Source: Trichlorobacter lovleyi SZ
Lineage (GTDB): Bacteria; Desulfobacterota; Desulfuromonadia; Geobacterales; Pseudopelobacteraceae
Length of the DNA: 32,000 nucleotides
Assembly: GCF_000020385.1 (NCBI RefSeq)
Contig: NC_010814.1
Location: 3,810,001-3,842,000, forward strand
Reading direction: 5' to 3'
Below are positions 1-32,000 of this stretch, in pieces. The notes beneath the pieces were generated by a model. It worked only from the letters and a program-made list of their open reading frames with translations, made no database searches and was not told where the DNA came from. The position numbers and the translations under genes were made by a program. Numbering within the stretch: position 1 is the first letter of the stretch; the number at the start of each line of letters is the position of its first letter.

Positions 1-1
1 A

Positions 2-1276
2 GCCAAGGTAATTCTGCTGGAAAAACAGCCGATCACCGGCGGCAACAGCATGCTGGCCGCAGGTGGTATGAACGCTGCCGAGACCAAATTTCAGAATACT
101 AAAGGGATCAAGGACTCGGTTGAACTGATGTATCAGGACACCATGAAGGGCGGCAAGAATATGGGCGATCCGGCTCTGGTCAGAATCCTTGCCCAGAACT
201 CGTCCGGCTCGGTTGACTGGTTGACCTCCATCGGCGCCGATATCAGTGATGTCGGCCGGATGGGTGGTGCCAGCGTCAACCGGACCCACCGCCCCACCGG
301 CGGCCACGCCGTGGGTGCCCATATCGCCAATGTGCTGCGTAAAAACGCTGCTGATCGCAAGATTGATATCCGCGTCAACAGCAAAGTGGTCAAGATCATT
401 GAAGACAAGCAGGGCCGGGTAACCGGCGTTGTCGTGGAAGGCAAACACAGCGGCAGCTACACCATCAAGGCCAAGGCAGTGGTGCTGACCGCCGGTGGAT
501 TCTCCGCCAACCCTGAAAAAGTGGCCTTCTACCGCCCTGAATTCAAGGGGATGACCACCTCCAACCAGCCCGGCGCCACCGGTGACGGCCTGGAACTGGG
601 TGAAAAGGCAGGCGCTGAGTTGAAGGATATGAAGGAGATCCAGATCCACCCCACCGTGGCTGCCGGCAGCCGGATCCTGATTACCGAGGCGGTGCGCGGT
701 AACGGCGCCATCCTGGTCAACCATGAGGGCAAGCGTTTTGTGAACGAACTGACCACCCGCGACAAGGCCTCCGCAGCTATCCTGCAACAGACCGGCAAGT
801 CGGCCTATCTGGTCTTTGATGAAGGTGTACGCAAGAGCCTGAAGCAGATTGACGGCTACTTCCACCTGGAACTGGTCAAGGAGGGGGCAACCATCAAGGA
901 TCTGGCAGCAGCCCTGAAGATGCCGGCCGCGACCCTTGAGGCCACCATCGATACCTACAACAAGGCGGTGGATGCGAAAAATGACAGCGAGTTCAAACGG
1001 CCAGACATGCCGCGTGCCCTGCGGACCGCCAAGTACTACGCCATTGAGATCAAACCGGGCGTGCATTACACCATGGGCGGCCTGAAGATCAACACCGACA
1101 CCCAGGTAATCGCCAAGGACGGCAAGCCGATTGCCGGCTTCTATGCTGCCGGTGAAGTGACCGGCGGGGTGCATGGCGCCAACCGTCTGGGGGGCAACTC
1201 CATCTCCGAGACCATCACCTTTGGCCGGATTGCCGGAGCCAACGCCGCCAAGCTGGTACAACCTGCAACAAAGTAG
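2..1276 (+). CDS. FAD-dependent fumarate/urocanate-reductase-type flavoprotein (flavocytochrome c family); N-terminus lies upstream of the window
   Basis: Frame 2 is open from the window edge ([26 protein letters not shown]...) to TAG 1274-1276. The C-terminal block [15 protein letters not shown]...[33 protein letters not shown] is the characteristic end of soluble fumarate reductase / flavocytochrome c3 / UrdA-type flavoproteins. Any heme domain would lie outside the window. Confidence 0.85.
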
Positions 1277-1341
1277 TCCAGACAGACCGGTGCGGGGCGG
1301 GCCATCCGTCCCGCGCCCGGTCATCCTCAGGAGCGGTGACG

Positions 1342-2559
1342 ATGGATCGGACAGCCTGCCATGCCCTGCTTGCCAACCGCAATGTGCGCCTCTATCTGGG
1401 GGGGCAGCTGGTATCGCTGTCCGGCACCTGGATGCAGTCGGTGGCCCAGGGCTGGCTGGTCTACCAGCTGACCGGCTCCGCCTTCTGGCTGGCCCTGACC
1501 GCCGTGGCCCTGACCGCGCCGGTTTGCCTGCTCTCCCTGCTGGGTGGAGCGCTTGCCGATCGCCATGACCGCCGCAGACTGTTGATCGCCACCCAGTTGT
1601 TATCACTGATACCGGCGCTATTATTGGGATTTTTGACCCGAAGCGGCCACGTCACACCGGCCCTGATCGTGGCCCTGGCTCTGCTGCTGGGGATGATCAA
1701 CGCCTTCGATCTGCCGGCCCGTCAGGTTTTCTGGGGACGGCTTGTCCCGGCGGAGCTGCTGCTGGGTGCACTTTCGCTGAATGCGGTTGTCTTTAACGCG
1801 ACCCGGGTGGTGGGACCGGTGCTGGCAGGCGGTATCATTGCCGCCTGGGGCACTGCCAGCTGTTTCTACCTGAACGCCGCCAGCTTTCTGATCGGCAGTG
1901 CCAGTCTGCTGGCCATGGGGCCGCAGGCCGGCAGCCTGTCGTACCGTTCCGCCAAGCCCACCACCAGCCTGCTGGCGGAGCTGCAGGAGGGCTTACGCTT
2001 TGTGGCGGCAGAGAAGGAGAGCGGTCTGCTTCTCCTGCTGATCGCCGTGATCAGCCTGTTCGGTATCCCTTTTGTGCCACTCCTGCCGTTGTTTGCAGAC
2101 GGCATCCTGCATGTCGGCCCCCAGGGGCTGGGGATGCTGGCCGCCTCGTCAGGTATCGGCGCACTGGCGGCAGCCCTGTTGCTGACCCTGCAACGCGAGC
2201 CACGCTGCAAAGGGCGGCTGGTGGTGGCATCCGGCCTGCTGTTCGGGATCTGCCTGCTGCTGTTTGCCCGTTCCAATCAGTACTATGCCTCGTTGCTGGC
2301 CCTGCTGTTCAGCGGGGTCGGTATTGTCAGCCTGCTGGCACTGGCCAACTGTCTGCTCCAGCACCGCTGTCCGATACCCCTGCGCGGCCGGGTTATGGGG
2401 TTCTACACCTTGACGCTGGCAGGCATGGCCCCCTTCGGCCACGCCCTGATGGGACTTCTGGCCGGAACCGTCGGGGCCGCCGCGGCACTTTCCCTGGGAT
2501 CCGTTGTCTGCCTTACCGCCGTACTGCTTACAGCCCGCCCGATCAGCCGCCTGGCCTGA
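1342..2559 (+). CDS. MFS transporter (EntS/MFS_3-like exporter)
   Basis: Strongly hydrophobic multi-TM protein. The N-terminus LLANRNVRLYLGGQLVSLSGTWMQSVAQGWLVYQLTGS is typical of MFS_3-type exporters. AGGAG lies 9 nt upstream of ATG 1342; the ORF-track GTG at 1336 sits only 3 nt after the SD, so I prefer 1342. Confidence 0.8.
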   Translation: MDRTACHALLANRNVRLYLGGQLVSLSGTWMQSVAQGWLVYQLTGSAFWLALTAVALTAPVCLLSLLGGALADRHDRRRLLIATQLLSLIPALLLGFLTRSGHVTPALIVALALLLGMINAFDLPARQVFWGRLVPAELLLGALSLNAVVFNATRVVGPVLAGGIIAAWGTASCFYLNAASFLIGSASLLAMGPQAGSLSYRSAKPTTSLLAELQEGLRFVAAEKESGLLLLLIAVISLFGIPFVPLLPLFADGILHVGPQGLGMLAASSGIGALAAALLLTLQREPRCKGRLVVASGLLFGICLLLFARSNQYYASLLALLFSGVGIVSLLALANCLLQHRCPIPLRGRVMGFYTLTLAGMAPFGHALMGLLAGTVGAAAALSLGSVVCLTAVLLTARPISRLA

Positions 2560-2662
2560 ACAGCGTTCCCTCCCCTTGCCCGGTAGTGCTGGCAAAGAAC
2601 GTTCCGGTCTGCTACATTAACCGAACCAGCAGCTAAAAACCTGCCAGAGATCAGGAGCACCC

Positions 2663-3874
2663 ATGGGACTCTTTCTTGATCTGTTCGAACGCCTCGGCCT
2701 GTTTGCCATCCTGTTCATATTCCTGATCCGTTTCAAGGCCTTTAAACGTCTGCTGACCGGCATCGCCAGCAGGAGGGACAAGCTGGTGCTGGCGTTCATG
2801 TTCGGCGGGGCCGGCATCATGGCCACCTACAGCGGCTTTGCCTTTCACGGCGCCATAGCCAACCTGCGCGGGGTGGCGGTGGCCCTGGCCGGTATCCTGG
2901 GCGGACCGCTGGTCGGTCTGGCGGCCGGACTGGTGGCGGGCATCCACCGCTATGCCATTGATCCTGCCGGACTGACCTCCCTTTCCTGCGGCATCGCCAC
3001 GGTCCTGCAGGGGGTGGTGGCGGCCTGGCTCTATCCCCGCCTGCGCCGGGTCGAATACGACATCTTTGCCGCCTTTGCAGTGGGTGCTGTCAATGAGATC
3101 CTGAAGATGACGCTGATCCTGCTGCTGGCCAAACCGTTCTCCTCGGCCCTGCACCTTGTGACGGTGCTGGCCTTTCCCTCGATCCTGGTCAACGGACTTG
3201 GCAACGCCGTCTTTGTCCAGCTGATCTCCACCGTCTTCCGTGAGCAACAGCTGGCCAAGGCGGAGATCCGGGCATTGCAGGCCCAGATCAACCCCCATTT
3301 CCTCTTCAATGCCATCTCCACCATCATCAGCTATACCCGCACCGACCCGGCCATCGCCACCAATCTGCTGGTAAAACTTGCAGAGTTCTTCCGCAACAGC
3401 ACCGCCACCACCGAGCGCGAGGTGCCGCTCTCGGTTGAGCTGCAACACTGCGAGGCCTATCTGGCGATTGAGCAGGCCCGTTTTGAGGAGCGGGTCCGGA
3501 TACACTACCAGATCGATGAGGACGCCCTGGACTGCCCGGTGCCACCCTTGATCCTGCAACCGCTGGTGGAAAACGGCATCCGCCACGGTATCCTGCCGCG
3601 GGATGCAGGCGGGGATATCACGATCCAGGCCCGCAAAGAGCAGCAGAACCTGCATATCAGGGTTGCGGACAACGGGGTCGGCATGGACCAGGCCAAGCTG
3701 TCCGGCCTGTTGACAACCCGGCAGCATCCCACCGGCAAAGAGGGGCTGGGGATTGCCCTGAAAAACGTCAATGCCCGCCTGGTGGCACTCTATGGCCGCA
3801 AACGGGCCCTCAGGATCGAGAGCAGCCCCGGCGCCGGCACAACCATCTCCTTTTCCATCCCGGTGACCGCATGA
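2663..3874 (+). CDS. LytS/YehU-type sensor histidine kinase (5TM-LYT membrane domain, no GAF domain)
   Basis: About 190 aa of hydrophobic N-terminal region runs directly into QINPHFLFNAISTI (LytS-family His_kinase box). HATPase_c motifs follow (LQPLVENGIRHG, ADNGVGM, GLGIALKNV). AGGAG lies 5 nt upstream of the ATG. Confidence 0.9.
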   Translation: MGLFLDLFERLGLFAILFIFLIRFKAFKRLLTGIASRRDKLVLAFMFGGAGIMATYSGFAFHGAIANLRGVAVALAGILGGPLVGLAAGLVAGIHRYAIDPAGLTSLSCGIATVLQGVVAAWLYPRLRRVEYDIFAAFAVGAVNEILKMTLILLLAKPFSSALHLVTVLAFPSILVNGLGNAVFVQLISTVFREQQLAKAEIRALQAQINPHFLFNAISTIISYTRTDPAIATNLLVKLAEFFRNSTATTEREVPLSVELQHCEAYLAIEQARFEERVRIHYQIDEDALDCPVPPLILQPLVENGIRHGILPRDAGGDITIQARKEQQNLHIRVADNGVGMDQAKLSGLLTTRQHPTGKEGLGIALKNVNARLVALYGRKRALRIESSPGAGTTISFSIPVTA

Positions 3875-4626
3875 ACATCACGGTCTTTCTGATCGACGAC
3901 GAGGCCCCTGCCCGGCGGGAACTGCGCTACCTGCTGGAGCAGCTGCCGGAACTTGAGATTGTCGGCGAGGCCGCCACCGCAACGGAAGGGCTGCGTCTGC
4001 TGCGCCAGCTGAAGCCCCGGTTGCTGTTTCTGGATATCCAGATGCCGGGACTGACCGGGATTGAACTGTCCCAGATCCTCCAGGAACTGCCGGAACGCCC
4101 GCTGGTGGTCTTTTCCACCGCCTACAGCCAGTTTGCGGTGGATGCCTTCAATCTTGAGGCGTTTGATTATCTGCTCAAGCCGGTCACCCTGGAGCGGCTT
4201 GGCAAGACCATCGACAAGGTACGCAAGCAGCTGGCTGCAACGCCGCCCGGCCCTGAAAGACCCCTGCCTGAACCGCCCCATGACGACCGCAAGTGGGTAG
4301 CGGCCCGCCAGGGCAGCAAGATCCTGCCGATAGCACCGGAGAGTATTGTTTTTGTCCGCTGTACCGAAGCGGTCACCCATATCCATACCGCCACGCGGAT
4401 CTACCAGACCAGCCACACCATTACCGCCCTGCAGGAACAGCTTGAGCCGTACGCCTTCTTCCGTGCCCATCGCAATTCACTGGTCAACCTCAACTGTATA
4501 CTGGAGATCATCCCCTGGTTCAGCGGCAGCTGCAAACTGGTGATGAACGACCCGGCCCGGACCGAGATCCTGGTCAGTCGCTACCATGCCAGGGATCTCA
4601 AGAAACACCTGATCTCCCAGGTCTGA
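3871..4626 (+). CDS. LytTR-family response regulator (REC + LytTR DNA-binding domain)
   Basis: ATGA start/stop overlap with the kinase gene. The receiver is canonical (FLIDDE, LLFLDIQMPGLTG, FSTAY, DYLLKP). The C-terminal LytTR domain reads FFRAHRNSLVNLNCILEI. Confidence 0.9.
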   Translation: MNITVFLIDDEAPARRELRYLLEQLPELEIVGEAATATEGLRLLRQLKPRLLFLDIQMPGLTGIELSQILQELPERPLVVFSTAYSQFAVDAFNLEAFDYLLKPVTLERLGKTIDKVRKQLAATPPGPERPLPEPPHDDRKWVAARQGSKILPIAPESIVFVRCTEAVTHIHTATRIYQTSHTITALQEQLEPYAFFRAHRNSLVNLNCILEIIPWFSGSCKLVMNDPARTEILVSRYHARDLKKHLISQV

Positions 4627-4692
4627 CCTGACGAACGCTCCCCTGCAGCACCTTCAGCTTCCGCTGCACGTCTCCTGAACAGGCACCGGAAA

Positions 4693-4726
4693 CCATTCAT
4701 CCCCTGTTTTATGCCATTCAGCCCCT
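4693..4726 (+). promoter_or_regulatory. Direct repeat CCATTCAKCCCCT x2 with 21-bp period; candidate LytTR operator
   Basis: ccattcatcccct (4693-4705) and ccattcagcccct (4714-4726) match at 12 of 13 positions and start 21 bp apart. They lie in the 275-bp gap between the LytTR regulator gene and the downstream dehydrogenase gene. LytTR regulators typically bind imperfect direct repeats spaced about two helical turns apart. Not tested. Confidence 0.3.
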
Positions 4727-4901
4727 CAATCTGCTGCTCAGCAGGTTGTGATTCAGCTTGCGCTGCAGCTGCGCTACGCTGAAATCATCCGGGACCACCC
4801 TTAGTGTAAATCTCAACATCCCGATATTCTTTGTTTCTGTCACCAACTCCAGTTGCCGGCCCACGGGCCTGAAGCTGGAAAACACCAAAGGAGGCAAGGC
4901 C

Positions 4902-6125
4902 ATGTCACAGATCCATGACGAGCAGGAAAGCATCTCAGCAGGTGGTTTCAGCAGGCGTGACTTCATCAAGACCGCAGCAGTGGTTGGTGCCGGCGTGCTG
5001 GCAGTACAGGCCGTGGGCAGCCCCAGGGAGGCCAATGCCGCTGAAGAGGCAAAGAAGGCCGCCACCGGAGCAACGGCAGCCGCAACAGGCAAGAGCGCCC
5101 TCAAGCTGGATCAGGTCTTAAAGGTTGCCCGTGAGAAGATGTATCCGCGCTGCCGGGTCTGTCCGGAATGCGACGGTGTGGCCTGTTCCGGCGAGGTCCC
5201 CGGCATGGGCGGCATCGATTCAGGCAAGGCCTTCCGCAACAATCTGGCCGCACTGGCCAAGTATGAGCTGAATATGCGGACCTTCCACGAGATCAAGAAG
5301 CCGGATACCTCGCTGACCCTGTTCGGGGTCAAACTGTCCATGCCGATCCTCTCCGGCATTACCGGTGGTGTGACCTATAACATGGGGCTGCAGGGCAAGG
5401 TTTCGGAAGAGGAGTACATCGAGGGGATCATTGCCGGTTGTATCCAGGCCGGTACGATCGGTTTTGCCGCTGACGGCATCGGTGATCCGCTCTCGGTCTA
5501 TCAGACCCGCCTGCAAACCGTGGCAAAATACCGCGGCAAGGCAGCAGGTCAGATCAAGCCCCGCACCCAGGCCGAGATCATCGAGCGGATCCGCCTGCTG
5601 GAAGCTGCCGGGGCACCGTTCTTTGCCATTGATATCGACTCGGCAGGACGGGCCTCACGGGCCCTGCCCGGCAAGACCGTGGAACCCAAAAACCTGAAAC
5701 AACTGCGTGAACTGGCGAACGCAACCAAAATGCCGTTCATCATCAAAGGGATCATGACCGTGGATGAAGCCAAACAGGCGGTTGACGTCGGCGCAGCCGG
5801 GATCGTGGTTTCCAACCACGGTGGACGGGTGATGGACCATACCCCCGGTACCGCCCAGGTGCTGGCGGCCATTGCCGACAAGGTCAAGGGGGATATCGTT
5901 ATCCTTGCTGACGGCGGTGTCCGTTACGGTGCCGATGTGCTCAAGATGCTGGCCCTGGGGGCTGATGCGGTGCTGGTGGGGCGTCCGCTGGTGCGTGGAT
6001 CGGTTGGCGGCGGACCGGAAGGTGTAGCCCTGATGTTGAAGAAGATGCAGGGTGAGCTGGTGGTTGCGATGACCCTGACCGGTACCGCTGATGTCAAAAA
6101 GGTCAGCAGGAGTATCCTGGTCTAA
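4902..6125 (+). CDS. FMN-dependent alpha-hydroxy-acid dehydrogenase/oxidase family protein with twin-arginine (Tat) signal peptide
   Basis: ATG 4902 is preceded by AAAGGAGG. The N-terminus MSQIHDEQESISAGGFSRRDFIKTAAVVGAGVLAVQAVGSPREANA carries the Tat consensus SRRDFIK, a hydrophobic region and an AxA site. FMN_dh hallmarks are present: VVSNHGGRVMD (catalytic His/Arg) and DGGVRYGADVLKMLALGADAVLVGRP. A Cys cluster CRVCPECDGVAC follows the signal peptide. Confidence 0.85.
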   Translation: MSQIHDEQESISAGGFSRRDFIKTAAVVGAGVLAVQAVGSPREANAAEEAKKAATGATAAATGKSALKLDQVLKVAREKMYPRCRVCPECDGVACSGEVPGMGGIDSGKAFRNNLAALAKYELNMRTFHEIKKPDTSLTLFGVKLSMPILSGITGGVTYNMGLQGKVSEEEYIEGIIAGCIQAGTIGFAADGIGDPLSVYQTRLQTVAKYRGKAAGQIKPRTQAEIIERIRLLEAAGAPFFAIDIDSAGRASRALPGKTVEPKNLKQLRELANATKMPFIIKGIMTVDEAKQAVDVGAAGIVVSNHGGRVMDHTPGTAQVLAAIADKVKGDIVILADGGVRYGADVLKMLALGADAVLVGRPLVRGSVGGGPEGVALMLKKMQGELVVAMTLTGTADVKKVSRSILV

Positions 6126-6152
6126 TTACGATAGCGGTGCAAGGAGCGACCC

Positions 6153-7133
6153 ATGTACAGAACACTCATGCTGATGATCTGCCTGCTGCTGACCCTGTCC
6201 GGTCTGTCATTTGCCACCCATGACAAGGCCCTGCTGTATGGGGGGGCTGGCCAGGGGCGGGTCATTTTTGACGGCAGACTGCACGCCTCCAAGGGGATGG
6301 TCTGCAACGATTGCCACAGTGCCATCTTTGCCACCCACAAGAAGGCCCTGATCACCATGCAGAACCATTTTGAGGATAAGGCCTGCTTTGTCTGCCACAA
6401 CGGCAAACGGGCCTTCAGCGATTGTGATTCCTGTCATCGCAAATTCGAGGCAGCCAGGACAGTGGTCAAGCTGTATGGTGCCGCCAGTGTGGTGGACAGC
6501 CTGATCAATCCCCACAAGGCAGCGGTTGAAAAGGCCACCGGCTACAGCCTTGAGATCGTCAAGAGCAATGCCGGCAAAGGTCTGATTGATCTGGCTGACG
6601 GCAAGTGCGATGCCTCACTGGCCTCTGCCTCGGTGGAGACGGTTGCCAAGGGGGCCAAGGCGGCCGGACGGGAGCTGGATACCACCAGGCTGCAGCTGCA
6701 TGCCATTCAGATGGATCAGGTGGTCTTTGCGGTCAATCCGTCCAACACGGTCCAAAGCCTGACCTTCCCGCAGCTGAAGGATATCCACACCGGCAAGATC
6801 ACCAACTGGAAGCAGCTGGGCGGCGCTGATCTGCAGATCAAGGTGGTCACCGACACCCTTTCCAGCGCCACCCGCGGCCTGATCAAGCAGGCGGTCCTGA
6901 AGAATGAGGAATATCTCAAGGAAACCCTGGCAGTCAATGTGGCCACCATCAGTGACGAGGTGGCTAAAGACCCTGCCGCCATTGGTGGCTTGGGGGCCGG
7001 CTTTGTCAAGGCGGGGGTAGTGGTGGTCAAGACGGACAAGATCGAACGTCCGCTGGGGCTGATCACGGTCGGCCCGCCCTCTGAAAAGGTGCGTAAGGTG
7101 ATTGAGGCCTACAAGGCTGCCATAGCCAGGTAA
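6153..7133 (+). CDS. Secreted triheme c7/c3-type cytochrome fused to a PstS-like (PBP_like_2) periplasmic binding domain
   Basis: AAGGAG lies 6 nt upstream of the ATG, and the Sec-type signal is MYRTLMLMICLLLTLSGLSFA. Three CXXCH motifs (CNDCH, CFVCH, CDSCH) fall within about 65 aa, arranged like the PpcA/c7 family. The C-terminal ~230 aa carry PstS-family signatures (SNAGKGLIDLADGKCDASLAS; LTFPQLKDIHTGKITNWKQLGGADLQIKVV). Confidence 0.8.
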   Translation: MYRTLMLMICLLLTLSGLSFATHDKALLYGGAGQGRVIFDGRLHASKGMVCNDCHSAIFATHKKALITMQNHFEDKACFVCHNGKRAFSDCDSCHRKFEAARTVVKLYGAASVVDSLINPHKAAVEKATGYSLEIVKSNAGKGLIDLADGKCDASLASASVETVAKGAKAAGRELDTTRLQLHAIQMDQVVFAVNPSNTVQSLTFPQLKDIHTGKITNWKQLGGADLQIKVVTDTLSSATRGLIKQAVLKNEEYLKETLAVNVATISDEVAKDPAAIGGLGAGFVKAGVVVVKTDKIERPLGLITVGPPSEKVRKVIEAYKAAIAR

Positions 7134-7151
7134 ACGGAAGGAGAGCTGCCC

Positions 7152-7346
7152 ATGTTTGGATTTGGTATGCCGGAACTGATCCTGATCCTGGTGATCTGCC
7201 TGGTGGTATTCGGACCGGGCAAGCTGCCTCAGCTGGGCTCGTCGCTGGGGGGCGCCCTCAAGGGTTTTCGCCGGGCAACGGAAGAACCGCTGAGCGTTGA
7301 TACCGTAGCCCGGGGTGCTGAGGCCGGTTCCCGGGAGGAGGCCTGA
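7152..7346 (+). CDS. tatA: Twin-arginine translocase subunit TatA/E
   Basis: The 64-aa sequence MFGFGMPELILILVICLVVFGPGKLPQLGSSLGGALKGFRRA is the canonical TatA TM helix, FGP hinge and amphipathic helix. GGAGAG lies upstream of the ATG. Confidence 0.9.
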   Translation: MFGFGMPELILILVICLVVFGPGKLPQLGSSLGGALKGFRRATEEPLSVDTVARGAEAGSREEA

Positions 7347-7357
7347 GTGTCGGACAG

Positions 7358-7390
7358 AAAAAGGGCCACCGTTACCCGGTGGCCCTTTTT
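7358..7390. terminator. Bidirectional rho-independent terminator between tatA and the convergent skp-like gene
   Basis: Stem GGGCCACCG (7363-7371) pairs with CGGTGGCCC (7377-7385) around a 5-nt loop. It is flanked by AAAAA (7358-7362) and TTTTT (7386-7390). Confidence 0.75.
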
Positions 7391-7415
7391 ACGCAGGCTC
7401 AAAGCTGCCTCCAGC

Positions 7416-8081
7416 CTACTTCGACTTTGCTTTTCCATCCAGCAGCGTGATCAGATCCACTGTGATGTCAAGCGGCTCAACCCCAGCCCCCAGAAAAAGC
7501 AACTCCCGGTTGATCACAACCGCGGTCAATCCCCTGGCCCTGCCAAGCTCGTCTGCAGCCTTGCCGATCGCCTCAAACAACCCCTTGGTCAGCTTCTGCT
7601 GGCTTTCCATCAGCTCCTTTTCCGACTTCAAGCCAAACTTCTGAAACTCTTCAATTTTTTTCTGAAACTCCCGCTGTTTTGCCTCCCGCTGCTGGGGTGA
7701 CAGGCCGGGCAGCTGACGTTCGGTATCAGCCTTGAACTTATCCAGCTGCTTCCGTTTTGCCTCAACCTGCTTCTGCAATTTGCTCTGTTGCGCCTTGATC
7801 TGCTGCTGGGCCGCCTTGCCCATGGCTGAATCGGTGGAAACCTTGTTGACATCCACCACACCGATCTTTGCTACCGCCACCGGCAGGGGAGCAGGCTTGG
7901 CTGCGGGCAGCAGGCTCAGACCCGGAGCAGGTTTCAGATCCGGTTGTGCCGCAGGGGCAGCTGGTGCAGGAACAGCTGGCGGCGTTGCCGGCGGGGCTGG
8001 CGGTTGCTCGGCAGCCTGGACGGTCAGAGCTGCCAGAAAAAGAAAAAACAAACAAAGTGTACTGCGCACGAAACGTCGCAT
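7416..8081 (-). CDS. OmpH/Skp-family periplasmic chaperone with Pro/Ala-rich linker
   Basis: A signal peptide (LFFLFLAALTVQA) is followed by a PAPPATPPAVPAPAAPAA linker. The OmpH-like coiled region follows: KIGVVDVNKVSTDSAMGKAAQQQIKAQQSKLQKQVEAKRKQLDKFKAD... Confidence 0.8.
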   Translation of the reverse strand: MRRFVRSTLCLFFLFLAALTVQAAEQPPAPPATPPAVPAPAAPAAQPDLKPAPGLSLLPAAKPAPLPVAVAKIGVVDVNKVSTDSAMGKAAQQQIKAQQSKLQKQVEAKRKQLDKFKADTERQLPGLSPQQREAKQREFQKKIEEFQKFGLKSEKELMESQQKLTKGLFEAIGKAADELGRARGLTAVVINRELLFLGAGVEPLDITVDLITLLDGKAKSK

Positions 8082-8159
8082 AAAGAACCTTTCAAACTCG
8101 AGATAGAGAAAACGTCATAGGGAAGGCCGGATGAGGGACGATGGCCTTCGCAACGGTTT

Positions 8160-9341
8160 TCAGTTGATACGGAATTTGCTGACCATCTGCTGCAGTTCTG
8201 CCGAGGATGCTGCCATCTGGGCAGCAGCGTTTCTGGTTTCATCAGCTCCGTGGGCCGCCTCACGGATCACCGAGGTAATGCCGTGCATGCTGCCGGAGAT
8301 GGCCACCGTTGAATTTGATTGCTGGGCAGCGGCAGAAGCGACATGGGACACCTGACTGAGCAGTTCACCGATCTTTTCACGGATACTGCCGATCGCCTCA
8401 CAGGAAAGCCGTACCCCTTCGCCCCCTTCATGCACGCTGCCGGCACTCTGTTCCATGGAACCGACCACGGCCCGCACATCCCGCTGCAGGGCAGTGATAA
8501 TTCCCTGGATCTCACGGGTGGCACTGGTGGTCCGTTCTGCCAGATGACGGACCTCATCGGCCACCACGGCAAAACCACGTCCCTGATCGCCTGCCCGGGC
8601 AGCCTCAATGGCGGCATTCAGGGCCAGCAGGTTGGTCTGATCGGCAATGTCACTGATGGTGGAAAGAATATCGCCGATCTGGTTGGAGGTGGCACCAAGA
8701 TTCTTGACTGCAGAGGTGGTCTCGGTCATGACCCCTTCAATACTGCCCATGACCACCGACATACCGGAAATAATCCGTTCTCCCTCCTTCGACACCTGCT
8801 CGGCCTCGGTGGCCATGGCCGACATGGTGTCGCAACTGCAGGCGATCTCACTGCTGACGCTGGCCATACCATCGGCTGACTGGCTGACCGCATCGGACTG
8901 GGAGGCAGCACTGCCGGTGCCGTCGGCAATGCTTTCAGCCGTCTGACGGAGCCGCTCCGATGCTGAAGCAACACTGTCGGTTGTCTGCCGGATACCGGAG
9001 ATCATGCCCTGCATGGCGGTCTGCAGGGTAGCGATGGAACGGATGATGGCGCTGATCTCGTTATTGCGCTTGGCCGAAATGGTCTGGCGCAGATTGCCCT
9101 CGGTCATCTCCTTCAGATACCCCAGAATCCGCTGCAGGGCTTCATTGACCGACCAGAACAGCAGGCCGCCGAAGAACGCACCGGCTGCCACAAACAGGGC
9201 AGTGGTCAGAATTGAGTAGGTCAGGGGCAGTGAGCGGCCGGCCCCGACACCAAAGATGATGCAGAGGCTGTAACAGAAGCAGAGCAGGTAAATACGGGTC
9301 TTGATCTTTAAACCCAAGTATTTATCGAGGAAGAAGCTCAT
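8160..9341 (-). CDS. Methyl-accepting chemotaxis protein (two TM helices, HAMP, MA domain; essentially no periplasmic domain)
   Basis: AAGGAG lies upstream of the ATG. The highly conserved MCP signalling hairpin is present: [40 protein letters not shown]. The two N-terminal TM segments are separated by only a few residues. Confidence 0.9.
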
Positions 9342-9405
9342 GGGGGACTCCTTATAAATGTGTTCTAAAATTGGTACTATACCACCCTCTTCTAGGGTAT
9401 TTCAC

Positions 9406-11415
9406 CTACTTTTTTGCAGCGGCCACCTCAACCGCCACATCATAGAGGGTACTACCCTCACCGCAGTCAGTCAGGCGCTGTGAGGTCAGGGCATTGATAC
9501 CACGCCCTGATTGGCTGCGGTCAAGCCAGTAGACCCCTTCACTGACCACGGTACCGGCTGGCACCTGTTCCGTTACCTGCAGCGCCAGCTCAATTGAGCC
9601 AAACCCATTGTAAACAGATACTGATTGCTCATCGCACAACTGCCGGGCAGCGGCATCAGCAGGGTGTATCAGCAGCGTCGGTTCTCCCCGCTTCTGCAGC
9701 AGGTCGTCACGCTCATTGAAGCTGGAGTTAAGGCTGTACAGGCTGACGCCTGGCTGCAACCGCAGCGGAAACCGGTCTGCCTCGGCATGGGTGGGCAGCA
9801 GGCAGGGCAGCGGCTGCGATTCGCGCTCATTGCGCAGCTCAATCTTTCCTGAGGGTGTCAACCAGGGGCCCCGTGGCGAGGTAGGGGGTGTCATCAGCAC
9901 CGGTTCTCCCTGCCGCAGCTGTTCCGTGATTGCAGCATCCCGCCAGCCATTGGGCTCAGCCAGCAGCTGATCAATCAGGTCATCTGCCGACTGCCTGAAG
10001 AACGGTTCACCCCAGCCCAGCCCCTCTGCCAGCAGGCAAAAGGTATCCCAGTTGGATTTTGCCTCACCCACCGGCGGGATTACCCTACTGCAACGTTGAG
10101 CCTGATAACTGCCGTAACTGCGGTACAGATCAGGATGTTCCAGCGAACTGGTGGCAGGCAGGACAAGATCGGCATAGCGGGCAGTATCAGTCATGAAACG
10201 TTCATGCACCACCGTGAACAGGTCCTCCCGCTCCAACCCTTTGATGACGGCATTCTGGTCCGGCGCGATGACTGCCGGGTTGGAGTGATAGACATACAGG
10301 CTCATCACTTTGGGATCATTCAGATTATTCAGGGCTGCACCCAGCTGGTTCATATTCACGATCCGGGTCGGGCCGGCCATGAAATCCTCACGGGTGACCA
10401 GCTGCAGCGGGAAGGCTGCTCCGGTGGAGGTGCCGCAGAACAGGCCTGCGCCTGGCCGCTGCCAGGCCCCGCTGACAGCGGGCAAGGCGGCAATGCAGCG
10501 AACCGTCATAGCGCCGTTGCCATAGCGGGTCAAACCACCCCCGACCTGGATCAGGGGCGCCTTGGCTGCAGCATAGGCCCGCGCCAGATCACGGATTGTA
10601 TCAGCCGGAAGCCCGCAGATGGCAGCCATCTGCTCAGGCCTGCAATCCGGCAGAACCTGGCCACAAAGTTCCTCAAAACCAATCACGTTGTCACGGATAA
10701 ATGCCTGATCCAGCAGCCCTTCTGCCACCATCACCTGCAGCATCCCCAGGGCCAGGGCGCTGTCACTGCCCGGCTTGACGATGATCGCCCGGTCCACGGC
10801 CTGACAGGTAGGAGTCTGGTAGGTATCAATAGCCCAGACCTGGGCCCCCTGTTTCCGGGCCGCCTGGCTGGCAGCCATGCTGTGGATACTGGTGGCAGCG
10901 GCGTTCAGCCCCCAGAGGATAATCAGGTCACTCTTGCTGCGCTCTGCAGGATCAAGGGCCGGGGTATCCCCCATCACCGCCTTCCAGCCGTAATCCTTGG
11001 CAGGGGTACAGATGGTGCGGGCCAGACGGCTGGCCCCCAGTTTATGGAAGAAGGGATGGCCGCTGTTACGCTGCACCAGCCCCATGGTACCGGCATAGGA
11101 ATAGGGCAGGATTGACTCGGCACCATACTGCGGAATGATCTCCTGCCAGCGGGAGCAGATCCGCTGCACCGCCTCGTCCCAGCTGATCGGAGTAAACCGG
11201 CCGCTCCCCTTGGGGCCGGTCCGCAGCAGTGGTCTGGTCAGACGCTGAGGCGAGTGGACGGTCTGCTGGTACTGCCGCATCTTGCCGCAGATAAAGCCCT
11301 GAGTAATCGGATGATGCGGGTCAGCCTCAATCTTGATTGCCCTGTCATTTTCAACAGTTACCAACAGGCCGCAGGCATCTGGACAGTCATAGGGGCAGAC
11401 AGAACGGTAGCGCAT
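9406..11415 (-). CDS. Molybdopterin (bis-MGD) oxidoreductase family protein, cytoplasmic, substrate unknown
   Basis: I prefer the start MRYRSVCPYDCPDACGLLV (N-terminal 4Fe-4S Mo/W-bis-MGD-type Cys motif) at 11415, which has AAGGAG upstream. The ORF-track start at 11478 adds 21 aa with no SD. A C-terminal molybdopterin-binding barrel is present (LLIHPADAAARQL...VPAGTVVSEGVYW). There is no Tat signal. Confidence 0.85.
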   Translation of the reverse strand: MRYRSVCPYDCPDACGLLVTVENDRAIKIEADPHHPITQGFICGKMRQYQQTVHSPQRLTRPLLRTGPKGSGRFTPISWDEAVQRICSRWQEIIPQYGAESILPYSYAGTMGLVQRNSGHPFFHKLGASRLARTICTPAKDYGWKAVMGDTPALDPAERSKSDLIILWGLNAAATSIHSMAASQAARKQGAQVWAIDTYQTPTCQAVDRAIIVKPGSDSALALGMLQVMVAEGLLDQAFIRDNVIGFEELCGQVLPDCRPEQMAAICGLPADTIRDLARAYAAAKAPLIQVGGGLTRYGNGAMTVRCIAALPAVSGAWQRPGAGLFCGTSTGAAFPLQLVTREDFMAGPTRIVNMNQLGAALNNLNDPKVMSLYVYHSNPAVIAPDQNAVIKGLEREDLFTVVHERFMTDTARYADLVLPATSSLEHPDLYRSYGSYQAQRCSRVIPPVGEAKSNWDTFCLLAEGLGWGEPFFRQSADDLIDQLLAEPNGWRDAAITEQLRQGEPVLMTPPTSPRGPWLTPSGKIELRNERESQPLPCLLPTHAEADRFPLRLQPGVSLYSLNSSFNERDDLLQKRGEPTLLIHPADAAARQLCDEQSVSVYNGFGSIELALQVTEQVPAGTVVSEGVYWLDRSQSGRGINALTSQRLTDCGEGSTLYDVAVEVAAAKK

Positions 11416-11493
11416 GGCAGTAACTCCTTGCAGTAGGGCTTGGGTTAAAAGATAGTAGCCTGCCTGTTTTAACAACACAATTCCGAAATGAAT

Positions 11494-11522
11494 TTGACAG
11501 AACTCAATTCTTTCGCAATTAT
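11494..11522 (+). promoter_or_regulatory. Candidate sigma70-type promoter for hldD
   Basis: A perfect TTGACA (11494-11499) is followed by a 17-nt spacer and AATTAT (11517-11522), about 35 nt upstream of the hldD ATG. Sequence match only. Confidence 0.3.
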
Positions 11523-11555
11523 CCTGTATAAGTATGCTCTGAAGGAGAGAACACC

Positions 11556-12545
11556 ATGATCATCGTAACCGGGGGCGCCGGCCTGATCGGCAGCGCTGTT
11601 GTACATGGCCTGAACCAGCGCGGAATTGAAAATATTATGGTGGTTGACCACCTGGGTCTGACTGAAAAGTGGCGTAACCTGGCGCCGCTCAAGTTCAGGG
11701 ATTACCTTGAAAAGGATGCCTTTGAGGCCTTGTTGGACAACGGCACCCTGCCAGCACGCCTCTCCGGCCCGCTGCAGGCGATTATCCACCTGGGGGCCTG
11801 TTCTGCCACCACGGAGCGGGACGCCAGCTACCTGATCCGCAACAATTTTGAATACTCCCGCAAGGCAGCCCTGTTTGCCAAAGAGCAGGGTGCCCGCTTC
11901 ATCTACGCCTCCAGCGCAGCCACCTACGGCAACGGCGAACTGGGTTTTTCCGATGACGAAACCCTGCTGACCAAGTTGCGCCCCATGAACATGTACGGTT
12001 ATTCCAAGCAGTTGTTCGATCTCTGGGCACAGCAGCAGGGGTTGCTGACCGAACTGGTGGGGCTGAAATACTACAACGTCTATGGCCCCAATGAGCAGCA
12101 CAAGGGGGAGATGCGCTCACTGGTGCAGAAGGCCTTTGAACAGATCTCCGAGACCGGCCGGCTCAAGCTGTTCAAGTCACACCGCCCCGACTACGCCGAT
12201 GGCGAGCAGGTGCGGGACTTTGTCTATGTCAAGGATGCAGCGGCCATGACCCTGCATTTTCTGGATAACCGTGCGGCAGCCGGTATCTTTAACGTGGGGG
12301 GCGGCAGTACTGCCAGCTGGAACCGGCTGGCAACGGCGGTCTTTAATGCCATGGACCTGCCGGTGGCGATTGACTACATCGATATGCCGGAGTCAATCCG
12401 CAACACCTACCAGTACCACACCTGCGCCGAGACCGAGAAGATCCGCCAGACCGGCTACACTGCAGCAACCCTTTCACTGGAGGCAGCAGTCAGCGATTAC
12501 ATCCGTAACTATCTGATCCCCAACAAACATCTGGGGGATGCATAA
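11556..12545 (+). CDS. hldD: ADP-L-glycero-D-manno-heptose 6-epimerase
   Basis: The N-terminus MIIVTGGAGLIGSAVVHGLNQRGIENIMVVDHL... closely parallels RfaD/HldD. The YGYSK catalytic motif (NMYGYSKQLFD) and the length (~329 aa) match the family. GAAGGAGAG lies upstream. Confidence 0.9.
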   Translation: MIIVTGGAGLIGSAVVHGLNQRGIENIMVVDHLGLTEKWRNLAPLKFRDYLEKDAFEALLDNGTLPARLSGPLQAIIHLGACSATTERDASYLIRNNFEYSRKAALFAKEQGARFIYASSAATYGNGELGFSDDETLLTKLRPMNMYGYSKQLFDLWAQQQGLLTELVGLKYYNVYGPNEQHKGEMRSLVQKAFEQISETGRLKLFKSHRPDYADGEQVRDFVYVKDAAAMTLHFLDNRAAAGIFNVGGGSTASWNRLATAVFNAMDLPVAIDYIDMPESIRNTYQYHTCAETEKIRQTGYTAATLSLEAAVSDYIRNYLIPNKHLGDA

Positions 12546-12565
12546 ACCAGCCTGCACAAGGAGGA

Positions 12566-13198
12566 ATGATCATGAAAAGCATTGATGCAAAAAGCTTCAT
12601 CATCGGCATCCTGGTGACCCTGCTAACCGTCTTTGCCGCAGGAGCGGCCCATGACGCCTTTGCTCCCCATGAGATCCAGCGCCTGAAGCAACTGGCCTCC
12701 TACCTGCAGGATGACGGCAACCTCAACATGGGCAACCATAAGATTATCATGCTCGGTTCCAGCATTTACGACGACGGCTCCCAGGGGGGCGGCCTGATCA
12801 TCCGCGGCGGCGCCAACCGGGTCCATCTGCATGGTAATCCGATCATTTACGACCAGCCGGAATTCAGGCAGGCAACCATCAACATCGGCAGTAACCTGAA
12901 CATGGGCAGCAGGAAGATCATCATGCAGGGCTCGTCCATCTATGATGACGGCTCACAAGGTGGTGGTTTGATCCTGCGCGGCGGCGCCAACCGGATTCAC
13001 CAGCACGGCAGTTCCATTTTCTACGACAACCCGGAATTCAGGAATACGTTGACCCTGAACAACGACCTGAACATGCAGAATAAAAAGATCATCATGCTGG
13101 GTTCATCCATCTTTGACGACGGTTCCCAGGGAGGCGGCCTGCAGATCCACGGCGGCGCCAACCGGATTCATACCTTCGGCCAGATGCTGCCGCATTAA
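12566..13198 (+). CDS. Signal-anchored/secreted protein of unknown function built from three tandem 57-58-aa repeats
   Basis: AGGAGG lies upstream; the start is ATG 12566 or 12572. A hydrophobic N-terminus (FIIGILVTLLTVFAAGAA) is followed by three copies of NLNMGxxKIIMxGSSIYDDGSQGGGLxIxGGANRxHxxG...YDxPEFR. I recognise no family. Confidence 0.7.
   Translation: MIMKSIDAKSFIIGILVTLLTVFAAGAAHDAFAPHEIQRLKQLASYLQDDGNLNMGNHKIIMLGSSIYDDGSQGGGLIIRGGANRVHLHGNPIIYDQPEFRQATINIGSNLNMGSRKIIMQGSSIYDDGSQGGGLILRGGANRIHQHGSSIFYDNPEFRNTLTLNNDLNMQNKKIIMLGSSIFDDGSQGGGLQIHGGANRIHTFGQMLPH
12725..13198 (+). repeat. Three in-frame tandem DNA repeats (174, 171 and ~129 nt) inside the 12566-13198 CDS
   Basis: The units begin with aacatg at 12725, 12899 and 13070 and are clearly similar at the nucleotide level (e.g. 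...gacggctc(c/a)ca(g/a)gg(g/t)gg(c/t)gg..., ggcggcgccaaccgg(g/a)t(c/t)ca). The last unit is cut short by the stop codon. Confidence 0.85.
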
Positions 13199-13220
13199 GC
13201 TGCCGTACCAACCCTAAAAC

Positions 13221-13254
13221 AACGAGGCACCCGGATTTGTCCAGGTGCCTCGTT
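13221..13254. terminator. Bidirectional rho-independent terminator between the repeat-protein gene and cbiB
   Basis: An 11-bp perfect stem, AACGAGGCACC (13221-13231) with GGTGCCTCGTT (13244-13254), encloses a 12-nt loop. T-rich sequence follows on both strands (gTTTgctgt; on the minus strand gTTTTaggg). Confidence 0.65.
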
Positions 13255-13284
13255 TGCTGTGCAGCATTGAATTTACAGGCAGTT

Positions 13285-14232
13285 TCACCCGACCAGCAGC
13301 CGAGTCCCCACCCCGATCAGCGCCGTCAGACCGTACACCAGCCACATCAGTTGCACCGCCTGCAGGATATGCCGTGCCTGCAACGGCTGCAGCGGATCTC
13401 CCATAAACGGTCTGGTGCTGGGCTGGCCAAAGTAGCTGTTCACTCCTCCCAGTCGCACCCCCAGGGCACCGGCCACCGCCGCCTCAATCTGGCCGCCGTT
13501 GGGGCTGGGGTGATTGTGGCGATCCCGTCGGAAGATCCGCAAGGCATTCCCCGGATGTAACCTTAGCAGCAGGGCTGCGGGGATAACCAGCAAGGCAGTC
13601 AGCCGGGCAGGCAGCAAATTGGCCAGGTCATCCAACCGGGCTGATCCCCAGCCAAACTGCAAATAACGCTCGTTTTTGTAGCCAAAGGTGGAATCCAGCG
13701 TACTAATCGCCTTGTAGGCCAGTGCCCCCAGCGGCCCCCCTAGACAGGCAAAAAGCAAGGGTGCCGTACAGCCATCCACCGTGTTTTCCGCCACCGACTC
13801 CACCGCAGCACGGGTCACCTCACCTTCATCCAGCTGCTCCGTGTCCCGCCCTACCAGCCAGCTTACCCGCTGCCGCGCTGCTGCCAGATCACCAGCCATC
13901 AGTGGCCGATACACCGCCAGGGCATGGTCATGCAGGGAACGGGTTGCAAAGCAGGTATAGAGCAGCAGGATTGCTACGATATCTCCTGCCAGTGGATGCA
14001 GCAGAGCAGCACCCTTTAACAGACCAAAGCCGATCAGGGTCGTACTGCCCACCACCCAGACAACGGCAACAATACCAGCCAGTTTTGGATTGGGGACAAG
14101 GCGACGTAAAGGCGCTTCAGCACGCTGCGCCAGCCAGCCGATCCCCTGCACCGGATGGGGCAACCAGCGGGGATCTCCCAGCAGCAGATCCAGCAGGATC
14201 GCCAGGAGTGTCTGTTGGTAGAGGGGGATCAT
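13285..14232 (-). CDS. cbiB: Adenosylcobinamide-phosphate synthase
   Basis: The N-terminus LLAILLDLLLGDPRWLPHPVQGIGWL is the CobD/CbiB signature. It is a multi-TM protein of typical length (~315 aa), with an ATGA overlap to the upstream cobD::cobQ gene. Confidence 0.9.
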   Translation of the reverse strand: MIPLYQQTLLAILLDLLLGDPRWLPHPVQGIGWLAQRAEAPLRRLVPNPKLAGIVAVVWVVGSTTLIGFGLLKGAALLHPLAGDIVAILLLYTCFATRSLHDHALAVYRPLMAGDLAAARQRVSWLVGRDTEQLDEGEVTRAAVESVAENTVDGCTAPLLFACLGGPLGALAYKAISTLDSTFGYKNERYLQFGWGSARLDDLANLLPARLTALLVIPAALLLRLHPGNALRIFRRDRHNHPSPNGGQIEAAVAGALGVRLGGVNSYFGQPSTRPFMGDPLQPLQARHILQAVQLMWLVYGLTALIGVGTRLLVG

Positions 14233-16820
14233 AGCCGCAGCAACCGATAGATTTCCCGCAGATCCAGACTGTTACGCACCGTATCCGCCAAGCGGTCCAG
14301 GGCCGGTTCCAGATCATAGCAGGTCCGGATCTGGCCATCGCTCTGCCAACCCTTACGTTGCCGCAGCCGGTCAAGCAACCAGCGCCGGAATGGGTCTGCA
14401 TCAAAGATCCCATGCAGGTAGCTGCCCCAGATCAGACCGTTGGCACTGCCTGCACCGAGCAGCCTGCCATCCTGTCCGGTGATCAGTGGTTCAATCCCTT
14501 CTGCAGTGGTGATGCCGTGGTGGATCTCGTAGCCGCTCAGCAGGCAGCCGGAGGTGAGATGACAACAGCGGGTCTGCAGGGTGGTCTTTTCTTCTGCCAT
14601 GACCGTATTGATCGCCAGCAGCCCCAATCCTTGTTGTTGCCCAGCCCCGGATTCAATGGCATGGGGATCGCTGATCTGCTGGCCCAGCAACTGAAAACCA
14701 CCGCAGATGCCGATGATCTCAGTCTGGCCAGCCTGGGCCAGCTCAAGGACGGCTGCTGCCAGTCCGGTCTGTTGCAGCCAGGCCAGGTCAGCCAGGGTAT
14801 TCTTGCTGCCGGCCAGGATCAGGGCATCAGGCTGGCCAAGTTTCGCTACTGACCGGACGATCCGCAGGCCCACATCCGGCTCCAGCCCTAACGGATCAAG
14901 GTCGGTAAAGTTGGAGATGTGCGGCAGGTCCAGCACTGCAATATCAAGCAGTTGGCTATCCTTTGCCCCGGCAGCCAGCAACCCCTGCTTGAAGGAGACC
15001 GAATCCTCCTCCGGCAAGCCCAGGTTATGCAGATAGGGAATGGTACCCAGCACCGGCTTATTGGTGTGAAAGCGGGTGTAGGCCAAGGCATCACCCAGCA
15101 GGCTTGCATCGCCCCGGAAGCGGTTGATCACAAACCCGGCCACCATGGCCCGTTCCGCCTCGCTTAGAACCTCCATGGTCCCCACAAAGGAGGCAAACAC
15201 GCCGCCCCGGTCGATATCACCCACCAGCAGCACCGGCGCATGGGCATAGCGGGCCATGTTCATATTCACAATATCATTGGCCTTCAGGTTCACCTCTGCC
15301 GGACTGCCCGCCCCTTCCAGCACCATGATCTGATGTTCAGCAGACAGTTCATCGTAGCAACGTCGTACTGTTTTAAAGATCTCAGCCCGTTGCTCTGCAT
15401 AGTCCTTAAAGTGGGTGGTGCCAATCGCCTTGCCGCAGAGGATCACCTGGGAACCGGTCTCACTATTGGGTTTCAGCAGCACCGGATTCATCCGTACGTC
15501 CGGGTCAAGGCGACAGGCCTGGGCCTGCAGCACCTGGGCCCGTCCCATCTCACCGCCGTCACGGGTCACAAAGGAGTTGAGCGACATGTTCTGGGCCTTG
15601 AACGGCGCCACATCATAGCCATCCTGCTTCAAGATCCTGCAGAGCGCAGCGGTCAGGATACTCTTGCCGGCGTTGGAGCCGGTGCCCTGAAACATGATCG
15701 CCGGGGTTTGACGCTTCACAATTCGTGGCCGTGATGGTGCCAGGATACTCTGCAAAACAGTGTAGAGCCGCTGCTGCTCCGGTTCAGTCCGCACCGCCAG
15801 ACGGAAGTAGCGGCCATCCAGCCCGCTAAAATTCCCGCAGACCCGCAGGGCGATCCCCTGTTGCAGGGCCAGATCAGCAAGCTGCTGTGCAGCAAGGGTG
15901 GGATGATCAAGCCGCAGCAGCAGGAAGTTGGCCTCAGCGGGGTAGACTGTCAGGCCCGACAGGCTGGACAGCAGCGCCGCAAGAGCTTCCCGCTGCCCTG
16001 TCACAAAGCTGCGGCTGTGCTGCAGGTACTCTGTATCCTGTACTGCCCGCACCCCCACGGCCTGGGCCAGGCTGTTGACGGTCCAGTTGGGCAGATAGTT
16101 TTTAAGCTGCCGGATATGCGCTGCAGCGCCGGTCAGGTAGCCCAGACGCAGGCCGGGAATGGCATACAGCTTGGTTAAAGATGTCAGGATCAGGATATTT
16201 TCAGGCCGGTTCTGCTGCAGGCTCTGACTGGCATCGGTAAAGCCGATGAATGACTCATCCACCACAAACAGGGTGGCTGGATGCTCCGCTGCTATCCGGC
16301 GCAGGCTGGCAGCATCAAAGGTGCGTCCGGTGGGGTTGTTGGGCTGGCCCAGCAGCACCAGCTGGGCTGGTTTCAGGAACGGTACAAGGCAGGTTGGATC
16401 AAGCAGAAAACCGGTATCAGGAGAGAGAAAAAACTGCTCGATGTTCAGACCGGACAGCCGGGCCGGTTCCTCATAATCGGCATAGCTGGGCACCGCTAAC
16501 AGCAGTGAGGAGCAACCCAGCGCACGGGGCAGCAGGTGCAGCAGTTCTGTGGCTCCGTTACCCACCAGGATCTGGTCAGCCGGAATCCGGTGCAGGGCGG
16601 CCAAGGCCTCAACCAGTTCAGTTGCGTCCGGGTCAGGGTAATGGATCAGATCGCTGATCCGGCTTTCAATCAGCGGGCGCAGCCAGTCCGGCGGCCCCAG
16701 CGGGTTGATGTTGGCGGAGAAGTCCAGCAGTTCTCCCTGCGGCAGGCCTGCTGCCTGACTCAAGGCACGCAGATTGCCGCCGTGGCTATGTCGTACCGGC
16801 TGCCGGGTCTGGCCAGTCAT
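14229..16820 (-). CDS. cobQ: Fusion protein: threonine-phosphate decarboxylase (CobD, class I/II aminotransferase fold) + cobyric acid synthase (CobQ/CbiP)
   Basis: The N-terminal ~360 aa (HGGNLRALSQAAGL...DFSANINPLGPP...LTSLTKLYAIPGLRLGY) are CobD/HisC-like with the PLP-Lys context. From about aa 365, AIMFQGTGSNAGKSILTAALCRILKQDGYDVAPFKAQNMSLNS begins the CobQ ATP-binding domain. The C-terminal GATase is IIGICGGFQLLG...GYEIHHG...GSYLHGIFD. It is one uninterrupted 863-codon ORF. Confidence 0.85.
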   Translation of the reverse strand: MTGQTRQPVRHSHGGNLRALSQAAGLPQGELLDFSANINPLGPPDWLRPLIESRISDLIHYPDPDATELVEALAALHRIPADQILVGNGATELLHLLPRALGCSSLLLAVPSYADYEEPARLSGLNIEQFFLSPDTGFLLDPTCLVPFLKPAQLVLLGQPNNPTGRTFDAASLRRIAAEHPATLFVVDESFIGFTDASQSLQQNRPENILILTSLTKLYAIPGLRLGYLTGAAAHIRQLKNYLPNWTVNSLAQAVGVRAVQDTEYLQHSRSFVTGQREALAALLSSLSGLTVYPAEANFLLLRLDHPTLAAQQLADLALQQGIALRVCGNFSGLDGRYFRLAVRTEPEQQRLYTVLQSILAPSRPRIVKRQTPAIMFQGTGSNAGKSILTAALCRILKQDGYDVAPFKAQNMSLNSFVTRDGGEMGRAQVLQAQACRLDPDVRMNPVLLKPNSETGSQVILCGKAIGTTHFKDYAEQRAEIFKTVRRCYDELSAEHQIMVLEGAGSPAEVNLKANDIVNMNMARYAHAPVLLVGDIDRGGVFASFVGTMEVLSEAERAMVAGFVINRFRGDASLLGDALAYTRFHTNKPVLGTIPYLHNLGLPEEDSVSFKQGLLAAGAKDSQLLDIAVLDLPHISNFTDLDPLGLEPDVGLRIVRSVAKLGQPDALILAGSKNTLADLAWLQQTGLAAAVLELAQAGQTEIIGICGGFQLLGQQISDPHAIESGAGQQQGLGLLAINTVMAEEKTTLQTRCCHLTSGCLLSGYEIHHGITTAEGIEPLITGQDGRLLGAGSANGLIWGSYLHGIFDADPFRRWLLDRLRQRKGWQSDGQIRTCYDLEPALDRLADTVRNSLDLREIYRLLRL

Positions 16821-16845
16821 GTCAGGACAGGGTGAACAAGACGGG

Positions 16846-17823
16846 TTATGCTGACGCAGCGAGCTGTTTTTTCAGGTTATACACCACCCCGGCATTGGCC
16901 AGGGCAATGGTTGCATAACGGGACAGCATGGTAAGGAATTCCAGGTGGTCGTTGTGGAACGGTTCTCCCCTGACACCGCCTGAAATGGTCAACACTCCGG
17001 CAATACGATCCTGCACCACCAACGGAACTGAAAGGATGCTGGGAGCAGCCAACATAACACCGTCAGGATCTTCCTCCCTGATATCATCAACAAAACCTTC
17101 GTCAGTAATATCGCAGATAATCAATGGTTTGCCGTCTACGGCAACCTTGCCGGAGATGCCCTTACCCAGAGGCAGACTGTACTGCTGGGAGTAAAGCGGG
17201 TCCAGACCGGTAGCCACCTTTGCCTGCAATGTCGTACCTGATTTGTCCAGCAGCAGTATGTAGCCGCGACGCGCCTGCAGATGCTCAGTAACAAGCTCCA
17301 CCAGTTTTTTCATGATATCAGGGACACTGAAGGTTGACATAAGCGCCGCACTGATCCGGTTGGCTGATTTCATCATTTCCAGCGTTTCCTGCAGAGCACT
17401 GTTTTTTCTGGTCAGTTCACTCAACAGGTGCGCCTTCTTGCGTAACAGCTCCTGTTTTTCCAAAGCCTTTTCAATTACATTGTACAGCACGCTCTCGTCA
17501 TCCAGCGGCATGACGATATAGTCATAGGCGCCGAGACGGAGCGCCTTGATGATATTGAAACCGGAGTCGTTGGAGCTGAGGATGATGACGTCAATCTCCG
17601 GCTTGTGGCGCCTGAAGACCTTCATCATATTGAAACAACTCATGCCGGAAAGCATCAGACCGGTCAGAACCAGATCAAAATCCTGTGCGCTGAAAAGCGG
17701 AATCGCCTCTTCAGCCGATGCGGTAACAGACACCAGGTAGCCCTGGGCCTCAAGGATCTCAACCAGAATACTGCTGTTTGCCCGTGAATCGTCTACAACC
17801 AGAATATTTGCCGGCCGCGCCAT
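16846..17823 (-). CDS. Receiver-like (pseudo-receiver) + GAF domain protein
   Basis: The CheY-like fold reads ILVVDDSRANSSILVEILEAQGY...VIILSS.... By hand alignment, Gly55 (FDLVLTGLMLSGMS) occupies the expected phospho-acceptor Asp position and Met105 (YDYIVMPLD) the conserved Lys position. The C-terminal ~160 aa look GAF-like (RRGYILLLDKSGTTLQAKVATGL...GKGISGKVAVDGKPLII). The stop lies 25 nt upstream of the cobD::cobQ start. Confidence 0.8.
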   Translation of the reverse strand: MARPANILVVDDSRANSSILVEILEAQGYLVSVTASAEEAIPLFSAQDFDLVLTGLMLSGMSCFNMMKVFRRHKPEIDVIILSSNDSGFNIIKALRLGAYDYIVMPLDDESVLYNVIEKALEKQELLRKKAHLLSELTRKNSALQETLEMMKSANRISAALMSTFSVPDIMKKLVELVTEHLQARRGYILLLDKSGTTLQAKVATGLDPLYSQQYSLPLGKGISGKVAVDGKPLIICDITDEGFVDDIREEDPDGVMLAAPSILSVPLVVQDRIAGVLTISGGVRGEPFHNDHLEFLTMLSRYATIALANAGVVYNLKKQLAASA

Positions 17824-17944
17824 GATTCTGCCCCCTCTGTTGCGTAGGTAACCCGAGCGATACTACGGCATGGATTGGCAAAAGACAACCGTATCCTCAC
17901 CATAAATTCTTGACAGATGAACTGTTTCTTGGCATCTGTTACAG

Positions 17945-18401
17945 ACATTTCAACACCGAATGGAAGCGAGGAAGAGGGGTGCAAGGCCCCCGCTGCCCCG
18001 CAGCCGTAAAGGGAACGAAAGCCCAACCTGTATTCACGCCGGTTTCAGTTCAAGGATGATGGCAAGACGGCAAGGAAGAGGCGACGAAGGCGTACTAGAT
18101 AAGTACGTTGAGGAAGCCGACGACGAGCCAACGCAGCCAGCGCCTTGAAATGGAAGCGGAGGGTACAGCCACTGGGAAACTGGGAAGGCGGACTAGTAGG
18201 GTGCCCATACCGGGACATAAAAACGTCGAGAGGAAGGCTGGATACCAGGCGTAGGTCGCACAACGACCGAGACATACCAGACCAGGTAGCCGAGGAAGTG
18301 AGCACCGCGCAACGCAGTAGACAGCTTCCGCAACAGTTTTTGATGACCCGGTTAAGCCGGAAGACCGCTCCATCTGAATAACCCGAGGGAGGTAGCAGGA
18401 G
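17945..18401 (+). promoter_or_regulatory. Cobalamin (B12) riboswitch in the btuB leader; boundaries approximate and unusually long
   Basis: Three conserved blocks appear in the correct order on the + strand. First, gaggaagaGGGGTGcaaGGCCCCcGCTGCCCCGCAGCCGTAAaggg (17968-18013). Second, GCCACTGGGaaacTGGGAAGGC (18168-18189). Third, the B12 box AAGCCgGAAGACCGC (18354-18368; compare E. coli btuB AAGCCCGAAGACCUGCC, from memory). The SD GGGAGG lies at 18387-18392, 9 nt before the btuB ATG. Not confirmed by a covariance model. Confidence 0.7.
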
Positions 18402-20306
18402 ATGAAACGGAGTAGACAGAAGTATGCAGTAGCATTGGGGCTGATCCTGGCAGTCTGTGGCTCAGCAATGGCAGAGGAAAAAACCACCCAACTGGGCGAG
18501 GTGGTGGTGACCGCCACCCGTGACGAGGTGCCGATTGAGCAGGTGGGCAGCTCCATCACCGTGGTCACGGCCAAGGAGATCGAGCAACAGCAGAAACGGA
18601 CCGTGGCCGACGCGCTGCGGATGGTGCCGGGACTGGACCTGGTCCGCACCGACAGCTTTGGCGGCACCACCGCCGTGTTCATGCGCGGCGCCAAATCAGA
18701 GCATACCCTGGTGCTGATTGACGGCATCCAGATCAATGACCCGTCATCAACCGGCGGCGGCTACAACTTTTCCAATCTGACCACCGACAATATCGAGCGG
18801 ATCGAGATTTTGCGCGGCCCCCAGAGCACCCTCTACGGCTCCCATGCCATTGGCGGCGTGATCAACATCATCACCAAACGGGGGGATGGCAAACTGAAAG
18901 GCTTCCTGTCTGCAGAGGGGGGCTCCTTTGCCACGGCCCGGGAAAGCGCCGGTCTCAATGGCGGCAATGACCTGCTGCAGTACTCATTAAGCGTCTCCCG
19001 GCTGGATACCGGTGGTGTTTCCGCAGCGGGTGAGCGGTATGGCAACGTTGAACGGGACGGCTACCAGAACACGGCAGTGGCCGGACGGCTGGGCATCACC
19101 CCGACCACCAATTCGGAGATAGACCTGACCCTGCGCTATGACCGTTCCCGCACCTCGGTTGACAACGGTGGTGGTGCCGGAAAGGATGACCCGAACCACG
19201 TCATGAAGTCCGACGAGCTGTTTTTCAGGACACAGGGCTGGCTCTCGCTGTTTAACGGGTTGTGGGATCAAAAGCTGGGTGTATCGTTCAGCGACATCAG
19301 CTGGCGTGATGATAATGACCGCGACAGCGCCCATCCCAACGATCTGCTGCGCAGCTCGTTCCACGGCCAGAGTGTCAAGCTGGACTGGCAGCACACCCTG
19401 AAGCTGCACAAGACCACCACTCTGGTGGTTGGCGCCGAGACCACCGAAGAAAACGGCAAGTCGGATTACTATTCCGAGAGCATGTTTGGCCCCTACACCA
19501 GCACCTGGGATGAGCGCTTTGCCCGTACCACCGGCGTCTACCTGCAGGACCAGCTCAATCTGTTCGATGCCTGGTTCTCCACACTGGGCGTTCGGGTGGA
19601 TGACCACAGCAAGTTCGGCACCGAGGCGACCTATCGCTTTACCACCGCCTATCTGATCAAGCAGACCGACACCAGACTGAAAGGCAGCTACGGCACCGGC
19701 TTCAAGGCACCTTCCCTGTACCAGCTCTACTCAAGCTACGGCTCACCGGACCTCAAGCCGGACAAGAGCATCGGCTGGGATGTTGGTGTAGAACAAGGGT
19801 TGCCGTTTATGAAGACCACCCTGGGGGCAACCTGGTTCAGAAATGAATATTCACAGATGATTGATTTTGATATGACTACCTGGAAATACACCAACGTTGC
19901 CAAGGCGCATACCCACGGGTTAGAGCTGACCGCAGCCCTGCAACCGGTGGATGACCTGACCCTGAAGGCTGCCTACACCTATCTGGAAACCAGGGACGAC
20001 ATCAGCGGCAAGCAGCTGGTACGCCGCCCCAAGAACAAGGCGAGCTTTGACATCAACTACAGCTTCCTGAAAAAGGCCAACATAAACCTTGGGGTGATCT
20101 ATGTGGGTACCCGCTATGCTGACACGGCAAACACCCAAAAGATGAAGGATTATATGCTGGTTAACCTGGCCGGTTCCTATGATCTCACCAAAAACCTGCA
20201 GCTCTTCGGGCGGGTTGATAACCTGTTTGACCGCCAGTATGAAGAGGTGGCCGGTTATGGCACCCCCGGCATTGGTGCCTATGGCGGCGTAAAGGTATCG
20301 TTTTAG
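18402..20306 (+). CDS. btuB: TonB-dependent outer-membrane receptor, probably for cobalamin/cobinamide
   Basis: Signal peptide, then a TonB box and plug (GEVVVTATRDEVPIEQVGSSITVVT...VPGLDLVRTDSFGGTTAVFMRGAKSEHTLVLIDGIQINDP). The C-terminal beta-barrel ends in GGVKVSF. B12 specificity is inferred from the upstream riboswitch and the downstream btuFCD-like genes. Confidence 0.85.
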   Translation: MKRSRQKYAVALGLILAVCGSAMAEEKTTQLGEVVVTATRDEVPIEQVGSSITVVTAKEIEQQQKRTVADALRMVPGLDLVRTDSFGGTTAVFMRGAKSEHTLVLIDGIQINDPSSTGGGYNFSNLTTDNIERIEILRGPQSTLYGSHAIGGVINIITKRGDGKLKGFLSAEGGSFATARESAGLNGGNDLLQYSLSVSRLDTGGVSAAGERYGNVERDGYQNTAVAGRLGITPTTNSEIDLTLRYDRSRTSVDNGGGAGKDDPNHVMKSDELFFRTQGWLSLFNGLWDQKLGVSFSDISWRDDNDRDSAHPNDLLRSSFHGQSVKLDWQHTLKLHKTTTLVVGAETTEENGKSDYYSESMFGPYTSTWDERFARTTGVYLQDQLNLFDAWFSTLGVRVDDHSKFGTEATYRFTTAYLIKQTDTRLKGSYGTGFKAPSLYQLYSSYGSPDLKPDKSIGWDVGVEQGLPFMKTTLGATWFRNEYSQMIDFDMTTWKYTNVAKAHTHGLELTAALQPVDDLTLKAAYTYLETRDDISGKQLVRRPKNKASFDINYSFLKKANINLGVIYVGTRYADTANTQKMKDYMLVNLAGSYDLTKNLQLFGRVDNLFDRQYEEVAGYGTPGIGAYGGVKVSF

Positions 20307-20309
20307 ACA

Positions 20310-21140
20310 ATGCGACGTATTTTTCTCTGTATATTCTGCCTGATCCTGCTTGCGGTGGCCCCCGGTTTTGCCGGGGAGCCGCCCAGGCGGATTGTCTCGC
20401 TGGCACCCAGCCTGACCGAGCTGGCCTGCGCCCTGGGGCTGGAGAAAAACCTGGTGGGGGTGACAACCTTCTGCGACCGGCCATCCTCGATCAAAGGCAA
20501 GCCCACCGTGGGGGGACCGGCCAACCCGTCGTTAGAGGCGGTGCTGAACCTGAAGCCGGATGTTGTGCTGGTGGATGAAGAGGGGATCGGCTCCAAACTG
20601 GCCAAACGGCTGCAAAAACTGGGGATCAGGACTGTCACCTTTCACGGTTCCCGCCTGGACAAACTGGCACCGGCAGTACGGCAATTGGGTACTGATCTTG
20701 GGGTACAACAACCGGCCAACCAGTTGGCAAGCCGGATTGAGCAGTCGCTGAAAGCGCTTAAAACCGCTGCACCGGTCAAGACCATGTTTGTGATCTGGCC
20801 TGACCCGCTGGTGGCTGCCGGTCCCGGTTCCATGCTGGATGATGCCATGAAGCTGTCCGGTATGACTAATATCGCCAGTGATGCCCGTTCCGGTTATCCC
20901 CGGCTTTCACTGGAGGCGGTCATCACCCGCAACCCGCAGCTGATCATTGCAGGCCAGGGTGAAAAACTGGCCGGACCGATGAAGCGGATGCTGGGTCACC
21001 TGAATTCACTGGATACTGTCAAACAAGGCCGGGTCTGCATGGTCAGCGATGCCCTCTATCGTCCCGGCCCCCGCATCCCGGAAGGAATCGCCGAGCTGCG
21101 CCATTGCCTTGAGCTGACCCGTAAAGGCCAGCGCCCGTGA
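20310..21140 (+). CDS. btuF: Periplasmic ABC substrate-binding protein (BtuF/cluster-A type, cobalamin or siderophore class)
   Basis: A signal peptide is followed by RIVSLAPSLTELACALGLEKNLVGVT and PDVVLVDEE, typical of BtuF/FhuD-like binding proteins. The start lies 4 nt after the btuB stop. Confidence 0.75.
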   Translation: MRRIFLCIFCLILLAVAPGFAGEPPRRIVSLAPSLTELACALGLEKNLVGVTTFCDRPSSIKGKPTVGGPANPSLEAVLNLKPDVVLVDEEGIGSKLAKRLQKLGIRTVTFHGSRLDKLAPAVRQLGTDLGVQQPANQLASRIEQSLKALKTAAPVKTMFVIWPDPLVAAGPGSMLDDAMKLSGMTNIASDARSGYPRLSLEAVITRNPQLIIAGQGEKLAGPMKRMLGHLNSLDTVKQGRVCMVSDALYRPGPRIPEGIAELRHCLELTRKGQRP

Positions 21141-22102
21141 AACGCCACCCCATGTTCACCATGCTGGGCTGCCTGGTGCTGGTCCTGCTGCTGTCGCTCT
21201 CCCTTGGTCAACAGACCATCAATCCCTTTCAGCTTGATCCGCTGCAGCTGAAGATCGTGCTGGACCTGCGCCTGCCCCGCATTGTGGTGGCGTTGCTGAT
21301 GGGGGGATCACTGGGGGTGGCCGGAGCGATTCTGCAAGGGGTCTTCCGTAACCCGCTGGCTGATCCCTATGTGCTGGGCACCTCCAGCGGTGCTGCCCTG
21401 GCAGCGGCCTTTGGCCTGCTGGCCACCCAGGGGACCGGCATCTGGCTGGTGCCGCTGCTGGCGCTGACCGGCGCCCTGGTAACCAGCGCCGTGGTGGTTT
21501 CGCTGGGGAGGGATGCCTGGGGGGTACGGGCAGAACGGTTACTGCTGGCCGGGGTGGGGATCGGCTTTTTCCTGTCTGCCATCCTGATGCTGGTCATGTC
21601 TCTGGCCCAGGCTGACGGGGTCAAACGGGCACTGCTCTGGATGGCCGGCGATCTGGCCGGAGCAGACTGGTCGGTGGTTCCCGTGGCCAGCCTGTTGATG
21701 TTGATCGGTTTTTTCCTGGCGCTGGCGCGGCGACGTGGCCTGAACGCCCTGGCCCTGGGGGATGAAGTTGCCTTTGGATTGGGGCTGGAACCGGGGCGGG
21801 AACGGACCTTGCTGGTGCTGGCCGCCTCCTTGCTAACCGCTGCAGCGGTTGCCCTGGGTGGTATTGTCGGCTTTGTGGGGCTGATGGTACCCCATGCCGT
21901 ACGTGCCCTGGTGGGTGCCGATGCCCGCCGGGTGCTGCCGCTGTCTGCCCTTGGGGGCGGCATGCTGCTCTGCCTGGCTGATACGGTCGGGCGTAGCGTA
22001 CTGCCGCCGGTGGAGATCCCGGCCGGGGTGGTCACTGCCCTGATCGGCGCCCCCTGGTTTCTGATCATGCTGCGCCGGGCCACCAATGGAGGTATGCGAT
22101 GA
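21137..22102 (+). CDS. btuC: FecCD-family ABC permease (BtuC-like)
   Basis: GTGA overlap with the btuF stop. FecCD hallmarks are present (LRLPRIVVALLMGGSLGVAGAILQGVFRNPLADPYVLGTSSGAAL ... IPAGVVTALIGAPWFLIML). Confidence 0.8.
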   Translation: MKRHPMFTMLGCLVLVLLLSLSLGQQTINPFQLDPLQLKIVLDLRLPRIVVALLMGGSLGVAGAILQGVFRNPLADPYVLGTSSGAALAAAFGLLATQGTGIWLVPLLALTGALVTSAVVVSLGRDAWGVRAERLLLAGVGIGFFLSAILMLVMSLAQADGVKRALLWMAGDLAGADWSVVPVASLLMLIGFFLALARRRGLNALALGDEVAFGLGLEPGRERTLLVLAASLLTAAAVALGGIVGFVGLMVPHAVRALVGADARRVLPLSALGGGMLLCLADTVGRSVLPPVEIPAGVVTALIGAPWFLIMLRRATNGGMR

Positions 22103-22827
22103 GCAGCCTCAGGTTTGATCAGGTCTGTTTCAGCTACGGCAACGCCCCCTGCGTGGTACAGTTTTCCTGCAACCTGGCCAGGGGTGAGCTGGTGGGGCTG
22201 ATCGGCGCCAACGGTTCCGGCAAATCCACCCTGCTGCGGTTGGGTGCCGGTCTGCTGACCCCCACGGTGGGGCAGGTGGAGCTGGATGGTAAACCGGTCC
22301 GTTCCTGGAAGGGTGAAGAGCGGGCTACCCGCCTGGGCTACCTGCCCCAATCCATTGAAGCGCCGTTACCGTTTCGGGTGGGTGAACTGGTGGAGATGGG
22401 CCGTGCTGCTGCCCGCAAAGATCATCTGCTTTCCTGCCAAGAGGTGCTGGCAGCGGTGGGGTTGGAAGGCCATGAACAGACCCCGTTGTCCCAGATCAGC
22501 GGTGGTGAACGACGGCGGGCCTTTATCGCCATGATCCTGGCCCAGGGGGGTAAGACCCTGCTGCTGGATGAACCGCTGGCCGGGCTTGACCTGCGTTACC
22601 AGTATGAGCTGCTGACCCTGCTGCGGTCTCTCTGCCAGACCCACAACCTGACCATCCTGCTTTCGCTGCATGACCTGATCCTGGCCCGCAACCTTGATCG
22701 CCTGCTGGTAATCCGCCAGGGGCAGTTGCTGGCCGATGGCCTGCCTACTGATATTCTCACGCAACAACTGGTACAACAGACCTTTGATCTTGACCCGCGG
22801 TTTTTGATGGCTGGTATTGTGGGGTAA
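22099..22827 (+). CDS. btuD: ABC transporter ATP-binding protein (BtuD/FepC-like)
   Basis: ATGA overlap with btuC. Walker A is GANGSGKST, the ABC signature is ISGGERRR, and Walker B is LLLDEP. Confidence 0.8.
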   Translation: MSSLRFDQVCFSYGNAPCVVQFSCNLARGELVGLIGANGSGKSTLLRLGAGLLTPTVGQVELDGKPVRSWKGEERATRLGYLPQSIEAPLPFRVGELVEMGRAAARKDHLLSCQEVLAAVGLEGHEQTPLSQISGGERRRAFIAMILAQGGKTLLLDEPLAGLDLRYQYELLTLLRSLCQTHNLTILLSLHDLILARNLDRLLVIRQGQLLADGLPTDILTQQLVQQTFDLDPRFLMAGIVG

Positions 22828-22897
22828 TGAATGCCGGGCATGAACTGACCCATACAAGGGCCAGCCAAACCGCCCTATTTCAATCATACCCCGGTAT

Positions 22898-23494
22898 TTA
22901 CAGGAAGTTATTCACAGGTACAGCTGCAAGCATGAATTCGTTCGTCATGGCTGACATACCGCTGTTCAGAAGCTGATCGGCATTCTTTGCCTTTTCATTG
23001 GCAATCCTCTGCTCTTCGTTTTTCAATAGCCGGTCAAGATCCGGAAAGGCCCTTTTCAACAATGCCTTGGTTTCGTCCGGCAGGCTGTCAAAGAGCGCCT
23101 TCAGGGAGATCTTGTCCTGATCGGAAGAACCGCTCTCATCGCCTGGATGAATGATCTTCCTGATAACGGTCTTTAACCGCTCCAACTCAGCCCGCACAGG
23201 ACCGTCAGCCATCTGATTATTGGTATCGGAATTTTTGAGAGCGCTGTAGTCGATTTTTCCAAACATCAGCATTTTCATCAAGGCAAGCAGCTCTTTTGTT
23301 GCAGCAGCCTCGTCATTCTGGTCAACCGGTATAGTGAGATCTGCTCTATCCGTTTCTGCTGTGGAGCTGGTTTGAGTATTGGTCTTGATACTTGACAAGA
23401 TAGCGTCAAAACTTGATTTGTTGCTGGATGCAGAAGAACTGTTTACCTTGTTTTCCGGCACTGCATGCAAGAATGTCCCGACTGAGCTGATCAT
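22898..23494 (-). CDS. Hypothetical protein: Ser/Thr-rich, probably disordered N-terminus and helical acidic/basic C-terminus
   Basis: The ORF is open from 23512, but AGGAGG (complement of 23500-23505) lies 5 nt upstream of ATG 23494 (MISSVGTF...), so I prefer 23494. I see no TM segment, signal peptide or recognisable family. It is visibly more AT-rich than its neighbours. Confidence 0.55.
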   Translation of the reverse strand: MISSVGTFLHAVPENKVNSSSASSNKSSFDAILSSIKTNTQTSSTAETDRADLTIPVDQNDEAAATKELLALMKMLMFGKIDYSALKNSDTNNQMADGPVRAELERLKTVIRKIIHPGDESGSSDQDKISLKALFDSLPDETKALLKRAFPDLDRLLKNEEQRIANEKAKNADQLLNSGMSAMTNEFMLAAVPVNNFL

Positions 23495-23648
23495 ATACCC
23501 CTCCTGCAGCATCGCTCTACCATGTCATGCATATCGGCTTTTGACCCGTCAGGTTTGAACCAAATCTGGATGGGGAGAGATCAAGCAGGGGTTCAACGTC
23601 ACAAGGCGCACCGGCGGAGCACAGCGAAGACCGCGTGCCGCCGCGTGG

Positions 23649-24251
23649 TTAGAGCACACCAGGAATTACATATGAAACCTTCGTTTGATTGACCACAACC
23701 ACGCCCTTCCTGGAGAGTTCCGAAATGATGCCCGCAATCTCGGACTCGGTGAGGGACTTCTGGAACATTGCATTAATGGCGCTGGCAAGAGTTTTTACTG
23801 TTCTAGGACGAGCGGCACTGCTCTTTGCAAGAATACCGATTACCACCGAAACGCGCTCGGCAGAAGACTTTGAAATTGCTGCTTTAACTAATGGAAGTTC
23901 TGTTACGCTCTTTACTCGCCTTACCGATACCTTCTTTGCTTTGAGATGCTCGACAAGAAGATCAAATCCTGTGTCTTTGGACACGATATGAAAATATGCG
24001 TCTGGTTCTTTTTCTGAAAGCTTTCCGAGGTAGTAAGCAATATGGAAGTCGAGAGCGTTCTTTCCAGAACCAGTGATCTTGATATAGGTGGCTCGGTCTC
24101 CCATACGCTGAAGGACTGAGGCGACCTCGAACGTTACCTTAGCCTGGTTTGCACCAACAAAGACAATCACGCTGAAAAGTTCCTTCTCAAGAGCATCCAT
24201 CTCTTCCGGCTGAACATTTTCATAGTCAATAAGGACGTAGTTATTCTTCAC
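23649..24251 (-). CDS. NYN/PIN-like (LabA-like) predicted ribonuclease with a C-terminal HTH/LOTUS-like module
   Basis: GTG start with AAGGAG 5 nt upstream. The N-terminus NYVLIDYENVQP...VIVFVGANQ...GSGKNALDFHIAYYLG...FHIVSKDTGFDLLVEHL fits the NYN/PIN-like pattern (acidic D-x-E-N, GK(N/D)AaD, S-D). The C-terminal ~60 aa (TVKTLASAINAMFQKSLTESEIAGIISELSRKGVV) resemble a small winged-helix/LOTUS-like unit. Family assigned from memory only. Confidence 0.6.
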   Translation of the reverse strand: MKNNYVLIDYENVQPEEMDALEKELFSVIVFVGANQAKVTFEVASVLQRMGDRATYIKITGSGKNALDFHIAYYLGKLSEKEPDAYFHIVSKDTGFDLLVEHLKAKKVSVRRVKSVTELPLVKAAISKSSAERVSVVIGILAKSSAARPRTVKTLASAINAMFQKSLTESEIAGIISELSRKGVVVVNQTKVSYVIPGVL

Positions 24252-24287
24252 TGCAACTCCTTTCTTGTAAGCTCTAACTCATTATTG

Positions 24288-24317
24288 ACCGGTTCACGCG
24301 CGTGCGCGTGAACCGGT
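24288..24317. repeat. Perfect inverted repeat (14-bp arms, 2-nt centre): ACCGGTTCACGCGC gt GCGCGTGAACCGGT
   Basis: Read directly from the sequence. It lies 37 nt upstream of the NYN-like gene start and ~97 nt downstream of the DUF4124 gene stop (both minus strand). No T-run follows on either strand, so it is not a classical intrinsic terminator. Confidence 0.9.
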
Positions 24318-24413
24318 GATCTTCCCCAAATAGGATGTTGGCCGAAATGCATCTGCTATGCCTCTTTTTATGGACGCAGCCACTTCCCGGCCTCACCAAT
24401 TACCTCTGCCACC

Positions 24414-24848
24414 CTACTGCATCCGCTTCCCTATCTCTTTAACCCGCGGGTTGTTGAGCAGCCGCAGAAAGGCGGGATGATTGACCAGCACGCTGTAATC
24501 ACCAGACTGCACCGCCCGTATGATATCAGGATTGCTTAATAATGCCTGCATCTCAGGGTCATTCTGCAGGGCGCGGATCTGCTCCATCACCCCTTGATCC
24601 TGCAGCATGCGCTCCTTTAAGGCGTCCACGCCGCTGAAGTCATTGTTGCCTTGCGAAGCTGTCGGTGGCGCAACAGCACTAGCTGGCGAGGTGCTGATCC
24701 CCAGCGCTTTTGCGCTCTTGCGGTAGCTGGCCGGAACCTCTAGCAGAGAGTCTGAAAAGTGTATTGTACCGGCGCTGTCAGTCCATTGGTAGGTTTCTGC
24801 ATGGGCGGCAGGAGCCAACAGCAATAAGAACAGAATCAGTTTTTTCAT
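24414..24848 (-). CDS. Secreted DUF4124-domain protein with a C-terminal STI1-like (NP/DP-repeat) region
   Basis: Signal peptide MKKLILFLLLLAPAAHA. ETYQWTDSAGTIHFSDS matches the DUF4124 consensus (YkWvDenGvvhfSD). The C-terminus NDPEMQALLSNPDIIRAVQSGDYSVLVNHPAFLRLLNNPRV resembles STI1/ubiquilin-type repeats. Confidence 0.7.
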   Translation of the reverse strand: MKKLILFLLLLAPAAHAETYQWTDSAGTIHFSDSLLEVPASYRKSAKALGISTSPASAVAPPTASQGNNDFSGVDALKERMLQDQGVMEQIRALQNDPEMQALLSNPDIIRAVQSGDYSVLVNHPAFLRLLNNPRVKEIGKRMQ

Positions 24849-25025
24849 GGGCTATCCTTTGGACGATCAGACGACGATAGTACCCTGTACCACATACGCT
24901 GCTGAAATCAATAAGCTCTTTCAGAACAGACGCACCTGCAATGCACATGAACACGTTGTTTTTACGCACCATGACTGCTGTCCGTGCTACTGTAGCCCAA
25001 CAACAGACCAAGGAGTATCTGCCAG

Positions 25026-25565
25026 ATGGCATTACCGGTAACCATATATAAGGCAAACATCCAGCTTTCCGATCTTGATCGCGGCATCTACGAAACCCTG
25101 CAGGCCACGCTGGCCCGTCACCCGTCTGAGACCGAGGAGCGTCTGGTGGGCAGGCTGCTGGCCTATGCCCTGCTGTATGAAGAGGGGCTTGTTTTTACTA
25201 AAGGGGTCTGTGAAGGAGATGAACCGGACCTCTGGTCAAAGGCGCCGGACGACCGGATCAGGTCATGGATTGAGGTGGGGCTGCCTGATCCCGAGCGTCT
25301 GTTGAAGGCCCGGCGGCATGCCGATCAGGTGACCCTGTTGGCCTTTGGCAGCAAACTGCCCGGTTGGGAACGCCAGCATCTGGACAAGCTGATCAACAGC
25401 AGCAATATTACGGTGATCATCCTGGAGCAGGAGTTTATCAACCAGCTGGTCAGCCGGCTTAAGCGTACTGTTTCCTGGTCCATCACCGTAACCGAAGGCA
25501 ACCTCTACCTGCAGGACGGCGCTGAGACCCTGGAAACCAGCCCCAAACGCTACGCGCAGGGCTAG
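25026..25565 (+). CDS. yaeQ: YaeQ-family protein (PD-(D/E)XK-like fold family)
   Basis: [49 protein letters not shown] aligns almost position for position with E. coli YaeQ ([22 protein letters not shown]...[21 protein letters not shown], from memory). The length (179 aa) matches. Confidence 0.9.
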   Translation: [179 protein letters not shown]

Positions 25566-25571
25566 CTGAGC

Positions 25572-25817
25572 ATGGAAGATGAGCAATACCGGCATGATGC
25601 AGCAGAAGAGGGGGTTGAGATCCCGCTGGAACGGATTGACCCGGCAATCCTGCAGGCCCTGCTGGCTGATTTTGTCAGCCGGGAGTGGTCTGAGCTGTCT
25701 GATGCCGGTTTTACCCAGGAGCAAAAGATTGAGCAGGTGCTGCAACAGTTGAAGAGCGGACAGGCGCGGATACTGTTTGATCTGACGTCAGGAAGCTGGA
25801 ATATCGTCCCGGTGTGA
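25572..25817 (+). CDS. yheU: YheU/UPF0270-family small protein
   Basis: IPLERIDPAILQALLADFVSREWSE...TQEQKIEQVLQQLKSGQARILFDLTSGSWNIVP parallels E. coli YheU ([61 protein letters not shown], from memory). The start lies 6 nt after the yaeQ stop. Confidence 0.8.
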   Translation: MEDEQYRHDAAEEGVEIPLERIDPAILQALLADFVSREWSELSDAGFTQEQKIEQVLQQLKSGQARILFDLTSGSWNIVPV

Positions 25818-25844
25818 CCCCCTCACCCGGCCTATGCAGTTGTT

Positions 25845-27203
25845 TTATAGCGTTATCCCGTGCAGATCCCGCTTGTGATAGCGCCAGGCAAAGGCCACGG
25901 CCCGCACGTACCAATCCACCAGAAACACCCCCCATACCGCATACAGTGACAGGTGCAGCACCGGTCCGGCGATCCAGGCCAGCAGCACCCGCACCCCCCA
26001 CATGGTCAGCAGCGTCACGATAAAGACGTAGAAGGTATCGCCCGCCCCCCGCAGAGAACCGGCATAGACAAAGGAGACCGCCAGCGGGATCTGGGCAAAG
26101 GCCACGATCCGCAGAAAGACCGCTCCCTGTCGGATCACCTCCGGGTCATGGGTGAAAATCATCACCAGATACTGCGGGATCAACAGAAAGATCAGCGCCA
26201 TGATCCCCATTACCACCAGGGCCAGCCGTAGCGCCTCCACATGGCTGACATGGGCGCGCTGGTACTTTCTGGCTCCCAGCGACTGCCCCATCAGGGTGGC
26301 GGCAGCGATCCCCATACCGGCACCGGGCATGAAGGAAAGCGATTCAATGGAAAGTCCGATCTGGTGGGCAGCGTAGGCGGTGGTGCCGTAGGCGATCACC
26401 ACGCTGGAGTAGACCAGCTGCCCGGATTGCTGGGCCACCCGTTCCAGGGCAACCGGCCAACCTACCTGCCAGATCCTGCTAAACAGCTCCCGATCAGGCA
26501 GCCCGATAGTCAGGTAGCCCCGCCGGAAGGCCTGCCAGAGCAGGTACGAACAACCGATGAATTCCGAGCAGTTAATGGCGATTGCCGCCCCTTTGACCCC
26601 CATGGCAGGCAGGCCGAACTTACCGTAGATCAGCGGCCAGGCCAGCAGGATATGCAGGATGTTGACCAGCAGAATCCCCTCCATCGGGGTGCGGGTGTTG
26701 CCCACGCCATGCATGATAGCCGAAAGGATGTTGACCCCGGTGGTCCAGATCAGCCAGAGAAAGACCAGCCGGATATACTCATGGGCCAGCTTTTGCACCT
26801 CCGGCGTGGCCCCCATCAGACGGGCCAGCTCACCACCGCCATAGGCCCCGATCAGCGAGACGATCGCGGTCAGCCCCAGACAGAACAGTACCGCTGTACC
26901 GGCAGCCCGCTTTGCCTCTTCATGTCGGCCCGCCCCGGTCAGATGGGCGATCACCACCGTGGTACCGGTGGAAAGCCCCCAGAAAATGGTCATGATCACA
27001 AATATCTGCAGTTGACCGAGCCCGGTGGCGGCAATGGCCGAGGCCCCCAGACCGCCGGTCAGAAAGATATCAACAATGGCAACCAGCCGTTGAAACAGGG
27101 ATGAGAGCAGCACCGGCAGCGACAGCCGGAAGACGTTGCAGCGGATTGAGGCAGGTTTGTTGCTGTCCAGACAGGGGAATATGCGATGCAGCAGGGCAGA
27201 CAT
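25845..27203 (-). CDS. MATE-family efflux transporter
   Basis: About 450 aa with a 12-TM-like profile. The N-terminal LSLPVLLSSLFQRLVAIVDIFLTGGLGASAIAATGL and the internal repeat-half motif (WQVGWPVALERVAQQSGQLVYSSVVIAYGTTAYAAHQIGL) are typical of MatE duplication. Confidence 0.85.
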   Translation of the reverse strand: MSALLHRIFPCLDSNKPASIRCNVFRLSLPVLLSSLFQRLVAIVDIFLTGGLGASAIAATGLGQLQIFVIMTIFWGLSTGTTVVIAHLTGAGRHEEAKRAAGTAVLFCLGLTAIVSLIGAYGGGELARLMGATPEVQKLAHEYIRLVFLWLIWTTGVNILSAIMHGVGNTRTPMEGILLVNILHILLAWPLIYGKFGLPAMGVKGAAIAINCSEFIGCSYLLWQAFRRGYLTIGLPDRELFSRIWQVGWPVALERVAQQSGQLVYSSVVIAYGTTAYAAHQIGLSIESLSFMPGAGMGIAAATLMGQSLGARKYQRAHVSHVEALRLALVVMGIMALIFLLIPQYLVMIFTHDPEVIRQGAVFLRIVAFAQIPLAVSFVYAGSLRGAGDTFYVFIVTLLTMWGVRVLLAWIAGPVLHLSLYAVWGVFLVDWYVRAVAFAWRYHKRDLHGITL

Positions 27204-27241
27204 GTTGGGAACTGTAGTCCCTGTTGGCAGGGGGCGTCAAC

Positions 27242-27272
27242 AAAAAGGGCAGGATCAGCTCGATCCCGCCCT
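27242..27272 (-). terminator. Rho-independent terminator of ppdK
   Basis: The minus-strand RNA reads AGGGCGGGAUC-GAGCU-GAUCCUGCCCU followed by UUUUU. The stem is 11 bp with one mismatch (27246-27256 pairing with 27262-27272) and the run lies at 27242-27246. It begins ~30 nt after the ppdK stop. Confidence 0.75.
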
Positions 27273-27302
27273 TTCTGGTTGCTCTGCATCAGACCATATC
27301 AG

Positions 27303-29981
<2,679 letters not shown>

Positions 29982-30101
29982 TGCGTCCTCCTTGATTAAA
30001 GATCAGTTTTACTGTCCGTGAAAAGGTTTTATTATTAGTATAATCAATAACTTATACAACATACCGAAATTTCAGCCAATTCTCAAGGTAAATTTTACCA
30101 G

Positions 30102-30131
30102 AAAAAAAGGAAGATGCAGCGCGCACCTCCC
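30102..30131 (-). terminator. Probable rho-independent terminator downstream of selB
   Basis: The minus-strand RNA reads GGGAGGUGC-GCGCU-GCAUCUUCC (9 pairs, including two G-U) followed by UUUUUUU (complement of 30102-30108). It lies ~170 nt after the selB stop and upstream of the AT-rich ppdK promoter region. Confidence 0.5.
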
Positions 30132-30299
30132 TTTTTTGTCCGGCTCCTGGGGGCAACAAGTATCCTGAACCCGCAGTTGACCACCAACAGACGCAAGGAT
30201 CACAAAGAATTTAAACCTGTTAGAACAGATTTGAGAGAAACCGGCCGGTATTCCGGGAACCATCTTCAACCGGTTGTTATTATTTTTATTTCTTTGCTT

Positions 30300-32000
30300 T
30301 TACCTGCCGCGCAGCACCCGCTTGTCCCCGATCCGTATGGTTATTTTGCGGCTGTCAAAATACTCCAGCAACGGAATCATGAACTTGCGAGACAGGCCGG
30401 TCAGCTCGCGGAACTCTGACGGAATAATCTCTGCCTTGGCCCTCAGATGCGAAATCAGCTTTTCTTCAATGGTTTTAAGCAAAGCGCTGTCGTAGAAGAT
30501 GTCACCCGAGACCCGCGTCACCCCTCCTTCGCGGGTCAGCAGGGCCAGGTGATCCCGCACCTCTTTTTCGGTGCTGCGCAGTGCCTCGGCCAGCTCCTTG
30601 ATGGTAGGTGGTTCAATCCCCCGTTCTGCCAACAGCCTGGCGATACCGGCGCCAAGCCCGGACAACGGCGCCGCCGCCTGTTTTCTGGCACCTGCAGGAC
30701 GGACCAGCTCCCGTTCGGCGGCCAGCTTGCCTTCCTTTTCCAGCTCTGCCAGCAGCGGGGCGAAGAAACGCTGGTCACTGCGCCTGGGTATCCGGGTCTT
30801 TAACTCTTCCTTGCTGATCCCCTCTTTAAGTGGATTGGCCGCAAGGTAGCCCGACAGCTCATCCAACAGCAGCTGCTTCAGGCCGTGAACCGCAGACCTG
30901 GACAGAAAGACCCGCGGTTCACGAGTCATCTGCACAATCTCGCCAGCCGCCAACAATCCCTGTAAGGCAGTCTCAGCCTGCTTACGGGCAATACCGGAAC
31001 GCAACACGATCTCATCAAACGAGACGCCGGACAGCAGGGCCTGGGACACGATCAAATTGCAGGTTTTCTGATGTTCTGCCGCATCCAGCGACACCAGCAA
31101 CCGCAGGGCATCGTCACTGCGCCGCCGCCGGGCCGGAGGAAACGGGTCAAGCACGATGCCGCCACCGATAGTGACCGAGGGTGAAGTGGCCCGGATCAGG
31201 TAGGGATCTCCTGACACCAGCAACAGCGGTTGATCCAGCCGTAACTGGGCATAGCCGCTCTGGCCCGGCGGCAGTGCATCATGTTCCAGCAGGATGATCT
31301 GGGCCGTAACCTCTGAGGTGCCTGAATGGAAGCGAACCGTGGTGCGATGCCGCAGATCCCGCGGAGCCGAGGCCAGATGATCCAGCCGCACATCCACCCG
31401 ACGGCTGGTGCGGAAGATCCCAGTTGGGACCACTACATCACCCCGATGGGCCTGATCCAGATCGATCCCCTGCAGGTTTACGGCCAGTCGCTGACCGGCC
31501 TGGCCGATGTCGGTCTTTGCACCATGGGCCTGAATCCCCCGCACCCGGCCCGGAATCCTGTCGGGCAGCAGTTCCAGTTCGTCACCCAGCTTGATCTCAC
31601 CGGCCAGCAGCGTGCCGGTAACCACGGTGCCAAAACCAGCCACCGTAAAGACCCGATCAACCGGCAGCCGGAAGGCGCCATCCCGTTTCTTCTCTGCCGT
31701 CCCTTCAGCCAGCCGGACCAGTTCTGCCTTCAGATCATCCAGACCGGCACCGGTTTTGGAGGAAACCGGAATGATCGGGGCGGTCTCAAGAAAGGTACCG
31801 GCCACAAACTCCCGCACCTCTTCCTGCACCAGCGGCAGCCAGTCCGGCTCCACCATATCTGACTTGGTCAACGCCACCAGACCGCTATGCACCCCCAACA
31901 GACGCAGGATATCCAGGTGTTCACGGGTCTGGGGCATAATCCCCTCATCCGCCGCAATCACCAGCATCACCAGATCCATACCGGCCACACCGGCCACCAT
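30300..32000 (-). CDS. selB: Selenocysteine-specific translation elongation factor SelB; N-terminal ~70 aa lie beyond the window
   Basis: The frame is open to the window edge. GVAGMDLVMLVIAADEGIMPQTREHLDILRLLGVHSGLVALTKSDMV matches the SelB G-domain G3/G4 region (NKxD replaced by TKSD, as in SelB). Domains II-III follow, then a long C-terminal winged-helix extension (…FRELTGLSRKFMIPLLEYFDSRKITIRIGDKRVL) typical of bacterial SelB SECIS-binding WH domains. Confidence 0.92.
   Translation of the reverse strand: MVAGVAGMDLVMLVIAADEGIMPQTREHLDILRLLGVHSGLVALTKSDMVEPDWLPLVQEEVREFVAGTFLETAPIIPVSSKTGAGLDDLKAELVRLAEGTAEKKRDGAFRLPVDRVFTVAGFGTVVTGTLLAGEIKLGDELELLPDRIPGRVRGIQAHGAKTDIGQAGQRLAVNLQGIDLDQAHRGDVVVPTGIFRTSRRVDVRLDHLASAPRDLRHRTTVRFHSGTSEVTAQIILLEHDALPPGQSGYAQLRLDQPLLLVSGDPYLIRATSPSVTIGGGIVLDPFPPARRRRSDDALRLLVSLDAAEHQKTCNLIVSQALLSGVSFDEIVLRSGIARKQAETALQGLLAAGEIVQMTREPRVFLSRSAVHGLKQLLLDELSGYLAANPLKEGISKEELKTRIPRRSDQRFFAPLLAELEKEGKLAAERELVRPAGARKQAAAPLSGLGAGIARLLAERGIEPPTIKELAEALRSTEKEVRDHLALLTREGGVTRVSGDIFYDSALLKTIEEKLISHLRAKAEIIPSEFRELTGLSRKFMIPLLEYFDSRKITIRIGDKRVLRGR

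Follow-up and report, generated by a model that had tools for sequence, protein, structure and literature searches.

Trichlorobacter lovleyi SZ possesses a locus that is probably an operon under two-component control, encoding a periplasmic flavoprotein:cytochrome c dehydrogenase, a real and apparently undescribed variant of the periplasmic flavoprotein:cytochrome c systems. As the original prediction had supposed, the literature searched contained no published characterisation of a system combining a Tat-exported FMN_dh enzyme, a c7 cytochrome and a binding domain. The locus lies in a window of 32,000 nucleotides (the whole stretch of DNA that was analysed), and its five open reading frames are all on the forward strand. 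The first two encode a LytS-type sensor histidine kinase (2663-3874, 403 aa; Pfam 5TM-5TMR_LYT, His_kinase and HATPase_c) and a LytTR-type response regulator (3871-4626, 251 aa; Pfam Response_reg and LytTR), the stop of one and the start of the other overlapping by 4 nt. Beyond an intergenic gap of 275 bp (4627-4901) lie an FMN-dependent dehydrogenase of alpha-hydroxy-acid oxidase fold (4902-6125, 407 aa), a Sec-exported fusion of a c7 cytochrome and a PstS-fold domain (6153-7133, 326 aa; Pfam and NCBIfam) and, last in the operon, a tatA/E-family gene (7152-7346, 64 aa; Pfam TatA_B_E, and TIGR01411 at 62.9 bits against a cut-off of 53.9). Spacers of 27 nt (enzyme/fusion) and 18 nt (fusion/tatA) each contain a GGAG-type ribosome-binding site. 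The predicted block is present with the expected Pfam domains, and the gap, its 21-bp-spaced direct repeat and the short spacers check out in every structural detail. The operon ends in a strong intrinsic terminator hairpin (7358-7390, no strand assigned), flanked by an A-run and, opposite it, a T-run, and shared with the convergent skp gene; its folding energy is -27.4 kcal/mol (z = -4.3), a stability that none of 200 shuffled sequences reaches.

Across about 100 related loci that were surveyed, what is conserved of this arrangement is a gene for the Tat-exported FMN_dh enzyme with a gene for a small multiheme cytochrome c directly after it. A multiheme cytochrome is encoded directly downstream of about 30 of 35 exported enzyme copies and of 0 of 49 cytoplasmic ones; L022 was assigned to the exported set on the ground that this signal is also present in its DNA. 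In nearly every lineage with an exported enzyme, the neighbour is a small c-type protein with three hemes and a Sec signal of its own. The pair occurs in Trichlorobacter/Geobacter, Oryzomonas, Geomonas, Geopsychrobacteraceae, Anaeromyxobacter, Propionivibrio and Shewanella, in Syntrophorhabdaceae and Thermodesulfovibrionales, and in peat and gut metagenomes, spanning Desulfuromonadota, Myxococcota and Betaproteobacteria, among others. Hence the proposal that enzyme and c7-type cytochrome form a unit survived a synteny survey that could have overturned it. Some cytoplasmic relatives have neighbours that, judged by eye from N-terminal sequence, are TauE-like. The larger claim, that the last three genes are a module, stands only for the enzyme-c7 core. 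A binding-protein gene is a frequent third member, mostly separate and rarely fused, and is missing from many loci; the adjacent tatA is confined to Trichlorobacter, occurring in only the closest relatives (L001 and L022), and drops out of the conserved module. This restriction of tatA, and the variation among loci of the flanking skp, MCP and molybdoenzyme genes, are what might be expected of a chance neighbourhood whose genes have no joint function. Such a reading is extremely improbable and is already contradicted by the survey: the enzyme-cytochrome adjacency recurs in at least five phyla and for exported copies only, the upstream repeat is conserved, and the genes are closely spaced up to a single terminator beyond tatA. 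Furthermore, the order enzyme-c7-binding protein is conserved while the latter two are either separate or fused, which provides Rosetta-stone evidence for a functional link.

The enzyme matches Pfam FMN_dh at 207.8 bits and begins with a twin-arginine signal peptide (residues 1-46, 4902-5039, forward strand), in which SRRDFIK is followed by a hydrophobic stretch and ANA, the putative cleavage site after ANA having been placed by eye. Pfam TAT_signal (24.1 bits, cut-off 22.7) and TIGR01409 both recognise this signal, and its RR and F21 are invariant among 30 homologues, which bears out the textbook motif originally read from the sequence. That export of an FMN_dh enzyme is exceptional could not be upheld, as the exported clade is widespread and assays of an expressed family member for which a Tat signal is predicted, PauLDH of Photorhabdus australis, have already been published; this FMN-dependent hydroxy-acid dehydrogenase proved active on several 2-hydroxy acids, with a preference for S-2-hydroxyvalerate (PMC9670274). 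PauLDH differs, however, in falling within the classical LOx cluster, in having tyrosines reported as well conserved and in having no reported cytochrome partner (PMC9670274); a relatives search did not place it among the relatives of the enzyme's family.

Modelling shows a predicted alpha-hydroxy-acid oxidase TIM-barrel with the catalytic His, Arg and Lys; Foldseek retrieves mandelate oxidase, glycolate oxidase and HAO1 at target-normalised TM-scores (TMt) of 0.77-0.80, and K282, H306, R309 and D244 are invariant in the 30-homologue alignment. LldD, lactate oxidase, glycolate oxidase and mandelate oxidase (PF01070) share this fold and the C-terminal half, including SNHGGR and DGGxR, but identity is about 25%, the N-terminal half is not alignable by HMMER, and the enzyme here is exported and would have a dedicated cytochrome rather than quinone or O2 as its acceptor. 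An invariant four-cysteine motif, CRVCPECDGVAC (C84, C87, C90 and C95; 5151-5186, forward strand), is evident from homologue alignments and is presumed to be a metal or iron-sulfur site. It lies where glycolate oxidase has its Tyr24 loop, shows low pLDDT in the AF2 model, and is kept in every clade, exported and cytoplasmic alike; the earlier reading of the sequence had missed it.

The cytochrome fusion comprises a signal peptide (residues 1-21), a triheme c7-type part (about 22-98) and a PstS-fold binding domain (about 104-326), with Pfam matches to Cytochrome_C7 (37-96) and PBP_like_2 (107-286) and heme-binding CXXCH sites at C51-C54-H55, C78-C81-H82 and C91-C94-H95, all as predicted. The c7 part is related to the PpcA family and, most closely among PDB entries, to the GSU1996 domains; like these it has three CXXCH in about 75 residues, and it passes Pfam Cytochrome_C7 and TIGR04257. 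It is nevertheless no PpcA orthologue (NF043011, 21 bits against a cut-off of 120), and differs from both in that gene order ties it to a single enzyme and that it here carries a fused binding-protein domain. The binding part, whose nearest PDB relatives are small PstS proteins, shows high conservation and a pocket that has been remodelled (GAAS, SNAGKG, CDAS.ASA, TD..SSATRG). A role as phosphate binder was ruled out, both phosphate-binding arginines being replaced.

An alignment of the kinase with E. coli BtsS and four relatives was read against the published pyruvate pocket of BtsS (PMC10653868). Three of the four pyruvate-contact residues, R72, R99 and C110, are kept, consistent with the suggested parallel to pyruvate-sensing LytS proteins, while S113, which is essential in BtsS, is replaced by Ala, and the kinase of this species lacks the GAF region that its relatives have (BtsS residues ~212-370). 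The regulator has BtsR as its best NCBIfam match, at 166 bits under a cut-off of 246. LytS/LytTR genes stand upstream of the enzyme in 7/7 Desulfuromonadota loci, accompanied by a conserved repeat, so that the predicted regulatory link holds; the Propionivibrio locus has a GntR/FCD regulator in their place, a family to which LldR, PdhR and GlcC, regulators for lactate, pyruvate and glycolate, belong. In the gap of the present locus, CCATTCATCCCCT (4693-4705, forward strand), a proposed LytTR half-site, is followed 21 bp later by CCATTCAGCCCCT (4714-4726, forward strand), the two copies together reading CCATTCA[T/G]CCCCT, and, about 21 bp beyond, by a degenerate third copy (4735-4747). Chance would predict 0.04 occurrences of the pair in the window, which contains one. 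In relatives the equivalent position holds 2-3 GCCATTCA copies with a period of 20-21 bp, and the repeats are conserved in Desulfuromonadota loci with LytS/LytTR and absent elsewhere. LytTR sites consist of 9-11 nt repeats with 11-13 nt spacers, the YpdB site being GGCATTTCAT, and the geometry here fits them (PMC4847170); we propose the GCCATTCA repeats as a candidate operator. Compared with E. coli BtsS/BtsR and YpdA/YpdB, then, the domain types are alike and both operators are direct repeats of about 10 nt with a 21-bp period (PMC4847170), but the target there is a transporter and here would be a periplasmic redox operon.

We infer both the enzyme's substrate and the direction of electrons from sequence. 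The prediction of a hydroxy-acid dehydrogenase is sustained by the fold and the His/Arg/Lys set, but both substrate tyrosines of classical hydroxy-acid oxidases are gone: Tyr24, Tyr129 and Trp108 of glycolate oxidase correspond to the cysteine loop, Lys219 and Asp191, positions that were deduced from strand order in the AF2 model. The enzyme also scores far under the NCBIfam cut-offs for LldD, lactate oxidase and MftD, and under every equivalog cut-off. With the tyrosines lacking and the four-cysteine motif present, 'lactate/glycolate dehydrogenase' is therefore a conjectural name and not a family membership, and these replacements imply that the substrate may not be a simple 2-hydroxy acid. 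An exported, c7-wired enzyme acting instead on a dicarboxylic, sulfonated or amino-substituted hydroxy acid, a sugar acid or an amine, with the PstS-fold protein supplying specificity, is possible, though we give it well under even chances. Lys219 and Asp191 are invariant at the barrel rim, and the remodelled, conserved pocket of the binding protein would suit such a role, as would the TauE-like neighbours seen by eye, the KduI, epimerase and TRAP genes close to the Propionivibrio copy, and a 3-keto-disaccharide-hydrolase-family neighbour in Shewanella and Enterobacterales, suggestive of another class of substrate for that gammaproteobacterial clade. However, many loci lack the binding protein altogether, the linked regulators (BtsS-like pocket, GntR/FCD) are of pyruvate/lactate kinds, and R250 and R253, found in exported forms only and not in cytoplasmic relatives, sit where the carboxylate-binding Arg164 of glycolate oxidase lies.

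Genomic context does not fix electron direction, since NapC/NirT and c3-type partners are commoner with reductases. A NapC/NirT tetraheme gene follows c7 in peat loci, adjoining an MtrB/PioB porin; gut loci have a c3-type triheme partner; L020 has a c7-multiheme-Ni_hydr_CYTB (cytochrome b) fusion; and the window, L002 and L022 have an upstream gene for the FAD subunit of a flavocytochrome c. All are compatible with a periplasmic terminal reductase, resembling the flavocytochrome c3 fumarate reductase of Shewanella, that would draw on menaquinol, via c7 and NapC- or CbcL-like proteins, to reduce an external acceptor such as a 2-oxo acid or other activated compound. We consider this rather unlikely. 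On standard potentials, the pyruvate/lactate (-190 mV), oxaloacetate/malate and glyoxylate/glycolate couples lie at or below menaquinone (-74 mV), which makes 2-oxo acids poor respiratory acceptors; the arrangement of the Arg and the catalytic base His is that seen in the oxidising enzymes; and, to our knowledge, characterised PF01070 hydroxy-acid enzymes all act as oxidases or dehydrogenases.

The dehydrogenase that we favour has partial precedents. Yeast flavocytochrome b2 (L-lactate:cytochrome c oxidoreductase, Cyb2) has an FMN_dh-fold domain with the same His/Arg/Lys set (1fcb, 1kbi) and also delivers its electrons to a heme carrier located outside the compartment equivalent to the cytoplasm; its carrier, however, is a fused b5-type domain with one b heme, in place of a separate or binding-protein-fused triheme c7, and the present enzyme differs in its Tat export, four-cysteine motif and replaced substrate tyrosines. 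Flavocytochrome c sulfide dehydrogenase (FccAB) and p-cresol methylhydroxylase (PchCF) likewise pair a cofactor-bearing flavoprotein dehydrogenase with a periplasmic c-type cytochrome subunit, but theirs are FAD enzymes of unrelated folds with mono- or diheme class I cytochromes, as opposed to an FMN TIM barrel with a c7-type triheme. In the mechanism proposed here, the kinase would switch on expression, probably on sensing pyruvate, lactate or a close analogue, because most of the BtsS pocket is kept, and the regulator would bind the 21-bp-phased repeats that precede the enzyme gene by about 190 bp. The enzyme would take up its FMN in the cytoplasm, together with a metal or Fe-S centre bound by the four cysteines, and be exported folded by Tat, the co-transcribed tatA being a Trichlorobacter-specific addition that may raise export capacity. 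In the periplasm it would convert a small (S)-2-hydroxy carboxylate to the 2-oxo acid, electrons passing from FMN to the c7 hemes, perhaps by way of the cysteine-bound centre. The PstS-fold domain, very conserved yet without phosphate ligands, is probably a docking or ligand-capturing subunit, originally a separate third gene and here fused to c7. From c7, electrons would flow into the pool of periplasmic cytochromes through which Geobacter-type bacteria reach extracellular or other terminal acceptors; where other lineages have the NapC/NirT tetraheme or the cytochrome b fusion, these would couple the enzyme-c7 pair to the quinone pool. Given that the pairing recurs in several phyla, it probably routes electrons from an organic acid outside the cell into the periplasmic cytochrome pool.

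The five forward-strand genes at 2663-7346 lie exactly where the original prediction had placed them, and a Pfam search with the five proteins, which it had called for, recovered all of the domain families it named: a LytS-type kinase (2663-3874, +; 5TM-5TMR_LYT, His_kinase and HATPase_c), a response regulator (3871-4626, +; Response_reg and LytTR), an enzyme of the FMN_dh family (4902-6125, +; PF01070 at 207.8 bits against a cut-off of 24.9, with TAT_signal above cut-off), a fusion protein (6153-7133, +; Cytochrome_C7 at residues 37-96 and PBP_like_2 at 107-286) and tatA (7152-7346, +; TatA_B_E). NCBIfam was concordant, with TIGR01409, TIGR01411 and TIGR04257 (the c7-type triheme domain) above their cut-offs; among its equivalogs, the cut-offs for LldD, lactate oxidase, MftD, PstS, PpcA-type c7 and BtsR were not reached. 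Enzyme, fusion and tatA appear to form one transcription unit, since they are separated by spacers of only 27 nt and 18 nt, each with a GGAG-type ribosome-binding site, and are followed by a hairpin terminator (7358-7390; -27.4 kcal/mol, z = -4.3 by folding) just 3' of tatA. This terminator is strong, intrinsic and bidirectional, and stands between tatA and the convergent skp (OmpH) gene. A scan for consensus promoters and terminators found no promoter in the gap before the enzyme gene and missed the terminator 3' of tatA; a -10-like TACGCT at 4775-4780 is kept in relatives when these are compared by eye, and is not put forward as a promoter.

Related loci were gathered from genomes and metagenomes, 104 in all plus an E. 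coli reference locus (L102), through a genome scan with one protein as query, which gave 14 loci, and a broader metagenome scan by alignment; each was searched with the window proteins and for CXXCH-rich ORFs. The enzyme family has two forms, one exported, with an N-terminal extension and an invariant RR, and one cytoplasmic, of ~340 aa and without the extension. A small multiheme cytochrome c is encoded directly 3' of the enzyme gene in ~30 of 35 exported copies, against 0 of 49 cytoplasmic ones. The conserved core of the system is thus enzyme plus cytochrome, and this pair is syntenic across phyla, synteny among relatives having been proposed at the outset as a test. It is found in Trichlorobacter/Geobacter, Oryzomonas, Geomonas and a Geopsychrobacteraceae genome, in Anaeromyxobacter diazotrophicus, Propionivibrio dicarboxylicus and Shewanella, in Syntrophorhabdaceae, Thermodesulfovibrionales and peat metagenomes, and in metagenomes of the human gut, whose version of the partner is a triheme c3-like protein of 90 aa. 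Exported copies without a cytochrome come from one metagenome contig and from Serratia, Brenneria and Symbiopectobacterium (loci L010-L013; Symbiopectobacterium, Serratia marcescens, Brenneria roseae). The enzymes of the latter three are ~90% identical to Shewanella baltica proteins, and these Enterobacterales copies look like recent horizontal transfers in which the cytochrome was left behind; L010-L013 retain an SBP_bac_3 kinase and a sigma-54 regulator, and a neighbour of the 3-keto-disaccharide-hydrolase family is present in Serratia (L011), where this was examined. An apparent exception, L022, is a contig of the same species as the window (Ga0209016_1001491), near-identical to it and with LytTR and TatA proteins 100% identical; in its enzyme gene (L022:5001-6231) a 10-nt insertion, TGAGGAGGCA, just past the Tat signal cleavage site shifts the frame, which points to a naturally occurring pseudogene or else to a mistake in the assembly.

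The twin-arginine signal predicted for the enzyme is borne out: its N-terminus carries SRRDFIK followed by a hydrophobic stretch and ANA, both Tat-signal profiles exceed their cut-offs (PF10518, 24.1 against 22.7; TIGR01409, 20.2 against 16.7), and the RR is invariant among homologues with an N-terminal extension. We infer from this signal that the enzyme is exported to the periplasm by the Tat pathway.

The predicted identity as an alpha-hydroxy-acid dehydrogenase stands for fold, family and catalytic residues but not for the substrate pocket. The AlphaFold model (mean pLDDT 77; barrel mostly >90) superimposes in its TIM-barrel on mandelate oxidase, glycolate oxidase, human HAO1 and long-chain hydroxy-acid oxidase (Foldseek E ~1e-21, target-normalised TM-score, TMt, 0.77-0.80, ~25% identity). 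Its C-terminal half aligns residue for residue with solved enzymes and retains DGGVR, and K282 (IKGI), H306 and R309 (both in SNHGGR) are the same in all 30 homologues and line up with HAO1 and LOX; they are the equivalents of Lys230, His254 and Arg257 in the spinach glycolate oxidase. HMMER does not align the more divergent N-terminal half with solved structures, and equivalences there follow strand order in the model. On that basis, Asp191 stands in place of Trp108 at the end of strand 2 and Lys219 in place of Tyr129 at the end of strand 3 (QIK(219)P against QLY), and the Tyr24 loop of the classical enzymes is replaced by CRVCPECDGVAC...PGMGG, so that neither of the substrate-binding residues Tyr24 and Tyr129 is present by alignment and strand order. 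Strand 4 ends in D244-I-D-S-A-G-R250-A-S-R253, where D244 never varies and exported forms keep R250 and R253; their equivalence to Asp157 and the carboxylate-binding Arg164 follows from strand order in the model, HMMER giving no alignment in this region. Cytoplasmic forms have DIDAAGLITL at this point, with neither arginine, and retention of the two in the exported clade suggests that its members still bind a carboxylate.

All equivalog scores are below cut-off (LldD, 144.6 against 550; PRK11197, 157.4 against 376; lactate oxidase, 108.8 against 645; MftD, 123 against 471; NCBIfam), which places the enzyme outside the LldD, L-lactate oxidase and MftD equivalogs. It belongs to the PF01070 superfamily and retains the catalytic machinery, yet its substrate tyrosines are replaced, and for that reason we file it as working like a 2-hydroxy-acid dehydrogenase and not as a lactate or glycolate dehydrogenase. 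That its substrate is something other than a simple hydroxy acid is a real possibility, in view of the changes among its active-site residues and, in gammaproteobacteria, of a neighbour from the 3-keto-disaccharide-hydrolase family.

The four cysteines of the loop that stands in place of Tyr24 (C84, C87, C90 and C95) are kept in every clade, with a different spacing in gammaproteobacteria, and the motif was found in no solved structure by structure searches and alignments. The model is uncertain at the cysteine loop; the obvious reading of the conserved motif is a putative metal or iron-sulfur centre beside the flavin, and such a centre would fit both Tat export and electron relay to heme. The cytoplasmic relatives (L014, L026-L101) are a large family of ~340 aa with the same motif and the catalytic His/Arg/Lys, and without the two arginines after strand 4. 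They number in the hundreds and are unstudied, and the cysteines mark a whole PF01070 subfamily, for which we found no solved structure, curated NCBIfam family or assigned function. No conserved gene context was seen among them. One copy (L027) lies directly 3' of a CstA/BtsT-like transporter gene, judged by eye from N-terminal sequence; as a clue to substrate such neighbours were rejected, being inconsistent and, at one CstA/BtsT-like and two TauE-like cases identified by eye, too thin.

The partner is, as had been proposed, a triheme c7-like cytochrome predicted to be exported by Sec. The window fusion, 94% identical to a protein of Trichlorobacter (formerly Geobacter) lovleyi, has a classical Sec-type N-terminus and three CXXCH sites in a domain of ~70 residues (C51/C54/H55, C78/C81/H82 and C91/C94/H95), and scores above cut-off for PF14522 (40.1 against 24.8) and TIGR04257 (48.2 against 40). 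The nearest solved relatives are the domains of GSU1996; orthology to PpcA-type c7 (NF043011) was rejected at 21.4 bits against a cut-off of 120. Elsewhere the c7 module reaches toward the membrane. At L020:7206-9095, with a PBP_like_2 gene upstream, a protein of 629 aa runs on from c7 into more hemes and a cytochrome b domain (Ni_hydr_CYTB), and in peat loci a NapC/NirT tetraheme protein follows c7 beside an MtrB/PioB porin. Proteins of ~610-656 aa (P0360, P0367, P0403 and P0404) likewise carry an N-terminal c7 domain ~42-54% identical to that of the window, and this architecture amounts to a second fusion event of the c7 partner, independent of the first. On one peat contig (L039:3541-8549) enzyme and c7 are followed by NapC/NirT, with a gene for an MtrB/PioB porin and an eight-CXXCH ORF alongside, a set that resembles an outer-membrane electron conduit.

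The PstS-like domain predicted on the cytochrome is present in fold, and the fusion exists here, but elsewhere the fusion is rare, the domain being usually a separate gene or absent, and the phosphate ligands are gone. It matches PF12849 at 76.4 against 27, its model has pLDDT >90, and its best Foldseek matches are small PstS proteins (4exl, 1twy, 9l8j and 4gd5). Against phosphate-bound 4gd5, SREDGSGTR has become TDTLSSATR and MASRDL has become LASASV, and the first loop reads GAAS; these ligand residues rule out a phosphate binder, and TIGR02136 is also missed (83.2 against 206.6 on the fusion). The remodelled motifs are nearly invariant across the family, so the domain is evidently under strong constraint, presumably for a ligand or partner other than phosphate. 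The gene for this solute-binding (PBP) protein is a frequent third member, always in the order enzyme, c7, PBP. It is separate from c7 in Geomonas limicola, G. silvestris, Oryzomonas and several metagenome contigs, and fused in Trichlorobacter, Geomonas edaphica, Anaeromyxobacter and Propionivibrio, an architecture confined to two or three clusters at 50% identity among 1.84 billion representatives; the occurrence of neighbouring genes in separate and fused forms is classical evidence that their products work together. PBP is not essential to the core, since it is missing from many loci (Shewanella, Geopsychrobacteraceae, Thermodesulfovibrionales, gut and peat contigs).

The adjacent tatA, originally counted as part of the module, is a genuine TatA/E gene by profile (TIGR01411, 62.9 against 53.9; PF02416, 59.3 against 21), but by tblastn it adjoins the module only in L001 and L022, the two closest relatives, which rules it out as a conserved member. 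To judge by its spacing, tatA is probably co-transcribed in the window while lying outside the conserved system.

All seven Desulfuromonadota loci, and no others, carry LytS and LytTR genes in front of the enzyme gene. In Propionivibrio this position is taken by a GntR/FCD regulator, from a family that includes LldR, PdhR and GlcC. A sigma-54 activator together with an SBP_bac_3 sensor kinase occurs in Shewanella, in Serratia and in one metagenome locus, and gut loci have a LysR-HTH/PBP_like regulator. The direct repeat of 21-bp period reported in the gap is there, as two 13-nt copies of CCATTCA[T/G]CCCCT at 4693 and 4714, 21 bp apart, and the pair occurs nowhere else in the window, where chance alone would give 0.04 matches. 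It is conserved: the related loci L001-L007 have two or three copies of GCCATTCA with a 20-21 bp period at the same distance 5' of the enzyme gene, and among 102 loci searched these are the only ones with exact copies. Sites for LytTR regulators consist of 9-11 nt repeats with 11-13 nt spacers, that of YpdB being GGCATTTCAT (PMC4847170), a geometry that the window repeats share and that makes them a candidate operator.

For the pyruvate-type LytS/LytTR circuit that had been suggested, the sensor gives a mixed picture. The residues of BtsS that contact pyruvate have been defined experimentally as Arg72, Arg99, Cys110 and Ser113, and it was suggested that natural variants at Ser113 or Cys110 might sense related ligands such as lactate (PMC10653868). 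Aligned with E. coli BtsS, the window kinase keeps Arg72, Arg99 and Cys110, all three invariant in the alignment, but position 113 is Ala, here and in all five relatives, the regulator falls short of the BtsR equivalog (166 bits against 246), and the kinase, at 403 aa, lacks the whole GAF region (BtsS residues ~212-370) while the other BtsS-type domains are present. Its orthologues in L001, L006, L007 and L018 are 564-567 aa and all have the GAF region; the deletion is real and not an assembly artefact, as it is common to the same-species contig L022.

Upstream of the kinase lie a gene for the FAD-binding subunit of a flavocytochrome c (50-1276, cut off at the window start; TIGR01813, 497 bits) and, just before the kinase, an MFS_3 transporter gene (1336-2559). 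The flavocytochrome gene also adjoins LytS in L002 and L022, and may encode a second periplasmic redox enzyme of the neighbourhood. A gene for a methyl-accepting chemotaxis protein lies within a few kb of the module in the window (8160-9341, -), at L001:1595-2770 and L009:2121-3179, and in L004, L005 and L018 at ~3000-4100, the loci being unrelated. This is at most a weak hint of chemotaxis toward the same ligand, and chance may explain the matches, so conserved are the signalling domains of these proteins. The molybdopterin oxidoreductase at 9406-11478 was rejected as a part of the system: the one downstream in L020 shares just 24% identity with it, and the surrounding genes differ between loci.

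In function the nearest analogue is yeast flavocytochrome b2, in which a b5-type heme domain is fused to the FMN domain, whereas the window enzyme has none, its N-terminus being Tat signal and linker. In architecture the module comes nearest to the two-subunit flavocytochromes c of the periplasm (sulfide dehydrogenase, p-cresol methylhydroxylase), and in regulation to BtsSR/YpdAB. Export of a PF01070 enzyme, described beforehand as outside the norm, is not unprecedented, because PauLDH, a Tat-signal protein placed in the classical lactate-oxidase cluster, has been expressed and oxidises several 2-hydroxy acids (PMC9670274), but it has no reported cytochrome partner. It is a loose precedent and not an orthologue, no Photorhabdus protein being among the 120 best relatives of the gammaproteobacterial clade. 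In keeping with the earlier expectation that no system of this composition had been characterised, no bacterial FMN_dh:c7 system was described in the full-text literature searched, a scope outside which most subscription-journal papers lie; searches for a bacterial system that links lactate or a hydroxy acid to cytochrome c in the periplasm turned up papers on yeast Cyb2 and unrelated work only, and the G. lovleyi genome paper does not mention the genes of the block.

Upon the composition, export signals, conserved enzyme-cytochrome partnership and conserved candidate operator documented here a mechanism can be proposed. The LytS-type sensor would detect an external pyruvate- or lactate-like acid and the LytTR regulator would activate the operon from the repeats; the flavoenzyme would be exported folded by Tat and the cytochrome by Sec. 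A 2-hydroxy acid would then be oxidised in the periplasm, electrons leaving FMN for the c7 hemes, perhaps by way of the cysteine centre, and going on to the periplasmic cytochrome pool or, in other lineages, to the quinone pool via NapC- or cytochrome-b-type partners. Were the flow reversed, the module would be a respiratory reductase; we disfavour this, since 2-oxo/2-hydroxy acid couples are generally of low potential relative to menaquinone, though gene context leaves room for it. With electrons running from acid to heme, the module would typify a periplasmic enzyme class of many anaerobes, in which a dehydrogenase of the FMN TIM-barrel type, holding a metal or iron-sulfur centre on its cysteines and paired with a triheme cytochrome of its own, feeds electrons from extracellular organic acids straight into the periplasmic multiheme network. 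Uptake and cytoplasmic metabolism would be bypassed, as would the quinone pool in Geobacter-like cells, and the solute-binding protein would have been recruited to a redox enzyme as a subunit with no part in transport. We advance this full reading tentatively, as possible rather than probable.

The system itself is real, widespread and testable. The operon is compact, with a defined regulator and candidate operator, and is present in cultivated strains (Trichlorobacter lovleyi, Geomonas, Anaeromyxobacter diazotrophicus, Propionivibrio dicarboxylicus and Shewanella baltica), and the hypothesis is therefore open to direct test. If true, it would supply a natural enzyme-cytochrome pair of interest for bioelectrochemical sensors, and a bacterial, modular counterpart of flavocytochrome b2. 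Schemes of metal-reducing and electroactive bacteria usually have electrons enter the periplasmic cytochrome pool from the inner membrane, and the donors accepted within the periplasm are for the most part hydrogenase and formate dehydrogenase; an organic-acid dehydrogenase exported by Tat, with a c7 of its own, would bring a carbon substrate into this small group.

Follow-up and report, generated by a model that had tools for sequence, protein, structure and literature searches.

A c7-type triheme cytochrome joined to a PstS-like binding domain in Trichlorobacter lovleyi and its conserved association with a predicted Tat-exported FMN dehydrogenase

Genes and domains at the locus

The window analyzed here is a stretch of 32,000 nt from the Trichlorobacter lovleyi SZ chromosome, and all features lie on its forward strand unless stated otherwise. 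The gene under study (6153..7133) encodes a protein of 326 aa followed by a stop codon, as defined by the open reading frame, Pfam and NCBIfam matches and fused orthologues. A ribosome-binding site, AAGGAG (6141..6146), could be read 6 nt 5' of the ATG at 6153, and 27 nt separate this ATG from the stop codon of an upstream FMN dehydrogenase gene. The hydrophobic N-terminus resembles a Sec-type signal peptide (aa 1-21; 6153..6215) that would be cleaved at LSFA/THD. The position of this signal peptide is conserved among fused homologues and a lipobox cysteine is absent from it. The first-pass annotation had described three CXXCH motifs behind a Sec signal, and these were recovered in the translated ORF, all of them C-terminal to the signal peptide: CNDCH (aa 51-55), CFVCH (aa 78-82) and CDSCH (aa 91-95), encoded at 6303-6317, 6384-6398 and 6423-6437. 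The two other segments quoted in that annotation, LTFPQLKDIHTGKITNWKQLGG and TLSSATRG, correspond to aa 202-223 and 235-242, respectively. Its central claim, that a c7-type triheme cytochrome is fused to a PBP_like_2 domain, was supported by profile searches in which both domains exceeded the curated cut-offs: Pfam Cytochrome_C7 (PF14522) matched aa 37-96 (E 3.3e-10, 40.1 bits against 24.8) and PBP_like_2 matched aa 107-286 (E 3.9e-21, 76 bits against 27). The fusion is genuine.

The c7-type triheme domain occupies aa 22-98 (6216..6446) and was also matched by the NCBIfam model for c7-type triheme domains, TIGR04257 (48.2 bits, cut-off 40). The best match of this half among solved structures was to the c7-type domains of GSU1996 (3ov0, E 1e-23). 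The PpcA-type equivalog NF043011 gave 21.4 bits against a cut-off of 120, so that by score the domain is not a classical cytochrome c7. Column conservation over 39 aligned c7 sequences showed that the three CXXCH motifs, His44 and His72 are invariant, that Met69 is present in 28 of the 39, and that the first distal-His position is taken by an invariant glycine. Only two invariant distal histidines are thus available for three hemes, and from the alignment bis-His ligation of all three would not be expected. The AF2 model of the fusion, in which hemes were not modelled, had low confidence over the c7 half.

Upstream of the fusion gene lies the gene of an FMN-dependent dehydrogenase (4902..6125; 407 aa from the ATG at 4902), identified by Pfam FMN_dh (207 bits, cut-off 24.9) and predicted to be exported by the Tat pathway. 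Its twin-arginine motif, SRRDFI (4953-4958), was matched by Pfam TAT_signal, and a CxxCxxCxxxxC motif (5151-5186) follows. Orthologues are 403-407 aa long and conserve both motifs: the 120 best FMN_dh homologues include 117 with the Tat RR motif, 118 with the CxxCxxCxxxxC motif and 119 with SNHGGR, and those that lack either of the first two are truncated fragments. Lys282, His306 and Arg309 align with the catalytic Lys236, His260 and Arg263 of HAO1 (segments IIKGI and SNHGGR). A member of the alpha-hydroxy-acid oxidase superfamily with a conserved Cys4 motif, the enzyme scored 108-157 bits with the LldD, L-lactate oxidase and MftD equivalogs, below their cut-offs of 376-645. The Cys4 segment replaces the N-terminal region that holds the substrate-binding tyrosine; classical alpha-hydroxy-acid oxidases have two active-site tyrosines, for which the alignment gave no counterpart, and the middle region failed to align. 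This N-terminal Cys4 segment was found in none of the solved structures compared. In the AF2 model the barrel was confident and the Cys4 loop had a pLDDT of about 50.

Downstream, 18 nt after the fusion gene, starts a TatA/E paralogue of 64 aa (7152..7346; Pfam TatA_B_E, E 2e-16). A tatA gene directly 3' of the module was present in five loci, namely the window, L035, L007, L011 and L023. On the other side of the dehydrogenase gene, Pfam identified a LytS-type histidine kinase (5TM-LYT, His_kinase, HATPase_c; 2663..3874) and a LytTR response regulator (3871..4626). The kinase is a probable regulator of the module in the Geobacterales. The nearest transporter gene in the window is an MFS gene ~3.6 kb upstream of the fusion gene. 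Rfam and tRNA scans of the window were empty.

Gene order, distribution and the joint between the halves

The order FMN dehydrogenase with Tat signal, c7 cytochrome, periplasmic binding protein (PBP) was conserved. The three genes lay side by side and in one direction in 22 of 34 unique loci, the window and 21 others, and they were the only genes common to all 23 module loci. The hosts were Geobacterales, Nitrospiraceae, Anaeromyxobacteraceae and Betaproteobacteria (Burkholderiales/Rhodocyclales), and the module was present in metal reducers, dechlorinators, syntrophs, Nitrospirota and Anaeromyxobacter. A tie to the neighboring flavoenzyme had been suggested at first pass, and the synteny in 22 of the 34 unique loci, spread over four bacterial lineages, bears this out. 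The same holds for the reported lack of a transporter alongside, as neither ABC nor TRAP genes flank the fusion gene in the window. Genes for an ABC permease or ATPase, or pstCAB, were found beside the gene neither in the window nor in the 23 module loci, and apart from the kinase, the regulator and TatA, the search for further recurrent neighbors of the module (transporters, other enzymes) returned nothing.

Twelve of the 34 PBP loci were orphans, that is, they had no FMN dehydrogenase or cytochrome gene within 6 kb and no conserved neighbor, which means that the PBP can function, or can at any rate be retained, in the absence of the other two components. The orphan copies had no partner conserved across lineages; in Nitrospiraceae their neighbors were lineage-specific. 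Many stand-alone PBP matches came from contigs of the same length as those with FMN_dh matches, which suggests that the two genes share a contig there. No description of the module, of a periplasmic FMN lactate/glycolate dehydrogenase or of a c7-PBP fusion was found in the open-access literature, an absence that is weak evidence.

The cytochrome and the PBP were fused in 10 loci and split in 11. In the split form, seen in Geomonas limicola, G. silvestris, Oryzomonas and Nitrospiraceae, separate adjacent genes encode a c7 protein of 99 aa and a PBP of about 250 aa that has a signal peptide of its own. Comparison of the two forms at the joint showed that fused proteins carry a linker of 12-19 aa in the place of the PBP signal peptide. 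In the window, the segment between the last heme motif and the first PBP strand reads RKFEAARTVV (6438..6467). Clustering at 90% identity placed the fused frame in at least 27 protein clusters, and 10 independent genome loci carry it; it is intact in a complete T. lovleyi chromosome, recurs at 94% identity in Trichlorobacter lovleyi and is also present in many other assemblies. In the PBP tree the fused forms fell into at least four separate clades, and the genus Geomonas held both states. The fusion arose more than once, each time as the intergenic region and the signal peptide of the PBP were lost, and its repetition indicates that the cytochrome and the PBP function as a single physical unit. 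The fusion is a Rosetta-stone form of a three-gene module and not a unique architecture: the unusual arrangement noted at first pass is real, but it is one recurrent form of this module. That annotation had also reasoned that separate halves in related genomes could betray an artefact; separate genes do occur, but the fused frame recurs independently and its joint is clean.

The binding domain and its cleft

The PstS-like type II periplasmic binding domain spans aa 104-326 (6462..7130) and was delimited by Pfam PBP_like_2, AF2 and Foldseek. The pLDDT of the AF2 model was >90 over this domain, and the top Foldseek matches were the small PstS structures 4exl, 1twy, 9l8j and 4gd5 (probability 1.00, E 1e-16 to 1e-18, TM about 0.7-0.8 on target). 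On the basis of the model, the domain is predicted to fold like the small S-type PstS proteins. Its score against the PstS family model TIGR02136 was 83.2 bits, and the curated cut-off is 206.6.

The cleft positions of PstS were mapped by sequence alignment to phosphate-bound 4gd5, not by coordinates. Relative to 4gd5, GSTS is replaced by GAAS, GSSAG by NAGKG, ASRD by ASAS and SREDGSGTRD by TDTLSSATRG, and these substitutions are invariant across 55 PBP sequences. The last of these segments (aa 233-242; 6849..6878) is a family signature that aligned with the phosphate loop SR-x-x-GSGTR(D) of PstS, and its Asp234, invariant in the 55 sequences, takes the position of the phosphate-binding arginine. 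Of the aligned phosphate-ligating residues, only Ser112, Ser238, Thr240 and Arg241 are retained. A GKCD motif (6600..6611), which served as a family pattern in the locus search, contains Cys152, likewise invariant in the family alignment. Invariant residues were denser in the cleft segments (13 of 23 positions) than elsewhere (23 of 203; p = 2e-6), and overall identity between PBPs of different phyla was 50-68%. The PBP module is descended from small PstS-like proteins; most of the aligned phosphate ligands are gone from it, and its cleft is highly conserved. Since the invariant residues cluster in the substituted cleft segments, a ligand other than phosphate is likely. The low TIGR02136 score and the substituted positions strengthen the first-pass suspicion that the ligand may not be phosphate to the point where phosphate is improbable.

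Function of the module and comparison with known systems

The usual role of a periplasmic binding protein is to feed a transporter or a sensor. For the fusion protein we find it on balance probable, judging from sequence, that c7 and PBP together serve the periplasmic flavoenzyme as its dedicated partner for accepting electrons and handling a ligand, the three making up a three-part dehydrogenase. The support for this model is synteny and fusion. The FMN enzyme would be folded and loaded with its cofactor in the cytoplasm and then exported by Tat, in line with its RR signal and the adjacent TatA paralogue, while the c7-PBP protein would be exported by Sec and, as its motifs indicate, would receive three hemes. 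In the periplasm the flavoenzyme would oxidize an anionic, 2-hydroxy-acid-like substrate, and electrons would pass to the c7 hemes and on to the periplasmic cytochrome pool. The PBP would bind a non-phosphate ligand, most likely the substrate or product of the enzyme, and would hold the cytochrome against the flavoenzyme.

If this is true, a PstS descendant without the phosphate ligands, joined to an electron carrier on several occasions, would clearly exemplify the takeover of a binding protein by a respiratory enzyme. Through the module, cells could oxidize an organic acid-like substrate outside the cytoplasm and feed its electrons straight into the periplasmic cytochrome pool, a so far unrecognized route that would be of relevance to extracellular electron transfer and bioelectrochemistry. 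Hundreds of proteins annotated as 'phosphate transport system substrate-binding protein' are probably misnamed, and no substrate is known for a large branch of the FMN alpha-hydroxy-acid oxidase family that is marked by Tat export and the Cys4 motif. A bolder version of the three-part dehydrogenase, to which we would give a modest chance, makes the module a new class of three-component periplasmic dehydrogenase in which the repurposed PstS fold, closed by its ligand, would gate or position the covalently attached triheme and so act as a ligand-gated electron-transfer switch. In that case the sixth coordination site of one heme could be open or have a ligand other than His, and the Cys4 motif could give the flavoenzyme an extra metal centre.

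Alternatively, the PBP, alone or fused to c7, could be a periplasmic ligand and/or redox co-receptor for the LytS-type kinase or for a chemoreceptor, with the FMN enzyme as regulated target or as generator of the signal; we regard this as unlikely. The kinase and LytTR regulator genes were co-located with the module, directly upstream of it, in 12 of the 23 loci. MCP genes occur close to the module in the window, L035, L007, L003 and L021, and an MCP gene also adjoins each of the three closest small PBPs of the outgroup (P0241, P0242 and P0243), on three short metagenomic contigs. PBPs that feed sensors have precedent in PstS with CtpL (chemotaxis to Pi) and AioX with AioS (arsenite sensing through AioS-AioR). 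In these systems, the comparison with which rests on general knowledge, transporter-independent PBPs are encoded beside signaling genes, much as the outgroup PBPs are beside MCP genes. Unlike there, the constant partners in the module are an enzyme and a cytochrome, and only about half of the loci have the kinase. No kinase or regulator gene flanked the module in Anaeromyxobacter, in Betaproteobacteria or in most Nitrospiraceae loci, where FMN dehydrogenase, c7 and PBP are nevertheless intact. Kinases of the 5TM-LYT type have almost no periplasmic surface, which also counts against such a role. The MCP of the window (8160-9341) is encoded on the opposite strand, past an OmpH gene, and its N-terminal sequence suggests two hydrophobic segments lying close together and the absence of a periplasmic domain. 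The PBP itself sits in the enzyme operon and not among regulators.

A further possibility, which we judge to have an equally small chance, is that the PBP fold binds no small molecule and would instead be a platform on which the flavoenzyme docks, or its chaperone, by analogy with MxaJ of PQQ methanol dehydrogenase. MxaJ comes from a different PBP family than the fusion PBP, and it is not known to be fused to the cytochrome. In mxaF-mxaJ-mxaG and xoxF-xoxJ-xoxG, a periplasmic dehydrogenase shares an operon with its c-type cytochrome acceptor (cytochrome cL) and the transporter-less PBP-fold protein MxaJ/XoxJ, and MxaJ acts as a chaperone that inserts PQQ into MxaF (PMC12276312). The order of dehydrogenase, cytochrome c and PBP-fold protein in our module parallels this arrangement, and the very high conservation of the PBP across phyla fits a conserved protein partner. 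However, the domain at hand is PBP_like_2 and not of the SBP_bac_3 type, the neighbor is an FMN and not a PQQ enzyme, and the likeness to mxaFJG is an analogy of gene arrangement, not homology. Tat substrates are exported already loaded with cofactor, so that a periplasmic cofactor chaperone would not be needed. Moreover, permanent fusion to an electron carrier favors a steady-state over an assembly role, conservation is concentrated in the equivalent of the PstS ligand cleft, and orphan PBP copies occur without the enzyme.

It is very unlikely that the protein is a genuine phosphate-binding PstS that carries a cytochrome, for example for redox-linked phosphate scavenging or sensing. The PstS-like fold, the PBP_like_2 match and the retained Ser-x-Thr-Arg portion of the phosphate loop would agree with it, and low-affinity S-type PstS proteins without the canonical Asp exist (PMC13614923). 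A true PstS was nonetheless rejected, because the curated cut-off was missed, the aspartate at the phosphate-binding arginine position and the replaced GSTS, GSSAG and ASRD segments alter the cleft, and the gene context is wrong, with the family tied to a flavoenzyme and no pst genes nearby. An assembly or sequencing frameshift that artificially joined two neighboring genes, such as those of Geomonas limicola, Oryzomonas and Nitrospiraceae, is ruled out by the comparative data, namely the recurrence of the fused frame in clusters, loci and a complete chromosome and a joint at which a short linker has replaced the signal peptide, which a single frameshift cannot yield.

The PBP shares with the small S-type PstS proteins (PDB 4EXL, 4GD5/4Q8R, 1TWY and 9L8J, Sll0540) the type II Venus-flytrap fold of about 230-250 aa and the motifs DI(H/Y)TGKITNWKxxGG and S-x-T-R, at 20-26% identity and with a score far under the PstS cut-off. 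Unlike these proteins, it has Asp at the position of the phosphate-binding Arg and three further changed cleft segments, lacks a pstCAB partner, has a cytochrome fused or adjacent to it, and is linked to a flavoenzyme. The cytochrome half, like cytochrome c7/PpcA and the dodecaheme 'nanowire' cytochrome GSU1996 (TIGR04257; PDB 3OV0, 1RWJ), has three CXXCH motifs within ~45 residues at c7 spacing, and it has in common with the GSU1996 domains a Met in the conserved 'TM' position. In contrast to both, it is a single domain on a non-heme protein, and in contrast to c7, the first of the two N-terminal distal histidines is replaced by the invariant Gly. For the module as a whole, flavocytochrome b2 (yeast L-lactate:cytochrome c oxidoreductase) and the two-subunit flavocytochromes c FccAB and PchCF likewise combine an extracytoplasmic flavin dehydrogenase with a dedicated heme carrier, and the flavodehydrogenase domain of flavocytochrome b2 is of the same superfamily as the FMN enzyme (E 1e-36 to 1e-37). 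The heme partner here is a c7 triheme on a separate polypeptide, whereas in flavocytochrome b2 it is a fused b5 domain, and the FMN enzyme differs from all three in its Tat signal, its Cys4 motif and its association with a PBP as third component.

Fused and split forms of the c7-PBP protein

The first-pass annotation had proposed that a triheme cytochrome c7 and a PstS-type periplasmic binding protein (PBP) are joined in a single polypeptide, and this observation was confirmed. The open reading frame (6153..7133, + strand) encodes 326 aa, is preceded by an AAGGAG ribosome-binding site 6 nt 5' of its ATG, and lies only 27 nt from the stop codon of the upstream flavoenzyme gene. The heme motifs CNDCH (aa 51-55), CFVCH (aa 78-82) and CDSCH (aa 91-95) all follow a hydrophobic signal peptide, and the strings LTFPQLKDIHTGKITNWKQLGG and TLSSATRG quoted in that annotation were both found in the frame. 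Both domains scored above curated thresholds: aa 37-96 matched Pfam Cytochrome_C7 (40 bits, cut-off 24.8) and aa 107-286 matched PBP_like_2 (76 bits, cut-off 27). The NCBIfam model for the c7-type triheme domain, TIGR04257, was also exceeded (48 bits, cut-off 40). The top solved structures were the c7-type domains of the dodecaheme cytochrome GSU1996 (3ov0, E 1e-23) for the heme part and the small PstS proteins 4gd5 and 4q8r for the remainder.

A protein search returned 27 full-length clusters with both Pfam domains, including Trichlorobacter lovleyi (94% identity), Geobacter pelophilus and Anaeromyxobacter diazotrophicus, together with hundreds of stand-alone PBPs of ~250 aa with 55-68% identity to the PBP half. 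From gene contexts and a scan covering one genome per species, 34 unique loci were obtained, the window included. In 22 of them, the flavoenzyme gene (FMN_dh) immediately precedes the PBP gene and shares its strand. The c7 and PBP parts were fused in 10 of these 22 (the window, two Geobacter MAGs, G. pelophilus, Geomonas edaphica, two Anaeromyxobacteraceae, two Burkholderiales-type MAGs and Propionivibrio dicarboxylicus). They were split in 11, where a 99-aa c7 gene is followed by a ~250-aa PBP gene with its own signal peptide (Geomonas limicola, G. silvestris, Oryzomonas, four Nitrospiraceae, a Usitatibacteraceae MAG and a Desulfuromonadales MAG). In locus L017, close to a contig end, the PBP gene is followed by FMN_dh and no c7 is visible. 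Fused forms have a 12-19 residue linker between CHRK(F) and the first PBP strand (VKLxGAAS), at the place where split forms have a stop codon, an intergenic gap and a ~25-aa signal peptide. In a neighbour-joining tree of PBP domains, fused forms were spread over at least four clades, with split and orphan forms between them, and both states were present within Geomonas. The halves are thus separate genes in some related genomes, as the first-pass annotation had allowed for, but the artefact reading it had attached to this does not hold: an assembly origin is effectively excluded by the recurrence of fused forms across loci. Fusion or fission of c7 and PBP has recurred in nature, a pattern that classically counts as evidence for two parts functioning as a single unit. 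In the Usitatibacteraceae MAG (L015, 4492-5796) the FMN_dh gene is split over several reading frames while c7 and PBP remain intact, reflecting either a pseudogene or MAG assembly errors.

The searchable literature yielded no account of the module, of any c7-PBP fusion or of a periplasmic FMN 2-hydroxy-acid dehydrogenase from bacteria. Database names for the module proteins were generic only, and the PBP was labelled as a phosphate transport component, which is wrong. The module is real, widespread, uncharacterised and mechanistically intriguing.

The flavoenzyme and the c7 hemes

The upstream gene (4902-6125, + strand) belongs to the FMN_dh family (207 bits) and carries a twin-arginine signal. 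The best start is the ATG at 4902, giving 407 aa, and orthologues have 403-407 aa. Among the 120 best homologues, the RR motif was present in 117, an invariant CxxCxxCxxxxC motif (CRVCPECDGVAC; 5151-5186, + strand) in 118 and SNHGGR in 119; the homologues without one of these were truncated fragments. In a profile search against solved structures, the C-terminal half aligned with glycolate, lactate and hydroxy-acid oxidases and flavocytochrome b2, with the catalytic Lys, His and Arg retained, and the middle of the barrel gave no alignment. None of the specific equivalog models LldD, lactate oxidase and MftD came near its cut-off. The four-cysteine segment stands in place of the N-terminal region that normally provides a substrate-binding tyrosine in classical alpha-hydroxy-acid oxidases, and no counterpart of it was found in solved structures. 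AlphaFold2 predicted the barrel confidently and the cysteine loop with a pLDDT of ~50. The motif is a candidate Fe-S or Zn site.

In 39 sequences, fused and split, all three CXXCH motifs as well as His44 and His72 were invariant. Of the two distal His positions at the N-terminus of c7 (F-x-H-x-x-H), the first is occupied by an invariant Gly (FDGRLH; 6273-6284, + strand), and Met69, at the 'TM' position of the GSU1996 domains (6357-6368 region, + strand), was present in 28 of the 39. With three hemes but only two invariant distal His, one heme probably has His/Met ligation, or else a sixth position that is variable or open.

Fold and cleft of the PBP half

In its fold, the PBP half resembles PstS. 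AlphaFold2 modelled aa 101-326 with a pLDDT above 90, and the first Foldseek ranks were the small S-type PstS structures 4exl, 1twy, 9l8j and 4gd5, at 20-26% identity. The cleft was mapped through sequence homology to phosphate-bound 4gd5, in which four helix-N-terminal segments form the anion site. By alignment, GAAS, NAGKG, ASAS and TDTLSSATRG take the places of GSTS, GSSAG, ASRD and SREDGSGTRD, and Asp234, invariant in 55 sequences, aligns with the phosphate-binding Arg. Descriptions of S-type PstS stress this Arg and a Thr/Ser-centred Asp-Arg triad (PMC13614923), of which c7-PBP keeps only the Ser-x-Thr-Arg part. The PstS family model TIGR02136 gave 83 bits, where the cut-off is 206.6. The earlier suggestion that the ligand may not be phosphate gains support from this score, from Asp in place of Arg and from three further replaced segments. 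With the aligned phosphate ligands lost, a true PstS function is effectively excluded. Invariant positions, 36 in total, were concentrated in the cleft segments (13/23, compared with 23/203 elsewhere; Fisher p = 2e-6), which suggests strong selection on the cleft for something that is not phosphate. In an exhaustive profile search, clustering at 50% identity left very few representatives of the tight PBP family, nested among >4,000 representatives of small (~250 aa) PBP_like_2 proteins. Pocket motifs were variable in 38 aligned representatives of the latter, and none had the PstS Arg. A lone cysteine, Cys152 (GKCD; 6606-6608, + strand), was invariant in 55/55 aligned members including orphan PBPs and lies outside the cleft by homology.

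Gene neighbourhood and proposed role

When 23 module loci were compared all against all, four gene families and no others recurred: FMN_dh and c7/PBP in 23/23, and a LytS-type kinase with a LytTR regulator in 12/23 (Geobacterales and one Nitrospiraceae locus). A 64-aa TatA/E paralogue (7152-7346, + strand), which had escaped both the first-pass annotation and ORF lists cut at 80 aa or more, starts 18 nt 3' of the fusion gene, and a TatA gene occupies the equivalent position in T. lovleyi (L035), a Geobacter MAG (L007), an Oryzomonas MAG (L011) and a Desulfuromonadales MAG (L023). The kinase (2663-3874, + strand; 403 aa) is without a GAF domain; it is also 403 aa in L035, and orthologues in L001, L003 and L005 have 560-570 aa with GAF between 5TM-LYT and His_kinase. 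The window begins inside an FccA-like flavocytochrome c gene (1-1276, + strand; TIGR01813, 497 bits), which is complete in L035 (2994-6221 region; 590 aa, Cytochrom_c3_2 domain) and preceded there by genes for a DcuB C4-dicarboxylate transporter and a sigma-54 activator. This gene content gives the region the look of a neighbourhood for organic-acid redox chemistry. An MFS_3 (EntS-like) transporter gene (1336-2559, + strand) separates flavocytochrome c and kinase; it is not at that position in L006 or L035, where the kinase gene follows directly.

Elsewhere in the window, a molybdopterin oxidoreductase (9406-11478, - strand; Fe4S4, Molybdopterin, Molydop_binding) has no visible Tat signal. Its listed GTG start gives 690 aa compared with 669 aa in T. 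lovleyi, and the true start probably lies downstream. A secreted 210-aa protein with three internal repeats (...NLNMGNHKIIMLGSSIYDDGSQGGGLIIRGGANRVH...; 12566-13198, + strand) has no Pfam match, nor does a 208-aa T. lovleyi gene matched to it by position alone. An 863-aa fusion of a class I/II aminotransferase (CobD/CobC-like) with CobQ (CbiA + GATase_3; 14229-16820, - strand) has as neighbours a CobD/CbiB gene (13285-14232) and clustered TonB receptor, Peripla_BP_2, FecCD and ABC ATPase genes (18402-22827); no Rfam match to a cobalamin riboswitch attained the gathering score.

The conserved operon order is Tat-signal flavoenzyme, c7 and PBP, with or without TatA. We consider it likely that these three proteins form one functional periplasmic redox unit. 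A full mechanism, which we favour only slightly, would have the folded flavoenzyme exported and oxidising an anionic 2-hydroxy-acid-like compound in the periplasm. It would reduce the c7 hemes, the PBP would bind the same compound or its product and dock the cytochrome onto the flavoenzyme, and electrons would pass on to the periplasmic cytochrome pool.

The PBP could instead serve signalling. The LytS/LytTR pair adjoins the module in Geobacterales, and the three nearest outgroup PBPs (P0241-P0243) all lie beside MCP genes, a hint that the wider family of ~250-aa PBPs serves chemoreceptors; yet the enzyme-cytochrome-PBP trio persists in the half of the loci from which the kinase is absent. P0241-P0243 have different pocket motifs; the regions concerned are L037 4620-5384, L038 3701-4465, L039 1522-2280 and L040 490-1242. 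A scaffold or chaperone without ligand is possible but disfavoured by the conserved cleft and by the existence of orphan PBP copies. These orphans, at 12 loci without FMN_dh, c7 within 6 kb or a shared neighbour, are themselves an objection to every enzyme-centred model.

We classified the system as a redox pair of a periplasmic flavoprotein and a cytochrome c, accompanied by an accessory component of PBP fold. Its two closest functional analogies are flavocytochrome b2 and mxaF-mxaJ-mxaG, in which a transporter-less PBP-fold protein likewise stands beside a periplasmic dehydrogenase and its cytochrome. A cofactor-chaperone role after the manner of MxaJ is less likely for the PBP, because Tat substrates reach the periplasm with their cofactor already loaded; the flavoenzyme would be one of these. 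MxaJ itself is a chaperone for PQQ insertion (PMC12276312).
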